From an uncultured Flavobacteriaceae bacterium (GTDB lineage Bacteria > Bacteroidota > Bacteroidia > Flavobacteriales > Flavobacteriaceae), in contig CANMSI010000004.1 of assembly GCA_947500575.1 (NCBI GenBank), positions 344,778 through 408,777 on the forward strand: 64,000 nt of DNA, given 5' to 3'. The notes under the pieces were generated by a model. It did not search any database. It was not told where the DNA came from and saw nothing but the letters and a program-made list of their open reading frames with translations. The translations under genes and the position numbers were made by a program. Below, piece after piece: positions 1 to 64,000 of this stretch; within the stretch, counting starts at the first letter, position 1, and every line of letters begins with the position of its first letter.

Positions 1-3000
1 CATCATTTACATTTAAGGTAATGCTATTCCCATTTTCAATGGATATATCACCTGGGGTTCCATCGGTAGATAAATCTTGATCATCTGTGGCAGGATCTCC
101 GGCCGGACCTTGTGGACCTGCAGGACCTTGTGGACCTACTGGACCTTGATCTCCATCAGGACCTTGGTTTCCTACGGGACCTTGTGGACCTTGGTTACCG
201 TCAGGACCTTGATTTCCTACTGGACCCTGTGGACCTGCAACTCCATCCGGACCTTGGTTCCCATCAGGACCTTGATTTCCTATGGGACCTTGGTTTCCAT
301 CGGGGCCTGTTGCACCAGCTGGACCTTGATTTCCTACTGGACCTTGGTTTCCATCAGGACCTTGATTTCCTACTGGGCCTTGAAGACCTACTGGACCTTG
401 GTTACCGTCAGGACCTTGATTACCATCGGGGCCTTGATTTCCTACTGGACCTTGTGGACCTACAGCACCATCTGGGCCTTGGTTACCCACTGGACCTTGG
501 TTACCATCAGGACCTTGGTTACCGTCAGGACCTTGGTTCCCATCGGGGCCTTGATTTCCTACTGGGCCTTGATTACCATCCGGGCCTTGCGCTCCGTCAG
601 GACCTTGATTTCCTACTGGACCTTGATTCCCATCGGGACCTTGCGCTCCGTCAGGACCTTGATTTCCTACTGGGCCTTGAAGACCTACTGGACCTTGGTT
701 ACCGTCAGGACCTTGATTACCATCGGGGCCTTGTGGACCTACAGCACCATCTGGGCCTTGATTTCCTACTGGACCTTGCGCTCCGTCAGGACCTTGATTT
801 CCTATTGGACCCTGTGGACCTACAGCACCATCTGGGCCTTGGTTACCCACTGGACCTTGGTTACCATCAGGGCCTTGATTACCGTCAGGACCTTGGTTCC
901 CATCGGGGCCTTGATTTCCTACTGGACCTTGTGGACCTACAGCACCATCTGGGCCTTGGTTACCCACTGGACCTTGGTTACCATCAGGGCCTTGGTTACC
1001 TACTGGTCCTTGATTCCCATCGGGACCTTGATTCCCATCAGGGCCTTGATTTCCTACTGGGCCTTGAAGACCTACTGGACCTTGGTTACCGTCAGGACCT
1101 TGATTCCCATCGGGACCTTGCGCTCCGTCAGGACCTTGATTTCCTATTGGACCCTGTGGACCTACAGCACCATCTGGGCCTTGGTTACCCACTGGACCTT
1201 GGTTACCATCAGGACCTTGGTTCCCATCAGGACCTTGATTTCCTACTGGACCTTGGTTACCGTCAGGACCTTGATTACCATCGGGGCCTTGATTTCCTAC
1301 TGGACCTTGTGGACCTACAGCACCATCTAGGCCTTGGTTTCCGTCAGGACCTTGGTTACCCACTGGACCTTGATTCCCATCGGGACCTTGCGCTCCGTCA
1401 GGACCTTGATTTCCTATTGGACCCTGTGGACCTACAGCACCATCTGGGCCTTGGTTACCCACTGGACCTTGGTTACCATCAGGACCTTGGTTCCCATCGG
1501 GGCCTTGATTTCCTACTGGACCTTGATTTCCATCCGGACCTTGGTTCCCATCGGGGCCTTGCGCTCCGTCAGGACCTTGATTTCCTATTGGACCCTGTGG
1601 ACCTACAGCACCATCTGGGCCTTGGTTACCTACTGGACCTTGATTCCCATCGGGACCTTGGTTTCCTACTGGACCTTGTGGACCTACAGCACCATCCGGG
1701 CCTTGATTTCCTACTGGGCCTTGAAGACCAACTGGACCTTGGTTACCGTCAGGACCTTGGTTACCATCGGGACCTTGATTTCCTATTGGGCCTTGAAGAC
1801 CTACTGGACCTTGATTACCGTCAGGACCTTGGTTACCATCGGGGCCTTGCGCTCCGTCAGGACCTTGATTTCCTATTGGACCTTGGTTTCCTACTGGACC
1901 CTGTGGACCTACAGCACCATCCGGGCCTTGGTTACCCACTGGACCTTGGTTACCATCAGGACCTTGGTTCCCATCGGGGCCTTGATTTCCTACTGGACCT
2001 TGATTTCCATCCGGACCTTGCGCTCCGTCAGGACCTTGGTTTCCTACTGGACCCTGTGGACCTACAGCACCATCTGGGCCTTGGTTTCCATCAGGACCTT
2101 GGTTACCCACTGGACCTTGGTTCCCATCAGGACCTTGATTACCGTCAGGACCTTGATTTCCTATTGGACCCTGTGGACCTACAGCTCCATCTGGGCCTTG
2201 GTTACCCACTGGACCTTGGTTACCATCGGGGCCTTGGTTACCCACTGGACCTTGATTCCCATCGGGACCTTGCGCTCCGTCAGGACCTTGATTTCCTATT
2301 GGACCCTGTGGACCTACAGCTCCATCTGGGCCTTGGTTACCCACTGGACCTTGAAGACCAACTGGACCTTGGTTACCGTCAGGACCTTGGTTACCATCGG
2401 GACCTTGATTTCCTATTGGACCCTGTGGACCTACAGCACCATCGGGGCCTTGATTTCCTACTGGACCTTGATTACCGTCAGGACCTTGATTTCCTATTGG
2501 ACCTTGTGGACCTACAGCACCATCTGGGCCTTGGTTACCATCTGGGCCTTGGTTACCATCGGGGCCTTGGTTTCCTACTGGACCTTGCGCTCCGTCAGGA
2601 CCTTGGTTTCCTACTGGACCCTGTGGACCTACAGCACCATCCGGGCCTTGGTTACCCACTGGACCTTGGTTACCATCAGGACCTTGGTTCCCATCGGGGC
2701 CTTGATTTCCTACTGGACCTTGATTTCCATCCGGACCTTGCGCTCCGTCAGGACCTTGATTTCCTACTGGACCCTGTGGACCTACAGCACCATCTGGGCC
2801 TTGGTTCCCATCGGGACCTTGATTTCCTATTGGACCCTGTGGACCTACAGCACCATCTGGGCCTTGATTTCCTACTGGGCCTTGAAGACCAACTGGACCT
2901 TGGTTACCGTCAGGACCTTGGTTCCCATCGGGACCTTGATTTCCTATTGGACCCTGTGGACCTACAGCACCATCTGGGCCTTGGTTTCCTACTGGACCTT

Positions 3001-5935
3001 GATTACCATCCGGACCTTGCGCTCCGTCAGGACCTTGATTTCCTATTGGACCTTGTGGACCTACAGCACCATCTGGGCCTTGGTTTCCATCAGGACCTTG
3101 GTTACCCACTGGACCTTGGTTCCCATCGGGACCTTGATTACCGTCAGGACCTTGGTTTCCTACTGGTCCTTGCGGACCTGGAGGACCTTGAGGACCTACA
3201 GCTCCACCAGCAGCAATATCTGCTAAAGGCACGCTTACCGTATTCCCATCTTCTATGGAAATTTCTAAATCGGTTCCGCTTACCTGAAAGTCTCTTAAAA
3301 GTTGATCATCTGTACCTACAAAGGTGGTCATGGAACCATCTTCACTCGTAAAAGTGAATGTTCCGTCTGTATTGTCTGTTAATGTAGTTACTGTATTATT
3401 CGTATCTATGGTTACAGCTGCACCTGAATCGTCTGTAATTGTATACGTGCCATCCGTATTATCTACCACGGTAGAACGTCTTGCATCAAAATCAGTAACA
3501 GTACCATTCTCACTCGTATATCTAAAAGTACCATCTCCATTATTTACCAAGGTAGTAATGGTTTCTGCAATCGCTACTGAAGCCACATTTAAATAGAGTC
3601 CGCCATCAGTACCCGCTACAATATCATTATTAGAATCACCACTAATTAAACTAATAGTCACTGGAGTTCCTGTCTCATCCGTATAGGTAAAAGTAGCATC
3701 TCCATTGTCTACCAAAGTAGAAATGGAGGTATCACTAATCGTTGTGGTATTCCCTGCCGCATCCGTGAAGGTGTAGGTGCCATCGGCATTGTCTACTAGG
3801 TTTACAGTACCTGCTGCTGTATTGATCTCATCGATCGCATCTTGTACATTCGTTGCCGTTAAGCCCGATGTTGCATTGTCATATGGATTGGCACTTGCAT
3901 TGGTATCAATGACCTGGGTAGCGCCTGTTTCATCTGTATAGGTATAGGTACCATCCGCATTGTCTACCAAAGTAGAAATGGAGGTATCACTAATCGTTGT
4001 GGTATTCCCTGCCGCATCCGTGAAGGTATAGGTACCATCGGCATTGTCTACTAGGTTTACAGTGCCTGCTGCTGCATTGATCTCATCGATCGCATCTTGT
4101 ACATTCGTTGCCGTTAAGCCCGATGTTGCATTGTCATATGGATTGGCACTTGCATTGGTATCTATTAGCTGGGTTGCGCCTGTCTCATCTGTATAGGTAT
4201 ACGTTCCATCTGCATTGTCTACCAAGGTAGAAATGGAAGTATCACTAATAGTAGTCGTATTGCCTGCTGCATCTGTAAAGGTGTAGGTGCCATCGGCATT
4301 GTCTACTAGGTTTACAGTGCCTGCTGCTGCATTGATCTCATCGATCGCATCTTGTACATTCGTTGCCGTTAAGCCCGATGTGGTATTGTCATATGGGTTG
4401 GCACTTGCATTGGTATCTATTAGCTGGGTAGCGCCTGTCTCATCTGTATAGGTATACGTTCCATCTGCATTGTCTACTAAAGTAGAAATGGAAGTATCAC
4501 TAATGGTCGTTGTATTGCCTGCTGCATCTGTAAAGGTGTAGGTACCATCGGCATTATCTACTAGGTTTACAGTACCGGCTGCTGCATTGATCTCATCGAT
4601 CGCATCTTGTACATTCGTTGCCGTTAAGCCCGATGTTGTATTGTCATATGGGTTGGCACTTGCATTGGTATCTATTAGCTGGGTTGCGCCTGTCTCATCT
4701 GTATAGGTATAAGTTCCATCTGCATTGTCTACCAAGGTAGAAATAGAGGTATCACTAATCGTTGTGGTATTCCCTGCCGCATCCGTGAAGGTATAGGTAC
4801 CATCGGCATTATCTACCAGATTTACTGTACCTGCTGCTGCATTGATCTCATCGATCGCATCTTGTACATTCGTTGCCGTTAAGCCCGATGTTGCATTGTC
4901 ATATGGATTGGCACTTGCATTGGTATCAATGACCTGGGTAGCGCCTGTTTCATCTGTATAGGTATACGTTCCATCGGCATTGTCTACCAAGGTAGAAATG
5001 GAAGTATCACTAATGGTCGTTGTATTTCCTGCTGCATCCGTAAAGGTGTAGGTGCCATCGGCATTGTCTACTAGGTTTACAGTGCCTGCTGCTGCATTGA
5101 TCTCATCGATCGCATCTTGTACATTCGTTGCCGTTAAGCCCGATGTTGTATTGTCATATGGATTGGCACTTGCGTTGGTATCAATGACCTGGGTTGCGCC
5201 TGTCTCATCTGTATAGGTATAGGTACCATCAGCATTGTCTACCAAGGTAGAAATGGAAGTATCACTAATGGTCGTTGTATTTCCTGCTGCATCTGTAAAG
5301 GTGTAGGTGCCATCAGCATTGTCTACTAGGTTTACAGTGCCTGCTGCTGCATTGATCTCATCGATCGCATCTTGTACATTTGTTGCCGTTAAGCCTGATG
5401 TGGTATTGTTGTAATTTACCTCTGCTGCGGTCTGATCATCCGTACCAACAAAAATAATTGGTGAACCATTGCCATTATCAAAAGTAAAAGTACCATCACC
5501 ATTATTGGTAAGAGATGCTTTACTTATTGTCTGAGGAGTTCCATCTTCGTTTGTGTATGTAATTGTACCGTCGTTGTTATCCACCAAATTAGTAACCGTA
5601 TCAAATAAGGAAGAAAGGTCTACAGTTTGTGTACTTCCGCCAACCAAAGTAAGGGTCAATTGACCCGTTCCAGTATCATAACTGAAATCTTGAATTTGCG
5701 GATTTACCCCTGAAGTCAACTCCCAGGAATCTCCGTCCCAATAAAAGATATTTCCTGTATTGGTATTTACATAGATATCACCTGTGTCCGCTCCTGCGGG
5801 CGTAGTTGACCCTGGTGTTGTTACGGCGGTTCCGCTTAACACCTCACAATTACATTGGTCTTCTAATGTGACGGTGGTTTGCGAATATGCAAATCCCGAT
5901 ATTAGAAAAAACAGTAACAAAATCCTTTTGCTCAT
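1..5935 (-). CDS. Giant secreted collagen-like repeat protein; 3-prime end lies outside the window (at least 1978 codons visible)
   Basis: A minus-strand ATG at 5935-5933 gives MSKRILLLFFLISGFAYSQ, a signal peptide. Hand translation of 5935-5700, 5460-5280, 3340-3120 and 330-1 stays in one open frame. No stop occurs before position 1, which explains its absence from the ORF track. Plus-strand ORFs at 77-3596 and 5784-6032 are antisense artefacts. Confidence 0.85.
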   Translation of the reverse strand, partial: MSKRILLLFFLISGFAYSQTTVTLEDQCNCEVLSGTAVTTPGSTTPAGADTGDIYVNTNTGNIFYWDGDSWELTSGVNPQIQDFSYDTGTGQLTLTLVGGSTQTVDLSSLFDTVTNLVDNNDGTITYTNEDGTPQTISKASLTNNGDGTFTFDNGNGSPIIFVGTDDQTAAEVNYNNTTSGLTATNVQDAIDEINAAAGTVNLVDNADGTYTFTDAAGNTTTISDTSISTLVDNADGTYTYTDETGATQVIDTNASANPYDNTTSGLTATNVQDAIDEINAAAGTVNLVDNADGTYTFTDAAGNTTTISDTSISTLVDNADGTYTYTDETGATQVIDTNASANPYDNATSGLTATNVQDAIDEINAAAGTVNLVDNADGTYTFTDAAGNTTTISDTSISTLVDNADGTYTYTDETGATQLIDTNASANPYDNTTSGLTATNVQDAIDEINAAAGTVNLVDNADGTYTFTDAAGNTTTISDTSISTLVDNADGTYTYTDETGATQLIDTNASANPYDNTTSGLTATNVQDAIDEINAAAGTVNLVDNADGTYTFTDAAGNTTTISDTSISTLVDNADGTYTYTDETGATQLIDTNASANPYDNATSGLTATNVQDAIDEINAAAGTVNLVDNADGTYTFTDAAGNTTTISDTSISTLVDNADGTYTYTDETGATQVIDTNASANPYDNATSGLTATNVQDAIDEINTAAGTVNLVDNADGTYTFTDAAGNTTTISDTSISTLVDNGDATFTYTDETGTPVTISLISGDSNNDIVAGTDGGLYLNVASVAIAETITTLVNNGDGTFRYTSENGTVTDFDARRSTVVDNTDGTYTITDDSGAAVTIDTNNTVTTLTDNTDGTFTFTSEDGSMTTFVGTDDQLLRDFQVSGTDLEISIEDGNTVSVPLADIAAGGAVGPQGPPGPQGPVGNQGPDGNQGPDGNQGPVGNQGPDGNQGPDGAVGPQGPIGNQGPDGAQGPDGNQGPVGNQGPDGAVGPQGPIGNQGPDGNQGPDGNQGPVGLQGPVGNQGPDGAVGPQGPIGNQGPDGNQGPDGAVGPQGPVGNQGPDGAQGPDGNQGPVGNQGPDGNQGPDGNQGPVGNQGPDGAVGPQGPVGNQGPDGAQGPVGNQGPDGNQGPDGNQGPDGAVGPQGPIGNQGPDGNQGPVGNQGPDGAVGPQGPIGNQGPDGNQGPDGNQGPVGLQGPVGNQGPDGAVGPQGPIGNQGPDGAQGPDGNQGPVGNQGPDGNQGPVGNQGPDGAVGPQGPIGNQGPDGNQGPDGNQGPVGNQGPDGNQGPDGAVGPQGPVGNQGPDGAQGPDGNQGPVGNQGPDGNQGPDGNQGPVGNQGPDGAVGPQGPVGNQGPIGNQGPDGAQGPDGNQGPDGNQGPVGLQGPIGNQGPDGNQGPDGNQGPVGLQGPVGNQGPDGAVGPQGPVGNQGPDGNQGPVGNQGPDGAVGPQGPIGNQGPDGAQGPDGNQGPDGNQGPVGNQGPDGNQGPDGNQGPVGNQGPDGAVGPQGPIGNQGPDGAQGPDGNQGPVGNQGPDGNQGLDGAVGPQGPVGNQGPDGNQGPDGNQGPVGNQGPDGNQGPDGNQGPVGNQGPDGAVGPQGPIGNQGPDGAQGPDGNQGPDGNQGPVGLQGPVGNQGPDGNQGPDGNQGPVGNQGPDGNQGPVGNQGPDGAVGPQGPVGNQGPDGNQGPDGNQGPDGNQGPVGNQGPDGAVGPQGPIGNQGPDGAQGPVGNQGPDGAVGPQGPDGNQGPDGNQGPVGLQGPVGNQGPDGAQGPDGNQGPVGNQGPDGAQGPDGNQGPVGNQGPDGNQGPDGNQGPDGNQGPVGNQGPDGAVGPQGPVGNQGPDGNQGPDGNQGPVGLQGPVGNQGPDGNQGPVGNQGPAGATGPDGNQGPIGNQGPDGNQGPDGVAGPQGPVGNQGPDGNQGPQGPVGNQGPDGDQGPVGPQGPAGPQGPAGDPATDDQDLSTDGTPGDISIENGNSITLNVND
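92..3205 (-). repeat. Collagen-type Gly-X-Y triplet-repeat coding region, 346 triplets (1038 aa), inside the giant CDS
   Basis: Minus-strand codons at 3205, 3196 ... 100 are all GGN. In the codon-aligned antisense ORFs (77..1330, 1334..3226) every third residue is S/T/P/A (NCC) without exception. Direct reads give GAVGPQGPPGPQGPVGNQGPDG ... GPAGPQGPAGDP. Confidence 0.9.
3630..5413 (-). repeat. About seven tandem coding repeats with an exact 255-bp (85-aa) period inside the giant CDS
   Basis: The marker gatctcatcgatcgcatcttgtacatt starts at 3824, 4079, 4334, 4589, 4844, 5099 and 5354, each step exactly 255 bp. The unit reads YDNTTSGLTATNVQDAIDEINAAAGTVNLVDNADGTYTFTDAAGNTTTISDTSISTLVDNADGTYTYTDETGATQVIDTNASANP. 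Copies are nearly identical at DNA level, and the lowest-coordinate copy diverges at its end. Confidence 0.9.
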
Positions 5936-6257
5936 GGCTGTTTGTTTACTTAAACTTTTAATCACTTTTTTGGTTGTTAAACACAAAACGCTATTATGCC
6001 CAATTATAACGGGTAATAGTGTTTGTATTTAGACTAACACAAACCGATTAACTTGATTCCTAAATGACTGTGGAAGGGAAAAGAAGGAGTACACTGAAAC
6101 GTGTTTCCATCATGGATATGACGTTCTTTCTTTGGTTTAAACATCCTAAAGTCGGTTAAGTTATTCATGTTTGGGTTTGTATTAAATCAATTTTCGCCGA
6201 TTATTGACGAGATAATTCAATTACACTTTACAAAACTAATCTAATAGCTAGCAGTGT

Positions 6258-6272
6258 AAAATAAATGTTGTG
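6258..6272. promoter_or_regulatory. Conserved upstream box AAAATAAATGTTGTG (copy upstream of the collagen-like gene)
   Basis: It shares the ATGTTGTG core and A/T-rich left flank with boxes at 10009, 14012, 17515 and 19294. A downstream AAAATAG..TGTATAG..TTGAAG stretch is also shared with the 10009 copy. Confidence 0.4.
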
Positions 6273-6443
6273 TAAGTGCAAAATAGTATTGTATAGACAC
6301 TAAAATTTGAAGTATCTACGGAAAAAAGTATCCATTTTTCTGTTAGTCATTGGTCGATCATCATTTATTATTACTAGTCTTACAGAAACAAGCATGAGAA
6401 AATAAGCGCTATTTTGAAGCATTTATTCATCTTTGGTTGTCAC

Positions 6444-9400
6444 TTAATTTTTGTTCACTCTATAGGTAATTTTACGATTCGTAATCACGGTATTTACTTT
6501 TACATTTAGGATGGCAGTATTGGAGATTTCGGTATCACACAAATAGGCTGTATTGGATACGATTACTCTATACTGACTTCCATCATCTGCGGTTTGTGCA
6601 TTCGTAATAACTAAGCTTGCCGTGTTCGTACCACTATGAATACCGGTATCAGTAAGGTTTACCCAAATACTACCGTTGAATCGTTGCCATTGATAACTAT
6701 CCGTATTCGTTGCTACCACAGTAAAACTTCCATTACATCCAGGACATATCGTAATGTCTATCGGTTGGGTTGTAATTGCTGGTGCTGTACCCGCTTCTCT
6801 AAAATCAAAAACGCTATTGGAATTTCCATCTGCTGGGGGCGTATATCCATCTGTATTACCTGTTACTACCCCAGTTGTAGTGCTGGTTCCGGTACCTGCT
6901 AATTCCCCTGAAATACTTCCACTCTCTGTATATCCTGCTTCAATAACATCTTCACAACCATCCGCATCACTATCCAATTCTACATAATCCCTATTTCCAT
7001 CCGTATCGGAATCTCTAACGGTATAATTAATAGTAGTACTGTCTTCCTGTCCCGATGCCTGAACGGCGTCTGGAACCCCGTCTAAGCCTACTGCTCCAGT
7101 AAGTCTTCCGGCCGTATGAGCAAGATCGTGTCCGGCTTCTACTACATCATAAATACCATCATTATCACTATCTAAATCTTTATCGTCTGTAACGCCATCT
7201 AGGTCTGTATCCACACCAGCTGTCCAAATAATCGCTTGCACCAGCAGATCTTCCCCTGCAGCATTAAATCCGCCCGTATTGTTTGTATGGGGTACAATGG
7301 TCCTTCTTCCTGGCGCAATGCCTGCGTCCATGGCATCTCCCCTTTCCCATACGGCAATTGCTACCTGTCCATTGGGATGTTCTGCTAATACCGTTCCTGA
7401 AGCCAAATTATTGGCATGGAACGCTGCATCTCCAATATCATAATTTCCTAGGGACAGACCGTTGGTAATAGGATGTGTATTATTCAAAATATTGACAAAA
7501 GCGGTATTACTATTCCCTCCTGTATTAGCACCTAATATATCATCATACAAGGCATTTTCACTGGTAATTACACCACTTGCTGTAGTTGTTAAATTGGCCA
7601 CATTGGCCAAAGCATCACCACTAAAAACATCTTCAAAAATAAAAACAACATCATAGGCATTGGCATCTCCGCCTACATTGTCATCCACCACTGTTACGGT
7701 ATAGCCTAATGCGATTAATTTATCAATCACATTTTGCTCATAGGTCTCAGCTGCATTCTGAGTAACCCATAAAACAGCACGAGGGCTTTCTATAGAATCT
7801 AGAATACCGTCATTATCATCATCTTCATCACAAACATCATTAATACCATCTCCATCTGTATCCGTTCCACTAGGATCTGCACAAGGCTCGTAAATAGTCA
7901 CTGTAGCCGTATCACTTTTACCCAAAGCGGGGCATATAGCAACGGTAGAATCTGTGATGGTATAGTCGAAAGTAGTTCCTGGAAACAGCGTTCCTGCGGA
8001 ATAGGTGTAGGTTACCAAGCCTAAATCGGCATCGTCAATGACCACAGTTCCTATGGCAGGTTGTACCACACTATCTATAAAAAAGTCTTCCCCGTCGGGT
8101 TCCGTATCATTATCGAACAAACTGATTTGTACGGAAACGGTTGTACCAATAGGAACGGTTACAAAGTCGTCTACTGCATCTGGGGCATTGATATTTTCTA
8201 CTATCTCTGCGTCTGTGGTAGATAGATCGTAGTGATTGGTTCCTGGAATGGTACTTGGTGTTGCTACAATAGTAGCAATAAGCCTCGAAAAACCCCCAGG
8301 CGCAGATGCATCATAAAAATTAGGATAACGTACTTCTATTATATACGTCTCATTTTCCCCAAGAGGAAGCCCAAAATGCACTTCTTCTGGACTTTGGGTT
8401 CCATGCCCAAAAACCCCATTTACTTGTCGGAGTCCACTGACTATATTTCCTTCACAATCCTTGATTATGACATTGGTTCCTATGGCAACCCGTTCGGGTA
8501 TTCCACCGGTAGAACCATCGGCACCTCTATCTTCAGTTACATCTATTAAAAGATGGTTATTTCTATTTGCTGCGGGTAGGTTATTGATAAAAAGTTGATT
8601 GGAATTATTGTTAATGTTCATATAAATATCCAAATCTCCATCATCGTCAATGTCGATCATAGTGGTACCTTCTCCATTTCGATTGTTAAAGGTTTCGGCG
8701 TCCAAAGTAAAACTCATGGCCGCTCCACTTCCAATAACCCCTGGTGCTGGGGTAGGACTATTTAGTTGGTTGATAAATAGATAACTTCTATTATCACCTA
8801 CAAAAAGAATATCAATATCCCCATCATTGTCTATATCACCCCCTGCAAGCGCATCAATATCATTAGAAGAACTTCCACTATCTGTATTAGAAGGCTGTGG
8901 TAAACCGGGAAAGGTAGCTGCTCCTAAGGGAGTCCAGATCCCAGGGCCATCATTACGAAAGATTTGGTTTAAACCATTTTCTGTCCAGACTGCATCTAAA
9001 TCCCCATCATTATCCAAATCCCATAGACCATTTCCACCCTTATTTCCGTTATCTGCTTGGGCTAAATCTGACCCATTTGTGAAAGTACCTCCTTGGTTTA
9101 GGAAGAAATCATTTTCATTTCGTTTACGCATAAAGATATCTACCCAGCCATCGTCATTCACATCCGCAGCGGAACCGTAATCTCCGTCTGTTGCAAATTG
9201 ATTCAGACCAAATTCTACTACTCCAGAACCATTACCAGGGGTAATATGCGTAAATAAAGCGTTTGGGGCGGGGTTAACAACGGTATGAGTTATATGATTT
9301 ATATAGTTATTACGCAATAATTCTATCCCGTAATTATGACTATCGAAAAAGATATCTAAATCACCATCTCCTTCAAAATCAAAAAAACCAGCACCTTCTA

Positions 9401-9923
9401 CATTCAAAGGATTAATGGTAATGGTTTCATTATTATTCTCACCCACCGTTAGCGGGGTGGTACCACCAATACCATCACCAAAAGTACCATCTGCATTTTG
9501 TATAAATATTTGCATAGCAACTACATTGGAATTGGTTCCGGAAGAAGTCATCATAAAATCTGGCCTCCCATCTCCATTCACATCTCCCCAAGCTGCTTGG
9601 CGTTCTGCACGGTCTCCAGAGATCATTCCAGGTGCTAAAGTAGTTTGCACATTGGTAAAAGTTCCATTGCCATTATTACGCATTAAATAATTACGTTGGG
9701 AGGTACTATTTCTATTGATAAGGATATCGATATCACCATCGCCATCAAAATCGGACCATGCGTGCCCCCCATCCTTGCCGCCACCTAAGTTCAGATTATA
9801 GGAAGCCGCACTTTCTGTAAAAGTGGTTTGGGCATATAGTCCAGTAGTACATACTAGAAGAAAATACAAGAGTGTAGAACCGATCTTGTTCTTGGGGAAC
9901 TTCAATGGTATAGTTACTTGCAT
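6444..9923 (-). CDS. Secreted FG-GAP/VCBS repeat protein (ASPIC/UnbV, CRTAC1-like) with cadherin-like, thrombospondin-type-3-like Ca-binding and C-terminal Ig-like modules; ends in VITNRKITYRVNKN
   Basis: 1159-aa ORF with an ATG start. It has a signal-peptide-like N-terminus (LLYFLLVCTTGLYAQ). It carries repeated DxDGDGDxDI motifs (DFDGDGDIDILI, GDVNGDGRPDFMM, WDLDNDGDLDAVW, IDIDDDGDLDIYM). A UnbV-like segment reads [57 protein letters not shown] repeats are also present. Confidence 0.85.
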   Translation of the reverse strand: MQVTIPLKFPKNKIGSTLLYFLLVCTTGLYAQTTFTESAASYNLNLGGGKDGGHAWSDFDGDGDIDILINRNSTSQRNYLMRNNGNGTFTNVQTTLAPGMISGDRAERQAAWGDVNGDGRPDFMMTSSGTNSNVVAMQIFIQNADGTFGDGIGGTTPLTVGENNNETITINPLNVEGAGFFDFEGDGDLDIFFDSHNYGIELLRNNYINHITHTVVNPAPNALFTHITPGNGSGVVEFGLNQFATDGDYGSAADVNDDGWVDIFMRKRNENDFFLNQGGTFTNGSDLAQADNGNKGGNGLWDLDNDGDLDAVWTENGLNQIFRNDGPGIWTPLGAATFPGLPQPSNTDSGSSSNDIDALAGGDIDNDGDIDILFVGDNRSYLFINQLNSPTPAPGVIGSGAAMSFTLDAETFNNRNGEGTTMIDIDDDGDLDIYMNINNNSNQLFINNLPAANRNNHLLIDVTEDRGADGSTGGIPERVAIGTNVIIKDCEGNIVSGLRQVNGVFGHGTQSPEEVHFGLPLGENETYIIEVRYPNFYDASAPGGFSRLIATIVATPSTIPGTNHYDLSTTDAEIVENINAPDAVDDFVTVPIGTTVSVQISLFDNDTEPDGEDFFIDSVVQPAIGTVVIDDADLGLVTYTYSAGTLFPGTTFDYTITDSTVAICPALGKSDTATVTIYEPCADPSGTDTDGDGINDVCDEDDDNDGILDSIESPRAVLWVTQNAAETYEQNVIDKLIALGYTVTVVDDNVGGDANAYDVVFIFEDVFSGDALANVANLTTTASGVITSENALYDDILGANTGGNSNTAFVNILNNTHPITNGLSLGNYDIGDAAFHANNLASGTVLAEHPNGQVAIAVWERGDAMDAGIAPGRRTIVPHTNNTGGFNAAGEDLLVQAIIWTAGVDTDLDGVTDDKDLDSDNDGIYDVVEAGHDLAHTAGRLTGAVGLDGVPDAVQASGQEDSTTINYTVRDSDTDGNRDYVELDSDADGCEDVIEAGYTESGSISGELAGTGTSTTTGVVTGNTDGYTPPADGNSNSVFDFREAGTAPAITTQPIDITICPGCNGSFTVVATNTDSYQWQRFNGSIWVNLTDTGIHSGTNTASLVITNAQTADDGSQYRVIVSNTAYLCDTEISNTAILNVKVNTVITNRKITYRVNKN

Positions 9924-10008
9924 AATGATTGGCTATGTCGAAAAAACACTTAAAGTGTATTTTCAAGCTTATTTGGTACTGCAAAATACCTTGATACCTA
10001 TCTTCAAT

Positions 10009-10023
10009 AAAATAAATGTTGTC
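10009..10023. promoter_or_regulatory. Conserved upstream box AAAATAAATGTTGTC (copy upstream of 6444..9923)
   Basis: The 14-nt string AAAATAAATGTTGT is identical to the 6258 copy. It lies about 90 bp upstream of the ATG at 9923. Confidence 0.4.
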
Positions 10024-10156
10024 AAATAATAAAATAGCAATGTATAGTGCGGTAAAGTTGAAGTAATTGGTCTACTCTAATTTACAGTTCATCGATGGAC
10101 TATCGAGAAATAAAGCACTCATTGAGCAATCTTATAAGAAAAAAATTTCGATATTC

Positions 10157-13100
10157 TTAATTTGGATTTACGCGATACGTAATTCTGCGGTTGGTAATTA
10201 CGGTTCGCACTCGAACAATACTTAAAGGAGAAAACTCAGAAGTAGAATTGGTAATAGTGGCCGTGGATGTAATAAATTCTCCCAAAGCTACTGCCACTGG
10301 TAAAGAAATCGAAAATTGGAACATATTGGTATTGTCTGTATTACCATCTGCGTCCGTATACGAAGATACGCCTGCATTGGTATCGGATGCACTTCCCTCC
10401 ACAACAGTTCCTAAATATACTTGTCCTTCGCCATAATCTGTAGATTGTCCAAATTGGTTGTCGCCTGCGGTAGCAGTTCCTTCATTAACATCTGTTAAAA
10501 ACACTTCAATAGTTGCTCCGGGTCTTGACCAACCGCTAATTACTAGATTTGCCCCTAATTTATAGGCTGATGTAATAATAGGAAAATTCAAGGATCCATT
10601 AGGTCCATTATCGGCATCACCACTATCATTTAGTGTTACCCCATCACCTATTTCGCCAGATTGATCAATATCTATACCTAAACCACCGTTAGCGAATATG
10701 GAATTTTGAGAGATGAGATTCCCAGTGAAATTTCCATTTCCTAAAACTATGCCCGCTCCCCCATTATTGGATATAATGTTTTGGGCAATTGTAGAATTGT
10801 TTCCATCTAATAAAATTCCTGAGTTTTCAACATTTCCATTGCAAAGCCCTCCATTTTGACCAGAGTTGACAATTGTATTTTCTAAAATACTGGCATTCCC
10901 TGAAAAGGCATCTGCGTCTATCCCCAAGGAAGCTGCATTCTCAATTAGGTTTTGTTGAATTACAACACCCAATCCATTTTGTAATAAAATATTATCATTG
11001 CAGGCACCATTCCCATTATTTGTTATCTGATTATTCTGAATAATGGAAGCTGTTCCTCCATTCACAACTATTCCTGCATCTGTATTGGTAGCGATATAAT
11101 TACCATTAATATTTACGGTGCCATCCGTAATTTCAACACCAAAATCTACATTCCCACCATTGGTTCCATTGGCATTTACGCCTAAGAAACTATTGGCAAT
11201 TGTAGCAGATCCACCGTCAATTCTGACAGCAGCATTATTTCCTCCAAACACAGAAACATTCCTAATCACCGTATTGGTTCCTGAATTTTTAAGAACATCT
11301 CCCGTTCCTCTATGAATTTGAATTTCAGGGCGATTATAATTGGGTAATACATTGGCAGAAGTTCCTACCGTAGTTCCGCCTGCTCCTATAGTGCCCCCGT
11401 TGGTATCTCCAGAGTAGGCCGTTTGTGTTCTTCCATCGATGACCGTATTAGTGCCTGTAATAGAAGTTAATGAATCCCCATCAGGAATATCGATATCTAG
11501 GTATCCCCCAATATAATTACTATCTGCTGTTCTACCTAGTGGGTCTCCGCTTACAGGAATCATAAAAATAGAGGTGTCTTCTGTGGCTGCTGGGTCAAAA
11601 ATTCCATTGGCTTCAATATCTAGTGTTGCTTGATCTAAATTATTACTATTTACAATAAACTGTTCTAAAGACCCCTGACCATCTTCATTGGTATTCACAA
11701 TGGTATTGAAATTAAATCCAAAATCGAGCCCTACCACTCCCTCTGAGGTAATGGTAACATTAGACACACTTTGCGCATTATTTAAGGTACCGGCATTTGA
11801 GTCTTGTCCGGCAGGGTTTGCACCACCCACTTCTCCAATAATATTAGCAAAGCCGCCTGCAGTAGCATAATTTCTTCTATAGGTTTGAACGGGTATACAA
11901 GTATTGCAGGTAGTTCCACCACCTCTTGTAGAGCGAATGGTGTTATTTACTACACGGACACTAAAGCTTCCATTTGCCATTCCGCCCATGGTATAATCTC
12001 CAGAGGTATCTGTAGTAACAGATTCTATAAACGTATTTGTATTATCATATAATTCGACTGAAACACCTTCAATACCCACGCCATTTGAGGTTATTAGATC
12101 CCTACCTACTCCACCACCATAATTTACGTCTTCAAAAATATTTCCAACAATTAGATTACTGGGAACTTTAACCAAAACCATATTCGCTATTACATAATCC
12201 TGTCCTGCATTTACTCCTACCGTAATTTCTGAGTCGGCTGCAGCTATATAGGGTGAAATATCATATGTATCTAGATCTACACCATAGGAATTACTAATAT
12301 TAACCACAGGTGCAACCGTGTTATCATAAATGGTAGAATTATAAGCATTGTTTCCGGTTTGCCCACCATCTCCCGTTAAAGTGAAAGAGTTACCGGCTTG
12401 ATTGGTTACAATGAGGGATTCTCCATTCGGATTTGTTGTTCCAGCACTATTACCATCTAAAGTAGCATCTCCTTCCCAGGATAAAACTGTTGTCTTTGCT
12501 CCAACGGAACCAATGGCAAAAAAACCATCCAGCGTATAGGAATTGGAGGTATTGCTTTCACCTTTAAATCCATGATACATGTTTACGGATACCGCAGGCA
12601 GATTGGGGTCTTCATAAAATACGATTAAAGACCAACCTCCTAGAACCGTATTAGTTGAACAATAGGTAAAAACGTTATCGGTATTATCTATATCCAAATC
12701 TGCAAAATCATAAGTATTATTAGAGGGGTTCGTTATACCTTCAATAATCGTGGTTACATCCGAAAGCATGCCAAAAAAAACGTTTCCTTGTACAGAGGAA
12801 GAATACACCAGCTCTGCGCTAATTGATTGTCCTTCAAAAGTAACTTCAGTATCAGGAATCTGATTGGAATGCGCCCAAAGTAAAAATGCCTTCTTTACTG
12901 TGGCAGTAGCAGGAATAGTACTTGTAAGACCTGTTGCTGTTGAACTTGTAACAATTGAACAAGGGTTGACTGTATTGCTTTGATCCCTTAATGAACCACC
13001 AGCAACGGCATAATCAAAATAACCATTAAATTCATCAAATAGCGTAAGTGGTACTTCACTAAGAATCACCTCATCATCTGTAATAGTTACTGTTGCAGTA

Positions 13101-13960
13101 TCTGTAATATCTACAGATGGGTCAGATACCGCAGTAAATGCAATGGTGAATGTCTCATCTAATTCGTAGAAGCTGTCATCCAAAATAGTGATTACAATAT
13201 TATCGGTATCACCAGTTGTTCCATTAAAATTTAACACGCCTCCTGAGATTCCTGTATAATCTACATTTTCATCTGCCGATCCTGCACTTGTAGCATATGT
13301 GGCAGTAAAAGATCCTGTCGCAGAACCCCCATCATGGGTGACAACTAAAGTAACCGTCCCATCGTCTTCAGCAACACTAATATCTTCTACTATCAATACA
13401 GGAGGGAAAATAGCGGAAAACTGAACATTATCTATGGTAATTACTTCTCCATTATTCCAATTACCACTACCAGTGCCAAAGGCAATTGCGGAATTTGCGG
13501 AAATCTCATTGGTCGTCAATGTATGTGTAATACTACCCGTGTTGGTGGTATTTATATTGTCTATTACTTCAAAAAAACCAGTACTCGTGTCAAAAAGATA
13601 TACTGCTAAAGTTTCATTACCTCTTGAAGTAGCATCGTAATCCAACGTCAAGGTAACCGAAGTAGCTCCTGATAGGTCTAAATTTCGGATTATAAACCGA
13701 CCGTCAATATCACTAAAAACAAGTTCCCCACCACTTATAAAAATTCTACCACCGTTTGGACTTCCATCGTCATTACTTTCCTGCCAGTTTGTACCAAAAT
13801 TGCTATTTCCATCATTATTCGCATAAGAAACGGTTCCAAATTGGTCTAAATAGATATTTTGCCCAACAACAAAAGTTGTAAACAAAAAAAATATCAGTAT
13901 TGTTAGTCTTTGGTTTGGCATAAGTTGGAATCCAAAGTTCTCTAGATACATCAGTATCAT
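10157..13960 (-). CDS. Secreted adhesin-like protein: N-terminal beta-sandwich, Calx-beta, shared ~300-aa domain, SdrD-B/CarboxypepD_reg-like module, right-handed beta-helix repeats; ends in VITNRRITYRVNPN
   Basis: 1267-aa ORF. The ATG at 13960 or the internal ATG at 13921 (MPNQRLTILIFFLFTTFVVGQ, a better signal peptide) could be the start. Calx-beta signature: VAEDDGTVTLVVT...DYTGISGGVLNFNGTTGDTDNIVITILDDSFYELDETFTI. Beta-helix-like repeats: NTVIRNVSVFGGNNAAVRIDGGSATIANSFLG. Confidence 0.85.
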   Translation of the reverse strand: MILMYLENFGFQLMPNQRLTILIFFLFTTFVVGQNIYLDQFGTVSYANNDGNSNFGTNWQESNDDGSPNGGRIFISGGELVFSDIDGRFIIRNLDLSGATSVTLTLDYDATSRGNETLAVYLFDTSTGFFEVIDNINTTNTGSITHTLTTNEISANSAIAFGTGSGNWNNGEVITIDNVQFSAIFPPVLIVEDISVAEDDGTVTLVVTHDGGSATGSFTATYATSAGSADENVDYTGISGGVLNFNGTTGDTDNIVITILDDSFYELDETFTIAFTAVSDPSVDITDTATVTITDDEVILSEVPLTLFDEFNGYFDYAVAGGSLRDQSNTVNPCSIVTSSTATGLTSTIPATATVKKAFLLWAHSNQIPDTEVTFEGQSISAELVYSSSVQGNVFFGMLSDVTTIIEGITNPSNNTYDFADLDIDNTDNVFTYCSTNTVLGGWSLIVFYEDPNLPAVSVNMYHGFKGESNTSNSYTLDGFFAIGSVGAKTTVLSWEGDATLDGNSAGTTNPNGESLIVTNQAGNSFTLTGDGGQTGNNAYNSTIYDNTVAPVVNISNSYGVDLDTYDISPYIAAADSEITVGVNAGQDYVIANMVLVKVPSNLIVGNIFEDVNYGGGVGRDLITSNGVGIEGVSVELYDNTNTFIESVTTDTSGDYTMGGMANGSFSVRVVNNTIRSTRGGGTTCNTCIPVQTYRRNYATAGGFANIIGEVGGANPAGQDSNAGTLNNAQSVSNVTITSEGVVGLDFGFNFNTIVNTNEDGQGSLEQFIVNSNNLDQATLDIEANGIFDPAATEDTSIFMIPVSGDPLGRTADSNYIGGYLDIDIPDGDSLTSITGTNTVIDGRTQTAYSGDTNGGTIGAGGTTVGTSANVLPNYNRPEIQIHRGTGDVLKNSGTNTVIRNVSVFGGNNAAVRIDGGSATIANSFLGVNANGTNGGNVDFGVEITDGTVNINGNYIATNTDAGIVVNGGTASIIQNNQITNNGNGACNDNILLQNGLGVVIQQNLIENAASLGIDADAFSGNASILENTIVNSGQNGGLCNGNVENSGILLDGNNSTIAQNIISNNGGAGIVLGNGNFTGNLISQNSIFANGGLGIDIDQSGEIGDGVTLNDSGDADNGPNGSLNFPIITSAYKLGANLVISGWSRPGATIEVFLTDVNEGTATAGDNQFGQSTDYGEGQVYLGTVVEGSASDTNAGVSSYTDADGNTDNTNMFQFSISLPVAVALGEFITSTATITNSTSEFSPLSIVRVRTVITNRRITYRVNPN

Positions 13961-14011
13961 AGAATTAACTTTTTAAATGTATCTCAAAACTAAGGTTTAA
14001 ATAATCCTCAA

Positions 14012-14030
14012 ACTAAATAATGTTGTGAAG
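14012..14030. promoter_or_regulatory. Conserved upstream box ACTAAATAATGTTGTGAAG (copy upstream of 10157..13960)
   Basis: The 19 nt are identical to 17515-17533. A second conserved stretch follows (ATTTG..AAGTAAAC..ATAAAA). Confidence 0.45.
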
Positions 14031-14094
14031 TGGTCAATTTGCGAAGTAAACAGATAAAATAATAAGGTATAAGCAATTACTACACGCTATAACG

Positions 14095-17000
14095 CTAACT
14101 CTTATTGACCCTATACGTAATTCTCCTGTTGGTAATCACGGTTCTTACTCCCACGTTTAGTGTTGCTATATCTGAAATAAGACTAGTTTCACAAACAAAT
14201 GCGATATTAGATATTAAGAGTCTATATTGGTTTCCGTTATCGGCCAATCCGGCGCTTAAAATTGCCAAATTTGAAGTTCCAGATCCTACATAGCGCACGC
14301 CATCATCCACTATATTATTAAATGTTGTTCCGCCATCCGTGCTCTCTTGCCACTGAAAAGTAGTAGCATTATTCCAGGATGAGGTAAAAGTAGCTTGTGT
14401 ACAATCTGTAACCGTTTGATCTGTAGGTTGAACACCCACAGAAGGGCTTACCCCTAGTTCTTGAAAGTCATACGTACCATTAGTATCAAGATCATTTGGT
14501 GTACTGTAACCACCTTGGCCGGTTACCAAACCGTCTGCATCCACTGTTACGGGAGAGTTTCCTAAAACTCCATCATCATCAGGATCTGTAAAACCGGCTT
14601 CAACAGCATCGTTACAACCATCTGCGTCACTATCTAAATCTAGATAATCTAACAGTCCGTCACTATCGGTATCGGGAACCGTACAATAAGAAAAATTATA
14701 CACCTCAATGGTATTAGGGTCAACACTTCCATCTGCTTTTCCACTGGTTACTACAATTCTTGTTACCGCTTGTTCTATAGAAAAACTTATAATTTCATTC
14801 ACATAATTACTCGTTGTAAATGACTGTAATTCACCAATATAAGAGTTAAAATTGTCTCCAGCAACAACACTTCCGCCAATTGTAAAATTTGATGATCCAA
14901 TGAGAATTGGGTTGTTGTTAATATCAAATGCCTCAAAAATAAGTCGATCATCGAACTCCAATCCTCCAAAGGTCATATTTTGAATGGTTGCGGGTTGATT
15001 AAAAACGAATTCATAGGTAGCAGAACCTGCACCATCTGCCACATTCGTTGGTCTTAGATATAAGGTATTACTCCCTACGGCACCTCCATCATCTCTTATT
15101 TGAACTCCGCTGGCCCAAGTAGCGGTACCGTTCAATGTATAATTTAAATCAATATAATTAGTACCATTAGCAGCTAGATTTAATAAACTGCCTGTATTTC
15201 CAGTAGATAGATCTGTATTGATGGTATATCCAGAACTATTGACTTCTGTATTGGTAACGCATATGGATTCATCTGTATCCAAAATACCGTCATTATCGTC
15301 GTCCAAATCCGTTACATCTGGTTCACCATCAAGATCTGTATCCAATAGCGATAAAACCGTTAATATTCCTGTAGATTCTCCCGCTAGTGGAATGTTTTGA
15401 TCATTGGAAACATCTGCAGATGTAATCGTGTTCGTATAAGTTCCATCCGCCACAACCACAATATCAAAAGATACTTCACAATTAGATCCCGCAGGAATAG
15501 TTGCACCAGTGACCATAAAACTATCCGAACCTGGTACTGCCGTAATGGTACCACCACATGATGTTGTAACATTTGGGGCTGTCGCTATGCTCATACCAGT
15601 AGGAAGCACATCTGTCAACATAAAATTAGTAAGTGACACCCCATTAGCCGGATTCTCAACAGATATGGTAACTCTTGAACGGTCGTTTTCAAAAATAGTA
15701 GAAGGACCAAATACTTTGCTAGAAACTGCTGGAAAGGCAATTTCATTCGAAATCACCAATGCACCACCCCAAATACCTTCGCTGCTACTTCCCAAGGTTA
15801 CCGTTGCAGAAGTAGCACTATTGGCTACCAGCCCAGAAGCATCAAAAACGTCTGCATCAATTCCCCAACTGTAGCTGAAATTTGGATTTCTACCTCCAAC
15901 ATCAACACCAAACTCAGAAATAGTACCATTCAATGTATTATTGTTAGGATTTAACGCATTGGATAGTGCTGTTCCGTTGATACTCACAAAATCACCGCTA
16001 CTATTTGCCTCACCATCAAATCCAAAATAACCTGAATGCGTTTCAAAAGCTCCGGTTGAAGGTGTTAGCAGACCAGTTACGGTAAAGGAATCGTTTGCTC
16101 CGAAACCGAAAAAATCAAAGCCATCCCAAATTGAAATATTTCTAGATATCTCTGTTGGATCTTCATATATTATTACCATATTCCACCCTCCATAAGGGCC
16201 TGTAAAACCACTTCCAGTAGCTAGTGCTATATCTGCCACAAAATAATCGCCACTTCCTCCAGATTGCACCATACTGGTAACATCTGCATAGGCCAAAAAA
16301 GAATTCCATCCTGAAAAGGAGGTTGATTCTACATTTCGAACTTCCGCTGCCACCGTTGTATAACTGGCTGCACCTGGTTCCCTAAACTTTACTTGATCAA
16401 TATCTAAGGAGCCGGCAGGGTTTGTAATACCACCGTTAGTGCTAGCATACATTCCACCCCAATACAGAGCAGCATACAAGACCGTAGCACCTCCAGGAAT
16501 ATTTATGCTACTACTACTGGAATTTATGGTAGTAGCGTCTGCATCTACATCGGCATATCCCATTACTACAGAGGGATTATTTGTAACAGGAGTCGCTGGG
16601 CAACCAGACGTACATAAAAGGTTGGTATTCCCTCTCATGATAAAATTTCCCATCAAGTTCAACGCAATTCTTTCTTCATAAGGACGTACATCATCAGGAT
16701 CGCTCTCATTCTCTAAGATCGTACCAATAGCGGTATCGGAGAAATCTACTGTTGGGTCTGAGGCCGCTGTAAATTGAATTGAGAATGTTTCATTTCCTTC
16801 AAAAATCAAGTCGTCTGTAATGCTCACAACGATTTGATCTGTATCGCCAAGGGTTCCATCAAAATTGAGAGTTCCACTAGTAATTGCCGTGTAATCCGTT
16901 CCCGCGTTGGCAGAAATATCTACCGTATTATAGGTAACAGAAAACGGACCAGAAGCCGCTGCATTTTGCGTTTCCACTGTAAACGTTGCTGTACCCCCAT

Positions 17001-17463
17001 CTTCATTTACCGATACATCTAAAACCTCTAGGGTGGGCGCAAAGGGTTGAATATTAAAAGGAACATCTATAAAAGCACCTCCCACTGTTAAATCAGATGT
17101 GAGTATCAATACCCCATCCTGGTATACACGTACAAAAGATCCTGCCCCATTCCACGCATCTCCAAAATTATCTTCTAATCGAATAAAATAGTTATTTCCA
17201 TAAGGGACGCTCGCATAAGTTTCAGGCGTTCCTACAGTATTATAGGCATTATTAGTGCTAGAATCAAAACAAGTAGCTGGGTTACAAATAGAAGCTCCGA
17301 TCTGTGTACTAGTAGGGTTAAAAAAGCGTACCCTGTTATCTGATGACCAATTGGGCCAGTTTACCTCAATAGTAATCGTAGCCTGACTATAAGACATAGC
17401 CGTTAAAAAGAAAAATAATAAAGGTAAAAGACCTTTAACATATTTTAGATTACCAGAGAACAT
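14095..17463 (-). CDS. Secreted adhesin-like protein: EDxFGDxW N-terminal domain, Calx-beta, shared ~300-aa domain, DUF11-like repeat, thrombospondin-type-3-like repeats, Ig-like module; ends in VITNRRITYRVNKS
   Basis: The ORF-track start at 17490 is a TTG. The ATG at 17463 gives MFSGNLKYVKGLLPLLFFFLTAMSYSQ, a signal peptide. Calx-beta signature: VNEDGGTATFTVE...[62 protein letters not shown] is also present. Confidence 0.85.
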   Translation of the reverse strand: MFSGNLKYVKGLLPLLFFFLTAMSYSQATITIEVNWPNWSSDNRVRFFNPTSTQIGASICNPATCFDSSTNNAYNTVGTPETYASVPYGNNYFIRLEDNFGDAWNGAGSFVRVYQDGVLILTSDLTVGGAFIDVPFNIQPFAPTLEVLDVSVNEDGGTATFTVETQNAAASGPFSVTYNTVDISANAGTDYTAITSGTLNFDGTLGDTDQIVVSITDDLIFEGNETFSIQFTAASDPTVDFSDTAIGTILENESDPDDVRPYEERIALNLMGNFIMRGNTNLLCTSGCPATPVTNNPSVVMGYADVDADATTINSSSSSINIPGGATVLYAALYWGGMYASTNGGITNPAGSLDIDQVKFREPGAASYTTVAAEVRNVESTSFSGWNSFLAYADVTSMVQSGGSGDYFVADIALATGSGFTGPYGGWNMVIIYEDPTEISRNISIWDGFDFFGFGANDSFTVTGLLTPSTGAFETHSGYFGFDGEANSSGDFVSINGTALSNALNPNNNTLNGTISEFGVDVGGRNPNFSYSWGIDADVFDASGLVANSATSATVTLGSSSEGIWGGALVISNEIAFPAVSSKVFGPSTIFENDRSRVTISVENPANGVSLTNFMLTDVLPTGMSIATAPNVTTSCGGTITAVPGSDSFMVTGATIPAGSNCEVSFDIVVVADGTYTNTITSADVSNDQNIPLAGESTGILTVLSLLDTDLDGEPDVTDLDDDNDGILDTDESICVTNTEVNSSGYTINTDLSTGNTGSLLNLAANGTNYIDLNYTLNGTATWASGVQIRDDGGAVGSNTLYLRPTNVADGAGSATYEFVFNQPATIQNMTFGGLEFDDRLIFEAFDINNNPILIGSSNFTIGGSVVAGDNFNSYIGELQSFTTSNYVNEIISFSIEQAVTRIVVTSGKADGSVDPNTIEVYNFSYCTVPDTDSDGLLDYLDLDSDADGCNDAVEAGFTDPDDDGVLGNSPVTVDADGLVTGQGGYSTPNDLDTNGTYDFQELGVSPSVGVQPTDQTVTDCTQATFTSSWNNATTFQWQESTDGGTTFNNIVDDGVRYVGSGTSNLAILSAGLADNGNQYRLLISNIAFVCETSLISDIATLNVGVRTVITNRRITYRVNKS

Positions 17464-17514
17464 GCTTGCAATTTGGGGGTTGTACCTCAAAACTAACGCA
17501 TATTAACCGCGATC

Positions 17515-17533
17515 ACTAAATAATGTTGTGAAG
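17515..17533. promoter_or_regulatory. Conserved upstream box ACTAAATAATGTTGTGAAG (copy upstream of 14095..17463)
   Basis: The 19 nt are identical to 14012-14030. It lies about 55 bp upstream of the ATG at 17463. Confidence 0.45.
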
Positions 17534-17598
17534 AGCTCTATTTGATAAGTAAACTCATAAAAACGCAGTGTTAAGAAGTTAATTTTATGACCAATTTG

Positions 17599-19239
17599 TC
17601 AATTTTTATTGACTCGATAGGTAATACGTCGGTTGGTAATCACACTCTGAACTACTAGTGTTAGTACTACAGTATTTGAAGTTTCTGAATTACAGGTATT
17701 TACACTACTTGAAACCAGAACTCTATATTGGTTACCATTATCCATCGCAGTAGCGTCTGTGACGGTTAAAGTAGCCGTATTTGCGCCAGAATGTACCCTG
17801 GTATTGGTTACATTTACCCAAGTACTACCATTAAATTGCTGCCATTGAAATGTATTTGCGTTAGATGTAGCTACACTGAACGTAGTAGAACAGCCTAAAC
17901 AAATGGTTCTATCTAATGGCTGCGTACCAATGCTTACTGCAGGCAAGATGGTTATTTGTGTACTTCCTGAAACGTTTACTACTGGGTCACCAATAGATCC
18001 ACCATACTCTATAATGTATCCTTGTGGCGCGTAGGCACCTCCTCCTCCAACGTTCGGTAAGTCGTTCCAAGATCCTGGAGTAGCGGTCACTGAGGGATCC
18101 GTAATATGTGCAAAGTTCTCTTGGCCAGGTGTGCCTGGACCACCAGGATAATCATTAGGCTCATTGTTGTTCCAAAAGGCATATGTAAGTTCCGTTCCTC
18201 CTACTCCACCACTCCAAAAAGAGGTGCCTGCTTCGGGACCAGTAACCCATTGCCAATCGCCTTCTGTTGTGTCATCGGTTGCTCCAATCCAACCAACACC
18301 CGTAGCTTGAGAACCACTAAAATCGGCTTCTGCTTGTGATGTTAAGGTAACTAGATATCCTTGCAATCCATAATACGTTCGAGCGGCAGCGGCATCTCGC
18401 GCATCTGTCCATGTAATTCCAGGATCCGCAATAAATTCATAGTAATGAGCTGTTGATGGAAGAAAATTAGTATCGCCAACACTAATAGAAAAACCACGCG
18501 TGCCCGTGGGATTAATTGCACTACTACTATATTCTACCGAAGCAATTGCTGCCTCCAGTTCCGTTAAAGTTGCTGGTCCGGTAAGGGTTAGTTTCCCCTC
18601 CGTAATACTCCAAGTAGCTGTAATTGATGGATGTACACCGATAAGCGTTAACAGATCCTCTCCATTCATATATCCTGACGAAATTTGAATGGAAACTTCA
18701 TCTGCAGTAGTATCATCTTCATCCGTAATAGAAACCGATTCTACTACAGGAATGGAAGTTCCAGGACAATAACCCTGATCTCCGGTTACCGTAATTACGG
18801 GAGCTGCATCCGAAAAAATTGCGTCAAAAGTAAGCGTGATATCATCACCAAAGTCGCCGGGAGACGACTCCAAAACTAAATCTCCATCAACGTAAACCCT
18901 TACAAAAGATGTTCCGCCACCATAATCTCGCCATCCATCCCCAAAAGCATCTTCAATAAATAACTGGTAGCCCAGAGCGTAAGGTACCGTAAAAGTATCT
19001 GGAGCCCCGCTATTGTCATAAGTATCATTACTAAAATCACCGCTAAAACAGTTTAAAGGATAACATACCGTACCAATATCGGCTCCTGAAGAAGTCCTAA
19101 ATATAATTCTATTTTCCTCTGCATAATTATTCCAATCCACTTCTATAGTTACTAAAGCTTGCCCATTTACCTCTGCTGAGAAACAGAATAGCAAAAACAG
19201 TATAGGTAATATTATTTTAGTAGTTCTTTGAAGTAACAT
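17599..19239 (-). CDS. Secreted C-type-lectin-domain protein with EDxFGDxW N-terminal domain and Ig-like module; ends in VITNRRITYRVNKN
   Basis: 546-aa ORF with an ATG start and a signal peptide (ILPILFLLFCFSAEVNGQ). C-type lectin signature: HYYEFIADPGITWTDARDAA...GYLVTLTSQAEADF...GWIGATDDTTEGDWQWVTG...FWNNNEPND...WNDL. Confidence 0.85.
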   Translation of the reverse strand: MLLQRTTKIILPILFLLFCFSAEVNGQALVTIEVDWNNYAEENRIIFRTSSGADIGTVCYPLNCFSGDFSNDTYDNSGAPDTFTVPYALGYQLFIEDAFGDGWRDYGGGTSFVRVYVDGDLVLESSPGDFGDDITLTFDAIFSDAAPVITVTGDQGYCPGTSIPVVESVSITDEDDTTADEVSIQISSGYMNGEDLLTLIGVHPSITATWSITEGKLTLTGPATLTELEAAIASVEYSSSAINPTGTRGFSISVGDTNFLPSTAHYYEFIADPGITWTDARDAAAARTYYGLQGYLVTLTSQAEADFSGSQATGVGWIGATDDTTEGDWQWVTGPEAGTSFWSGGVGGTELTYAFWNNNEPNDYPGGPGTPGQENFAHITDPSVTATPGSWNDLPNVGGGGAYAPQGYIIEYGGSIGDPVVNVSGSTQITILPAVSIGTQPLDRTICLGCSTTFSVATSNANTFQWQQFNGSTWVNVTNTRVHSGANTATLTVTDATAMDNGNQYRVLVSSSVNTCNSETSNTVVLTLVVQSVITNRRITYRVNKN

Positions 19240-19293
19240 TTGGGAGACTCTTTATTAGAGCTTACAATATAGCTTAGCTTATGCGCTAGAACC

Positions 19294-19310
19294 AATATAT
19301 GTTGTGTGCG
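19294..19310. promoter_or_regulatory. Conserved upstream box AATATATGTTGTGTGCG (copy upstream of 17599..19239)
   Basis: The core ATGTTGTG sits at 19299-19306. It lies between the operon terminator (19412-19450) and the ATG at 19239, which argues for a 5-prime element of the downstream gene. Confidence 0.4.
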
Positions 19311-19411
19311 CAAAGAAAATAGGTATGAAAACCCAAAATATAGGATTTAGAGTACTATAAAGTAAGAAAAGTACTAATGTGTATTTGCAGCTAGGTAGTG
19401 TTTATTGAAGT

Positions 19412-19450
19412 AAAAAAGGCGATGACTTTATATAGTCATCGCCCTTTTTT
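19412..19450 (-). terminator. Rho-independent terminator after the T9SS operon (OmpA-family gene)
   Basis: A perfect 10-bp stem, ggcgatgact (19418-19427) with agtcatcgcc (19434-19443), encloses a 6-nt loop. A and T runs flank it on both sides. Confidence 0.8.
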
Positions 19451-19468
19451 ACTATTTATAATTGAATA

Positions 19469-21406
19469 TTATTCAAAAATAATGAATTCTGATCTTCTAT
19501 TCAGTTGGTGCTTTTCTTCAGAGCATTTGGTATTATTATCACATTCGTTGATTAGTTTGCTTTCCCCAAATCCTTCTTTTTCCAGGCGATCAGCTGCAAT
19601 TCCTTTGGAGATCATGTATGCCACTGTAGATTCTGCTCTCCTTTGAGAAAGTGCTAAATTATAGGCATCGCGTGCTCTACTGTCTGTATGTGAATTAACT
19701 TTTACTTTAAGACTAGGATATTTCTCCATAGCAGCTATTACTTTTTGAATTTCAATTTCTGCATCTGGACGTATGTTTGCCTTGTCTAAATCGAAGTAAA
19801 TGGTGCTCAACTGTAAGAGTTTTGCCAGATCGTCTCCAAAACCAGCAGTAACGGTTTCTCTTTCTAGGTAGAAATCCATTATTCTTGGTTTTCCGTCAGA
19901 TTTTACCAAGTATTCTTCAGAAGGTGTATATCCTTGTATTTGTGCTCTAACAAAATTTCCTTGATCACAATTAATCTCTAATTGATAGGTACCATCTGCA
20001 TCGGTGATTGTTGATAGTATTTCTTCGTTATTCTCATCAATTACTTTGATGGTGGCTCCTACCAATACCTCATTAGAAATTTTATCTCTTACAGTTCCTG
20101 TAATCTGCTGAAGACACTCAAACTGCAGCGGTTTCAATTCTACGAAGCTGTAGATATCATCTCTTCCCATGCCTCCTTTACGGTTGGAAGCAAAATACCC
20201 TTCTCTATTTTCTTCATTAAAAATAAATGTGAAGTCGTCTTGTTTGCTATTGACAGGCTCCCCAACATTTAAAACAGAAGCATTATAAGTTTGATCTTTA
20301 ATTTTTGTTGCAAATACATCCAAACCTCCTAGACCAGGATGTCCTTCTGATGAGAAATAAAGAATCTCATTACTTGTCACATAAGGAAAGGTTTCCCTTG
20401 CTTCAGTATTGATTGTTTTTCCCAAATTCTCTGGGGTTCCGTAGGTTCCATCTTCATTGATACTGACTTTATAGATATCGGATAAACCTTGGGTTCCAGG
20501 CATATCGGAAGCAAAATAAAGTGTTTTTTCATCCGGACTTAAAGCAGGATGCGCCACTGAATAATCGTCGCTATTAAAAGGAAGCCCTCTAGGTAGAGTC
20601 CATTCACCATCTACCAAAGATGTTTTAAAAATCTTTAGACGAATAACACCATCTTTATCTTTCTTTACTTTCCCTTCTTGGAAATTATTTCTTGTAAAGT
20701 AAAGCGTGTTTCCATCCTTTGAAAAAGCCGATGTAGATTCGTGCAAACGGGTATTTACCACTTTGCTTAATTTATCTACATCATTGATAGAAGAAGAATC
20801 TGCATTGATCTTATATAGGTCTAAAAAGTCTTTGGAATTCCAAGTATGGCGATAGCGCGCTAAATTTCCAGTATCTCTGTCCGATGAAAATATCAAACCT
20901 TCTTTGTAAAAAGATGGTGCAAAATCTGCATATTTAGAATTGTATTCAAAAGGTCCCATGGTATATCTACCAGAATTCTTCGAAATAGCCGCTAAATAGT
21001 CTTTCTCTTCTTCATATACGGTAGCTCTTACATCATTAGAGGTTAAGGAAGTAAACTTGGACATAATAGCGTTGGACTTCTCATATTCTCCAAGCGTTCT
21101 TAAAGTCTGCGCATATCTAAAATAATATTCGGCACCAACATCTGCAGTATATTCATCTACCAATCTTGCGTAGGTTTCTGAGGCCTCTTGATAGTCGGCA
21201 TTAAAATAGTAGGAATTCCCTAAACGTTTTAATAGGTCTGCTGAAACATAGCCTTTATCTAGGACACGTTTGTATATATCAATTGCTGGACTAAAAGAAT
21301 AATCCTCATATTGCGCATTGGCTTTATTAACAAGTCTTTCTTGTGCAGATATAGTTCCAGTACATGTGGCGATTAGGACAACTAGTAAAAGGATTCTTTT
21401 TAACAT
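19469..21406 (-). CDS. OmpA-family outer-membrane/peptidoglycan-associated protein (TPR, TolB-like beta-propeller, CarboxypepD_reg-like, OmpA C-terminal domain)
   Basis: 645-aa ORF with an ATG start and a signal peptide. OmpA-like C-terminus: IYFDLDKANIRPDA...VNSHTDSRARDAYNLALSQRRAESTVAYMISKGI. It follows PorP/SprF by 11 bp, a typical T9SS type-B operon partner. Confidence 0.9.
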   Translation of the reverse strand: MLKRILLLVVLIATCTGTISAQERLVNKANAQYEDYSFSPAIDIYKRVLDKGYVSADLLKRLGNSYYFNADYQEASETYARLVDEYTADVGAEYYFRYAQTLRTLGEYEKSNAIMSKFTSLTSNDVRATVYEEEKDYLAAISKNSGRYTMGPFEYNSKYADFAPSFYKEGLIFSSDRDTGNLARYRHTWNSKDFLDLYKINADSSSINDVDKLSKVVNTRLHESTSAFSKDGNTLYFTRNNFQEGKVKKDKDGVIRLKIFKTSLVDGEWTLPRGLPFNSDDYSVAHPALSPDEKTLYFASDMPGTQGLSDIYKVSINEDGTYGTPENLGKTINTEARETFPYVTSNEILYFSSEGHPGLGGLDVFATKIKDQTYNASVLNVGEPVNSKQDDFTFIFNEENREGYFASNRKGGMGRDDIYSFVELKPLQFECLQQITGTVRDKISNEVLVGATIKVIDENNEEILSTITDADGTYQLEINCDQGNFVRAQIQGYTPSEEYLVKSDGKPRIMDFYLERETVTAGFGDDLAKLLQLSTIYFDLDKANIRPDAEIEIQKVIAAMEKYPSLKVKVNSHTDSRARDAYNLALSQRRAESTVAYMISKGIAADRLEKEGFGESKLINECDNNTKCSEEKHQLNRRSEFIIFE

Positions 21407-21417
21407 CTATTTTTAAT

Positions 21418-22368
21418 TTAGAAGAAACGAGGTGATACTAATTTTTCAAAAGACTTAACCAATTCAAATCTTAAGAATACTTCAAAGGAACCATCATTAA
21501 ACTGGGTTCCTCCTAATGCGGTAGTCTCCCTGTCATAGGCAAGACCTAACATCATCTGATCAGATATTTGAAATCCTAACAAACCACTTACGGCAGCATC
21601 CCAACGATAAGCTGCACCAAACATAAATTTGTCATTAAACAAAAAATTAGCAGAAACATCTACTTGTAATGGTGCTCCACCTACTGCTTTCAGAAGTGCT
21701 GCAGGTTTGAATTTAAAATTATTATTTAAATCGAATACGTAACCAGTTATCAAATAAAGGTTAATGCGTTCTCTTGCCAAGAAATTAACTCCTCCAGTGC
21801 TATTTTGGTTATCAAAATATTCTGTTTCCAAAATATTTGGTGCAGATAAACCTGCGTAAAACTTCTTACTGTGGTAGTATACCCCTAACCCAAAATTTGG
21901 TGAAAATTGATTATCAATATTATTTCCGTCTATGGCTTCACTATCGAAGTTTCGAAGTTGTGAAAAATCTAGATTTAAGATGCTACCTCCAACTTTTAAT
22001 CCAAAAGATAGTTTGGCATTTTCGGAAACATCTAAGCTATAAGACACTACAGCATCAATATCTGTCTCTTGTACGGTACCTTCACCAATATTGTCATTAA
22101 TTACGGAAAGACCATAGCCCACTTTGCTTTCTCGTATGGGCGAATGTAAGTTTAAAGTGAAGGACTCTGGAGCGCCAGCTAAGCCTACCCATTGAGATCT
22201 GTATAATGCGGCTGCACTAAACTGACCACGAGAACCTGCGTAGGCAGGGTTAACACTAAGGGTGTTGAACATGTATTGGGTGTACTGCGCATCTTGTTGC
22301 GCACTGACAGTTTGTAGCACTGCCATGCATAGAAATATGCATGGCAGTAATCCGCTTTTTTTTATCAT
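21418..22368 (-). CDS. PorP/SprF-family type IX secretion system membrane protein
   Basis: 316-aa ORF with the N-terminal signature QQDAQYTQYMFNTLSVNPAYAGS. Beta-barrel-like alternating pattern throughout. It lies 17 bp downstream of a type-B-CTD gene. Confidence 0.9.
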   Translation of the reverse strand: MIKKSGLLPCIFLCMAVLQTVSAQQDAQYTQYMFNTLSVNPAYAGSRGQFSAAALYRSQWVGLAGAPESFTLNLHSPIRESKVGYGLSVINDNIGEGTVQETDIDAVVSYSLDVSENAKLSFGLKVGGSILNLDFSQLRNFDSEAIDGNNIDNQFSPNFGLGVYYHSKKFYAGLSAPNILETEYFDNQNSTGGVNFLARERINLYLITGYVFDLNNNFKFKPAALLKAVGGAPLQVDVSANFLFNDKFMFGAAYRWDAAVSGLLGFQISDQMMLGLAYDRETTALGGTQFNDGSFEVFLRFELVKSFEKLVSPRFF

Positions 22369-22385
22369 TTTATAGTGTTCAAAGT

Positions 22386-25151
22386 TTACCTGCTAATATA
22401 AATGTATTCGCTATCAGTCACCTTTTCTCCTTCTGTTGTAGTATACTCAAAGATATAAAAATATATCCCTGCTGGTAAGAAATCTTCGGAACTCAATGTT
22501 GATCTTCCATTTGATCTCCCTACAAAAACATTATTCTGATTGTTATAATTTTCCCCTTCATATACCGCTACTCCCCATCTGTTAAATATACGAAGTGAAT
22601 TGTTTAGTGCATTCTCTACACCGCGAATGAAAAGAAAATCGTTCTTTCCATCTCCGTTTGGAGTTACCATTTGATTTACTTCAATATCTTGATCTGGAGT
22701 ATCGTCAATTGGATCTAAATAATCTGGTATCCCATCTCCATCAGTATCATCGTTGGTAGGATCTCCATCTCCGTCTGCATCTTCGTCTGGAGTATCAATA
22801 CCATCACCATCGTCATCTATATCTCTATAGTTTACATCTTCTGTACCATCCGTATCTGGAAGATCATTGGCTGGGTCATTAATTTCATCATTTACATCGA
22901 AACCATCGTTGACATCGCCTCCTTCATAGCCGTCATCTAAACCATCTCCGTCAGAATCAGTTCCGGTAAATGTTTGATCAGGAATACCGTCAAAATTAAA
23001 GTCGTTCCCTTCATTACTATCTGGAACTGAGTCATTATCACTGTCCTCGTCTAAATAATCTGGATTATCTTCTCCATCCGTATTCACAGGTGTAAGACCT
23101 TCATCTCCTTCTCCTTCATACGCATCGTCCAAACCGTCATTGTCTGCATCCGTCCCAGATGGGGCTACATATCCATCTGTCGTTTGCGCTTCTACATTAT
23201 CTGGAATACCATCATTGTCTGCGTCTATATCTAAATGATCTGGAAATCCATCTCCATCAGAATCTAGAGGATCTGTCAATGGATTGTTATCACCATCCAA
23301 ATTAGGATCTTCTTCAGTATCTAAAATTCCATCATTATCGTCATCGATATCTACATTATCTGGCACTCCATCACCATCTGTATCCACATCATCTGTTGGA
23401 TCTAAATAATCTGGTATACCATCTCCATCTGTATCATCATTTGTTGGGTCACCATCACCATTGGCATCTTCATCTTCTGTATTGATACCATCACCATCAT
23501 CATCTATATCTCTATAGTTTACATCTTCGGTCTCATCTGTATCTGGTAAATCTTCAGAGGGCACGTCTATTTCGTCATTTACGTCGAAACCATCATCTAC
23601 ATCATCTCCTTCATAGCCATCATCTAGACCATCTCCATCCGTGTCATTACCTGTTGCTGTTTGATCTGGAATACCGTCAAAATTAAAATCGTTCCCTTCA
23701 TTATTATCTGGTACCGTATCATTGTCACTATCCTCATCTAAATAATCAGGAATTTCGTCCTCGTCTGTATCTTGAGGATCTAGACCTAACTGACCTTCTT
23801 CCATTCCCTCATACGCATCATCAAGACCATTGTTGTTCTCATCTTGGCCGGTAGGACCTACATACCCATCTGTATCTTGTGCTTCCACATTATCAGGAAT
23901 ACCATCATCATCAGAATCAATATCTACTCTGTCTGGATACCCATCTCCATCTGAATCTATATCCGTATTAAATGTGGTTGTCTGTGGGTTATTGAAGTTT
24001 TCTAAACAGGAGAATTGAATACCAGACTGTCTTACAATAGTGGTAAAGTTCTCTGGTCTATCTGTTGTTATACCAAATCGAAATACAAAGGAAGAAATGT
24101 TTACAAACTCCACCGCTACATTTACCTGTGGGTTGGTATTTTGGATTCCGTTATATTCAGTTCTACCGCCAGTGATCAATAATCCACTTCCTGTATTTAC
24201 AACGTTGATATCTTTTGGATCATCCACGGTAAAACTAGCAGGTGTGTCAAATCTATTCAACTCTTGGTATTGTCTGTTTCCATCAATATCAATAAAATTC
24301 GCTATCAATTCATCTAATACTGCAACATCATTGGTTCCTGCATCTACAAGCGATATTCTTAAATCTGCAAAAGGAGTTCTGTTCGTATCTGTAGTAGTAA
24401 ATTGAATTTCTGGTTTAAAAAATTCTGGATCTACTGAATTTTGATCAATATTATCAATTCTAGCATCTTCCAATCTAGCAACAGTTACCAAGGCATCTAA
24501 ACCAGCAGTAACATCACTAAATCTATACACTGCACCCTCTTGTAAAGCATCACCTGATTCTAGGTTAGGTGGGGTACTAAAGTCTAAAGTTGGAATGGTA
24601 TCACAATCAAATTCAGTACTCAAAGCACTGGATTCAACGCTATCTAGAATACCATCATTATCAGAATCAATATCTACAATATCAAAGATATTGTCCATAT
24701 CCGTATCCACTGGGGTAATACCCTCTCCGGCACCAGGTGCACTTTCGTACGCATCGTCCAATCCATTGCCGTCTGTATCCACTCCGGAAGCTGGTATAAA
24801 AGCGATAGGACTTTGCGCCTCTGTATTATCATTGATACCATCATTATCGGAATCAAAATCCAAATAATCAGGAATTCCATCCATGTCATTATCGGAAGGA
24901 TTTGTGGTAGGATCATTGTCCCCATCTGTATTGGCATCCTCAACAGTATCTAAAATACCATCTCCGTCATCATCTATATCATCAACATCCGCCACCCCAT
25001 CGGTGTCAGTGTCAATCATAAACATATTAAATGTCATCGATTCAGAAACTGCGTCAAATGAAGTAGTTAATCCAAATACAAATAAAGCACCGGTTAAGAT
25101 AATGCCATACAGCGCTTTTTCTTTAAGTTTTAAAAACGTATAGTTTTCCAT
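22386..25151 (-). CDS. T9SS type-B C-terminal-domain protein rich in thrombospondin-type-3-like Ca-binding repeats
   Basis: The ORF-track start at 25163 is a TTG; the ATG at 25151 gives MENYTFLKL.... Dozens of DxDxDGxxDxxD motifs are present. The C-terminus [16 protein letters not shown]...[14 protein letters not shown]...[11 protein letters not shown] matches the gliding-motility/type-B sorting domain pattern. Confidence 0.9.
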
Positions 25152-25572
25152 AAGTGTCAGCAATTTGAGTTACTAATCACCATGGCTTTGTAGGAAAATA
25201 ATCTGTAAGAAGTTAGGGCTTCTTGGTAATTTTACCGCAATATATAGCTTAATTCTCGATCCTCAAATTGTTTTAAAAGCATATATTATGAAAATTCTTT
25301 ATAAACACAGGTTTACTCGATAAAGAGTTCAATTATCATCTGTTTTGTTGTAGTAAGATACGTTGATCGATGAAAAAAAGTTTATCTCCTTCGCAAAAAA
25401 ACGATTAAATTTGCTTTTGATCGAGTCTTAAAACCCCATATAAGAAACAGATTATTAGGCTACTATCCCATCCATATTTATAATACAGCATCCCTTTTGA
25501 AAATTTTATAAATCGTATTTCATATCTCTGGTAAGCCATAATATTTAGCTTATTTTTGCTCAAATTTTTTTC

Positions 25573-27162
25573 ATGGATTTTAAAGCGCAAACACTTAGGC
25601 GAAGAACTTTTGGTATCATATCTCACCCAGATGCTGGGAAAACTACACTTACAGAAAAACTACTATTGTTTGGGGGTGCCATACAAGAAGCTGGCGCGGT
25701 AAAAAATAATAAGATTAAGAAAACGGCGACCAGCGATTTTATGGAGATAGAACGCCAAAGAGGTATCTCAGTTGCCACTTCCGTTTTGGCATTTATCTAT
25801 AAGGATAAGAAAATAAACATTCTAGATACTCCGGGGCATAAGGATTTTGCAGAAGATACGTTTAGAACACTTACTGCCGTAGATAGCGTAATTGTTGTAA
25901 TTGATGTGGCAAAAGGAGTAGAAGCGCAAACAGAGAAACTGGTAGAAGTATGTAGAATGCGTAATATTCCTATGATTGTATTTATTAATAAGCTGGATAG
26001 GGAAGGAAAAGACGCTTTTGATTTATTAGATGAAGTAGAACAGAAATTGGGGCTTTCCGTTACTCCTCTAAGTTTCCCCATTGGAATGGGCTATGATTTT
26101 AAAGGAATTTATAATATCTATGAAAAAAATATCAACCTATTTAGCGGAGATAGTAGAAAAAACATAGAAGAAACACTCGCTTTTGACGACATTGAAAATC
26201 CTGAATTAGACACTATTATTGGAGAAAATGCAGCGGCAGAACTTCGTGAAAATCTAGAATTAGTAAAAGGGGTTTATCCAGAATTTGACAAAGAAGCCTA
26301 TTTAAATGGTAGCTTACAACCGGTTTTCTTTGGGTCTGCCTTGAATAACTTTGGCGTCCGAGAATTGCTAGATTGTTTTATAGAAATTGCGCCATCACCC
26401 AGAGCAAAAATGTCTGAAGAACGCTTGGTAGAAGCACATGAGAAAGATTTAACGGGTTTTGTTTTTAAAATTCATGCGAATATGGACCCCAAACACAGAG
26501 ACCGCTTGGCTTTTGTGAAAATAGTATCTGGTACCTTTGAACGCAACAAACCCTACCTGCACGTGCGCCATAACAAACGAATGAAATTTTCAAGTCCAAA
26601 TGCATTTTTTGCTGAAAAAAAAGAGATTGTAGATATCTCCTATCCAGGTGATATTGTTGGACTACACGATACCGGAAATTTCAAGATTGGAGATACGCTA
26701 ACAGAAGGTGAAATACTACACTACAAAGGTATTCCAAGTTTCTCACCGGAACATTTTAGATATATAAACAACGCCGATCCAATGAAGTCTAAACAGCTTC
26801 AGAAAGGCATTGACCAGCTTATGGATGAAGGTGTAGCCCAATTATTTACTTTAGAAATGAATGGAAGAAAGGTTATTGGAACGGTAGGGGCTTTACAATA
26901 CGAAGTAATTCAATATCGTCTAGAGCACGAATACAGTGCTAAATGCACCTATGAAAACTTCCCTGTTTACAAGGCTTGTTGGGTAGCCCCGGAAGATAAA
27001 AACAACGATGAGTTTAAAGAATTTAAACGTATAAAGCATAAATTTTTAGCCATTGATAAGCAAGGGCAAATGGTATTCTTGGCAGATTCTCAGTTCTCCT
27101 TACAAATGACACAGCAAAAGTATCCGACTGTAAAACTTCATTTTACTTCGGAGTACGAATAG
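25573..27162 (+). CDS. prfC: Peptide chain release factor 3
   Basis: 529 aa. GTPase N-terminus RRRTFGIISHPDAGKTTLTEKLLLFGGAIQEAG, with DTPGHKDF and NKLD motifs. Confidence 0.95.
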   Translation: MDFKAQTLRRRTFGIISHPDAGKTTLTEKLLLFGGAIQEAGAVKNNKIKKTATSDFMEIERQRGISVATSVLAFIYKDKKINILDTPGHKDFAEDTFRTLTAVDSVIVVIDVAKGVEAQTEKLVEVCRMRNIPMIVFINKLDREGKDAFDLLDEVEQKLGLSVTPLSFPIGMGYDFKGIYNIYEKNINLFSGDSRKNIEETLAFDDIENPELDTIIGENAAAELRENLELVKGVYPEFDKEAYLNGSLQPVFFGSALNNFGVRELLDCFIEIAPSPRAKMSEERLVEAHEKDLTGFVFKIHANMDPKHRDRLAFVKIVSGTFERNKPYLHVRHNKRMKFSSPNAFFAEKKEIVDISYPGDIVGLHDTGNFKIGDTLTEGEILHYKGIPSFSPEHFRYINNADPMKSKQLQKGIDQLMDEGVAQLFTLEMNGRKVIGTVGALQYEVIQYRLEHEYSAKCTYENFPVYKACWVAPEDKNNDEFKEFKRIKHKFLAIDKQGQMVFLADSQFSLQMTQQKYPTVKLHFTSEYE

Positions 27163-27177
27163 CTGAAACAACCTACC

Positions 27178-27489
27178 CTACGCTTCGCCTGTAGGACCAA
27201 AATTTAAAGGTATGGCTGGTTGCTCGTAGTCCTTTATGGTACCATGGGCTTTTTCAAAGCGATGTACATTATCGCTCAATGCTTTGAGAAATTTCTTAGC
27301 ATGCTGCGGCGTTAAAACAATTCTGCTTTTCACTTTAGCCTTAGGCGCACCCGGCATCATGCTAATAAAATCCACAACAAATTCGGATACAGAATGATTA
27401 ATAATAGCGAGGTTCGAATAGATCCCTTCCGCAGTTTTCTCATCTAATTCAATATTAATTTGTTTCTGGTTTTGTTTATTGTCTGCCAT
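27178..27489 (-). CDS. DUF3467-family protein
   Basis: 103 aa. Its position immediately downstream of rpoC is conserved in Bacteroidota. Sequence: INIELDEKTAEGIYSNLAIINHSVSEFVVDF. Confidence 0.8.
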   Translation of the reverse strand: MADNKQNQKQINIELDEKTAEGIYSNLAIINHSVSEFVVDFISMMPGAPKAKVKSRIVLTPQHAKKFLKALSDNVHRFEKAHGTIKDYEQPAIPLNFGPTGEA

Positions 27490-27642
27490 CGTTATAAATA
27501 TCTATTAGTTATACTCAAAAAGAGTTTAAAAAAAGAAGCTAGAAATAAGACACTTTTATTATAAAGTTATGGTCTCATCTCTAGCCTCTCCTGTTTATGA
27601 TTTGCTTCTACCTATCCTAATACAAGGTACATAAAAGTAATC

Positions 27643-30600
27643 TTAAAATTTCAACTCCTCCTTGCGAGCCATGATTTCATCATATTCTTCTTTAGAACCT
27701 ACAATGATGTTCTCATAATCTCTCATTCCTGTACCTGCAGGTATTTTATGCCCTACAATTACATTCTCTTTCAGACCTTCTAAGTGATCCACTTTACCGC
27801 TTACAGCAGCTTCGTTTAACACTTTTGTAGTTTCCTGGAAGGAAGCCGCAGAGATAAAGGATTTCGTCTGTAAAGACGCTCTAGTGATTCCTTGCAATAT
27901 AGGAGTTGCTGTAGCTGCTACTGCATCTTTCGCTTCCACTAGTGCCTTATCTGCACGTTTTAAGATAGAATTCTCATCTCTTAGTTCCCTAGCAGTAATA
28001 ATCTGACCAGCTTTTAAATTCTCTGACTCACCAGCTTCTACTACTACTTTCTTACCGTAGATCTCATCATTCTCCTTAATAAAATCAGCTTTATGCGCCA
28101 ATTGATTCTCTAGGAAAATGGTATCACCTGGATCCTGAATACGTACTTTACGCATCATTTGTCTTACTACTACCTCAAAATGCTTGTCATTAATTTTTAC
28201 CCCTTGCAAACGATATACTTCTTGAACTTCATTCACCAAGTATTGTTGTACCGCTGAAGGGCCTTTAATGGCAAGGATGTCTTCTGGTGTAATAGAACCA
28301 TCTGATAATGGCATCCCGGCACGAACATAATCGTTTTCCTGCACCAATATCTGATTGGATAATTTCACCAAATACTTCTTAATCTCACCTAATTTAGATT
28401 CAATGATAATCTCTCGATTACCTCTCTTTATTTTACCAAAGGAAACTACACCATCAATTTCCGAAACTACTGCCGGGTTTGATGGGTTACGTGCTTCGAA
28501 CAATTCTGTTACACGTGGTAAACCTCCTGTAATATCACCTGCTTTTGCAGATTTACGAGGAATCTTCACTAGGATCTTTCCTTCCTTAATCTTATCGCCA
28601 TCATCTACCATGATGTGAGATCCAACTGGAAGGTTATAAGAACGTAAAACTTCTCCCTTACTGTCCTTAATTAATAAGGTAGGTATCAGCTTTTTATTTC
28701 TAGATTCTGAAATTACTTTTTCCTGGAAACCAGTTTGCTCATCAATTTCTACTTGATAGGTAACCCCTTGTTCAATATTCTCATAAGCAATTTGCCCAGG
28801 GAATTCTGATACAATTACACCGTTATATGGATCCCATGAACAAACAATATCGTTCTTTTTAATTTTGGCACCATTCTTAATAAACAGTTGTGATCCATAA
28901 GGGATGTTGTTTGTACTTAAGGTAATACCTGTAGTAGCATCAACAATTTTAATCTCTGAGGTTCTGGAAATTACAATATTCGCTGGTTTTCCATCAGAAT
29001 CAGTTCCTTTAACCAACCTTAAGTCTTCTATTTCAGCGACCCCATCAAACTTAGCTTCTAGCTTATTGTCTTCTGAAATGTTACCTGCAATACCCCCTAC
29101 GTGGAAGGTTCTTAAGGTTAACTGAGTTCCTGGTTCTCCAATAGACTGTGCAGCAACAACTCCAACAGCTTCTCCTCGTTGTACCATCTTATTAGTAGAG
29201 AGGTTTCTTCCGTAACACTTGCCACAGATTCCTTTTTCGGCTTCACAAGTCAATGCAGAACGTACTTCTATTTTATCAATTGGAGATGCCTCAACACGCT
29301 TCACATCAGCCTCCATTATTTCTTGTCCGGCAGATAAAAGCAACTCTTCATTCAAAGGATTAAAGACATCGTGTAAGGAAACTCTACCAAGAATACGTTC
29401 TCCTAAAGTTTCTACGATCTCTTCATTCTTCTTCAAAGCAGATACCTCAATTCCTCTTAAGGTTCCACAATCTACTGTATTGATAATTACATCCTGAGAC
29501 ACATCTACCAAACGACGTGTAAGATATCCTGCATCTGCCGTTTTTAAAGCGGTATCTGCAAGTCCTTTACGTGCACCGTGCGTAGATATAAAGTATTCTA
29601 AGATGGATAATCCTTCCTTAAAGTTGGATAGAATCGGGTTTTCGATAATTTCTCCACCACCGGCAGTAGATTTTTTAGGCTTTGCCATTAATCCACGCAT
29701 ACCTGTTAACTGACGGATTTGCTCTTTAGATCCCCTTGCTCCAGAATCAAGCATCATATATACAGAGTTGAATCCCTGTTGATCTTCTCTAATACGCTTC
29801 ATAGCTAACTCTGTTAGCATCGCATTGGTAGAAGTCCAAACATCAATCACCTGATTATAACGTTCATTGTTGGTAATAAGACCCATATTATAATTGGCCA
29901 TAATACCATCTACCTGTCCGTTCGCATCTGCAATCATCTCATGCTTCTCTGGCGGAATAATAATATCTCCCAGACTAAAGGAAAGACCACCTTTAAAGGC
30001 AAATTCATACCCCATGGTCTTAATTTTGTCTAAGAAATCTGCCGTTGTAGGCACATCTGTAACGGCAAGTATATCTCCAATAATATCACGAAGTGATTTC
30101 TTGTTCAATACATCATTCACATAACCCGCTTGCTCTGGAACTACCATATTAAAGAGTACTCTACCTGTGGTAGTTTCTATAATTTGGTTGACCAATTCTC
30201 CTTCTTCATTAAAATCTTTTGCGCGTACTTTAATACCCGCATTTAATTCTAATCTACCTTCGTTAAAAGCGATTACTACCTCTTCCGCAGAATAAAAGGT
30301 TAAACCTTCTCCTCTAACAGGAACTTCTTTGGTCGACTTTCTTTCTTTGGTCATATAATACAGACCCAATACCATATCCTGAGATGGTACCGTAATTGGA
30401 GAACCATTTGCAGGGTTTAAGATATTATGAGAAGCAAGCATTAATAACTGAGCTTCCAAAATTGCTTCTGGTCCCAATGGTAAATGCACTGCCATTTGAT
30501 CTCCATCAAAATCCGCATTAAAAGCCGTACAAACCAAGGGATGCAAGCGAATTGCCTTTCCTTCAATTAATTTTGGCTGAAATGCTTGGATTCCCAAACG

Positions 30601-31941
30601 GTGCAAGGTAGGAGCACGGTTTAATAATACAGGATGCCCTTTTAAAACATTCTCTAAAATATCCCATACTACTGGCTCTTTCTTATCTATAATTTTCTTG
30701 GCAGATTTTACCGTTTTCACGATTCCTCTTTCAATAAGCTTACGGATTACAAAGGGCTTATATAATTCTGCAGCCATGTCTTTTGGAAGACCGCATTCAA
30801 ATAATTTCATTTCTGGTCCAACCACAATAACCGAACGTGCTGAATAATCTACACGTTTTCCTAAGAGGTTTTGACGGAAACGACCTTGTTTCCCTTTCAA
30901 TGAATCTGAAAGTGATTTTAAAGGCCTATTTGATTCGGTCTTTACAGCAGAAGCCTTACGCGTGTTATCAAATAGAGAATCTACTGCTTCCTGAAGCATA
31001 CGTTTCTCATTTCTAAGAATTACCTCAGGTGCTTTTATTTCCATCAATCGTTTCAAACGATTGTTTCTAATAATTACTCTTCTGTATAAATCATTTAAAT
31101 CTGAAGTAGCAAAACGTCCTCCATCTAGTGGTACTAACGGACGTAATTCTGGTGGAATTACAGGAACCACTTTCATGATCATCCACTCTGGCCTATTCTC
31201 TCTATTTTCTTGAGATTCTCTTAAAGCTTCTACTACCTGAAGACGTTTTAAGGCCTCTGTTTTACGTTGCTTAGACGTTTCCGTATTTGCTTTATGTCTC
31301 AGAGAAAAAGAAAGTTCATCCAAATCAATACGAGCTAGAAGGTCTATTAGACATTCGGCTCCCATTTTAGCGATGAATTTATTTGGATCGGAATCTTCTA
31401 AATACTGATTCTCCTGTGGAAGCTCTTCTAAAATATTTAGATATTCTTCTTCTGTTAGGAAATCCATTTTCTGAATTTCTTCACCTTCTTCATTCTTTGC
31501 TAAACCTGCCTGAATTACAACATACCTTTCATAGTAGATAATCATATCTAACTTTTTGGAAGGTAATCCAAGTAAGTATCCTATCTTGTTGGGTAAAGAA
31601 CGGAAATACCAGATATGCGCCACAGGAACTACTAAGTTAATGTGCCCTACTCTGTCTCTACGTACTTTCTTCTCAGTTACTTCTACCCCACAACGATCAC
31701 AAACGATACCACGGTAACGAATTCTCTTGTATTTTCCACAAGCACATTCATAATCCTTTACAGGACCAAAAATACGCTCACAAAACAACCCGTCTCGCTC
31801 CGGTTTGTGTGTTCTATAATTAATGGTTTCAGGTTTTAGAACCTCTCCTCTTGACTCCGCCAGAATTGCTTCCGGAGAGGCTAATCCGATAGAGATTTTA
31901 TCAAACCTTTTAATTGCAGTATTATCTTTTTGTCTTGCCAT
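27643..31941 (-). CDS. rpoC: DNA-directed RNA polymerase subunit beta-prime
   Basis: 1432 aa. It contains [12 protein letters not shown], the catalytic motif, and a zinc-binding CxCGKY..C.RCG segment. Confidence 0.98.
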
Positions 31942-31999
31942 AATAATATGGTGATAGTAATTTAAATGTTCTAATTACATCGTTTTAACAACGATATGC

Positions 32000-34900
32000 T
32001 TATTCTTCCAATCTGATGTCCAAACCTAAACCTTTAAGTTCGTGCATTAATACATTGAAAGATTCTGGTAAACCAGGTTCTGGCATTGTTTCTCCTTTAA
32101 CGATCGATTCATAGGTTTTTGCCCTACCGATAACATCATCCGATTTTACCGTAAGAATCTCTCTCAAAGTAGCAGAAGCTCCATACGCCTCTAGTGCCCA
32201 TACTTCCATTTCTCCAAAACGCTGACCACCAAACTGTGCTTTACCACCCAATGGCTGTTGCGTAATTAATGAATATGGTCCTATAGAACGTGCGTGCATC
32301 TTATCATCTACCATATGTCCTAATTTCAACATATAGATAACACCTACGGTTGCTGGTTGATCAAAACGCTGTCCTGTTCCACCATCGTATAAATAGGTAT
32401 GTCCAAATCTAGGAATGCTAGCTTCATCTGTATATGAATTGATTTGATCTAAAGTAGCTCCATCAAAAATTGGTGTTCCGAATTTTTTACCAAGCTTCAA
32501 GCCTGCCCATCCAAGAACAGTCTCATAAATCTGACCAATATTCATACGAGATGGTACCCCAAGTGGATTCAATACAATATCTACTGGTGTTCCATCTTCT
32601 AAGAAAGGCATATCTTCTTGACGAACGATACGGGCAACAATACCTTTGTTACCGTGACGCCCTGCCATTTTATCACCTACTTTAAGCTTACGTTTCTTAG
32701 CAATGTATACTTTAGCAAGTTTCATAATCCCTGCAGGAAGTTCATCTCCTACTGAAATAGTAAACTTATCACGTCTAAGATTTCCTTGAAGATCGTTCAA
32801 TTTAATCTTGTAGTTGTGCAACAAATCGGCTACCAAACTATTGGTATCCTTGTCTGTTGTCCAGCTTCCTCCTACTAAATGGGCAAAATCATCTACCGCA
32901 TTTAACATCTTCATGGTGTACTTCTTTCCTTTAGGCAATACTTCCTCACCTAAATCATTTAATACTCCTTGTGAAGTTTTTCCGTTAATTAAGGCAAATA
33001 ACTTCTCTACTAAGACATCTTTTAATTGTTGGAATTTTACTTCGTATTCCAATTCCAATTTAGAAATGGCTTCTTTATCTTCAGAGCGTTTACGCTTATC
33101 TTTAATAGAGCGAGAGAATAGTTTCTTGTCTATTACTACACCTCTAAGAGAAGGTGAAGCTTTCAAAGAAGCATCCTTTACATCGCCTGCTTTATCACCA
33201 AAGATAGCTCTCAATAATTTCTCTTCAGGAGTAGGATCAGATTCTCCTTTTGGTGTAATCTTACCAATAAGGATGTCGCCAGGTTTTACCTCTGCTCCAA
33301 TGCGAATCATTCCGTGCTCATCTAAATCTTTGGTTGCCTCTTCCGAAACATTTGGAATATCATTGGTCAATTCTTCAGCACCTAATTTAGTGTCTCGTAC
33401 CTCCAATGCATATTCATCTATATGTATAGACGTAAAGATATCTTCACGAACTACTTTTTCAGAAATTACAATAGCATCCTCAAAGTTATATCCTTTCCAA
33501 GGCATAAAGGCTACTTTTAGGTTCCTACCCAAAGCCAATTCTCCTTTTTCAGTAGCGTACCCTTCACATAATACCTGTCCTTTCTTCACCTTATCGCCTT
33601 TTTGGACAATGGGCTTAAGATTGATACTTGTTCCTTGGTTCGTTTTTCTAAACTTCACAAGATTGTAACTCTTAGAGTCTTCTTCAAAGCTAATTAAACG
33701 TGCTTCCTCAGATCTGATATACTTGATGGTGATTTTCTTAGCATCTACATACTCAATAACACCATCGCCTTCCGCGTTGATCAATACTCTTGAATCTGAT
33801 GCTACTTGTCTTTCTAGACCCGTTCCAACAATCGGTGATTGTGGCTTTAATAACGGTACCGCTTGACGCATCATGTTAGATCCCATCAACGCACGGTTTG
33901 CATCATCATGTTCCAAGAAAGGAATTAAAGAAGCGGAAATAGAAGCTATTTGATTAGGCGCTACATCCGTATAATTTACTTCAGAAGGATCTACCACTGG
34001 GAAATCTCCTTCTTCTCTAGCAATTACCTTTTCACTATCAATTGTACCATTATCTTTCATTGGAATGTTTGCTTGCGCAATTTTCATTCCTTCTTCTTCC
34101 TCGGCACTTAAGTATATAAATTCTTTTGTATTTACTTTTCCATTATCAACTTTACGATAAGGAGTTTCCAAGAAGCCCATTGGGTTTACTTTGGCAAATA
34201 CAGAAAGTGAAGAAATCAATCCAATATTTGGTCCTTCCGGAGTTTCAATTGGACAAAGTCTTCCGTAGTGCGTATAGTGTACATCTCGTACCTCAAAACC
34301 AGCTCTTTCTCTAGAAAGACCTCCTGGCCCTAGGGCAGATAATCTTCTTTTATGCGTTATCTCTGCTAATGGATTTGTTTGATCCATGAACTGCGATAAC
34401 TGATTGGTACCAAAGAACGAATTAATAACAGAAGACAAGGTCTTCGCATTAATTAAATCAATAGGTGTAAATACCTCATTATCTCGTACGTTCATACGTT
34501 CACGGATGGTTCTAGCCATACGGGCTAAACCAACACCAAATTGAGAAGAAAGTTGCTCCCCTACGGTACGTACACGTCTATTAGAAAGGTGATCAATATC
34601 ATCAATCTCTGCCTTAGAGTTAATTAACTCAATAAGGTACTTTATGATGGTAATGATATCCTCTTTGGTAAGGACTTGTTTGTCCATACCAATATCTAAT
34701 TGTAATTTTTTATTCATTCGGTAACGACCTACTTCACCTAAGTTGTATCGTTGGTCCGAGAAGAACAGTTTATCAATGATACCTCTTGCCGTTTCTTCAT
34801 CTGGCGGTTCAGCATTACGTAACTGTCTGTAAATATGTTCTACTGCTTCCTTTTCGGAATTGGTAGGATCTTTTTGAAGTGTATTATGAATAATTGCATA

Positions 34901-35809
34901 ATCACTCTGTGCATTATTTTCTTTGTGTAAAAGGATCGTTTTCACATCGGCTTCTAAAATTTGAGCGATGTGATCTTTCTCTAATACAGTGTCTCTATCT
35001 AGCACAATTTCATTACGTTCAATAGATACTACTTCTCCAGTATCTTCATCAACGAAATCTTCGTGCCATGTATTTAAAACTCTAGCCGCAAGCTTACGAC
35101 CTAAAACTTTCTTTAATCCTGCATTGGAAACTTTGATTTCTTCAGAAAGGTCAAAAATCTCTAAAATATCCTTATCGCGTTCAAAGCCTATTGCTCTGAA
35201 CAAGGTAGTTACAGGTAATTTCTTTTTTCGATCAATATACGCGTACATTACGCCGTTGATATCGGTAGCAAATTCTATCCAAGAACCCTTAAATGGAATA
35301 ACTCTTGCCGAGTATAACTTGGTTCCGTTCGCATGGAAAGACTGTCCAAAGAATACACCAGGTGAACGGTGTAATTGAGATACTACAACACGTTCTGCTC
35401 CATTGATAACAAAAGTACCGCTAGGTGTCATGTAAGGAATGGTCCCTAAATAAACATCTTGTACAATTGTCTCAAAATCCTCGTGCTCTGGATCTGTACA
35501 ATACAATTTCAGTCTAGCCTTTAGCGGAACGCTATAGGTAAGACCTCTTTCTATACATTCTTGTATGGAGTATCTAGGCGGATCTATGAAATAGTCTAAA
35601 AACTCTAATACAAACTGGTTTCGTGTGTCGGTAATCGGGAAGTTTTCCATGAAGGTATTATACAATCCTTCATTGCCTCTTTCGTCAGATTTTGTTTCTA
35701 ATTGGAAGAAATCCTGAAACGATTTAATCTGAATGTCCAAGAAATCCGGGTATTCCGGAATGTTCTTAGCGGATGCAAAACTTATTCTTTCAGTCTGATT
35801 TGTGAACAT
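32000..35809 (-). CDS. rpoB: DNA-directed RNA polymerase subunit beta
   Basis: The ORF-track start at 35812 is a TTG; the ATG at 35809 gives [11 protein letters not shown].... Conserved segments include GRHGNKGIV and [20 protein letters not shown]. Confidence 0.98.
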
Positions 35810-35878
35810 CAATGGACAAAATTTTGATCGTGAATATTATATCGGGGTGGTATATCACTTTATATACCTCGTATAAAA

Positions 35879-35920
35879 GGGTTTAGGTCTAGCCACCAAA
35901 AAGGTGGAAAGACCTAAACC
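35879..35920 (-). terminator. Long hairpin between rplL and rpoB (probable partial terminator/attenuator)
   Basis: ggtttaggtct (35880-35890) pairs with agacctaaacc (35910-35920). An inner ccacc/ggtgg helix lies between them. On the minus strand it is followed by CTTTTAT. Confidence 0.6.
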
Positions 35921-35941
35921 AAAGTGCTATAGATGTTGCTC

Positions 35942-36322
35942 TTACTTAAGCTCAACTTCTGCTCCTGCTTCTTCTAAAGATTTTTTGATTCCTTCAGCTT
36001 CGTCTTTAGCAACGCCTTCTTTTACTGCTTTAGGTGCGCTATCTACGATGTCTTTAGCATCTTTCAATCCTAATCCGGTTAATTCCTTAACCAACTTAAC
36101 TACTGCTAATTTTGATCCACCAGCAGCGGTCAAAATTACGTCGAATTCAGTTTTCTCTTCAGCAGCTTCACCACCACCAGCAGCACCGCCACCAGCAGCA
36201 ACAGCAACTGCAGCAGCTGCAGGCTCTATACCGTACTCATCTTTTAATATATCAGCTAATTCATTTACTTCTTTTACAGTAAGGTTAACTAATTGTTCTG
36301 CGAAATCTTTTAAATCTGCCAT
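35942..36322 (-). CDS. rplL: 50S ribosomal protein L7/L12
   Basis: 126 aa with an Ala/Gly-rich hinge. The C-terminal domain reads [23 protein letters not shown]. Confidence 0.97.
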
Positions 36323-36371
36323 TTTTCTATCGTTTAATAAAAATTTTTAATATTTAGTTTTTAAGTGCGTA

Positions 36372-36887
36372 CTATCTTTCAGATAATGTTTTAATAATAC
36401 CAGCTAGTTTACCACCACCTGATTTTAATCCAGAAATAACATTCTTGGCTGGGGATTGTAATAATCCAATAATTTCACCAATCATCTCTTCCTTAGATTT
36501 GATACTTACTAGCGTATCCAAATTCTCATCACCTATATAAATTGCTTCTTCAACAAAAGCACCTTTTAAAAGTGGTTTTTCAGACTTTTTTCTAAAGGTC
36601 TTAATCACTTTTGCTGGGCCATTTCCAACTTCAGAGAACATAAGGGAAGTATTGCCTTTCAATACTTCTGGTAGTTCACCAAATTCTTTATCAGAAGCTT
36701 CCATTGCTTTTGCAAGCAAGGTATTTTTAACAACCGCAAGCCTAACATTTGCTTTGAAACACGCTCTTCTCAAATCAGAAGTAGTCGCTGCATCCAATCC
36801 CGAAATATCTGCAAGATAAATCGTAGAACTATCAGCTAATTGCGTTGTTAAGTCCTGTATTACATTTTGTTTTTCTTCTCTTGTCAT
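36372..36887 (-). CDS. rplJ: 50S ribosomal protein L10
   Basis: 171 aa. Its position between rplA and rplL and its sequence support the call. Confidence 0.95.
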   Translation of the reverse strand: MTREEKQNVIQDLTTQLADSSTIYLADISGLDAATTSDLRRACFKANVRLAVVKNTLLAKAMEASDKEFGELPEVLKGNTSLMFSEVGNGPAKVIKTFRKKSEKPLLKGAFVEEAIYIGDENLDTLVSIKSKEEMIGEIIGLLQSPAKNVISGLKSGGGKLAGIIKTLSER

Positions 36888-36910
36888 AATAAAAACTTTA
36901 AACCTTAGGC

Positions 36911-37600
36911 TTAAATCGCTTTAGGATCTAGTTGAACGCTAGGACTCATCGTACTAGACATATAAATACTCTTCATATAGACACCTTTTGAAGCCGTAGG
37001 TTTTAATTTAACCAATGTATCTAACAGCTCTTGAACATTTCCAGCAATCTTATCAGCTGAGAAAGAAGACTTTCCAATAGCTGCATGTACAATTCCTGTT
37101 TTGTCTACTTTAAAATCGATTTTACCCGATTTCACTTCTGTTACTGCCTTAGCAACATCCATAGTAACTGTTCCTGTCTTTGGGTTAGGCATTAATCCTC
37201 TTGGTCCTAAAACTCTACCTAAAGGTCCTAATTTACCCATAACACTTGGCATTGTGATGATTACATCAACATCTGTCCAACCGCCTTTGATTTTGGTCAA
37301 ATACTCGTCTAACCCAACAAAGTCTGCACCAGCCTCTGTAGCCTCTGCTTCTTTGTCTGGGGTCACCAAAGCCAAAACTTTTACATCTTTACCTGTTCCA
37401 TGAGGAAGTGTCACTACGCCACGTACCATTTGGTTCGCTTTACGTGGATCCACTCCTAAACGGACAGCTAGGTCTACGGATGCATCAAATTTTGCATTGG
37501 TTATTTCTTTTATTAAAGCAGAAGCCTCTTCTATTGTATAGAGCTTATTCTTCTCTATTTTAGCATGAGCTTCCTTTTGCTTTTTTGTCAATTTTGCCAT
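36911..37600 (-). CDS. rplA: 50S ribosomal protein L1
   Basis: 229 aa. It contains [11 protein letters not shown]... and [11 protein letters not shown]. Confidence 0.97.
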
Positions 37601-37621
37601 TCTAAATGCTTTTATAAGATT

Positions 37622-38059
37622 TTAAAAAGGTCTCTTTCCAGAAACTTTAAGTCCCATAGACCTTGCTGTACCAGCAACCATACTCATCGCTGATTCTACA
37701 GTGAAGGCGTTAAGGTCTACCATCTTATCTTCAGCGATAGCCTTTACCTGGTCCCAGTTTACACTTCCAGACTTTACCCGGTTAGGTTCGCCAGATCCTT
37801 TTTTAATCTTAGCTGCTTCCATAAGTTGAACTGCCGCTGGTGGTGTCTTAACAACAAACTCAAATGATTTGTCCTTATATACGGTGATAACAACTGGTAA
37901 AACTTTACCTGGTTTGTCCTGTGTCCGAGCATTAAACTGTTTACAGAACTCCATGATGTTAACGCCGGCAGCACCTAAAGCGGGTCCAACCGGTGGCGAC
38001 GGATTCGCAGCACCTCCCCTAACTTGTAGTTTAACTAACTTACTTATTTCTTTTGCCAT
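37622..38059 (-). CDS. rplK: 50S ribosomal protein L11
   Basis: 145 aa. It contains [20 protein letters not shown]. Confidence 0.97.
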
Positions 38060-38130
38060 TGTTTAAAATTAAATTAAAGCGTGTTTGTTGTGGAAGCAAC
38101 ACAGCTTTTAAAATATATGTAACAATTATT

Positions 38131-38682
38131 TTATACTTTTTCTACTTGCATATAACTTAGCTCTAATGGTGTCTTTCTTCCGAATATCTTTACCATTACT
38201 TCTAGCTTACGCTTTTCTTCATTTATCTTTTCAACAGTTCCATTAAAACCATTAAAAGGTCCATCAATCACCTTCACCGTTTCTCCTAGAACAAATGGGA
38301 TAGCAACACTGTCTGTATTTACAGCCAATTCATCTACTTTCCCCAACATTCTATTTACTTCAGTCTTTCTAAGCGGAACAGGATCTCCTCCTTTGGTTTC
38401 ACCTAAAAATCCAATAACATTTGTTATAGAGCGGATAATATGAATCATTTCTCCACCTAAATTCGCCTTTATCATTATATATCCAGGAAAATAGACACGC
38501 TCTTTGTTAATCTTTTTTCCGTTCCGTATTTGTATTACTTTTTCAGTAGGAACTAATACATCTTCCAAATAATCTCCAAATCCTAGTCGAGTTACCTCAC
38601 TCTCAATGTAGCCCTTAATTTTATTTTCTTGACCACTGACAGCTCTCACCACGTACCATTTCTTTTCTAATACTTCTGACAT
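38131..38682 (-). CDS. nusG: Transcription termination/antitermination factor NusG
   Basis: 183 aa. It has a KWYVVRAVSGQENK N-terminus and a KOW region. Confidence 0.95.
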   Translation of the reverse strand: MSEVLEKKWYVVRAVSGQENKIKGYIESEVTRLGFGDYLEDVLVPTEKVIQIRNGKKINKERVYFPGYIMIKANLGGEMIHIIRSITNVIGFLGETKGGDPVPLRKTEVNRMLGKVDELAVNTDSVAIPFVLGETVKVIDGPFNGFNGTVEKINEEKRKLEVMVKIFGRKTPLELSYMQVEKV

Positions 38683-38693
38683 AGTGATTGACT

Positions 38694-38882
38694 TTAGTTG
38701 ATTACGTTTTTAAAAACCCACTGAATCGCTTTACTAAAAAGACTATCTACACCCCATGTTGCTAGCGCCAATAAAATAGAAAACACTGCCACTATAACCA
38801 TAAGGTTAGAAGCATGAGCCCTAGAGGGCAATGTAACATTGTTTCTCAGTTCTTCTACAGATTCCTTTATATAGGTTAACAT
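38694..38882 (-). CDS. secE: Preprotein translocase subunit SecE
   Basis: 62 aa with a single TM helix. Its position between tRNA-Trp and nusG supports the call. Confidence 0.9.
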   Translation of the reverse strand: MLTYIKESVEELRNNVTLPSRAHASNLMVIVAVFSILLALATWGVDSLFSKAIQWVFKNVIN

Positions 38883-38949
38883 AAGGTGAAATATTTACTA
38901 TTAATTTTATTCAAGGATATTCAGCTTTCACTTTTCATCCTTCTACAAG

Positions 38950-39022
38950 CACGGGAGGAGAGACTCGAACTCCCGACACCTGGTTTTGGAGACCAGTGCT
39001 CTACCAACTGAGCTACACCCGT
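38950..39022 (-). tRNA. tRNA-Trp (anticodon CCA)
   Basis: Hand-folded cloverleaf: acceptor ACGGGTG/CTCCCGT (one T:T mismatch), D arm GCTC-AGTTGGTA-GAGC, anticodon arm CTGGT-CTCCAAA-ACCAG, T arm GGGAG-TTCGAGT-CTCTC. Confidence 0.9.
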
Positions 39023-39091
39023 TTCTATTTACATCAAAAGGTATCCCGCTGTAGCGGGACACCCCTGATGCAAAATTATATACTTTACGTA

Positions 39092-40279
39092 CTAGTCTGT
39101 AATTTCAGTAACCTGACCGGCACCTACAGTTCTACCACCCTCACGGATTGCAAAACGAAGACCAACACTTAATGCAATTGGCTGAATTAACTCTACCGTA
39201 ATGGTAAGGTTATCACCAGGCATTACCATTTCAACTCCATCAGGAAGCGCAATGTTACCTGTTACGTCTGTAGTTCTTACGTAGAACTGTGGACGATAGT
39301 TGTTATGGAATGGTGTGTGACGACCACCTTCTTCTTTCTTTAGGATATATACCTCTGCTTTGAATTTAGCATGCGGCTTCACAGAACCTGGCTTACAAAT
39401 TACCATTCCTCTACTAATTTGTGATTTTTCAATACCTCTTAATAAGATACCTACGTTATCACCAGCTTCACCTCTATCTAATATTTTACGGAACATCTCC
39501 ACACCAGTAATTGTAGAAGCTAATTTCTCAGCACCCATACCAATGATATCAACTGCATCACCTGTGTTAGCAATACCCGTTTCAATACGACCTGTTGCAA
39601 CAGTACCACGACCAGTAATTGTGAATACATCTTCAACTGGCATTAAGAAATCTTTATCAACATCTCTTTTTGGCAATTCGATCCACTCATCAACAGCATC
39701 CATTAAAGACATAACTGTATCTACCCATTTCTGCTCACCATTTAAAGCGCCTAATGCAGAACCAGCGATTACAGGTCCATTATCACCATCGTACTCGTAG
39801 AAAGAAAGTAATTCTCTTACTTCCATTTCAACAAGCTCGATTAATTCTTCATCGTCTACCATATCCACCTTGTTCATGAAAACAACGATTCTTGGAATAC
39901 CTACCTGACGTCCTAATAAGATGTGCTCACGAGTTTGTGGCATTGGACCATCTGTAGCAGCTACCACCAAAATAGCACCATCCATTTGGGCAGCACCAGT
40001 TACCATGTTCTTTACGTAATCCGCGTGACCAGGACAATCCACGTGTGCGTAGTGACGATTAGCCGTTTGGTATTCTACGTGAGATGTATTAATTGTAATA
40101 CCTCTTTCTTTTTCTTCTGGAGCGTTATCGATAGAATCGAAATCTCTCTTTTCAGACAAACCTGCGTTCGCTAATACTGTAGTGATAGCAGCAGTCAATG
40201 TAGTTTTACCGTGATCTACGTGTCCAATAGTACCTATATTTAAGTGCGGTTTGGAACGATCAAAAGTTTCCTTTGCCAT
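39092..40279 (-). CDS. tuf: Elongation factor Tu
   Basis: 395 aa. It contains [18 protein letters not shown] and NKVD motifs. Confidence 0.98.
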
Positions 40280-40333
40280 GTTTAATAAATTTTAATCTTA
40301 GTTTATATTAGTGTACAATTTATGCCTTATTTG

Positions 40334-40405
40334 AGCCAATGACGAGATTTGAACTCGTGACCTCTTCCTTACCAAGGAAACGCTCTACCCCTGAGCTACA
40401 CCGGC
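40334..40405 (-). tRNA. tRNA-Thr (anticodon GGT)
   Basis: GCCGGTGTAGCTCAGGGGTAGAGCGTTTCCTTGGTAAGGAAGAGGTCACGAGTTCAAATCTCGTCATTGGCT. The anticodon loop is TTGGTAA. Confidence 0.9.
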
Positions 40406-40577
40406 GTAAAGTGTTGAATCTATTTCCAAACACAATCTTCCGATTGCCCTAGGAAGAGATTCCTGCCTTCGCAGGAATGACTATACTGTCATTACTAGAA
40501 CGGTACATTGCACCATTGGCGCATAATATTCCACTCCTTAAGTACTGCACTACATATGCAATGCAAATTACTTTTAG

Positions 40578-40650
40578 AGCGGGAGACCGGGTTCGAACCG
40601 GCGACATTCAGCTTGGAAGGCTGACGCTCTACCAACTGAGCTACTCCCGC
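40578..40650 (-). tRNA. tRNA-Gly (anticodon TCC)
   Basis: GCGGGAGTAGCTCAGTTGGTAGAGCGTCAGCCTTCCAAGCTGAATGTCGCCGGTTCGAACCCGGTCTCCCGCT. The anticodon loop is CTTCCAA. Confidence 0.9.
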
Positions 40651-40795
40651 ATTATTTATTCTAAATTTTCATTTAGAATGTTTCAGTATTTCAAATCAAA
40701 TTTCCTCACTTTCGTTTAAAAATTCTTCCAATCTTGTGAACTACCTCACCTCCGTTCGGTAATTCTGTTCGGGCAAACCCAAACATTTACTTTAG

Positions 40796-40877
<82 letters not shown>

Positions 40878-40901
40878 GAGCCTTATTTTACTTTACTTTC
40901 G

Positions 40902-40975
40902 AGCCGATGGAGGGACTCGAACCCACGACCTGCTGATTACAAATCAGCTGCTCTAGCCAGCTGAGCTACATCGGC
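40902..40975 (-). tRNA. tRNA-Thr (anticodon TGT)
   Basis: GCCGATGTAGCTCAGCTGGCTAGAGCAGCTGATTTGTAATCAGCAGGTCGTGGGTTCGAGTCCCTCCATCGGCT. The anticodon loop is TTTGTAA. Confidence 0.9.
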
Positions 40976-40995
40976 CTTTAAAAGACTTTTTAGGC

Positions 40996-41024
40996 ACAAA
41001 AAAGTCCGCTATTTCTAACGGACT
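40996..41024 (-). terminator. Rho-independent terminator after hpf
   Basis: On the minus strand: stem CAGTCCG/CGGACT followed by TTTTTTGTG. Confidence 0.6.
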
Positions 41025-41076
41025 GCAAATGTATATATATTTTCTTTTAATCAAAACTATTTTAGTAAAATTTTCA

Positions 41077-41379
41077 TCAGGTTTGTGGACGAAGTTTTCG
41101 CTTCCTTTTTAAGAGCTGTCTTTCTAAGGAACTACATGCAGCATCCACGGCTTCTTCAAACGATTTACATTGTTTCTTCACAATGAATTTATCTTTAGGC
41201 ACATTCACTTTTATTTCCGCAATCTTATTCTCTTTGGAACTGGTATTATCTAATTTCAAATAAACATCCGAGCTAATTACTCTGTCATAGAAAAGTTCTA
41301 ACTTATCTAAACGGTTTTGAATAAAACCAATAAGTTTTCCGTCAGCTGTAAAATTTACTGATTGCGCATTTACTTTCAT
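41077..41379 (-). CDS. hpf: Ribosome hibernation promoting factor / RaiA-family protein
   Basis: The ORF-track start at 41406 is a TTG; the ATG at 41379 gives MKVNAQSVNFTADGKLIGFIQNRLDKLELFYDRV, typical of short HPF. Confidence 0.85.
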   Translation of the reverse strand: MKVNAQSVNFTADGKLIGFIQNRLDKLELFYDRVISSDVYLKLDNTSSKENKIAEIKVNVPKDKFIVKKQCKSFEEAVDAACSSLERQLLKRKRKLRPQT

Positions 41380-41423
41380 GTGTGAAATTTTAAAAGGGTT
41401 AAACAATGAAATAAAACGTTTTG

Positions 41424-42314
41424 CTACTCTTTACTTCTTGGATGGGCCAATGCATGAACCTTTTTTAATTCTGCAATACTGTTATGGGTATATACTTGGG
41501 TAGAAGCCAAGCTTGAGTGTCCTAGTAGTTCTTTAACAGCATTTAAATCAGCACCCTTATTAAGAAGGTGAGTTGCAAAGGTGTGCCTTAAGATATGAGG
41601 ACTCTTTTTTACCTTAGAAGACACCTCTCTAAAATAACGATTTATTATTCTATAAACAAGTGTTTCATATATTTTATTGCCCGATTTTGACAAAAAAACG
41701 AAAGCAGTATCCTTCGTAATTTTTATATCACTTCGATACGCCAAATAATTTTGATACACTTCCAAGGTAGTATCCAACAAAGGGATGATCCGTTCTTTAT
41801 TTCTTTTCCCCAAAACTTTGATTGTTTTAGAGGCAATTTGCACATCTGCTACCTTTAAATTAATAAGTTCTGCTCTTCGAATACCTGTAGCATATAACAA
41901 CTCTATGACCAACTTATCTCGCGCGCCTTCAAAGTCTTCCGTAAATGAAATTTGGTTCAATAATAGTTGCATCTCCGATTCCGAAAACGGCACTTCAATT
42001 TTTTTAGATGTTTTTAAAGCTTTATGTTTCGCTAGAGGATTCACCTGAATTTGCTCTATACTGAGAAGAAATTTATAATAGGATTTTAAGGATGCGATTT
42101 TTCTATTTACAGACCTATTAGAAATATGGGTATTCACTAAGTCAACTACCCAACTTCTAATAATGCCATAATCCACAAAATCAATATCTTCTATATCGTA
42201 CTGCTCTAAACAGAAGGCAGCAAATGCTTCAATATCTTTGGTGTATGCATGTACCGTATGCTGAGAATAGTTCTTCTCCAAACCGATATAAGAAATAAAT
42301 GCATCAAGAACCAT
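41424..42314 (-). CDS. Tyrosine recombinase, XerC/XerD-like
   Basis: The ORF-track start at 42374 is a TTG whose first codons are the rpsU terminator hairpin. The ATG at 42314 gives MVLDAFISYIGLEKNYSQHTVHAYTKDI. The C-terminus has HILRHTFATHLL and LGHSSLASTQVYTH catalytic motifs. Confidence 0.85.
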   Translation of the reverse strand: MVLDAFISYIGLEKNYSQHTVHAYTKDIEAFAAFCLEQYDIEDIDFVDYGIIRSWVVDLVNTHISNRSVNRKIASLKSYYKFLLSIEQIQVNPLAKHKALKTSKKIEVPFSESEMQLLLNQISFTEDFEGARDKLVIELLYATGIRRAELINLKVADVQIASKTIKVLGKRNKERIIPLLDTTLEVYQNYLAYRSDIKITKDTAFVFLSKSGNKIYETLVYRIINRYFREVSSKVKKSPHILRHTFATHLLNKGADLNAVKELLGHSSLASTQVYTHNSIAELKKVHALAHPRSKE

Positions 42315-42345
42315 ACATACAAAGTTACTGGCTTTATAGGAATAA

Positions 42346-42371
42346 AAAAATCCCGCAGTAGCGGGATTTTT
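42346..42371 (-). terminator. Rho-independent terminator after rpsU
   Basis: aaaaatcccgc-agta-gcgggattttt forms a perfect 11-bp stem. On the minus strand it is followed by a T run. Confidence 0.8.
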
Positions 42372-42394
42372 CAAATTCTATTATATATAAGGTA

Positions 42395-42589
42395 CTATAT
42401 CTCTTCCTGATCTCTTAGACCTTGGATATATTGTGCCTTTTGAACCTGAGCTCTTCGCTCTACAGAAGGTTTTGTGAACTGCTGACGCTTTCTTAACTGA
42501 CGCATAGTTCCTGTTCTGTCAAACTTTCGCTTGAAGCGCTTTAAAGCTCTATCGATGTTTTCTCCTTCTTTTACTGGTATAATTAACAT
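42395..42589 (-). CDS. rpsU: 30S ribosomal protein S21
   Basis: 64 aa. Sequence: MLIIPVKEGENIDRALKRFKRKFDRTGTMRQLRKRQQFTKPS. Confidence 0.95.
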   Translation of the reverse strand: MLIIPVKEGENIDRALKRFKRKFDRTGTMRQLRKRQQFTKPSVERRAQVQKAQYIQGLRDQEEI

Positions 42590-42680
42590 TGGCTACAACC
42601 TCCTTTCTTTAGTGATTTAAGATTGCAAAGATAAAAACTAATTTACAACTGGCAACGAAAACCTTAAAAATAAAATAAAA

Positions 42681-43850
42681 CTATTTTTTAGGTGCCTTAT
42701 ACTCCTTTTTATCGATCACTATTTTTGCAATTATCTCGCGTAGTATCTCTGAAGTACCTCCACCAATGGGCCCCAGTCTACTATCTCTTAGTAATCTGGC
42801 CATTGGATAATCTTCTATGTACCCATACCCTCCTAAGAACTGCAAGCAATCATATGCTACCTCGTCGGCCATTTTTGTTGACCTTAACTTTGAAATTGTC
42901 GCTTCCTTCACCACATATCCACCCTGTTCCATCTTATAAGCAACTGAATAGTTGTATTCTCTACAAATATCCATATCAGCATGTAAATCAGCAATGCGAT
43001 GTCTTAATGCCTGGTATTGATTAATTTTTTTACCGAAAGCTTCCCGTTCCGACATATATTGGAGTGCATATTCCAGGGCATAATCTGCTCTTGCATGTGC
43101 ATTGATTCCCATCACTAAACGCTCTAAAGCGAAGGCCTCCATAATATAAGTAAAACCCTTGCCCTCTTCTCCTAAAACATTCGTTGCAGGCACGGTTACA
43201 TTGTCAAATGCAAGCTCTGCCGTATCCGATGCCCTCCAGCCTAACTTATCTAATTTGTTTGCAGATACACCTGTGCTATTTCTATCAACCACAAAAATAG
43301 TAATCCCTTTATTGCCAGCATTCATATCTGTCTTGGCAGCAACAATCATATAATCACAATAAACACCATTTGTGATAAAGGTTTTGGATCCGTTGAGAAT
43401 ATAAGAGTCCCCTTTCTTAATAGCTGTTGTCCGCATTCCTGCTACATCACTACCCCCAAAAGGTTCGCTTACGCCTAAACACCCTATTTTTGTCCCAGCA
43501 ATGCTAGGTTCCAAGTATTCTTTTTTGAGCTTTTCATCAGCATTTTTTTTGAGATGTGTCATTGCTAAATATACATGTGCCCACATCGCAGCAGCAAAAC
43601 CACCAGAATTAACTTTTTGTAATTCTTCTAAAAAAATAACCGTGTAGAATAAATCGAGACCCAGTCCGCCATCAGCTTCCGGAATAGCTAGACCAAAATA
43701 TCCCATCTCACCAAACTTTTCCCAGATGAAACGCTCAATAGTTCCCGTTTCTTCCCATTTTTCAATAAATGGGGAAACTTCTTTTTTCAAAAATTCTTTA
43801 AGGCTTTCTCTAAATAATTGATGTTCTTCAGTGAAGTACATACTTTGCAT
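42681..43850 (-). CDS. Acyl-CoA dehydrogenase family protein
   Basis: 389 aa. It contains GVSEPFGGSDVAGMRTTA, FITNG and a C-terminal GGTSEILREIIAK. Confidence 0.9.
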   Translation of the reverse strand: MQSMYFTEEHQLFRESLKEFLKKEVSPFIEKWEETGTIERFIWEKFGEMGYFGLAIPEADGGLGLDLFYTVIFLEELQKVNSGGFAAAMWAHVYLAMTHLKKNADEKLKKEYLEPSIAGTKIGCLGVSEPFGGSDVAGMRTTAIKKGDSYILNGSKTFITNGVYCDYMIVAAKTDMNAGNKGITIFVVDRNSTGVSANKLDKLGWRASDTAELAFDNVTVPATNVLGEEGKGFTYIMEAFALERLVMGINAHARADYALEYALQYMSEREAFGKKINQYQALRHRIADLHADMDICREYNYSVAYKMEQGGYVVKEATISKLRSTKMADEVAYDCLQFLGGYGYIEDYPMARLLRDSRLGPIGGGTSEILREIIAKIVIDKKEYKAPKK

Positions 43851-43860
43851 AGTAATCTTT

Positions 43861-44748
43861 TTATAATAGTAAATATAATGCTATTCTTTCCATCTTTTCT
43901 GACGGAAAACTGTCAATATTTCTTAATTCATCAAAGGTAGTAATACCATTGTTATCTTCTCTATAAAAAACTATATCTTCTGCAAGTTCGTAGGATATAT
44001 AGATCAACTGTGATATTTGCTCTGCAGAAGCTGTATTTATATTAATTTGCTGGACTTCTGGTTGTTTCAGAACGGTAAACTTTTCCAAAGTACGAATCAC
44101 CACTTCGGACTCCAAGCCATACACATCATATAACTGTTCATTTACAAGAAAACCTCCTAACCTATCTCTAAACTTTATTATTCTATTAGAAAGCTTCTCT
44201 CCTATTCCATAGATCTTTTTTAAATCCTCCGCTGTAGCAGTATTGAGATCCTTTCTTATCTCAGTATGGGCGTGCGGTTTATTCCTACTCCTAACAACTA
44301 GGTTTTTATTTTTTGAAAATTGTTTATCGCTTTTTTGAGTCCACTCAGGAAATTTAAAATTTGGCGATATGTAATTCAAAAGACTATCGGATATACCTGT
44401 TACTTCTTGAAACTCTTTTGCCGAATTCACAAATTTATCGGCGGATCGAAATTGATATAAACGATCCAGTTCCTTAGGCGACATTCCAAGCGCATAACCT
44501 TTTGCATCAGAAATAAAATTTGGATTAAAAGGGTAGAAAGTTGAAGCTTCCTTTTGTGCACTAAGGGTTTTCAAATTTTCAATTTCCTCCGCTACTAAGC
44601 CATTCAATGCTATCGTAGATTCAGATTCATAAGGGAAGATCTTTACAAAGAAATGACTCACTAACAAGACTAAAACAATAAGTAGTAAAAAGAAAATCCC
44701 ACTTCGTTCCTGTTTATTAAAGATGAAGTGGGATTTAAAATTTTTCAA
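43861..44748 (-). CDS. ComEA-like helix-hairpin-helix domain protein
   Basis: 295 aa with an N-terminal TM segment. Two HhH units are present (LNTATAEDLKKIYGIGEKLSNRII and INTASAEQISQL). The start is a TTG 3 nt after the upstream stop, so the start is uncertain. Confidence 0.7.
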   Translation of the reverse strand: MKNFKSHFIFNKQERSGIFFLLLIVLVLLVSHFFVKIFPYESESTIALNGLVAEEIENLKTLSAQKEASTFYPFNPNFISDAKGYALGMSPKELDRLYQFRSADKFVNSAKEFQEVTGISDSLLNYISPNFKFPEWTQKSDKQFSKNKNLVVRSRNKPHAHTEIRKDLNTATAEDLKKIYGIGEKLSNRIIKFRDRLGGFLVNEQLYDVYGLESEVVIRTLEKFTVLKQPEVQQININTASAEQISQLIYISYELAEDIVFYREDNNGITTFDELRNIDSFPSEKMERIALYLLL

Positions 44749-44751
44749 AGC

Positions 44752-46383
44752 TTACTTACTTTTTAATGCTTTTATATCTTTTATATACTTCCCAAGCTCT
44801 TCACGAACTCTTGGGAATAAGAATAATAGTCCAATCATATTTGGGAATACCAATGCGAGTATCATTGCATCCGAGAACTTAATTACCGCATCTAAGGTAG
44901 CTGCTGCTCCAATAACAACAAATAGTAAGAATAAAATTTTATACGCTACATCTGCTGCTTTACCTCTTCCAAACAAATATTTCCAAGACTGTAATCCATA
45001 ATAAGACCATGAGATCATGGTAGAGAAGGCAAACATTATAATGGCAATGGTTAGTACATATCTAAACCCAGGAATCACAGAGTCATAGGCCATCGATGTT
45101 AAATCTACTCCTCCAATGTATTTTCCAGATTCATTAATTAAAACCTTACTGTTTACGGCATTTCCATAATCAAAAGCACCTGCATCCATATTAAAGAAAA
45201 TGATGACCAATGCTGTCATAGTACAGATAACAACGGTATCTATAAAGGGTTCTAAAAGTGCAACCACACCTTCACTTGCTGGATACTTAGTCTTTACTGC
45301 CGAGTGGGCAATTGCCGCCGAACCTGCACCTGCTTCATTCGAGAATGCTGCTCTTTGAAAACCTACAATGATCACTCCAACAATACCGCCTAAACCAGCT
45401 TCGGGGGTAAATGCACCGGCGAAAATCATTCCAAATGCATCTCCAATGTATTTTATATTGGCAAAAATAATTACCAAAGAAGCCAAGACATAGATACCTG
45501 CCATAAAGGGCACTATTTTTTCAGTAACGCTAGCAATTTTTTTAATGCCGCCAATAATAACAATACCCACTAAAATCGCAAGAATAACTCCTATGATTAC
45601 ACCAACAGCGCCTCCTTCTAAGTTAAACATAGTACTTAATTGTACTGCCGCCTGGTTGGATTGAAAAGCGTTACCACCTCCAAAAGAAGCTCCAACGCAC
45701 AATATGGCAAAAATTACTGCCAGTACTTTTCCAAGACCTTTCATATTTCTTTCTTTAAGCCCTTTAGAAAGATAATACATAGGTCCACCGTATACCGTTC
45801 CATCTTCTCCTACATCTCTATATTTTACGCCAAGTGTACATTCTACAAATTTCGTAGACATACCAATAAGACCACAAACAATCATCCAAAAGGTAGCTCC
45901 AGGACCACCCAAGGCAATAGCAACTGCTACCCCAGCTATATTTCCCAGACCCACCGTTCCAGAAACAGCAGTAGCCAAGGCTTGAAAATGACTTACTTCA
46001 CCTTCTTTACTTTCATCCCCAATGGTATCAACAATATCACCATCTACAATATTAACATCTGATTTTTCTACACCATGATGGTCCATTTCATCGTACTTAC
46101 CTCGCACGGTATTGATGGCCATTCCAAATTTAGTAACCCCAGGAAACTTAAAATAAATAGTGAAAAAAGTAGCTCCAAGAATTAGAAGAATTAAAACTAC
46201 TGGTAAATCATATCCCGCTATTGTTATTGGAGTAAGAATAAAATTTTCCCACCAAGTTGCCACAGGCATAAATGCATCATTGATCTTATCATCTAAGCCT
46301 TTTTCTTTTGCTTCTTGTGCAAACGTCAAAATTGGCATTAATACTGCTAGTAGAGAGAGCAACATTTTCTTCATATTCTTCAT
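44752..46383 (-). CDS. Alanine/glycine:cation symporter (AGCS family)
   Basis: 543 aa, polytopic. It contains SGTVGLGNIAGVAVAIALGGPGATFWM and SNEAGAGSAAIAHSA motifs. Confidence 0.9.
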   Translation of the reverse strand: MKNMKKMLLSLLAVLMPILTFAQEAKEKGLDDKINDAFMPVATWWENFILTPITIAGYDLPVVLILLILGATFFTIYFKFPGVTKFGMAINTVRGKYDEMDHHGVEKSDVNIVDGDIVDTIGDESKEGEVSHFQALATAVSGTVGLGNIAGVAVAIALGGPGATFWMIVCGLIGMSTKFVECTLGVKYRDVGEDGTVYGGPMYYLSKGLKERNMKGLGKVLAVIFAILCVGASFGGGNAFQSNQAAVQLSTMFNLEGGAVGVIIGVILAILVGIVIIGGIKKIASVTEKIVPFMAGIYVLASLVIIFANIKYIGDAFGMIFAGAFTPEAGLGGIVGVIIVGFQRAAFSNEAGAGSAAIAHSAVKTKYPASEGVVALLEPFIDTVVICTMTALVIIFFNMDAGAFDYGNAVNSKVLINESGKYIGGVDLTSMAYDSVIPGFRYVLTIAIIMFAFSTMISWSYYGLQSWKYLFGRGKAADVAYKILFLLFVVIGAAATLDAVIKFSDAMILALVFPNMIGLLFLFPRVREELGKYIKDIKALKSK

Positions 46384-46464
46384 TTTTGGTTGTTTAATTT
46401 ATTAGTCAAGATGGCAATATCTTAAAAATATGCTATACTATCAAGGATTGTTTCTTAAATATCC

Positions 46465-47472
46465 CTAGACAATATGAAACATCTCATTTAATCTCTGAAT
46501 CTGTTCTGGCCTTCCAAGAACAATAACCTTGCTCTTAGGTTCTATATTCATATCCGCTTCAGGGTTAATTATATAAGCCCCATCTGGGGTAATGTATCCA
46601 ATAATAGTACAACCGGTTTTGTTTCTTAAATCCAAATCGCGAAGGGAGTTACACTCCATTTGATCTGTAAAATCTTCAATGGCTACCTCCTCCAAATGGG
46701 TGGTATCCCCACCTTCCATAGAAAGTTTATCCATAAAAGTAATGAGGTCTGGCATTACAACTAAAGATGCCATATGATCTCCTCCAATCCGATCTGGCAT
46801 GATCACCTTATTGGCTCCTGCTAATTCCAATTTCCTGTAGGAGTTGGTTTGAGAAGCTCTACTAATGATAAATAAATTAGCATTCAATTGCCTAGCCGAA
46901 AGCACCACAAATAAATTAGCCGCATCATCGGGCATAGCCGCTATAAGATATTGCGCTCTTGCAATTCCAGCCTGCTCTAAAACCGCATCATCATTAGCAT
47001 CTCCTTCAACAAAAAGAAGTTCTGCTTCGTATTTCTCAACTACCTCTTTGTTTTTTTCTATTACAACAAAAGGTCTTTCATATGCCTTTAATCGTTCAGC
47101 GGCTTGCATTCCATTGCGCCCGTAACCGCAAATAATTATATGACCGGATAAATTTGAAATTCTATTTTTCACTTTTTTCTTTTTTAAAAGTTGAAGGGAG
47201 TTTCTACTTAAGAGATATTCAGTAATTACAGAAATTGCGAAGGCAATTATAAAAATACTAGCAATAATTAAAAATACCGTAAACATTTTTGATGTTGCGT
47301 CTAAGGGGCGTACTTCAGAAAAGCCAACGGTGGTGACCGTAATTATGGTCATATATAGCGCATCTGACCAGGTAAATCCAGAAATAAAGCGATATCCAAA
47401 AACGCCTATCAGTACTACCAAAACAACTAAAGTAAGTGCCCAATATATTTTGGAACGAAAGAGTTTAATCAT
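46465..47472 (-). CDS. Potassium channel protein with TrkA-N/TrkA-C (RCK) domains
   Basis: 335 aa. The pore signature is TVTTVGFSE. The Rossmann motif is IIICGYGRNG. Confidence 0.85.
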   Translation of the reverse strand: MIKLFRSKIYWALTLVVLVVLIGVFGYRFISGFTWSDALYMTIITVTTVGFSEVRPLDATSKMFTVFLIIASIFIIAFAISVITEYLLSRNSLQLLKKKKVKNRISNLSGHIIICGYGRNGMQAAERLKAYERPFVVIEKNKEVVEKYEAELLFVEGDANDDAVLEQAGIARAQYLIAAMPDDAANLFVVLSARQLNANLFIISRASQTNSYRKLELAGANKVIMPDRIGGDHMASLVVMPDLITFMDKLSMEGGDTTHLEEVAIEDFTDQMECNSLRDLDLRNKTGCTIIGYITPDGAYIINPEADMNIEPKSKVIVLGRPEQIQRLNEMFHIV

Positions 47473-47474
47473 AG

Positions 47475-47702
47475 TTAGAGGTCAAAAACAGAGGTTCTCT
47501 TAGTATATACTAGGTCTTTAATTTTTAACCAAAATGCCAAAAAAAGATATAGTGCAAAACCAAAACCCAATGTTACAAAAGTGAGATATATAAAAGAGGT
47601 ACGAACCACACGAGCCCTGATTCCAAGTCGCTCTGCAATTCGCCTACACACCTCGAATCCCCTCTTCTGAAAATAATACAATATGCTATAAAAAATATTC
47701 AT
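47475..47702 (-). CDS. PspC-domain protein
   Basis: 75 aa. Sequence: IAERLGIRARVVRTSFIYLTFVTLGFGFALYLFLAFWL. Confidence 0.7.
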   Translation of the reverse strand: MNIFYSILYYFQKRGFEVCRRIAERLGIRARVVRTSFIYLTFVTLGFGFALYLFLAFWLKIKDLVYTKRTSVFDL

Positions 47703-47742
47703 CCTTTAAAAGTAAATAAATAAATCGAATTAGATTACTGTG

Positions 47743-49032
47743 TTATACTTGCGCTTTTCTATTCAGTAATCTTCCTCCAATAGCACATTGCAAGCATTTA
47801 TTTCTGGCACAGTAGGTATTATATAATTGTAAAAGTGCCTGACTATCCATAGCATTCTTAGTCCGTACCCCATGCATCTCAAAGCTATTAACCACGCTAT
47901 TATTTTCTTTTTGAATAGCCATTATAATTTCTAAAAACACCCCAGGAGTTGAATGCCCCTTGTATTTCGCATAGCAAAATTTTAAAGGAAGTACTGTATT
48001 AATAATAATTAGATCTATAAATTTCTTACTCAGCCGTTTTGCGCTTTTCTTGGCTATTTTTCCAAAGGTAAAATGACACTCCCAATAGGCGCTTGCTGTT
48101 ACCTCAAAAATTTGATATAATTCTTCAAGACATTCTGCCTTTATTATACGGTTAAACAGGTTTTGCTGTGAATGGTAAAGAGCAGCCAATTGAGATAACC
48201 TAAGGGTTGGGAAATTGGCTGGCCTCAGTTTAAAAAAATGTGGCTTTTGCACTCCCATTTGCGGAAGTCGATGTTTATTTTTCAAAAATTGATAGGTTGC
48301 TTTTAAATTCAAATAGTAGGTATCCAAGCAGGTTTCATCATTAAGAAAGCCTGCCATACCAAATAAAGTGCTCTCCAAATATGTGATGTTATCCTTTATC
48401 TTTCGTATCACGGAGAAATCAATCTTTTGAGCGATATCAAAAAAAGATTCTCCATTAATCTTTGAACCAAAGCTCTTCATTAATAAGGTAAACGTAACAC
48501 TCTCCCAATCATTTTTATATTGATGACACAGTTCTAGGATCAACATAGATTTGTACTCCAGGCGTTCAAAATAAAGTCGCTCTAACCAATGTTTTAAATG
48601 AAAAGAATCATAGGCCGGCAACTGCCTTTCACAGTTAATAAATGAATTACTATTAGAATTAAAGAGGTTTTGATAAGCGCTAAGCAAATCTGCATCCAAG
48701 CTGTCTTTAAGCACCAAGGTGGGGATACATGTATGATCCTCTCTAAAAACAAGAACATCATTTTCCCAAACTACATGTAAAATTACGTTGTTATAATTGG
48801 TGTCTTGTTCATGATGATGCGCATACCAATCGGAAGCGTTGATATGTATTTCTACATTTCCTGCCCAAAGTTGTTTTCCAATTTGAATCTGTGCATTGAA
48901 GAAATCTGGCCCTGCTAAACGATTATGGGTTCCAACATTTTTAATGAACAATTGCTCCCCATCTGATGTGGACAGATCTTGCAATGAAAACTTTTTATAT
49001 TTCCACACAAAATGTAGTAAATCTTCGCTCAT
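47743..49032 (-). CDS. DUF2851-family protein
   Basis: 429 aa. The N-terminus MSEDLLHFVWKYKKF...GEQLFIKNVGTHNRLAGPDFFNAQIQIG and the C-terminal CxxC are typical of this family. Confidence 0.7.
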   Translation of the reverse strand: MSEDLLHFVWKYKKFSLQDLSTSDGEQLFIKNVGTHNRLAGPDFFNAQIQIGKQLWAGNVEIHINASDWYAHHHEQDTNYNNVILHVVWENDVLVFREDHTCIPTLVLKDSLDADLLSAYQNLFNSNSNSFINCERQLPAYDSFHLKHWLERLYFERLEYKSMLILELCHQYKNDWESVTFTLLMKSFGSKINGESFFDIAQKIDFSVIRKIKDNITYLESTLFGMAGFLNDETCLDTYYLNLKATYQFLKNKHRLPQMGVQKPHFFKLRPANFPTLRLSQLAALYHSQQNLFNRIIKAECLEELYQIFEVTASAYWECHFTFGKIAKKSAKRLSKKFIDLIIINTVLPLKFCYAKYKGHSTPGVFLEIIMAIQKENNSVVNSFEMHGVRTKNAMDSQALLQLYNTYCARNKCLQCAIGGRLLNRKAQV

Positions 49033-49139
49033 TTATGCAATATAGCGATTTATTTCTATAAATATCAATTAGAAATAAAAAAACCCTAGGAGTATCCTAA
49101 GGTATATTTATATAGCATGTTCAAAGATATATGTTGGTG

Positions 49140-49454
49140 TTAAGAATCCGCTACATCACCCTCCCATTCCATAAAACCACCTTCCAAATTATACGCGTTT
49201 TCAATTCCTACACTATTCATAATAGCGCATGCCTGACCACTTCTGTTGCCCGATCTGCAATACACATAGTAATTTTTAGAAGTATCTAATTCCTTAATGG
49301 CATCCATAAATTCCTGCCCCATATAAATATCAATTTGGGTAGCACCTGGAATATATCCGTCTGCTATTTCCTCTGCTGTTCTTACATCTAAAATAAACGC
49401 ATTATCGTCTCCTTTTAGCTGTGCTGTCCATTCTTCTTGTGATAAATCTGCCAT
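49140..49454 (-). CDS. Rhodanese-like domain protein
   Basis: 104 aa. The active-site loop is YCRSGNRSG. Confidence 0.85.
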   Translation of the reverse strand: MADLSQEEWTAQLKGDDNAFILDVRTAEEIADGYIPGATQIDIYMGQEFMDAIKELDTSKNYYVYCRSGNRSGQACAIMNSVGIENAYNLEGGFMEWEGDVADS

Positions 49455-49527
49455 GTTTTGTTATTTGAATTACAAAAGTAAAAATCTGAAGGGAAATCTT
49501 TAGAATTTTTAAAAAGAATTATGATAT

Positions 49528-50145
49528 CTAAGCCTTAATAGAGCACCCGATCGCTCTAGTAGTAGTTACCTTTATTTCTTCTCCCTTCAACATTGCATTC
49601 ACTGCATCTTCCACATATTTGGTATCAACCGCAGAGGCGTCTGAATAATTATCATCGATAGCACCAATGTATTTTACTTGATTTCCCTTAGGTGTTTTTT
49701 CCAAGAGATATACATGCGGAGTTTTACTTGCTCCATATTGTGGATATATTTTTTGCCCTTCATCTAACACATAGGGAAATGTAAATCCTTTTTCTTTTGC
49801 TCTTAGTTTCATTTTATCAAAACTATCTGCAGGTTTTAAATCCGGATTATTTGGATTAATCGCTATTACCGGAACCCCCATGCTCTTATATTTTTTATCC
49901 AAAGCAATAATTCTATCTTCATAGGCAACAGCATACGGGCAACTATTGCATGTAAAAATTACAAGAAAACCTTTTGCATTTGTATAATCTGATAGGGAAA
50001 CCATCTGGCCGTCTATATTTTTTAAGGTAAAATCTGTGGCATAATCGCCTATATCATATCCCTTTTCTTCCGTATAAACATTGTAGGTAAATGCACTTGT
50101 TAGCGCCACGAAAATGACCAGTCCTATTAATTTTATTGCTTTCAT
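49528..50145 (-). CDS. Thioredoxin-fold (AhpC/TSA-redoxin family) protein
   Basis: 205 aa with a signal peptide. It contains FTCNSCPY, a CxxC motif. Confidence 0.8.
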   Translation of the reverse strand: MKAIKLIGLVIFVALTSAFTYNVYTEEKGYDIGDYATDFTLKNIDGQMVSLSDYTNAKGFLVIFTCNSCPYAVAYEDRIIALDKKYKSMGVPVIAINPNNPDLKPADSFDKMKLRAKEKGFTFPYVLDEGQKIYPQYGASKTPHVYLLEKTPKGNQVKYIGAIDDNYSDASAVDTKYVEDAVNAMLKGEEIKVTTTRAIGCSIKA

Positions 50146-50148
50146 AAT

Positions 50149-50703
50149 TTATTTTTTTAAAAAATTAGTTACTTCTTTTCGCAAAGCATCATAGGTAAAA
50201 GGTTCTTCGTAGAACATACGATGTTCTCCTTTATAAATGATGGTCGCAGGGATGGTACCAGACCAATCCTTATCTACTTTGGGTATCCAAGTATTTTGTT
50301 TTGTATCATTTAATATAACCACTTTGGAAGCGATTCCTTTTTTCTCTATGAATGGAACTAGCTGTGATTCCCACTTTTTGGGCATATCTAAACTTACCAA
50401 TACCACTTCCACATTTTGATCTTGTAAGTCTGCATGAATCCTCTCAAAATAAGGAAGCTCCTTCACGCATGGGCCACACCAAGTAGCCCAAAAATTGACG
50501 ACATGTACTTTGCCATCATCTTGATGAAGCAAAGGTTCTAATTCATCAAAATTATAAATAGCAATATCATTTAAGCTTTTAGGAACTGTGGGGGTGGTCT
50601 GGGATATTGTAGTCTCAGGATCTTCTAGCTGTTCTTTCTTTTCCTTGGATGCGCATCCCCATAAGCACAAAACACTACAAACTAAAAGAATATTTCTTAT
50701 CAT
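50149..50703 (-). CDS. TlpA-family thiol:disulfide oxidoreductase, probable lipoprotein
   Basis: 184 aa. It has a lipobox-like LWGC and the WATWCGPC motif. Confidence 0.85.
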   Translation of the reverse strand: MIRNILLVCSVLCLWGCASKEKKEQLEDPETTISQTTPTVPKSLNDIAIYNFDELEPLLHQDDGKVHVVNFWATWCGPCVKELPYFERIHADLQDQNVEVVLVSLDMPKKWESQLVPFIEKKGIASKVVILNDTKQNTWIPKVDKDWSGTIPATIIYKGEHRMFYEEPFTYDALRKEVTNFLKK

Positions 50704-50810
50704 TGATGAACCATCTTAGATGACAAAAATAACCAACCCTATTTCTAGCCTTCTTTTTTTAACAAAAGTTTAGTAGCAAATATTTTTATACTGTTTCATA
50801 TTTCATTTAC

Positions 50811-50826
50811 ATTTGTATATACAAAT
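50811..50826. promoter_or_regulatory. Perfect 16-bp palindrome ATTTGTATATACAAAT, probable MarR operator
   Basis: It ends 11 bp upstream of the marR-like ATG (50838), in the divergent intergenic region. Confidence 0.55.
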
Positions 50827-50837
50827 TTTGTAGATAC

Positions 50838-51284
50838 ATGAATGTTGAACAAATCATAAAGACCGAGAAGAAGATTCCATTAAGATCTAGAACCATCATT
50901 CACTTACTATTAGTGAATACAAAAATTACGGAAATAATGACACTTGCATTGAAACCTTTTGGAGTATCACAACAACAATTTAATGTACTTCGCATATTAA
51001 GAGGGCAACAAGGAAAACCAGCTAATTTGTCTACACTTAATGAGCGAATGGTTACTAAAATGAGTAACACCACACGGCTCGTTGACAAATTGTTAGCAAA
51101 AGGCTTTGTGAATAGGGCTGTATGCCCCTCAAATCGAAGAAAAATAGAGATACTGATAACCCCAACTGGCTTGGACGCCTTATTAGAAATGGATAAAGCG
51201 ATTAGCAACGCCGAAAAAAAAGTACTAAAAAAAATGTCCAACACAGAGTTGGAGCAATTCAATTCACTTTTAGATAAATTTTAA
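50838..51284 (+). CDS. MarR-family transcriptional regulator
   Basis: 148 aa. The winged-helix region reads QQQFNVLRILRGQQGKPANLSTLNERMVTKMSNTTRLVDKLLAKGFV. Confidence 0.9.
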   Translation: MNVEQIIKTEKKIPLRSRTIIHLLLVNTKITEIMTLALKPFGVSQQQFNVLRILRGQQGKPANLSTLNERMVTKMSNTTRLVDKLLAKGFVNRAVCPSNRRKIEILITPTGLDALLEMDKAISNAEKKVLKKMSNTELEQFNSLLDKF

Positions 51285-51295
51285 CTATATAAAAA

Positions 51296-51928
51296 ATGAG
51301 CAACTATATTGAAAGTTTACACTGGCGCTACGCCACCAAAAAATTTGATAGCACAAAAAAATTATCAGATGAACAATTAAATACCTTATTAGAATCTGTT
51401 CGTTTAAGTGCTTCTTCTTACGGACTACAGCCATATCATATTTTCATTGTTACCGATAAAGAAATACGTGCTAAATTACAACCAGCATCATGGGGTCAGT
51501 CTCAAATTGTAGATGCCTCCCACCTGATCGTTTTTGCGGCTAAAACTGAGGTCGATGGAAATTGGATTGATACCTATTTAGAAAATGTGAGCACTACTAG
51601 AGAAATTCCTATGGAATCTTTATCTGGGTACGGAGATTTTATGAAATCCAAAATTCTGGAGCTGTCAAGTGAGGAACAAGCTACATGGGCTGGGAAACAA
51701 ACCTATTTGGCATTAGGTAATTTGCTTTCCGCAGCAGCTGAATTACGCATAGACAGTTGTCCTATGGAAGGTTTTGAACCAGAAGTATATAACGACATCT
51801 TAGGCTTAACAGAAAAAGGCTTGCACGCAACAGTAATAGCAGCTGTTGGGTACCGTTCTGGGGACGATGAAACACAGCACTATAAAAAAGTAAGGCAATC
51901 TAAAGAAAACTTAGAAACCTACGTCTAA
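51296..51928 (+). CDS. Nitroreductase-family NAD(P)H-dependent oxidoreductase
   Basis: 210 aa. It contains LHWRYATKKFD and SASSYGLQPY. Confidence 0.85.
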   Translation: MSNYIESLHWRYATKKFDSTKKLSDEQLNTLLESVRLSASSYGLQPYHIFIVTDKEIRAKLQPASWGQSQIVDASHLIVFAAKTEVDGNWIDTYLENVSTTREIPMESLSGYGDFMKSKILELSSEEQATWAGKQTYLALGNLLSAAAELRIDSCPMEGFEPEVYNDILGLTEKGLHATVIAAVGYRSGDDETQHYKKVRQSKENLETYV

Positions 51929-51978
51929 TCTATAAATCATTATTAAACACACATTTACACTAATTAAATTTTAAAATC

Positions 51979-52560
51979 ATGAAAAAGAATGTATTTAGCC
52001 TAGCACTAGCAATTGTATTTGGATTTTCAGCAACTGCTACCACTCCTATCGATGGAGAAAAAAAAGAAGTGAAAACAGAAACCAGTACTGTTACTTGGAA
52101 AGCCTATAAGGTTACAGGATCCCATACAGGAACCATTGCTTTGCAGTCTGGAACTTTGAGTTTTGACGACACAGGAAAATTAGATGGTGGAGAGTTTGTG
52201 GTAGACATGACCACTATTAATACTACCGATTTGGAAGGGGAGTACAAAGGAAAATTGGATGGCCATTTAAATTCAGATGACTTTTTTGGAACCGCAACTC
52301 ATAAGACTTCTACAATGGTTTTTACCTCGGTAACCGCATCTGGGAAAAATTCTTATAAAGTAACCGGCGATTTAACCATTAAAGGGATTACCAAAGCCGT
52401 AAGCTTTGATGTTTCTATTTATGGAAGCAAGGCTACTGCCACTTTAAAAGTAGACCGAGCCAATTATAACATCAAGTATGGTTCTGGGAGTTTCTTTGAT
52501 AATTTAGGAGACAAAACCATTTATGACGAGTTCGATCTAGTAGTAGATTTAGAATTTTAA
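51979..52560 (+). CDS. YceI-family periplasmic protein
   Basis: 193 aa with a signal peptide. It contains VTWKAYKVTGSHTGTI and VTGDLTIKGITKAVSF. Confidence 0.85.
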   Translation: MKKNVFSLALAIVFGFSATATTPIDGEKKEVKTETSTVTWKAYKVTGSHTGTIALQSGTLSFDDTGKLDGGEFVVDMTTINTTDLEGEYKGKLDGHLNSDDFFGTATHKTSTMVFTSVTASGKNSYKVTGDLTIKGITKAVSFDVSIYGSKATATLKVDRANYNIKYGSGSFFDNLGDKTIYDEFDLVVDLEF

Positions 52561-52580
52561 GAACCTACTTTATTAATTGT

Positions 52581-52615
52581 AAAACCCTGCGAAAGCGGGG
52601 TTTTACTTTTTTTAC
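52581..52615 (+). terminator. Rho-independent terminator after the YceI gene
   Basis: aaaaccctgc-gaaa-gcggggtttt forms a 10-bp stem with a GAAA loop, followed by a T run. Confidence 0.8.
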
Positions 52616-52660
52616 AGCAGGAAGTTTGAAATTTTAAAATTTGGTTCTATATTTGACCTA

Positions 52661-52717
52661 ATGAAATTAACAACAGTAAATACTTGGTGGTGGAACTCCT
52701 TACGTCAAACGTCGTGA
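52661..52717 (+). CDS. trp operon leader peptide (18 aa, MKLTTVNTWWWNSLRQTS)
   Basis: The ATG at 52661 opens an ORF with three consecutive TGG codons at 52685-52693 and a TGA at 52715-52717. It lies 120 bp upstream of trpE and directly before a terminator hairpin. Confidence 0.7.
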   Translation: MKLTTVNTWWWNSLRQTS

Positions 52718-52745
52718 GTTAAGCATCAGTGTACCAAAATATACA

Positions 52746-52781
52746 AAAAGGCTTGTCATCACGACAAGCCTTTTTGGTTTT
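52746..52781 (+). terminator. trp attenuator (leader terminator)
   Basis: aaaaggcttgtc (52746-52757) pairs with gacaagcctttt (52763-52774) around the loop atcac. TTTTTGGTTTT follows. Confidence 0.75.
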
Positions 52782-52838
52782 ACAGTAGTTACATATGCTA
52801 TTTCAAAAAAAGTAGGATATCAAATTGAAACAGAAAAA

Positions 52839-54236
52839 ATGACCTATTCATTAGAAACACATTATAAAAAGATACTTGCGGATACTATTACTCCTGTAAG
52901 TGTTTACCTAAAAATACGAGATCGATTTCCAAACAGCATTCTTTTGGAGAGTAGTGATTATAGAGCCAACGATAATAGTTTCTCCTATATCTGTTGTAAC
53001 CCCATTGCTTCTATTAAAGTAGTTAATGAAGAGATTATACAGCTCTTTCCAGATGGCAGCAGCACTACAACAAGCATAGATGCCACTGTAGATGTGGTAG
53101 AGACCATAGATGGTTTTTGTAAAAAGTTTGAAGTTAAAGACAATGGTTTTAAATTCATCAATAACGGTGTCTTTGGCTATATGGCATATGATGCAGTACG
53201 TTACTTTGAAAATGTGACCATTCAGAAAAAAGAGGGTGCCTTAGACATTCCAGATATTTACTATGCTGTATATCAGAACATCATCGCTATCAATCACTTT
53301 AAAAATGAAGCGTACCTATTTGCGCACTGTTATGAATCTGAAAATAACATCGCTGCAATGGAACAAATTCTGAACGTTCGCAATTTTGCATCCTACAATT
53401 TTTCAAAGGAAGGCACTCCAAATTCTAATTTGGAAGATGATGAATACAAAGAACATGTAGCACTTGCTAAAAAGCATTGTCAACGAGGGGATGTATTTCA
53501 ACTGGTCCTTTCTAGAAGGTTCTCTCAAAAATTTAAAGGCGACGAATTCAATGTATATCGAGCACTCCGTTCTATCAACCCTTCGCCTTATCTATTTTAT
53601 TTTGACTATGGAGATTTTAAAATCTTTGGAAGTTCGCCAGAAGCTCAATTAGTGGTTAAAGACAATAAAGCAGAAATACATCCTATTGCAGGTACTTTTA
53701 AGCGTACAGGAAATGATGAAGAAGATGCACTATTGGCCAAAAAATTAACCAAAGATGATAAAGAAAATAGTGAACATGTAATGCTAGTAGATCTGGCAAG
53801 AAATGACCTTAGTAGAAATGGAAATATGGTTAGTGTAGAAAATTACAGAGAAGTTCAGTTTTTTTCTCATGTAATTCATTTGGTATCTAAGGTAACTGGT
53901 CAAAAAAAGGAAGACATTCCTACCATGAAAGTAGTTGCAGATACCTTCCCAGCGGGCACCTTAAGTGGTGCTCCCAAACACCGAGCAATGCAACTCATAG
54001 AAAAATACGAAAAAACTAGCAGGGATTATTATGGAGGAGCTATCGGATTTATGGATTTTAAAGGAAACTTTAATCATGCAATTATGATTAGAACTTTCCT
54101 CAGCAAAAATCATGAATTGCACTACCAAGCAGGAGCAGGTTTAGTTGCTGCTTCAGATCCGGATGACGAATTGCAAGAAACTTACAATAAGCTAGGAGCA
54201 TTGAACCAAGCATTAGAAATAGCAGAGACCATTTAA
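52839..54236 (+). CDS. trpE: Anthranilate synthase component I
   Basis: 465 aa. It contains GTLSGAPKHRAMQLIE and YYGGAIGF. Confidence 0.95.
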   Translation: MTYSLETHYKKILADTITPVSVYLKIRDRFPNSILLESSDYRANDNSFSYICCNPIASIKVVNEEIIQLFPDGSSTTTSIDATVDVVETIDGFCKKFEVKDNGFKFINNGVFGYMAYDAVRYFENVTIQKKEGALDIPDIYYAVYQNIIAINHFKNEAYLFAHCYESENNIAAMEQILNVRNFASYNFSKEGTPNSNLEDDEYKEHVALAKKHCQRGDVFQLVLSRRFSQKFKGDEFNVYRALRSINPSPYLFYFDYGDFKIFGSSPEAQLVVKDNKAEIHPIAGTFKRTGNDEEDALLAKKLTKDDKENSEHVMLVDLARNDLSRNGNMVSVENYREVQFFSHVIHLVSKVTGQKKEDIPTMKVVADTFPAGTLSGAPKHRAMQLIEKYEKTSRDYYGGAIGFMDFKGNFNHAIMIRTFLSKNHELHYQAGAGLVAASDPDDELQETYNKLGALNQALEIAETI

Positions 54237-54260
54237 GTCTAGGCAATAGCAAAAATTGAA

Positions 54261-54824
54261 ATGAAAAGAATATTAGTTTTAGATAATTACGATAGTTTCA
54301 CTTATAACTTGGTACACTATTTAGAAGACTTAGGATGTGAAGTAGTTGTTAAAAGAAATGACCAACTGTTGTTAGAAGAAGTAGCAGAATTTGATAAGAT
54401 TGTTCTCTCTCCTGGTCCCGGCATTCCAGATGAAGCGGGTTTGCTTAAAGAGATCATTGCCACTTATGCTCCTACCAAAAGTATCTTTGGGGTCTGCTTG
54501 GGACAACAAGCAATTGGCGAAGTCTTTGGTGGAACTTTAATCAACTTAGATGAAGTGTACCATGGTATTGCCACCTCCATAGAAGTGGTAAAAGAAGACA
54601 TCTTATTTAAAGACTTACCCAAAGAGTTTGAAGTGGGCAGGTATCATTCTTGGGTGGTGCATCCTAAATTACCAGCATCCCTAGAGGTTACTTCCGTAGA
54701 CAAAAATGGACAGATTATGTCTTTAAGACATACCTCTTACGATGTATGCGCCGTACAATTTCATCCAGAATCGGTTTTAACACCGAATGGGAAAAAGATT
54801 TTAGAAAACTGGTTAACAAATTAA
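54261..54824 (+). CDS. trpG: Anthranilate synthase component II (glutamine amidotransferase)
   Basis: 187 aa. It contains GVCLGQQAI and QFHPES. Confidence 0.95.
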   Translation: MKRILVLDNYDSFTYNLVHYLEDLGCEVVVKRNDQLLLEEVAEFDKIVLSPGPGIPDEAGLLKEIIATYAPTKSIFGVCLGQQAIGEVFGGTLINLDEVYHGIATSIEVVKEDILFKDLPKEFEVGRYHSWVVHPKLPASLEVTSVDKNGQIMSLRHTSYDVCAVQFHPESVLTPNGKKILENWLTN

Positions 54825-54829
54825 GTACT

Positions 54830-55825
54830 ATGAAAGAGATACTGAACAGGCTCATTAACCACGATATACTTCCAAAGGAAGATGCCAAACAAGTATTGGT
54901 GAATATTGCCAAGGGAACCTATAATCCTAGCCAGATTGCTGCTTTTCTCACCGTTTATATGATGCGTAGCATTACTATTGAAGAATTAGAGGGGTTTAGA
55001 GATGCGCTGCTAGAATTATGTCTTGCTGTAGATTTATCTGCCTATGACCCAGTAGATCTATGTGGTACTGGAGGTGATGGAAAAGATACTTTCAATATTT
55101 CTACGCTTGCCTCTTTTGTAACTGCGGGTGCTGGGGTTAAAGTAACAAAGCATGGAAACTATGGGGTATCTTCTAAATGCGGAAGTAGCAATGTAATGGA
55201 GTATTTAGGAATTCGCTTTAGTAATGATGCAGGTTTTTTAGAAAAATCTATTGAACAAGCAGGCATTTGTGTCTTGCACGCTCCCTTATTTCACCCCGCA
55301 ATGAAAAATGTAGCCCCTATTCGAAAAGAGCTAGCGGTAAAAACCTTTTTTAATATGCTGGGACCCATGGTAAATCCGGCCTTCCCTAAAAATCAATTGG
55401 TAGGTGTTTTTAATCTAGAATTAGCCCGTATGTATGGGTACCTCTACCAAAATACTGATAAAAAATTCACCGTACTGCACGCGCTTGATGGGTATGATGA
55501 AATTTCATTAACCGGAAATACCAAGACCATTTCCAACACCACTGAAGGTATGCTTAAACCCTCAGACTTTGGAGTACAAGCAGTAAGACAAGCTCAAATT
55601 ATTGGGGGTGATAGCATTGAAGATTCAGCTTCTATTTTTATGGACATATTAAGTGGAAAAGGAACCGAAGCCCAAAACAACGTGGTCTGCGCCAATGCCG
55701 GTGTTGCTATAGCAACGGTAAAAGAAATAACTCCAATTGATGGATTCCTCTTGGCAAAAGAATCATTAGAAAGTGGCAAAGGCCTGGAAGCACTTAAAAA
55801 ATTACAAGCATTGAGCAAAAACTAA
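54830..55825 (+). CDS. trpD: Anthranilate phosphoribosyltransferase
   Basis: The ORF-track start at 54746 overlaps trpG. The ATG at 54830 (MKEILNRLINHD) lies 5 nt after the trpG stop. It contains GTGGDGKDTFNIST. Confidence 0.93.
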   Translation: MKEILNRLINHDILPKEDAKQVLVNIAKGTYNPSQIAAFLTVYMMRSITIEELEGFRDALLELCLAVDLSAYDPVDLCGTGGDGKDTFNISTLASFVTAGAGVKVTKHGNYGVSSKCGSSNVMEYLGIRFSNDAGFLEKSIEQAGICVLHAPLFHPAMKNVAPIRKELAVKTFFNMLGPMVNPAFPKNQLVGVFNLELARMYGYLYQNTDKKFTVLHALDGYDEISLTGNTKTISNTTEGMLKPSDFGVQAVRQAQIIGGDSIEDSASIFMDILSGKGTEAQNNVVCANAGVAIATVKEITPIDGFLLAKESLESGKGLEALKKLQALSKN

Positions 55826-55851
55826 CAAACAGCTCCTTTGGAGCTATTGAT

Positions 55852-56637
55852 ATGAATATTTTAGATAAAATTATAATTGATAAACGCAAGGAAGTAGCCC
55901 TTAAAAAAGCACTGATACCTATTGCACAACTAGAGGCTTCTGTATTGTTTAACAAGGCTACCAATTCCTTAGCCAAGGCATTGCGAGAAAGCAATTCTGG
56001 TATTATTGCAGAGCACAAAAGACGCTCCCCTTCGAAAGCAGTAATCAATCAAAGTGTTACTGTGGAAGAAGTAGCAAATGGGTATGAAAAAGCAGGAGTT
56101 TGTGGTATGTCCGTTCTTACAGATAGTAGATATTTTGGAGGGTCCTTGGATGATCTTTTATTTGCAAGAGCCAGTGTTCAAATGCCACTGTTGCGAAAAG
56201 AATTTGTTATTGACTCCTATCAAATAATAGAAGCAAAAGCATATGGTGCAGATGTAATTTTGCTCATTGCTGCCATTTTATCCAGAGAAGAAATAAAGCA
56301 GTTTTCAGAACTGGCACAAAGCTTAGGCTTGGATGTACTTTTAGAAGTACATAATGAAGAAGAATTATACAAATCATTAATGCCTAGTTTGAATATGCTA
56401 GGGGTGAACAATCGAAATTTAAAAACCTTTGAAGTTAGTTTGGAAACTAGCAAAACCTTATCCACATTAATTCCAGACGATTTTGTTAAAGTTTCGGAAA
56501 GTGGTATAAGTAACATCAGCGCTATACGAGAATTAAAACCTTTTGGATATCAAGGTTTTTTAATTGGTGAAAACTTTATGAAAACATCGAATCCTGGAGA
56601 AAGTGCTTCAAAATTTATTAAAGACCTCATCGCATGA
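55852..56637 (+). CDS. trpC: Indole-3-glycerol phosphate synthase
   Basis: 261 aa. It contains IIAEHKRRSPSKA and LLEVHNEEEL. Confidence 0.95.
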   Translation: MNILDKIIIDKRKEVALKKALIPIAQLEASVLFNKATNSLAKALRESNSGIIAEHKRRSPSKAVINQSVTVEEVANGYEKAGVCGMSVLTDSRYFGGSLDDLLFARASVQMPLLRKEFVIDSYQIIEAKAYGADVILLIAAILSREEIKQFSELAQSLGLDVLLEVHNEEELYKSLMPSLNMLGVNNRNLKTFEVSLETSKTLSTLIPDDFVKVSESGISNISAIRELKPFGYQGFLIGENFMKTSNPGESASKFIKDLIA

Positions 56638-57290
56638 AATTGAAAGTCTGTGGTATGAAATATGAAGATAATATTACACAAATAGCGGCGCTACAGCCAG
56701 ACTATTTAGGCTTTATCTTTTGGAAACCGTCCAAACGCTTTTTTGAAGGCCCTATGCCCATTATCGCCGACAGTATTAAAAAAATAGGGGTTTTTGTAGA
56801 TGCTTCTGTATCAGAGGTTGTTCACACAATAGGCAAATATAATTTGCAAGGAGTACAATTACATGGAAGCGAAAGTCCAGAATATTGCCAAGCATTAAGA
56901 GAGGTGGAACTTTTTAAAGGACCTTTTGAAGGAGTATCTAACAAATATAGTTTCGATATTATCAAAGCATTTTCTATCAAAGACGATTTTGATTTTTCAC
57001 AATTAAAAGCCTATGAAAGTGTCTGTGATTATTTCTTATTTGATACCAAAGGAGCATTACCTGGAGGAAACGGTTTCACTTTTAATTGGGAAGTGCTAAA
57101 AAAATACACTTCTACAACACCTTTTTTCTTAAGCGGTGGTATTGGTTTGGAAGAAAAGGAAAAAGTTGCGGCTTTCTTAAAAACAGCAGCAGCGAAATAT
57201 TGCCATGCAATCGATGTAAACAGTCGGTTCGAATTAAGACCTGGCGAAAAAGATATTCAAAAAATAAAAGAATTTAAAACAGTAGTCTAA
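56634..57290 (+). CDS. trpF: Phosphoribosylanthranilate isomerase
   Basis: 218 aa. It starts MKLKVCGM and contains GVQLHG. Its start overlaps the trpC stop (ATGA). Confidence 0.93.
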   Translation: MKLKVCGMKYEDNITQIAALQPDYLGFIFWKPSKRFFEGPMPIIADSIKKIGVFVDASVSEVVHTIGKYNLQGVQLHGSESPEYCQALREVELFKGPFEGVSNKYSFDIIKAFSIKDDFDFSQLKAYESVCDYFLFDTKGALPGGNGFTFNWEVLKKYTSTTPFFLSGGIGLEEKEKVAAFLKTAAAKYCHAIDVNSRFELRPGEKDIQKIKEFKTVV

Positions 57291-57322
57291 TGAAATAATT
57301 AGACCGTCATAAAAGCATTAGA

Positions 57323-58504
57323 ATGACTTATCACGCAAACGAAAAAGGGTATTATGGGGAATTTGGTGGAGCTTTTATTCCAGAGATGTTATATCCCAAT
57401 ACGGAAGAGCTGCGCCAAAATTATATCCGTATCATGGAAGAACCTTCTTTTAAGGAAGAATTTGACCAACTCTTAAGAGATTACGTAGGAAGGCCTACCC
57501 CGCTCTATTTTGCAGAACGTCTCTCTAAAAAATACAAGGCCAAGCTTTATTTGAAAAGAGAAGATTTATGCCATACGGGAGCGCATAAAGTCAATAATAC
57601 CATTGGACAAATTCTAATGGCAAAAAAATTGGGGAAAAACCGAATTATTGCCGAGACAGGAGCCGGGCAACACGGAGTTGCAACTGCGACAGTATGTGCC
57701 TTAATGGGAATTGATTGTGTAGTTTATATGGGAGAAATTGACATTGCAAGACAAGCCCCTAATGTGGCTCGAATGAAAATGCTAGGGGCAGAAGTTCGCC
57801 CTGCCTTATCTGGAAGTAGAACCTTAAAAGATGCAACGAACGAAGCCATTCGTGATTGGATAAATAACCCAGTAGACACGCACTATATTATTGGATCTGT
57901 TGTGGGGCCTCATCCTTATCCAGATATGGTGGCCCGATTTCAATCCGTTATTTCTGAGGAAATTAAATGGCAGTTAAAAGAAAAAGAAGGCAGAGAAAAT
58001 CCAGATTACGTGGTAGCCTGCGTAGGTGGAGGTAGTAATGCTGCAGGAGCCTATTATCATTATTTAGATACTCCAGAAGTGGGGATTATAGCTGTAGAAG
58101 CGGCAGGAAAAGGTATTGATACTGGAGAAAGTGCTGCTACCTCTGCACTTGGAAAAGAAGGTATTATACATGGAAGTAAAACCTTGCTAATGCAGACAGC
58201 AGATGGTCAAATTACCGAACCCTATTCAATTTCAGCAGGTCTGGACTATCCTGGAGTAGGCCCTATGCATGCTCATTTGTTCAGATCTGGGCGAGGTGAA
58301 TTTATTTCCATTACCGATGATGAAGCCATGATAGCAGGCTTAGAAGTTTCCCAACTAGAAGGAATTATACCTGCCATTGAAACTTCGCATGCCTTTGCAA
58401 TTCTTAATCATAGAAAATTCAAAGAAGATGATATAGTGGTTATTAATTTATCGGGCCGGGGAGATAAAGACCTAAATACCTATATCGATTATTTTAAATT
58501 ATAG
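57323..58504 (+). CDS. trpB: Tryptophan synthase beta chain
   Basis: 393 aa. It contains HTGAHKVNN and GGGSNAAG. Confidence 0.97.
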
Positions 58505-58520
58505 TAAGAAGTCTTAACGC

Positions 58521-59294
58521 ATGAACAGAATACAACAAAGCTTACAAACCCAAGAAAAATTACTTTCTATCTACTTCACTGCGGGTTATCCCCAATTGAA
58601 TGATACCGTAAGTATTATTGAAAATTTAGCAGCCAGTGGTGTTGATATGATCGAAATTGGATTGCCTTTTAGTGACCCCCTAGCAGATGGACCAACCATT
58701 CAGCAAAGCTCTACAACTGCCCTTAATAATGGAATGCATACAGCACTATTATTTGAGCAATTAAAAGATATTCGAAAAACCGTTTCCATTCCCTTAATTG
58801 TTATGGGATACTTTAATCCTATGCTACAATACGGGGTAGAAGCTTTTTGCAAAAAATGCAATGAAATAGGTATTGATGGAATCATAATGCCCGATTTACC
58901 GTTGGACGTCTATCAAGAAGAGTATGAGGCTATTTTTAAGGAAAATGGACTTATCAATGTGTTTCTGATAACACCTCAAACTAGCGAAGAACGCATCAGA
59001 CAAATAGACAATGCTTCTGATGGTTTTATCTATATGGTGAGTTCTGCTAGCGTTACCGGAGCAAAACAAGGTTTTGGATCAGAGCAGGAGACCTACTTTC
59101 AAAGAATAGCTGCATTAAATTTAAAGAATCCCCAAATTGTAGGTTTTGGAATAAGCAATAATCAAACCTTTGAACAAGCTACGGCAAAGGCAAAAGGTGC
59201 TATTATTGGCTCTGCTTTTATAAAGCATATAACAACGCATGGAACGGACAATCTTCAGAGCTTTGTAAATAAAATTAGAAGTAAGGAGTCTTAA
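58521..59294 (+). CDS. trpA: Tryptophan synthase alpha chain
   Basis: 257 aa. It contains IEIGLPFSDPLADGPTIQ. Confidence 0.95.
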   Translation: MNRIQQSLQTQEKLLSIYFTAGYPQLNDTVSIIENLAASGVDMIEIGLPFSDPLADGPTIQQSSTTALNNGMHTALLFEQLKDIRKTVSIPLIVMGYFNPMLQYGVEAFCKKCNEIGIDGIIMPDLPLDVYQEEYEAIFKENGLINVFLITPQTSEERIRQIDNASDGFIYMVSSASVTGAKQGFGSEQETYFQRIAALNLKNPQIVGFGISNNQTFEQATAKAKGAIIGSAFIKHITTHGTDNLQSFVNKIRSKES

Positions 59295-59345
59295 ATAAGC
59301 AACCATCTGTTTTTTTAACATCTTTGGTAAAAAACAACCAAATAC

Positions 59346-59891
59346 ATGTACAAAAGAAATACAGTAGCTATTAGTTTAATGCTAGTAGTAATGCTGACTG
59401 CCAATGCTCAAGATACATCAAATGAATCTGAGGCTTCCAATACTGAATTTTCAAAAAATGTACTTCACGGTTCTATTAGTCCATTTATAATCATTAATTC
59501 AATTAATGTAAACTATGATCGATTGTTAGCAACTAACAACAATGGTTTTTTTAAAGCTTATTATGGAACCGCCAGAGCAGGGCTTTTTACATTCCTAAAT
59601 TTTGCACCTGGAGGTGATAGTGTTTATTTCCCCCTTAGCCTTGGAGTAACCGGGCTTTCCGGATCGAAAAAAGATCATTTTGAATTAAGCTTGGGCCTAA
59701 GTTATTTTATTGACAAGTCTGAAGCAGGTGAAGATGATCCTATTATAGACGAAGATTTTGATGATGACGACTCATTTTTCATACCCAATATTGCTATTGG
59801 TTATCGAAAACAGATAAGCAAAGGAGGTGTCTTTAGAGCTGGATTGGGTTGGCCAGAATCCTTATATGTAGGGTGGGGATACAGCTTCTAA
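59346..59891 (+). CDS. Hypothetical small outer-membrane beta-barrel-like protein
   Basis: 181 aa with a signal peptide (LMLVVMLTANAQ). It shows alternating hydrophobic strands and a C-terminal aromatic end, GWGYSF. Confidence 0.5.
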   Translation: MYKRNTVAISLMLVVMLTANAQDTSNESEASNTEFSKNVLHGSISPFIIINSINVNYDRLLATNNNGFFKAYYGTARAGLFTFLNFAPGGDSVYFPLSLGVTGLSGSKKDHFELSLGLSYFIDKSEAGEDDPIIDEDFDDDDSFFIPNIAIGYRKQISKGGVFRAGLGWPESLYVGWGYSF

Positions 59892-60024
59892 AACCGCTTT
59901 TACCTTTATCATAGTCTTTCAAAAAAAATGATACGCATAACCGTCTAAAATGGAGTAAAAATTACTGCCCATTTTATGAATGGATTCATTACATTTATTG
60001 CTTCAATCCTAAGCAGCATTTTAT

Positions 60025-61524
60025 ATGAAAAAAGTACTTCTTGTCACTTTCGTATTATTTAGTTTTTCCCTTTTTTCACAAGACAATGTCCAAGTAAAAT
60101 CGCAAGTAGCACATGCGATTAATGAAATGCGCGAGTTCATTGCCATTCCAAACGATGCCTTGGAACATGCAGATATCAATAGAAACTTAACTTGGCTTAC
60201 CAAAAAATTTAACGAACGAGGTTTTAATTCATCTGTCTTACCTACGGAAGGTGAATCTTTATTTTTTGCTGCCATGCCAATGGAAGACAATAAGCCAACT
60301 GTATTATTTTATATGCATTTTGATGGGCAAGCCGTAGATCCATCCAAATGGGATCAACCAGATCCCTACAAAGTAGTTTTAAAAGTGCCTGATGGAGATG
60401 GTTTTAAGACAGAGTCCTTTGATAAACTGAGTGATGATATAAACTATGATTGGCGCCTATTTGGAAGATCTACCTCAGATGATAAAGGGCCCATTGTAAT
60501 GTTCTTGAACGCCATAGATCTTCTGAAAAAGAATAAGGAAACCATTCCTTTTAATATTAAAGTAATTCTGGATAGCGAAGAAGAAAAGAGCAGTAAGCCT
60601 TTACCAAAAGCCGTGAAAGAATACCGAGAATTGCTCAAATCAGATTTTTTAGTAATCACGGACGGCCCTGTACATAGTTCCGGAAAGCCCACAGTTGTAT
60701 ATGGATGCAGAGGAATTACCACCTTATCTTTAACTACCTATGGACCTATAAAACCACAACATAGCGGCCATTATGGAAATTATGCACCGAATCCAGGTTT
60801 TCAATTAGCTCAAATATTGGCGAGTATGAAAGACGTCAATGGAAAAGTAGTAATTGATGGGTATTACGATGGTATAACCATTGACGAACCCACAATGGCT
60901 ATTTTAAAGAGTGTTCCGGATGATGCCTCTATTATTAACGCACACCTTGCTATAAAATCGCCTGATGAAGTGGGTGCCTTTTATCAAGAATCGCTTCAAT
61001 ACCCTTCCTTAAATATTCGAGGCTTAGGTTCTGGATGGGTGGGTAATAAAGCCAGAACTATAGTTCCAGAAAGTGCTACCGCTGAAATAGATATTCGATT
61101 GGTTCCAGAATCAGATGGCACACGTTTAAAAGGTCTTGTAAAAAAGCATATTAAAGCGCAAGGGTATCATATTATGAGCACAACACCTTCCAAAGAAGAC
61201 AGAATGGCACATGATAAAATCATTACCATTACGGAAGGGAGTGTTACAGATGCCTTTCGAACAGATTTGGACAATCCCTATGGCAATTTTCTTGTAAACA
61301 CCATTGCGAGCACTTTTGAAGAAGCTCCTGTACAAATACGAATTATGGGTGGCACAGTACCTATTGCGCCTTTTATTAACGAATTAAAAATTCCTGCCTT
61401 CATAGTACCTATGGTCAACCCAGATAATAATCAACACAGTCCCAATGAAAATTTAAAAATTGGGCAAATTGCCTATGGAATAAAGACCTTTTATGGAATA
61501 TTAAAAACCCCTTATGTAAAATAA
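60025..61524 (+). CDS. M20/M25/M40-family metallopeptidase
   Basis: 499 aa with a signal peptide. It contains YMHFDGQ, GRSTSDDKGP, SEEEKSS and NQHSPNENL. Confidence 0.85.
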   Translation: MKKVLLVTFVLFSFSLFSQDNVQVKSQVAHAINEMREFIAIPNDALEHADINRNLTWLTKKFNERGFNSSVLPTEGESLFFAAMPMEDNKPTVLFYMHFDGQAVDPSKWDQPDPYKVVLKVPDGDGFKTESFDKLSDDINYDWRLFGRSTSDDKGPIVMFLNAIDLLKKNKETIPFNIKVILDSEEEKSSKPLPKAVKEYRELLKSDFLVITDGPVHSSGKPTVVYGCRGITTLSLTTYGPIKPQHSGHYGNYAPNPGFQLAQILASMKDVNGKVVIDGYYDGITIDEPTMAILKSVPDDASIINAHLAIKSPDEVGAFYQESLQYPSLNIRGLGSGWVGNKARTIVPESATAEIDIRLVPESDGTRLKGLVKKHIKAQGYHIMSTTPSKEDRMAHDKIITITEGSVTDAFRTDLDNPYGNFLVNTIASTFEEAPVQIRIMGGTVPIAPFINELKIPAFIVPMVNPDNNQHSPNENLKIGQIAYGIKTFYGILKTPYVK

Positions 61525-61572
61525 TATATACGCTTACTGGCTAATTAAACGTTTCTATATAAAAGTGATCCT

Positions 61573-62532
61573 ATGAAACCAGTACTGTGTGTACTTATCT
61601 TTTTATTTTCCACTTCTCTAGTATCTCAACAGCTCCAAATCTTAGATAGCCTAAGTACTGAGGTAATACCCTATTGTACCATTTCCTTTGGAAACGGGCT
61701 AGGTACTTTTGCAGATGAAGAAGGGAAATTTAGTTTTTCTAAGGAACGATATAGCGACGTGGATACCCTCTTTATTTCTGCAATGGGGTATGCAGAGAAA
61801 GCTATTTTGACCACCCAACTACCTCCAAAAATATATTTACGGCCAGAGGTTTCTCAATTAAGTGAAGTAGTACTTTCTGCTCCCAAGCGAGGGAAATTTA
61901 AAATTAAAAAAACAAAAGCCACTACCCATACCGACCTTTTTACTTCTTGGTTGCCCACCGTAGAAAGTGAAGTTGCTGTTTTTTTTGAACCTAAAGAGGG
62001 GAAATCAACACAAATTTCCAAATTACTCCTCCCCATCAATGCTGAAGCGAAATACAAATCTAAAGGAAAAGGAAAGTATGCCACCATTTTTCGCATCCAG
62101 TTTTATGAACATAAAGACGGACTTCCTGCAACGGCTATCCCTCATGAAAAAATAGTATTCGCTATTAACGAAAAGGAAGATAAAATTTTTGAATTGGATA
62201 TTGAATCCAAAAGTATTTTTATTCCCAAAGAAGGTATCTTTGCATCCTTGCAAGTTTTGGGGTATGCAGATGCACAAGGGCGTCTAAAAGCATCTAAAAA
62301 ATATAGAGAAGTAAAGACCTCAAGAGGAATTCAAAAAATAGCAACTTCATTTAGACCCTTATTACCCTTCTCCAACAAATTAGGGACGCAAAACACCTAT
62401 GTAAGACGCATATTTTTTAATGATAAAAAATGGCAGGTATTTGATATATCTTATAACAAAAACTCAAAACTAATTCAGTCAGGATATCGGAATTATGGCA
62501 TGGGAGCTATTTTTAAGGTATATCAAGATTAA
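61573..62532 (+). CDS. Hypothetical secreted protein with N-terminal carboxypeptidase-regulatory-like domain
   Basis: 319 aa with a signal peptide. The N-terminus reads ILDSLSTEVIPYCTISF..GTFADEEGKFSF. Confidence 0.5.
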   Translation: MKPVLCVLIFLFSTSLVSQQLQILDSLSTEVIPYCTISFGNGLGTFADEEGKFSFSKERYSDVDTLFISAMGYAEKAILTTQLPPKIYLRPEVSQLSEVVLSAPKRGKFKIKKTKATTHTDLFTSWLPTVESEVAVFFEPKEGKSTQISKLLLPINAEAKYKSKGKGKYATIFRIQFYEHKDGLPATAIPHEKIVFAINEKEDKIFELDIESKSIFIPKEGIFASLQVLGYADAQGRLKASKKYREVKTSRGIQKIATSFRPLLPFSNKLGTQNTYVRRIFFNDKKWQVFDISYNKNSKLIQSGYRNYGMGAIFKVYQD

Positions 62533-62631
62533 AATAGGTTCCCTAACGCAAAGCAGTACTTTACGCATTTATGGTTTTTCTTGTACTTTAGATGCCCTAG
62601 GTTTGTGTTCAATTGTAAGATATAAACACTC

Positions 62632-63075
62632 ATGAAGCAAAAAATTGGAATACTCATTACACTACTATTTCTTATATGGCATAGTGGTTTGGCTCAAACA
62701 AATGGATCTACTACCGCACAAAAAAAAGACCCTACCCACATTCCTATGGTAGATCAATTGCAGCATGGGAAGCAATTTACTATTGCCATTAGTTCCAATG
62801 GTAGTTTTCATCAAAGCCGTGAGGTCATGACCATTTCCATGAATAAAAGTGAGTATTTTGCTATTCTCGGAGACACTAAGAAAAAACTCAACCAAGAACA
62901 TATAAAGGCATTGCGACGCTTTGAAAAAGAATTACAAAGTGCAAAAGGCGGAGGGTGCACTACCCTTGATCAGTATACCCTTACTTATGGAAATCTCGTA
63001 GCCAAACATACCGATGGTAGCTGTGCTTGGAACGGAGGAAGGAAATTAAAAGATCATTTGTTCCCAGAATTATAA
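62632..63075 (+). CDS. Hypothetical secreted protein
   Basis: 147 aa with a signal peptide (ILITLLFLIWHSGLAQ). I recognise no family. Confidence 0.5.
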   Translation: MKQKIGILITLLFLIWHSGLAQTNGSTTAQKKDPTHIPMVDQLQHGKQFTIAISSNGSFHQSREVMTISMNKSEYFAILGDTKKKLNQEHIKALRRFEKELQSAKGGGCTTLDQYTLTYGNLVAKHTDGSCAWNGGRKLKDHLFPEL

Positions 63076-63738
63076 AAAATGCTCTTTGTATTGCAAGACT
63101 CTAAAATCGAAGGTGGTAAAATTCGGATTCCGATCTTTCATTTCTTTATAAGCCTGTAAACTTCCAATAGCCCTATTTGCAGCCCCAGAAGGAGCAGTTA
63201 GGGATACCGTTTTAATCTTTCGTATGGGAGAAGTATTTGGTAATTCTACTTCATGGATCCGTGGTACCACATCAGAAATTACCTTATAAGACAAGTCGTA
63301 TTCCTTTAGGTGTTTTCTAAAAAAATACTCGGGGCCATTTTTACTATTACCACCCATAAACAATAAAGTGTCTACCTTAGGATACTGCTGCAAATAACCA
63401 ATAAGATTTCTCAATTTTACATTTTGCATTCCCAAATCAGAAGCATCTATTTTCGCTCTTTCTGCACTAGCAACAATATCGCAAACCCCAATTTTATGTT
63501 TTAGCAGAAAATCCTTGCGTTGATCAGCTGCCGCTTTGGTATTTTCATAGCGTAGTTTTAAGTCAAAAATATGATCTAAAATAGGCCATAATTGTCCATT
63601 TTTACTTCCATAACAAAAATCTACATCTTCCTCTTTTAATTCACGAGATGTAAAGCGAGGAGGTGGCAAAGTGCCAACAATAAGTTTGGTTGCCTCTTTA
63701 AATAAAAAGGGCTCATATGGATGGTAATGAAAAAACAT
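63070..63738 (-). CDS. Possible uracil-DNA glycosylase superfamily protein
   Basis: 222 aa. The pattern LIVGTLPPPRF...FCYGSKNGQLWPIL resembles the G-[ST]-x-P ... N-x-FW motif of UDG-superfamily enzymes. This assignment comes from memory only. Confidence 0.4.
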   Translation of the reverse strand: MFFHYHPYEPFLFKEATKLIVGTLPPPRFTSRELKEEDVDFCYGSKNGQLWPILDHIFDLKLRYENTKAAADQRKDFLLKHKIGVCDIVASAERAKIDASDLGMQNVKLRNLIGYLQQYPKVDTLLFMGGNSKNGPEYFFRKHLKEYDLSYKVISDVVPRIHEVELPNTSPIRKIKTVSLTAPSGAANRAIGSLQAYKEMKDRNPNFTTFDFRVLQYKEHFL

Positions 63739-64000
63739 TAGGCTAAAGTAGCCAATATTTCATGGGCTTTTTTAATAATGACCTTATTCATTCGATAACT
63801 CTGTTTAGACATCCCCTCCCCTTCATCAACTATTTCTTGAAAAATAACTTTAGCCTCCGTTGGTTTCTTATTTCGCATATAAAACTGCCCTAAAACCAAT
63901 CTTTCTTGGTATTTACTATACGGTACATCAAAGCTTTTTAAATAGGTTTCTGCTGCCCCTAATTTATTTGTTTTTTCCAAAGCCAAGCCATACAGGAAAG
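63738..64000 (-). CDS. TPR-like protein, C-terminal part (5-prime end probably outside the window)
   Basis: The listed start at 63986 is a TTG, and the frame stays open upstream to the window edge (..FLYGLALEKTNKLGAAETYL). Its stop overlaps the next start (TAATG). Confidence 0.5.
   Translation of the reverse strand, partial: FLYGLALEKTNKLGAAETYLKSFDVPYSKYQERLVLGQFYMRNKKPTEAKVIFQEIVDEGEGMSKQSYRMNKVIIKKAHEILATLA

What the first reader, a model, noticed from the sequence alone, without database searches (positions are those of the whole stretch)
92..3205. Bacterial collagen-like domain of animal-fibrillar-collagen length: 346 uninterrupted Gly-X-Y triplets
On the minus strand every third codon from 3205 down to 92 is GGN. 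In the codon-aligned antisense ORFs of the track, every third residue is S/T/P/A (NCC) at all 346 positions, and direct reads confirm the pattern (GAVGPQGPPGPQGPVGNQGPDG ... GPVGPQGPAGPQGPAGDP). Only about eight triplet types are used (GPQ, GPV/GPI, GNQ, GPD, GAV, GAQ, GLQ). In the stretches read, Pro sits mostly in X and Y is mostly Gln/Asp/Val/Ile. At 1038 residues the domain matches the length class of the vertebrate fibrillar collagen triple helix (about 1014 residues in human alpha1(I)). Characterised bacterial collagen-like proteins such as Scl1/Scl2 and BclA have only tens of triplets. The domain is bracketed by similar motifs (GTDLEISIEDGNTVSV before, GTPGDISIENGNSITL after). The DNA consists of nested near-identical 9-nt and longer units, so it is prone to recombination and to assembly error.
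Basis: partly seen in the sequence, partly recalled or inferred. Interest (0 to 1): 0.75.

Follow-up and report, generated by a model that had tools for sequence, protein, structure and literature searches.

The report
Very long flavobacterial collagen-like surface protein
A marine flavobacterium encodes a 2339-residue secreted protein whose middle is 346 unbroken Gly-X-Y collagen triplets, probably a roughly 300 nm stalk of a cell-surface fibre; this is real but not unique, because relatives in public genomes carry 612 and 749 unbroken triplets.

Summary
On the minus strand, window 3205..92 encodes exactly 346 uninterrupted Gly-X-Y triplets. They lie inside one open frame that starts at 5935 and runs off the window start.

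The window is 100% identical to NCBI contig CANLEJ010000002.1 over 19,923 compared bases. That contig gives the full gene: 2339 aa, made of a Sec signal peptide, an N-terminal head, 85-aa repeats, the collagen array and a 381-aa C-terminal region.

The last ~115-150 aa form a domain conserved in hundreds of marine Flavobacteriaceae proteins. In 79 of 80 related loci the gene is followed by a conserved type-B-CTD T9SS protein. In 73 of 80 a PorP/SprF gene follows as well.

Best reading: a Bacteroidota cell-surface fibre with a collagen stalk of variable length, linked to type IX secretion.

The "exceptional length" claim does not hold.
- Family members have 749 triplets (Aquimarina sp. SS2-1, complete genome), 612, 266 and 261.
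- Trichodesmium (383 triplets) was published in 2008.
- The literature cites prokaryotic collagen-like chains of up to 2000 triplets.

The DNA repeats are degenerate rather than near-identical; the longest exact repeat is 161 nt.

One unusual feature is that the array has no Lys, Arg or Glu and 95 Asp.

Verdict: a new member of a known kind, of moderate interest.

The parts
5882..5935 (-). Start codon (ATG 5935; NCBI calls a GTG 30 nt upstream, at 5965) and Sec signal peptide MSKRILLLFFLISGFAYS, followed by Gln at +1
   Evidence: Translation. The n-h-c layout and A-x-S|Q site were judged by eye. Gln at +1 fits the Bacteroidetes 'Q-rule' (my own knowledge, not tested).
5711..5878 (-). Conserved N-terminal head (TTVTLEDQCNCEVLSG...IYVNTNTGNIFYWDGDSWELTS), with the only two Cys of the protein
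   Evidence: The same head is found in orthologues L013 (Euzebyella marina) and L015 (Aggregatimonas MAG). The head search gave 218 hits, of which nearly all of the 120 listed are partial proteins from marine Flavobacteriaceae.
3669..5409 (-). 6.8 tandem copies of a 255-nt (85-aa) repeat (NPYDN.TSGLTATNVQDAIDEINAAAGTVNLVDNADGTYTFTD...), 93% identical at DNA level
   Evidence: TRF and the translation. There are weak, repeat-driven Pfam DUF903 and YgdI/YgdR matches and weak PHROG tail-fibre matches.
3206..3668 (-). Further DN.DGT(F/Y)T(F/Y)T beta-type repeats and the pre-collagen motif GTDLEISIEDGNTVSVPLADIAAG
92..3205 (-). Collagen-like array of 346 uninterrupted Gly-X-Y triplets (1038 aa). The basic unit is the hexapeptide GNQGP(D/V), punctuated 21 times by GAVGPQGP(I/V/P/D). 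No Lys, Arg or Glu; 95 Asp.
2..91 (-). Conserved C-terminal collagen junction ATDDQDLSTDGTPGDISIENGNSITLNVND. The gene continues 351 codons beyond the window start.
   Evidence: The junction GDP|A(T/S)DDQTLS...ISISGGN.I.LNVNDADS is conserved across genera while the arrays differ. The rest of the gene is read from L001:13959-20978.
6444..9923 (-). Upstream neighbour: 1159-aa FG-GAP/cadherin-like surface protein
   Evidence: Pfam. It shares a C-terminal Ig-like domain and the tail VITNRKITYRVNKN with three other neighbours.
10157..17490 (-). Two Calx-beta surface proteins (1267 aa with a beta-helix; 1131 aa with DUF7933)
   Evidence: Pfam. A homologue of the 1267-aa protein lies directly downstream of the collagen gene in Aquimarina loci.
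17599..19239 (-). 546-aa protein with no Pfam domain that carries the same C-terminal tail
19469..25163 (-). T9SS triad: 925-aa type-B-CTD (CHU_C) protein, PorP/SprF (316 aa) and a PorE-like OmpA-family protein (645 aa)
   Evidence: Pfam and NCBIfam PorE / CHU_0125_OmpA. The layout matches the PorE-PorP-type B cargo complex of PMC9143113.

Best explanation
The array is the central stalk of a large secreted cell-surface fibre or adhesin of a marine Flavobacteriaceae bacterium.

The protein has five parts: a Sec signal peptide, a small conserved N-terminal head, about 830 aa of beta-type repeats, 346 Gly-X-Y triplets, and a 381-aa C-terminal region. That region ends in a domain conserved across the family.

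Inferred mechanism:
- Three chains associate at the conserved C-terminal junction and domain.
- The Gly-X-Y array zips into a collagen triple helix about 297 nm long (1038 x 0.286 nm).
- This rod holds the head and repeats away from the cell.

The gene is co-oriented with, and 16 nt upstream of, a conserved 672-aa protein with a T9SS type-B C-terminal domain. A PorP/SprF gene follows 10 nt after that. The most likely route and anchor is therefore the type IX secretion system, with the fibre's C-terminal domain docking on the type-B protein/PorP complex or acting as an unrecognised T9SS signal.

Stalk length is a free variable in the family, from 0 to more than 3300 aa. It evolves by expansion and contraction of short units.

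Shown: coding frame, domain layout, family membership, synteny, length variation.
Inferred: trimer and triple helix, surface location, T9SS dependence, adhesive function.
For: Coding and architecture
- One open frame carries a signal peptide and conserved termini.
- PF01391 scores 491 bits.
- Gly is invariant at 346 positions, while its third codon position varies freely (1.51 bits). 40 nucleotide variants encode the 15 triplet types. This indicates selection on the protein.
- Codon usage resembles that of rpoB/rpoC.

Family
- The C-terminal domain gives 454 protein hits and 475 confirmed stretches in GTDB species representatives. All named organisms among the listed hits and loci are marine Flavobacteriaceae.
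- 36 columns are invariant over the last 115 aa.

Synteny
- A homologue of the 672-aa type-B-CTD protein (47-86% identical over the CTD, 69-79% over the full length in the best hits) follows in 79/80 loci. PorP/SprF follows in 73/80.
- Type-B cargo bind cognate PorP/SprF proteins for secretion and anchorage (PMC9143113; PMC12618676).
- A second type-B + PorP + PorE triad lies 14 kb upstream.

Stalk variability
- Family members range from 216-233-aa proteins with no stalk, to open frames over 3500 aa with non-collagen repeats, to 749 collagen triplets.

Conserved junction
- The collagen C-terminal junction is conserved across genera although the arrays differ.

Fold
- The C-terminal-domain model has pLDDT 77.
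- Its Foldseek hits are mostly trimeric fibres: T7 gp17, phage tailspikes, collagen XV/XVIII trimerisation domains and phage tail fibres. Only one hit, in the viral library, reaches E <= 0.001, and its TM-score is below 0.2.
Against: - No recognised trimerisation domain was found, and no fold match was convincing: none reached E <= 0.001 against the PDB, and the single viral hit at E 4.9e-4 has a TM-score below 0.2.
- The C-terminal domain matches neither the T9SS type A nor the type B model. A profile-profile comparison with the neighbouring type-B CTDs gives a probability of 0.4%. T9SS dependence therefore rests on synteny alone.
- The array has no Lys, Arg or Glu and a net charge of -95 per chain. 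It lacks the salt bridges proposed as a general collagen folding code (PMC11923368), and three such chains should repel each other unless cations screen them.
- GPD and GNQ are below-average triplets on host-guest stability scales (from memory; not computed here).
- No expression, proteomic or microscopy data exist for any family member (paper searches found none).
- The exact triplet number comes from a single assembly.
Confidence: 0.6

Rival explanations
1. Assembly artefact in length. The gene is real, but the 346-triplet count, or the lack of interruption, results from mis-resolved repeats in a short-read assembly.
For: - 55 of 80 related loci are cut by a contig or locus end inside this gene.
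- Nearly all N- and C-terminal homologues in the protein database are annotated 'partial'.
- Sibling accessions from what looks like the same project (CANM.../CANL... 'isolate n-nnn.fasta, NODE_x') are named like SPAdes contigs. The source contig may therefore also be short-read derived; this is an inference.
- The exact 2339-aa protein is absent from the 15-billion-protein collection.
Against: - The array is degenerate at DNA level: the longest exact repeat is 161 nt and 97% of 127-mers are unique. That is within reach of paired-end assembly.
- The frame stays open for 3.1 kb. All 21 marker-delimited blocks contain an odd number of triplets.
- Orthologues in chromosome-level or complete assemblies carry 266 and 749 triplets, so long arrays are genuine in this family.
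Confidence: 0.15
2. The array is not a triple helix. It would be a single-chain, extended, highly acidic polyproline-II-like or disordered spacer (an entropic bristle or cation-binding brush).
For: - Net charge is -95, with no basic residues and no salt bridges.
- No trimerisation domain was identified.
- Aquimarina relatives have almost no Pro (GAT/GST/GNT).
- A rigid 300 nm rod is hard to reconcile with folding in the periplasm before export (inference).
Against: - Zero interruptions of Gly at every third residue over 1038 residues. The same holds in orthologues whose X/Y residues are entirely different. Such strict periodicity is the specific requirement of triple-helix core packing; a disordered spacer does not need it.
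- 54% of X positions are Pro.
Confidence: 0.15
3. Phage-derived or horizontally acquired collagen: either a prophage tail-fibre gene, or a transfer from animals as was proposed for Trichodesmium.
For: - Weak PHROG tail-fibre matches to the 'TATNVQDAIDEI' motif.
- Weak Foldseek hits to phage tail fibres.
- The length matches the animal fibrillar class.
Against: - The context is chromosomal housekeeping genes (rpoBC, tuf, ribosomal proteins, tRNAs, trp operon), and no phage structural genes were found.
- Synteny with T9SS genes is conserved across many genera.
- No fibrillar-collagen propeptide domains were found.
- Composition is unlike animal collagen: one GPP, no K or R.
- The array is built from a hexapeptide unit, and orthologues use different units. 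This points to in-situ repeat expansion.
Confidence: 0.03

Closest known systems
Streptococcal Scl1/Scl2 and Legionella Lcl collagen-like adhesins
   Same: Secreted bacterial surface proteins with a head, a collagen stalk and a cell anchor, and no hydroxyproline. The NCBIfam SclB, SclA and Lcl models hit the array. Repeat number is polymorphic in Lcl (PMC6460258, listed).
   Different: Those have tens of triplets, rely on charged residues and are LPXTG-anchored (Scl). Here there are 346 triplets, no K/R/E, no LPXTG, a Bacteroidota outer-membrane setting and a different conserved C-terminal domain. The HMM hits reflect the Gly-X-Y repeat only.
Bacillus BclA / Pasteuria collagen-like exosporium fibres
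   Same: A collagen stalk with a C-terminal globular domain that trimerises, highly variable triplet number and a hair-like surface nap (my own knowledge).
   Different: BclA is Thr-rich, glycosylated and at most about 90 triplets, with a TNF/C1q-like C-terminal domain. No such fold match was obtained here.
Trichodesmium erythraeum collagen-like protein (383 uninterrupted GXY)
   Same: A marine bacterium with an uninterrupted collagen array at or above animal fibrillar length (PMC2443231).
   Different: It comes from a different phylum and has different flanking domains. That paper argued for transfer from eukaryotes, whereas here the evidence favours local repeat expansion. No sequence comparison with it was run.
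Flavobacterium johnsoniae SprB/SprF (giant repetitive T9SS type-B adhesin with its cognate PorP-like protein)
   Same: A giant repetitive surface filament gene lying directly upstream of a PorP/SprF gene in a Bacteroidota genome. Type-B proteins are anchored through PorP-like proteins (PMC9143113, PMC12618676).
   Different: The collagen protein itself lacks a type-B CTD. The type-B CTD sits on the separate 672-aa protein encoded between it and PorP/SprF.
Same-family homologues in Aquimarina sp. SS2-1 (L028) and A. addita (L026), Euzebyella marina (L013) and an Aggregatimonas MAG (L015)
   Same: They share the C-terminal domain and the downstream type-B-CTD/PorP module. L013 and L015 also share the N-terminal head and the collagen junction. 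K+R is 0-0.1% of residues in all four arrays.
   Different: The arrays have 749, 612, 261 and 266 triplets, built from other units (GAT/GST; GAQ/GAT/GIQ; GPQ/GAD/GPA; GAD/GPQ/GIQ). The Aquimarina arrays are almost Pro-free.

Membership tests
Collagen triple-helix repeat proteins (Pfam PF01391; bacterial collagen-like proteins) | Gly at every third residue over many consecutive triplets | tested here: met
   346 consecutive triplets with no interruption
Collagen triple-helix repeat proteins (Pfam PF01391; bacterial collagen-like proteins) | Score above the Pfam gathering threshold | tested here: met
   491.1 bits against a cut-off of 27.2
Collagen triple-helix repeat proteins (Pfam PF01391; bacterial collagen-like proteins) | An adjacent domain that trimerises and sets the chain register | tested here: inconclusive
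   The C-terminal junction and domain are conserved. There is no Pfam or NCBIfam match. Fold hits to trimeric fibres and to collagen XV/XVIII trimerisation domains are weak and local only.
Collagen triple-helix repeat proteins (Pfam PF01391; bacterial collagen-like proteins) | Actual triple-helix formation (CD signature, protease resistance, trimer mass) | not testable with these tools
   Needs recombinant protein.
Scl1/Scl2 LPXTG-anchored streptococcal adhesins (NF038329/NF038330) | C-terminal LPXTG sortase signal and N-terminal variable trimerisation domain | tested here: not met
   The HMM scores exceed their cut-offs (694.8 against 325), but the matched stretches lie in the collagen array. 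The protein ends ...NSLINVVFVVK with no LPXTG, and the genome context is Bacteroidota (T9SS genes and a Bacteroidete trp leader).
T9SS cargo proteins | C-terminal type A (TIGR04183) or type B (TIGR04131 / PF13585) sorting domain | tested here: not met
   No hit at E <= 1 on the 381-aa C-terminal region. hhalign against the type-B CTD alignment gives a probability of 0.4%.
T9SS cargo proteins | N-terminal Sec signal peptide | tested here: met
   MSKRILLLFFLISGFAYS|Q, judged by inspection. No predictor was available.
T9SS cargo proteins | Genetic linkage to a cognate PorP/SprF gene | tested here: met
   PorP/SprF lies two genes downstream in L001 and in 73/80 family loci.
Flavobacteriaceae head-stalk-CTD family (precomputed Pfam PF26696 on homologues) | Conserved C-terminal domain ...AIAPITSKAARIFYPPSI...NSLINVVFVVK | tested here: met
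   454 protein hits. Invariant columns are listed. The local Pfam copy lacks PF26696, so the family's name could not be read.
Flavobacteriaceae head-stalk-CTD family (precomputed Pfam PF26696 on homologues) | Followed by a conserved Big_9/cadherin + type-B-CTD protein and PorP/SprF | tested here: met
   79/80 and 73/80 loci respectively. Gaps are 16 and 10 nt in L001.
Animal fibrillar collagens | Fibrillar C-propeptide (COLFI) and N-propeptide; GPP/Hyp-rich; Lys/Arg-containing triplets | tested here: not met
   No COLFI or other animal collagen domains. One GPP triplet and 0 Lys/Arg.
Phage collagen-like tail fibres | Location in a phage or prophage next to structural genes | tested here: not met
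   The neighbours are T9SS and surface proteins and housekeeping genes. PHROG hits are weak and confined to a short motif.

The most novel reading that the evidence does not exclude
These genes may define an uncharacterised class of type-IX-secretion-linked, probably trimeric, surface fibres in marine Flavobacteriaceae.
- The stalk module would be interchangeable: none, beta-type repeats, or a collagen helix of up to 749 triplets (about 640 nm).
- The conserved C-terminal domain would be a new anchoring or secretion signal that works through the adjacent type-B-CTD protein/PorP pair.
- The Lys/Arg-free, Asp-rich arrays would fold and keep register without any salt bridges, perhaps with seawater Ca2+/Mg2+. 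That would be a natural counter-example to the proposed salt-bridge folding code, and to the proposed ~344-triplet length ceiling for uninterrupted collagen helices.
Probability: 0.3. Interest if true: 0.6.

Novelty: new member of a known kind. Interest (0 to 1): 0.35.

Why it matters
- It corrects a common impression, based on Scl and BclA, that bacterial collagens are short. A whole family in marine Flavobacteriaceae carries uninterrupted arrays of 260-750 triplets.
- These genes are almost always broken in draft assemblies, so their abundance and length are systematically under-reported.
- The Lys/Arg-free acidic arrays offer natural substrates for testing how long, highly repetitive triple helices nucleate, keep register and stay stable without hydroxyproline or salt bridges.
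- They could also serve as scaffolds for recombinant collagen materials.
- The conserved link to a type-B-CTD/PorP module gives a testable hypothesis for how very long fibres are exported and anchored by the T9SS.

Tried and rejected
- Exact look-up of the full protein in the 15-billion-protein collection failed twice, with the V- and M-start versions. No strain comparison of triplet number was therefore possible.
- The look-up of encoding contigs hid two further contigs that carry the same neighbour gene.
I used the 80%-identical P0001 instead. Only its last ~150 aa were modelled with confidence, and Foldseek found nothing against the PDB.
- A domain-only model (P0055, pLDDT 77) gave no PDB hit at E <= 0.001, and one viral hit at E 4.9e-4 with a TM-score below 0.2. 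I treat the recurring trimeric-fibre hits as a lead only.
- Pfam, NCBIfam and PHROGs found nothing on the 381-aa C-terminal region. PF26696 is not in the local Pfam copy.
- hhalign of the family CTD against type-B CTDs was negative, so I do not file the protein as a type-B cargo.
- The 1.84-billion-representative search ranks by similarity to this query, not by array length. It missed the 612- and 749-triplet relatives, so it cannot serve as a census. Among its top 150, one protein has a run of at least 346 triplets and three have at least 300.
- Paper searches linking collagen-like proteins with Flavobacteria or the T9SS returned nothing relevant.
- The DUF903, YgdI/YgdR, Gag_spuma_N and HxsA4 HMM hits are compositional or repeat artefacts.
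- The sigma-70 promoter scan was not used, because Bacteroidota promoters differ. A single TAnnTTTG motif lies at window 6238, 303 nt upstream of the ATG, and is not decisive.
Full report
**1. Observation**

No minus-strand ORF is listed by the ORF listing across window 1-6000, because the real one runs off the window. Translating the minus strand gives a single open stretch from 6028 to 2. It contains MSKRILLLFFLISGFAYSQ... (ATG at 5935) and an unbroken Gly-X-Y run.

The regex count was 345 triplets from 3196. The preceding GAV triplet makes 346, which is exactly window 3205..92.

- Eight triplet types cover 337 of 346: GNQ 115, GPD 92, GPV 50, GPQ 26, GAV 21, GPI 14, GAQ 12, GLQ 7.
- X is 54% Pro and 33% Asn. 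Y is Gln, Asp, Val or Ile.
- Pfam Collagen scores 491 bits.
- The three long + strand ORFs are antisense mirror images.

One point is overstated. The DNA is a degenerate array, not a set of near-identical units.

- TRF gives 64-84% matches at periods from 18 to 495 nt.
- 40 different 9-mers encode the 15 triplet types.
- The longest exact repeat is 161 nt, and only 2.9% of 127-mers recur.
- The Gly third codon position carries 1.51 bits of entropy, while positions 1-2 never vary.

This pattern is what selection on the protein would produce. It is not what a recent amplification or an assembler stutter would produce.

**2. The whole gene and its source**

The neighbouring 1159-aa protein is found on NCBI contig CANLEJ010000002.1 (GCA_947489695.1, 1.11 Mb). 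The window matches that contig at 19,923 of 19,923 compared bases. The contig supplies the missing 3' end.

The gene encodes 2339 aa from the called GTG start. Its parts are:
- a signal peptide;
- a 56-aa head holding the only two Cys;
- 6.8 copies of an 85-aa repeat at 93% DNA identity;
- further DN.DGT.T.T repeats;
- the collagen array (residues 921-1958);
- a 381-aa C-terminal region ending ...NSLINVVFVVK.

The protein is extremely acidic: 287 Asp+Glu against 20 Lys+Arg. The array has 95 Asp and no Lys, Arg or Glu. It is essentially (GNQGP[D/V])n, punctuated 21 times by GAVGPQGP(I/V/P/D), and every block has an odd number of triplets.

**3. Context**

The window is ordinary Bacteroidota chromosome. 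It holds rpoB, rpoC, prfC, L10, L1, nusG, tuf, five tRNAs and a Bacteroidete trp leader. No phage genes were found.

Everything from 25163 down to the window start is a co-oriented surface-protein island:
- a type-B-CTD protein (925 aa), PorP/SprF and a PorE-like OmpA protein;
- four large proteins with FG-GAP, Calx-beta or beta-helix domains, or no known domain;
- the collagen gene.

Downstream, 16 nt after its stop, comes a 672-aa Big_9/cadherin protein with a type-B CTD. A PorP/SprF gene follows 10 nt later.

**4. Family**

The C-terminal region finds 454 proteins. Its conserved peptides find 475 confirmed stretches in GTDB species representatives. All named organisms among the listed hits and loci are marine Flavobacteriaceae, including Cellulophaga, Aquimarina, Zobellia, Maribacter, Muriicola, Eudoraea, Robiginitalea, Euzebyella and Arenibacter.

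The last 115 aa have 36 invariant columns.

- In 79 of 80 loci the gene is followed by a homologue of the 672-aa type-B-CTD protein. In 73 of 80 a PorP/SprF gene follows.
- In Aquimarina, a homologue of the window's 1267-aa Calx-beta/beta-helix protein sits between them. The island's components therefore travel together.
- The N-terminal head finds 218 further proteins. Nearly all of those listed are annotated 'partial' and are 120-365 aa long.
- 55 of 80 loci are cut by a contig or locus end inside the gene.

The family is common but is systematically fragmented in draft assemblies.

**5. Length in perspective**

Where the gene is complete, the stalk varies enormously.
- Some loci encode 216-233-aa proteins with no stalk. 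P0055, a 215-aa homologue, is just signal peptide, head motif and C-terminal domain.
- Others have open frames over 3500 aa of non-collagen repeats.
- Uninterrupted collagen runs reach 749 triplets (Aquimarina sp. SS2-1, complete chromosome NZ_CP170199.1), 612 (A. addita JCM 17106), 266 (Aggregatimonas MAG chromosome OZ250162.1) and 261 (Euzebyella marina).

The last two share the window protein's head and collagen junction, so they are orthologues. Their arrays use different units (GAD/GPQ/GIQ and GPQ/GAD/GPA). This points to rapid in-situ repeat turnover rather than inheritance or import of a fixed sequence.

In the literature, Trichodesmium's 383 uninterrupted triplets were reported in 2008, together with a proposed ceiling near 344 for other organisms (PMC2443231). 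A 2025 paper, citing a 2023 review, states that prokaryotic collagen-like chains reach about 2000 triplets (PMC11923368).

A search of 1.84 billion cluster representatives with the array gave 71,226 hits at E <= 1e-3. Among the 150 most similar, only one has a run of 346 or more (377 triplets) and three have 300 or more. That list is ranked by similarity, not by length. It missed the Aquimarina proteins, so it is not a census.

Conclusion: 346 uninterrupted triplets is at the long end but is neither unique nor the record, even within its own family.

**6. How it probably works**

Strict Gly periodicity is maintained over 1038 residues. It is also maintained in orthologues whose X and Y residues have been completely replaced. 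That is the specific requirement of triple-helix packing, so I infer a homotrimeric collagen rod of about 297 nm (0.286 nm per residue, established value).

The sequence GP.GP.GDP|A(T/S)DDQTLS...ISISGGN.I.LNVNDADS at the C-terminal end of the array is conserved across genera while the arrays are not. This makes it the best candidate for the nucleation and registration site. That fits the C-to-N zipper folding described for collagens (PMC11923368).

The C-terminal domain could be modelled (pLDDT 77).
- It has no PDB neighbour at E <= 0.001. One viral hit reaches E 4.9e-4 with a TM-score below 0.2.
- The weak hits are mostly trimeric fibres: the T7 gp17 tip, CBA120/HK620/phiAB6 tailspikes, collagen XV/XVIII trimerisation domains and phage tail fibres.
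- This is a lead, not a test.

The conserved operon with a type-B-CTD protein and PorP/SprF, plus the published finding that type-B proteins are secreted through and anchored on cognate PorP-like proteins (PMC9143113, PMC12618676), make a T9SS-linked surface location the most likely one.

However, the collagen protein's own C-terminal domain is neither a type A nor a type B CTD. Whether it is a new signal or docks on the 672-aa protein remains open.

The adhesive or aggregative function is inferred from the architecture and from the neighbours (FG-GAP, Calx-beta, cadherin-like).

**7. Rivals**

(a) Mis-assembled length. This is plausible, given how often this gene breaks assemblies and that the source may be a short-read assembly (inferred from sibling accessions). 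Against it stand the degenerate DNA, the intact frame and the long arrays in complete genomes.

(b) A non-helical acidic spacer. This is supported by the lack of salt bridges, the -95 charge and the missing trimerisation domain. It does not explain the perfect Gly periodicity.

(c) Phage or animal origin. This is contradicted by context, synteny, composition and the hexapeptide build-up.

**8. Novelty and score**

This is a new, uncharacterised member of a known kind: bacterial collagen-like surface proteins with a head-stalk-anchor layout. No paper in the searched library links collagen-like proteins to Flavobacteria or the T9SS.

The interesting residue is at the family level:
- interchangeable stalks of extreme and variable length;
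- a conserved, unclassified C-terminal domain tied to a type-B-CTD/PorP module;
- long Lys/Arg-free arrays that cannot use the proposed salt-bridge clamps.

Interest 0.35.

Noticed in passing
window 6444-6530, 10157-10240, 14095-14180, 17599-17680 (3' ends of four minus-strand genes): The four large surface proteins upstream of the collagen gene (1159, 1267, 1131 and 546 aa) all end with the same tail, (T/S)VITNR(R/K)ITYRVN(K/P)(N/S). In three of them an Ig-like domain with a QWQ...NG..W motif precedes it. No Pfam or NCBIfam model covers the tail. It looks like an unrecognised C-terminal sorting or anchoring signal. The same C-terminal region also occurs just upstream of the family gene in other loci.
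   Followed up: partly
window 19469-25163 (-): A complete type-B-CTD cargo (925 aa) + PorP/SprF (316 aa) + PorE-like OmpA protein (645 aa) triad. It mirrors the PorE-PorP-PG1035 complex described in P. gingivalis. The C-terminal 308 aa of the 925-aa protein are 61% identical to the 672-aa protein downstream of the collagen gene.
   Followed up: partly
L028:2693-10459 (Aquimarina sp. SS2-1, NZ_CP170199.1) and L026:4016-11020 (Aquimarina addita): Family members with 749 and 612 uninterrupted Gly-X-Y triplets. They are almost free of Pro and of Lys/Arg. The 749-triplet array is built from GAT/GST/GNT and the 612-triplet array from GAQ/GAT/GIQ/GET, with 89 Glu. If triple-helical they would be about 640 and 525 nm long. 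They are more extreme than the window's array and, as far as the searches showed, uncharacterised.
   Followed up: partly
loci L002-L081; proteins P0001-P0120 and P0271-P0390: This gene family is systematically broken in draft assemblies. 55 of 80 loci are cut by a contig or locus end inside the gene, and almost all protein-database homologues are annotated 'partial'. Its repeat content is therefore invisible in most genomes.
   Followed up: yes
window 3669-5409 (-): 6.8 tandem copies of a 255-nt unit at 93% identity, encoding an 85-aa repeat with the motif SGLTATNVQDAIDEINAA. This is much more homogeneous than the collagen array, which suggests recent amplification or gene conversion. The motif gives weak PHROG tail-fibre and baseplate hits.
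   Followed up: partly
proteins P0124, P0127, P0130, P0192, P0210: A different set of very long collagen-like proteins (uninterrupted runs of 377, 317, 248, 178 and 155 triplets). They share a C-terminal ending F(N/D)W(W/L/I)I(I/V)(N/Q), which suggests another family of giant collagen proteins with its own C-terminal signal.
   Followed up: no
window 52641-52757 (+): A Bacteroidete tryptophan peptide leader RNA (Rfam RF01692, 62 bits) lies in front of ORFs that are presumably a trp operon. This is an ordinary feature, and it confirms the Bacteroidota origin.
   Followed up: no
window 41424-42374 (-), next to tRNA cluster 38949-40975: A tyrosine recombinase (Phage_integrase + SAM-like N domain) is encoded beside a cluster of five tRNA genes and tuf. 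It could be a housekeeping XerC/D-type enzyme or the remnant of an integrated element. It was not examined further.
   Followed up: no
window 77-3351 (+): Three long + strand ORFs (417, 1079 and 630 aa) overlap the collagen array. They are antisense artefacts of the GGN-periodic coding strand and should not be annotated as genes.
   Followed up: yes

Follow-up and report, generated by a model that had tools for sequence, protein, structure and literature searches.

The window analysed here, 64,000 nucleotides from the genome of an uncultured marine Flavobacteriaceae bacterium, carries four consecutive minus-strand ORFs of 1159, 1267, 1131 and 546 amino acids (AA), which end, in that order, in NTVITNRKITYRVNKN, RTVITNRRITYRVNPN, RTVITNRRITYRVNKS and QSVITNRRITYRVNKN. 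These C-termini have in common the ending [TS]VITNR[RK]ITYRVNxx-stop, called the tail below. The tails and the surrounding genes are listed in Table 1, in which the size of protein 3 is that of the longest ORF, the public gene call being of 1122 AA.

Table 1. Tails, tail proteins and neighbouring genes in the window
Feature	Position	Strand	Evidence
Tail 1, NTVITNRKITYRVNKN + stop	6444..6494	-	Translation, six-frame scan, codon comparison, DNA-pattern shuffles
Tail 2, RTVITNRRITYRVNPN + stop	10157..10207	-	Translation, six-frame scan, codon comparison, DNA-pattern shuffles
Tail 3, RTVITNRRITYRVNKS + stop	14095..14145	-	Translation, six-frame scan, codon comparison, DNA-pattern shuffles
Tail 4, QSVITNRRITYRVNKN + stop	17599..17649	-	Translation, six-frame scan, codon comparison, DNA-pattern shuffles
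Tail protein 1, 1159 AA: signal peptide, FG-GAP/ASPIC repeats, cadherin-like, TSP3 repeats, I-set Ig module (about 6495-6791), tail	6444..9923	-	
Tail protein 2, 1267 AA: signal peptide, Calx-beta, SdrD_B/CarboxypepD_reg-like, right-handed beta-helix, '...NSTSEFSP' segment, tail; no Ig module	10157..13960	-	
Tail protein 3, 1131 AA: signal peptide, N-terminal domain common with protein 4, Calx-beta, DUF7933, TSP3-like repeats, Ig module, tail	14095..17490	-	
Tail protein 4, 546 AA: signal peptide, N-terminal domain common with protein 3, C-type-lectin-like domain, Ig module, tail	17599..19239	-	
PorE-like OmpA-family protein (CHU_0125/PorE-type: beta-propeller, CarboxypepD_reg, OmpA_C)	19469..21406	-	
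PorP/SprF-family T9SS outer-membrane protein	21418..22368	-	TIGR03519, 277 bits
T9SS type-B CTD protein, 925 AA, first gene of the conserved locus	22386..25163	-	PF13585 CHU_C, 83 bits; TIGR04131, 33.9 bits
Giant repeat/collagen-like protein, 2339 AA, N-terminal ~2000 AA in the window (runs off the edge)	1..5965	-	GPxGNQ tract

The tail proteins and their locus

Inspection of the translations reveals a Sec-type N-terminal signal peptide in all four tail proteins. In three of them the tail follows an Ig-like module, which gives weak Pfam matches (Ig_3/I-set) in proteins 1 and 4, is recognised in protein 3 by the common C..QWQ..QYR sequence, and in protein 1 is confidently predicted to adopt a titin-like I-set fold (AF2/Foldseek); in the 1267-AA protein the tail follows the unrelated beta-helix '...NSTSEFSP' segment. 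When up to four substitutions were allowed, a six-frame scan of the whole window returned the four tails as the only in-frame matches, each two residues before a stop codon; one further match contains an internal stop codon and was rejected as noise. A degenerate back-translated DNA pattern matched four times in the window, against 0.00 expected from 100 shuffles, and the four DNA versions differ in their Arg, Val, Thr and Asn codons. The initial annotation had described four giant ORFs with signal peptides and the same basic tail, modular with respect to the domain before it, and this description is borne out by the translations, the scan and the shuffles. It had also raised the question of whether the collagen-like protein ends in the tail; the C-terminus of this protein, recovered from the source contig (...NSLINVVFVVK), does not.

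Similar arrangements were found in other genomes. Among 118 loci, 68 have one gene order (type-B CTD, PorP/SprF, PorE-like, tail genes, giant), and in about 49 the tail genes are singletons away from T9SS genes. The PorE-like gene is the commonest immediate upstream neighbour of tail genes (18 cases). In Tenacibaculum and Aquimarina the stop codon of the tail gene lies at -4, -1, 0 or +7 nt from the start of a gene for a ~390-AA CHU_C protein, which is present at 14 of 14 such loci. These locus orders show that the tail is genetically linked to the T9SS type-B machinery. The source locus is in addition flanked by a second CHU_C and PorP/SprF pair, this second PorP/SprF gene being downstream of the giant. 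A cognate porP/sprF-like gene directly downstream of the cargo gene is a mark of type-B cargo; in the source locus both PorP/SprF genes directly follow CHU_C genes, not tail genes. According to published work, type-B CTD proteins assemble with PorP-like and PorE-like proteins into complexes that serve as anchors on the cell surface (PMC9143113), and PorP/SprF proteins are the cognate shuttles of type-B cargo, some of them serving several orphan substrates (PMC12618676).

Conservation, register and range of the tail

The tail can be written as [TS]-[VIL]-I-T-N-R-[RK]-I-T-[YHF]-R-[VI]-[NK]-x-[ND]-COOH. Over 127 genomic instances the amino-acid identity is 0.91, compared with 0.40 at third codon positions, and all six Arg codons are in use. 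Selection thus acts on the peptide and not on a DNA repeat, as had been proposed from the four source genes. In 157 tails retrieved by HMM, N3 (157/157) and R9 are invariant, and T7 (155/157), I1 and I6 (153/157 each) are conserved at 97% or more. The conservation figures of both sets are in part too high, since near-consensus sequences are what the pattern and the HMM pick. The last residue is N or D in 130 of the 157; three to five residues are basic, and an acidic residue almost never occurs before the final one. Position -1 is T or S in 104 of 127 instances, and no linker separates the tail from the last beta-strand.

The distance to the stop codon is also fixed: the stop comes three or four codons after ITYR[VI] in 123 of the 127 genomic instances, a spacing that the search pattern did not impose, and four residues follow ITYR in 125 of 140 representatives. 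A motif that occurred mainly at internal positions would not fit a C-terminal tag; it is terminal in 122 of the 127 instances and in all of the 150 matches listed from an exhaustive HMMER search of 1.84 billion representatives, in which 217 clusters matched. Orthologues keep the tail as well: among 120 orthologues of protein 2, 105 have the strict terminal motif, 12 have a one-residue variant, and in 3 the motif is followed by additional residues. In five Aquimarina proteins, however, the motif is internal, ahead of an extra C-terminal domain of ~120 AA, which suggests either that a free C-terminus is not absolutely required, or that the extra domain is removed after export. Tail variants such as NRNITYRI follow the orthologue and not the genome, so that no co-variation with a receptor is visible.

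Every named tail-bearing genome is from marine Flavobacteriaceae, one being labelled Cytophaga sp.; the hosts are algae-associated and belong to some 20 genera. More than 20 unrelated domain families, typical of T9SS cargo, precede the tail. In 64 full-length carriers they include Ig_3, Ig_7 ('CHU_C associated'), HYR, Big_9/Cadherin_5, FG-GAP, DUF11 and DUF7933, as well as LTD, PA14, beta-helix, lectins, GEVED and SprB repeats. By a crude heuristic, 58 of 88 full-length representatives pass a signal-peptide test. With their signal-peptide-like N-termini, and with PorP/SprF, PorE-like and CHU_C proteins encoded in the window, the four source proteins agree with T9SS cargo in general, which has a Sec signal peptide and occurs in T9SS-bearing Bacteroidota. 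In Flavobacteriaceae the tail takes the place of the normal T9SS domain on hundreds of unrelated adhesin-like proteins.

The tail compared with known sorting signals

The tail had been presented as matching no named signal, and this holds in all comparisons made. The four tail proteins have no match to TIGR04183, TIGR04131, PF18962 or PF13585 even at E<=1, and neither isolated tails nor the Ig module with its tail match a T9SS CTD at E<=10. Not one of the 64 full-length carriers matches a T9SS CTD or other sorting-signal model (NCBIfam, CTERM models included), CTD families are absent among the 25 of 31 Pfam families listed for these carriers, and none of the tail ORFs in the loci contains CHU_C; the neighbouring 925-AA protein (83 bits) and a Tenacibaculum 394-AA protein (85 bits) were positive controls for CHU_C. 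No mention of the tail was found in curated models or in the literature. The Ig module is ruled out as a divergent CTD by its titin-like I-set fold and by the silence of the CTD models.

The tail is like type A and type B CTDs in that it is C-terminal on Sec-exported, multidomain, adhesin-like Bacteroidota proteins and modular across unrelated passengers, which include the Ig_7, SprB, HYR, GEVED and Big_9 families of CTD cargo, and its genes, like those of type-B cargo, are found in clusters with PorP/SprF and PorE-like genes. It differs from them in length (~15 residues compared with a folded beta-sandwich of 70-100 AA), in having no HMM or fold similarity to them, and in being near-invariant and confined to part of one family, where CTDs are loosely conserved. 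LPXTG/sortase, PEP-CTERM/exosortase, GlyGly-CTERM/rhombosortase and MYXO-CTERM signals are likewise short lineage-specific C-terminal tags on paralogous surface proteins with varied 'choice-of-anchor' passengers, but such signals are tripartite (motif, hydrophobic helix, basic cluster) and processed by a membrane enzyme. A tripartite signal of any of these four types is ruled out here, as the tail has no hydrophobic stretch, only three to four polar residues past the motif, and no CTERM match; nor is there a recurrent peptidase-like neighbour in the 118 loci that could be a processing enzyme. The C-terminal beta-signal read by BAM has a terminal aromatic residue, usually Phe or Trp, that closes the last strand of a beta-barrel; it is ruled out by the final N/D of the tail and by the carriers being soluble multidomain proteins.

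Structure prediction separates the tail from what precedes it. With AF2 the Ig domain of the protein-1 module has a pLDDT of 90-97 and the invariant tail, at about 60, is an unpacked coil; in the beta-helix context the tail falls below 50 and forms a weak VITN/TYRV hairpin. In these models the tail behaves as a linear motif, unstructured alone and independent of the preceding domain. By mechanism only, it would be classed as a short linear C-terminal docking motif, its C-terminal register being fixed. It recalls PTS1/PEX5-TPR and PDZ ligands, including the piggy-back of folded partners, in its fixed distance from the C-terminus, its disorder when alone, its presence in identical form on unrelated cargo, and the TPR/beta-propeller protein (PorE-like) encoded directly upstream of many tail genes. 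PTS1 and PDZ systems are, however, eukaryotic or cytoplasmic, their motifs are much shorter than the 11 conserved residues of the tail, and the internal motif of the Aquimarina proteins sets the tail apart from them. As in dockerin-cohesin pairs and the C-terminal donor strands of Bacteroidota type V pili, one C-terminal element may plug many proteins into a common scaffold, and for the tail a propensity to form a beta-strand and, weakly, a hairpin are predicted; unlike the tail, dockerins are Ca-binding domains of about 70 AA, and type V pilins, which self-polymerise, depend on a lipoprotein signal at the N-terminus and on maturation by a protease, features not seen in the tail proteins.

Possible roles of the tail

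The tail is probably an undescribed sorting or docking tag. All the descriptive claims of the initial annotation have held, and none of its three refuting conditions was borne out; from comparative genomics we infer the functional part, that is the docking role, the identity of the receptor and the choice between export and retention. The reading that we prefer, to which we give an even chance, is that the tail is a linear docking or sorting peptide and that its reader is a conserved partner with ties to the T9SS type-B/PorP/PorE module. The tail comes straight after the last beta-strand, with no linker, in many unrelated adhesin-like passengers, which are Sec-exported and devoid of a T9SS CTD, and a single conserved partner would probably bind it, perhaps as a short beta-hairpin or an added strand, its spacing from the free carboxylate probably being important for this binding. 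The partner would most likely belong to, or work with, the type-B cargo/PorP(SprF)/PorE-like surface-anchoring module whose genes lie next to the tail genes, and binding would serve either to export the CTD-less proteins together with the module or to retain them on it at the cell surface, so that one anchor could display an interchangeable set of adhesin heads. Against this docking reading, the singleton loci fit a trans-acting receptor but make the argument from synteny weaker, tail genes may occur together with those of T9SS cargo simply because both kinds encode adhesins, the motif is internal in the Aquimarina proteins, and the tail variants show no co-variation with a receptor. In a more specific form, which we regard as doubtful, the CTD-less adhesins would attach in the periplasm to a carrier with a type-B CTD, or to the PorP/PorE complex of that carrier, would hitchhike through SprA, the wide translocon, and would remain displayed on this anchor. 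No published precedent for T9SS co-export was found in the literature, and such a route, if real, would be a third sorting route linked to the T9SS; it would use the first T9SS signal of the peptide type, read through an adaptor, and would be the first instance of T9SS co-transport.

Alternatively, the tail could be an autonomous, minimal third T9SS export signal, read directly by the translocon, PorV or a PorP/SprF-like shuttle, without a carrier. The Sec signal peptides and T9SS-type passengers of carriers that all lack a CTD match agree with this proposal, as do the two PorP/SprF genes of the source locus, given that some shuttles have several orphan substrates. Known T9SS signals are, however, folded domains of 70-100 AA, and secretion in F. 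johnsoniae depends on each of the five motifs of the ~100-AA type-B CTD (PMC12618676), which makes a 15-residue peptide unlikely as a stand-alone signal. Furthermore, neither CTD class shows HMM similarity to the tail, there is no convincing resemblance between the tail and the terminal strands of the neighbouring type-B CTDs (...EYIYISR, ...GYIYINR), and AF2 gives it no fold. We consider direct reading by the T9SS unlikely.

The neighbouring giant offers another candidate receptor: the tail might dock adhesin heads onto the N-terminal head or the conserved C-terminal domain of the collagen-like fibre, making a decorated surface fibril, with the T9SS genes serving only the fibre or other cargo. 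Tail genes have a giant or 'mini-giant' orthologue as their neighbour more often than any other gene (immediately downstream of 33 tail genes, upstream of 8), a giant orthologue adjoins them in 54 of the 118 loci by clustering, in both the Maribacter-type and the Aquimarina/Tenacibaculum-type layouts, and the collagen tract implies a trimeric stalk. Nevertheless, the giant has no recognised export signal, which leaves the crossing of the outer membrane by both proteins unexplained, and no giant gene is near the singleton tail genes; we judge docking onto the fibre quite improbable.

Many periplasmic proteases and PDZ proteins read C-termini, and the tail might have no sorting role: it could cap the last domain structurally or make it more stable, or be a tag for quality control or for recognition by a protease in the periplasm. 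It does directly abut the last beta-strand, with T or S at position -1. However, one and the same peptide is found behind more than 20 structurally unrelated domains and therefore cannot complete one particular fold; moreover, AF2 packs it against neither modelled context, and a degron is not expected on giant adhesins across some 20 genera. Such a role is very unlikely.

Electrostatic anchors normally tolerate sequence shuffling and length variation. A generic cationic anchor to anionic lipopolysaccharide, capsule or algal sulfated polysaccharide, with no dedicated receptor, would suit the basic residues of the tail and its marine, algae-associated hosts, but is most improbable, as length, register and stop distance are fixed and the uncharged N3, T7, I1 and I6 are as invariant as Arg. 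Among the three hypotheses of the initial annotation, the purely electrostatic one is disfavoured by this invariance of uncharged residues, that of a terminal strand donated to an outer-membrane partner may hold, and that of a tag read by the T9SS or a dedicated partner is favoured by the synteny with type-B CTD, PorP and PorE genes.

Conservation and position of the tail

Region 6444-19239 contains four consecutive minus-strand ORFs of 1159, 1267, 1131 and 546 amino acids (tail proteins 1 to 4), which all end in a basic peptide of about 15 residues, hereafter the tail. Translation returned exactly the four peptides and positions of the initial annotation. A six-frame scan of the window tolerating up to four substitutions found these four in-frame copies only, each two residues before the stop codon; a fifth match was discarded because of an internal stop codon. 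The back-translated degenerate motif occurs four times against 0.00 expected (100 dinucleotide-preserving shuffles of the window), and a degenerate DNA pattern run over one genome per GTDB species matched at least 118 stretches against about one expected by chance by our own estimate, which rules out a chance origin. The three Arg/Lys codons are CGT/AAA/AGA, CGC/AGA/CGC, AGG/AGA/AGG and CGA/CGT/CGA, and synonymous sites vary among the four DNA versions. Over 127 instances identity is 0.91 for amino acids, 0.73 for nucleotides and 0.40 at third positions, and all six arginine codons are in use at each Arg position. This freedom of codon choice rules out a DNA repeat or an RNA element and supports the original proposal that the peptide is kept while the DNA varies.

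Among the genome-scan matches listed, a stop follows the motif within one to four residues in 122 of 127 instances. Two features that the search pattern did not require are also frequent, a T or S at position -1 (104/127) and a stop codon exactly three to four codons past ITYR[VI] (123/127). An earlier profile search with a 47-aa query returned short fragments only, an apparent search bias, and was replaced by an exhaustive HMMER search of 1.84 billion cluster representatives with a tail-centred profile (E<=1e-3). This search yielded 217 clusters (50% identity), and in all 150 of the 217 that were listed the match runs to the protein C-terminus. The strict terminal motif is present in 105 of the 120 best protein-2 homologues, 12 others carrying one-residue variants and three having extra residues after the motif. 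Thus neither a mainly internal position nor loss from orthologues, two findings that would speak against a C-terminal tag, was observed. The consensus is [TS][VIL]ITNR[RK]IT[YHF]R[VI][NK]x[ND]-COOH; in 157 retrieved tails N3 and R9 are invariant and I1, I6 and T7 reach at least 97%, figures raised in part by the retrieval of sequences close to the consensus.

The tail is restricted to marine Flavobacteriaceae, where it is carried by Sec-exported adhesin-like proteins that lack known sorting signals. All named hosts among the matches listed belong to this group (Maribacter, Aquimarina, Arenibacter, Cellulophaga, Zobellia, Flagellimonas/Muricauda, Croceitalea, Croceivirga, Tenacibaculum, Eudoraea, Robiginitalea, Muriicola, Nonlabens and others), the remaining ones being Flavobacteriales or Bacteroidota metagenome-assembled genomes and one record labelled 'Cytophaga sp.'. 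The sole match in the viral collection IMG/VR is an ORF consisting of an Ig-like module and the tail (ending ...VITNRKITYRVDM before the stop), placed at one end of the 9-kb contig UViG 3300032087_003793; it probably represents either bacterial sequence misassigned to viruses or the flank of a prophage.

Domain contexts and comparison with known signals

As initially annotated, all four proteins have a Sec-type signal peptide at their N-terminus, judged by inspection of the translations. Pfam finds FG-GAP, cadherin-like, TSP3, Calx-beta, beta-helix, SdrD_B, DUF7933 and C-type-lectin-like domains in them, together with a weak Ig_3/I-set match. Tail proteins 3 and 4 have a homologous N-terminal domain (TIEVNWPNW...FVRVYQDG and TIEVDWNNY...FVRVYVDG, compared by eye), which has no Pfam match.

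The modularity proposed for the tail holds on a much larger set. In the genome loci listed, the sequences directly ahead of it are of at least eight visibly unrelated kinds, and the domains that it follows in 64 full-length representatives belong to more than 20 Pfam families (Ig_3, Ig_7 'CHU_C associated', HYR_4C, Big_9, Cadherin_4/5, FG-GAP, DUF11, DUF7933, LTD, PA14, beta-helix, CBM4_9, lectins, GEVED, SprB and others). The commonest context, an Ig-like module right before the tail, is found in 96 retrieved tail proteins. With full-length protein 2 as query, all 120 matches listed are close tail-bearing orthologues; a choice-of-anchor pattern is supported indirectly by the Pfam domain census.

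The four full proteins match none of the T9SS C-terminal domain (CTD) models of type A (TIGR04183, PF18962) or type B (TIGR04131, PF13585, i.e. CHU_C) and none of the CTERM-type models (NCBIfam, June 2026 release, and Pfam, E<=1), in agreement with the absence of such domains noted at the outset. Isolated tails, the Ig module plus tail and the beta-helix end plus tail do not match these sorting models either (E<=10). The upstream 925-aa protein, used as a positive control, scores 83 bits on CHU_C. The lack of signal on full proteins, tails and Ig module, together with the I-set fold of this module (see below), rules out that the tail is a divergent T9SS CTD. CHU_C was not found on tail ORFs of the retrieved loci, and the tail could not be aligned convincingly with the terminal strand of the type-B CTDs (...EYIYISR, ...GYIYINR). 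Full-text literature searches with peptide substrings of the tail, and on T9SS hitchhiking, returned nothing relevant, so that the tail still corresponds to no named signal and has apparently not been described before. In conclusion, the tail is a real, terminal and modular tag conserved at the peptide level; it behaves like known C-terminal sorting or anchoring tags, yet lacks the defining traits of each class with which it was compared, and is therefore placed in no known family.

In the AlphaFold2 model of the Ig module plus tail (46 aligned sequences), the Ig domain has a pLDDT of 90-97 and the tail, at about 60, is unpacked and has no secondary structure. The Ig module has a titin/Robo-like I-set fold: Foldseek places it with the I-set domains of titin, Robo and MuSK, and its top 50 matches include no structure of a T9SS CTD. 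In the beta-helix context (37 sequences, mean pLDDT 61.6) the tail stays below 50 with a weak VITN/TYRV hairpin. Strong conservation without a predicted intramolecular fold suggests that the tail may act as a linear motif, ordered only on a partner.

Five Aquimarina proteins are exceptions, as a perfect VITNRRITYRV is internal and followed by a domain of about 120 amino acids ending in ...CGC[VI][ST]F[YF]K[LI], or more broadly ...C[GNS]C[VIT][ST]F[YF]x[LNF]-COOH. Either the tail can function from an internal position, or export is followed by removal of the domain, which exposes the tail. Neither Pfam nor NCBIfam assigns this domain (110-120 amino acids) to a family, and its similarity to domains inside other tail proteins is only weak. 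It invariably forms the C-terminus and could represent a sorting domain in its own right, so far unrecognised. It is independent and occurs without the tail too, and does not name a receptor in the manner of a 'Rosetta stone'.

The tail locus in the window and in other genomes

The tail genes lie directly downstream of genes for a CHU_C protein, a PorP/SprF protein and a PorE-like OmpA protein, on the same strand. Sequence past the left edge of the window was taken from contig CANLEJ010000002.1 of GCA_947489695.1 (locus L119). The fourth tail gene in the reading direction is followed by that of a giant protein of 2339 amino acids, which contains repeats of 85 aa and a long, collagen-like tract (GPxGNQ). 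The initial annotation pointed to its unseen C-terminus as a place where the tail might recur; the complete gene ends in ...NSLINVVFVVK, and therefore has no tail. A second CHU_C protein (672 aa; Big_9, Cadherin_5, CHU_C) and a second PorP/SprF protein come after the giant, so that the array is bracketed by two CHU_C plus PorP pairs.

Positions of the features discussed (window positions unless a retrieved locus, L-number, is named; P-numbers are retrieved proteins)
Feature	Position	Strand	Remark
Giant	1-5965	-	N-terminal part
Giant, complete gene	L119 13959-20978
Second CHU_C, then second PorP/SprF	L119 20994-23480		after giant
Tail protein 1	6444-9923	-	ends NTVITNRKITYRVNKN
Tail protein 2	10157-13960	-	ends RTVITNRRITYRVNPN
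Tail protein 3	14095-17490	-	ends RTVITNRRITYRVNKS
Tail protein 4	17599-19239	-	ends QSVITNRRITYRVNKN
N-terminal domain of proteins 3 and 4	17200-17490; 18950-19239	-
Palindromic hairpin	19418-19443		GGCGATGACT...AGTCATCGCC
PorE-like OmpA protein	19469-21406	-
PorP/SprF protein	21418-22368	-	TIGR03519, 277 bits
CHU_C type-B CTD protein	22386-25163	-
prfC	25573-27162	+
rpoC	27643-31941	-
1270-aa ORF beyond rpoC	32000-35812	-	probably rpoB
Tail stop at CHU_C start	L066 2469-4585; L075 2314-4838; L102; L090		overlapping or abutting
Domain after internal tail, Aquimarina	L002 6937-7329	+	also L029, L061, L097, L111; P0278-P0283
Ig+tail ORF, viral collection	L120 8715-9095

The giant has Cys in its N-terminal head, and its collagen-like tract has a local GC of 0.50-0.54 versus 0.35-0.40 elsewhere. 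Its conserved C-terminal domain of about 100 amino acids (...RIFYPPSIA...ELYYYVT...NVVFVVK), without family match, is also present in Aquimarina giants and Tenacibaculum 'mini-giants' (345-369 aa). The 229 bp that separate the PorE-like gene from the first tail gene contain the hairpin, a perfect palindrome with a 10-bp stem, which may be a terminator or attenuator dividing two transcription units. A sigma-70 promoter and terminator scan gave counts at or below shuffle expectation, with sigma-70 models that do not cover Bacteroidota promoters. The locus adjoins core housekeeping genes and is thus chromosomal and not part of an obvious mobile island.

We surveyed the neighbourhoods of the 118 loci listed (8 kb each). 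The window-type arrangement is found in 68 of them, and in about 20 species the gene next upstream of a tail gene encodes a PorE-like orthologue (60-73% identity). In Aquimarina and Tenacibaculum a second layout has a giant or mini-giant, then a tail gene, then a gene for a CHU_C protein of about 390 amino acids, present at 14/14 such loci, whose N-terminal domain (about 300 amino acids) has no family assignment. The tail-gene stop and the CHU_C start are separated by -4, -1, 0 or +7 nt in four genomes, a spacing that suggests translational coupling. These arrangements link the tail genetically with T9SS type-B/PorP/PorE modules and with the giant fibre protein.

Candidate roles of the tail

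We consider it likely that a conserved partner reads the tail as a docking or sorting peptide. This partner would belong to the type-B/PorP/PorE module, the tail leading to co-export and/or surface retention; the linkage makes this the leading identification, to which we give about an even chance. PorP-like barrels are bound by type-B CTD proteins and in turn bind PorE-like proteins anchored to peptidoglycan (PMC9143113), and the cognate shuttles of type-B cargo are PorP/SprF proteins (PMC12618676).

An unlikely alternative is that the tail is by itself a minimal T9SS signal: the families that precede it are the usual passenger repertoire of T9SS cargo, and 0/64 full-length carriers match a T9SS CTD or other sorting model. 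It is quite unlikely that the tail docks onto the collagen-like fibre; the giant is the most frequent neighbour of tail genes (54 of 118 loci listed), and singleton tail genes, encoding for example lectin-type proteins of about 470 amino acids or proteins of about 330, occur elsewhere in about 49 of these loci. A tail devoid of any sorting role, present as it is before the stop codon in so many unrelated contexts, is very improbable. Least probable is a generic cationic anchor, because the uncharged residues of the tail are as invariant as its arginines.

T9SS cargo is recognised today, in annotation and in experiment, through its type-A or type-B CTD. That hundreds of putative cargo proteins should bear a near-invariant 15-residue tag in place of the CTD is unexpected in this field. 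In marine Flavobacteriaceae of ecological importance, including Maribacter, Zobellia, Cellulophaga, Aquimarina, Tenacibaculum (a genus with fish pathogens) and Flagellimonas, at least 217 clusters (50% identity) of large adhesin-like proteins exported by Sec have the invariant peptide as their only recognisable candidate export or anchoring signal. If it is a sorting or docking tag, the peptide would add a new class, small in size, to the surface-display signals of Bacteroidota, account for the way giants without a CTD arrive at the surface or are retained there, and offer a compact tag for surface display.

A simple tail profile model would improve annotation, as the public names of these proteins are generic or wrong. 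Several protein-2 orthologues (P0021, P0034, P0043, P0051, P0067, P0101) are named 'sodium:calcium exchanger' or 'Na-Ca exchanger/integrin-beta4', names that appear to stem from the Calx-beta domain; these orthologues are adhesin-like beta-helix proteins that are secreted. For tail protein 3 the longest ORF opens at a TTG (1131 aa), and the true start is probably 27 nt downstream, the public gene call being 1122 aa.
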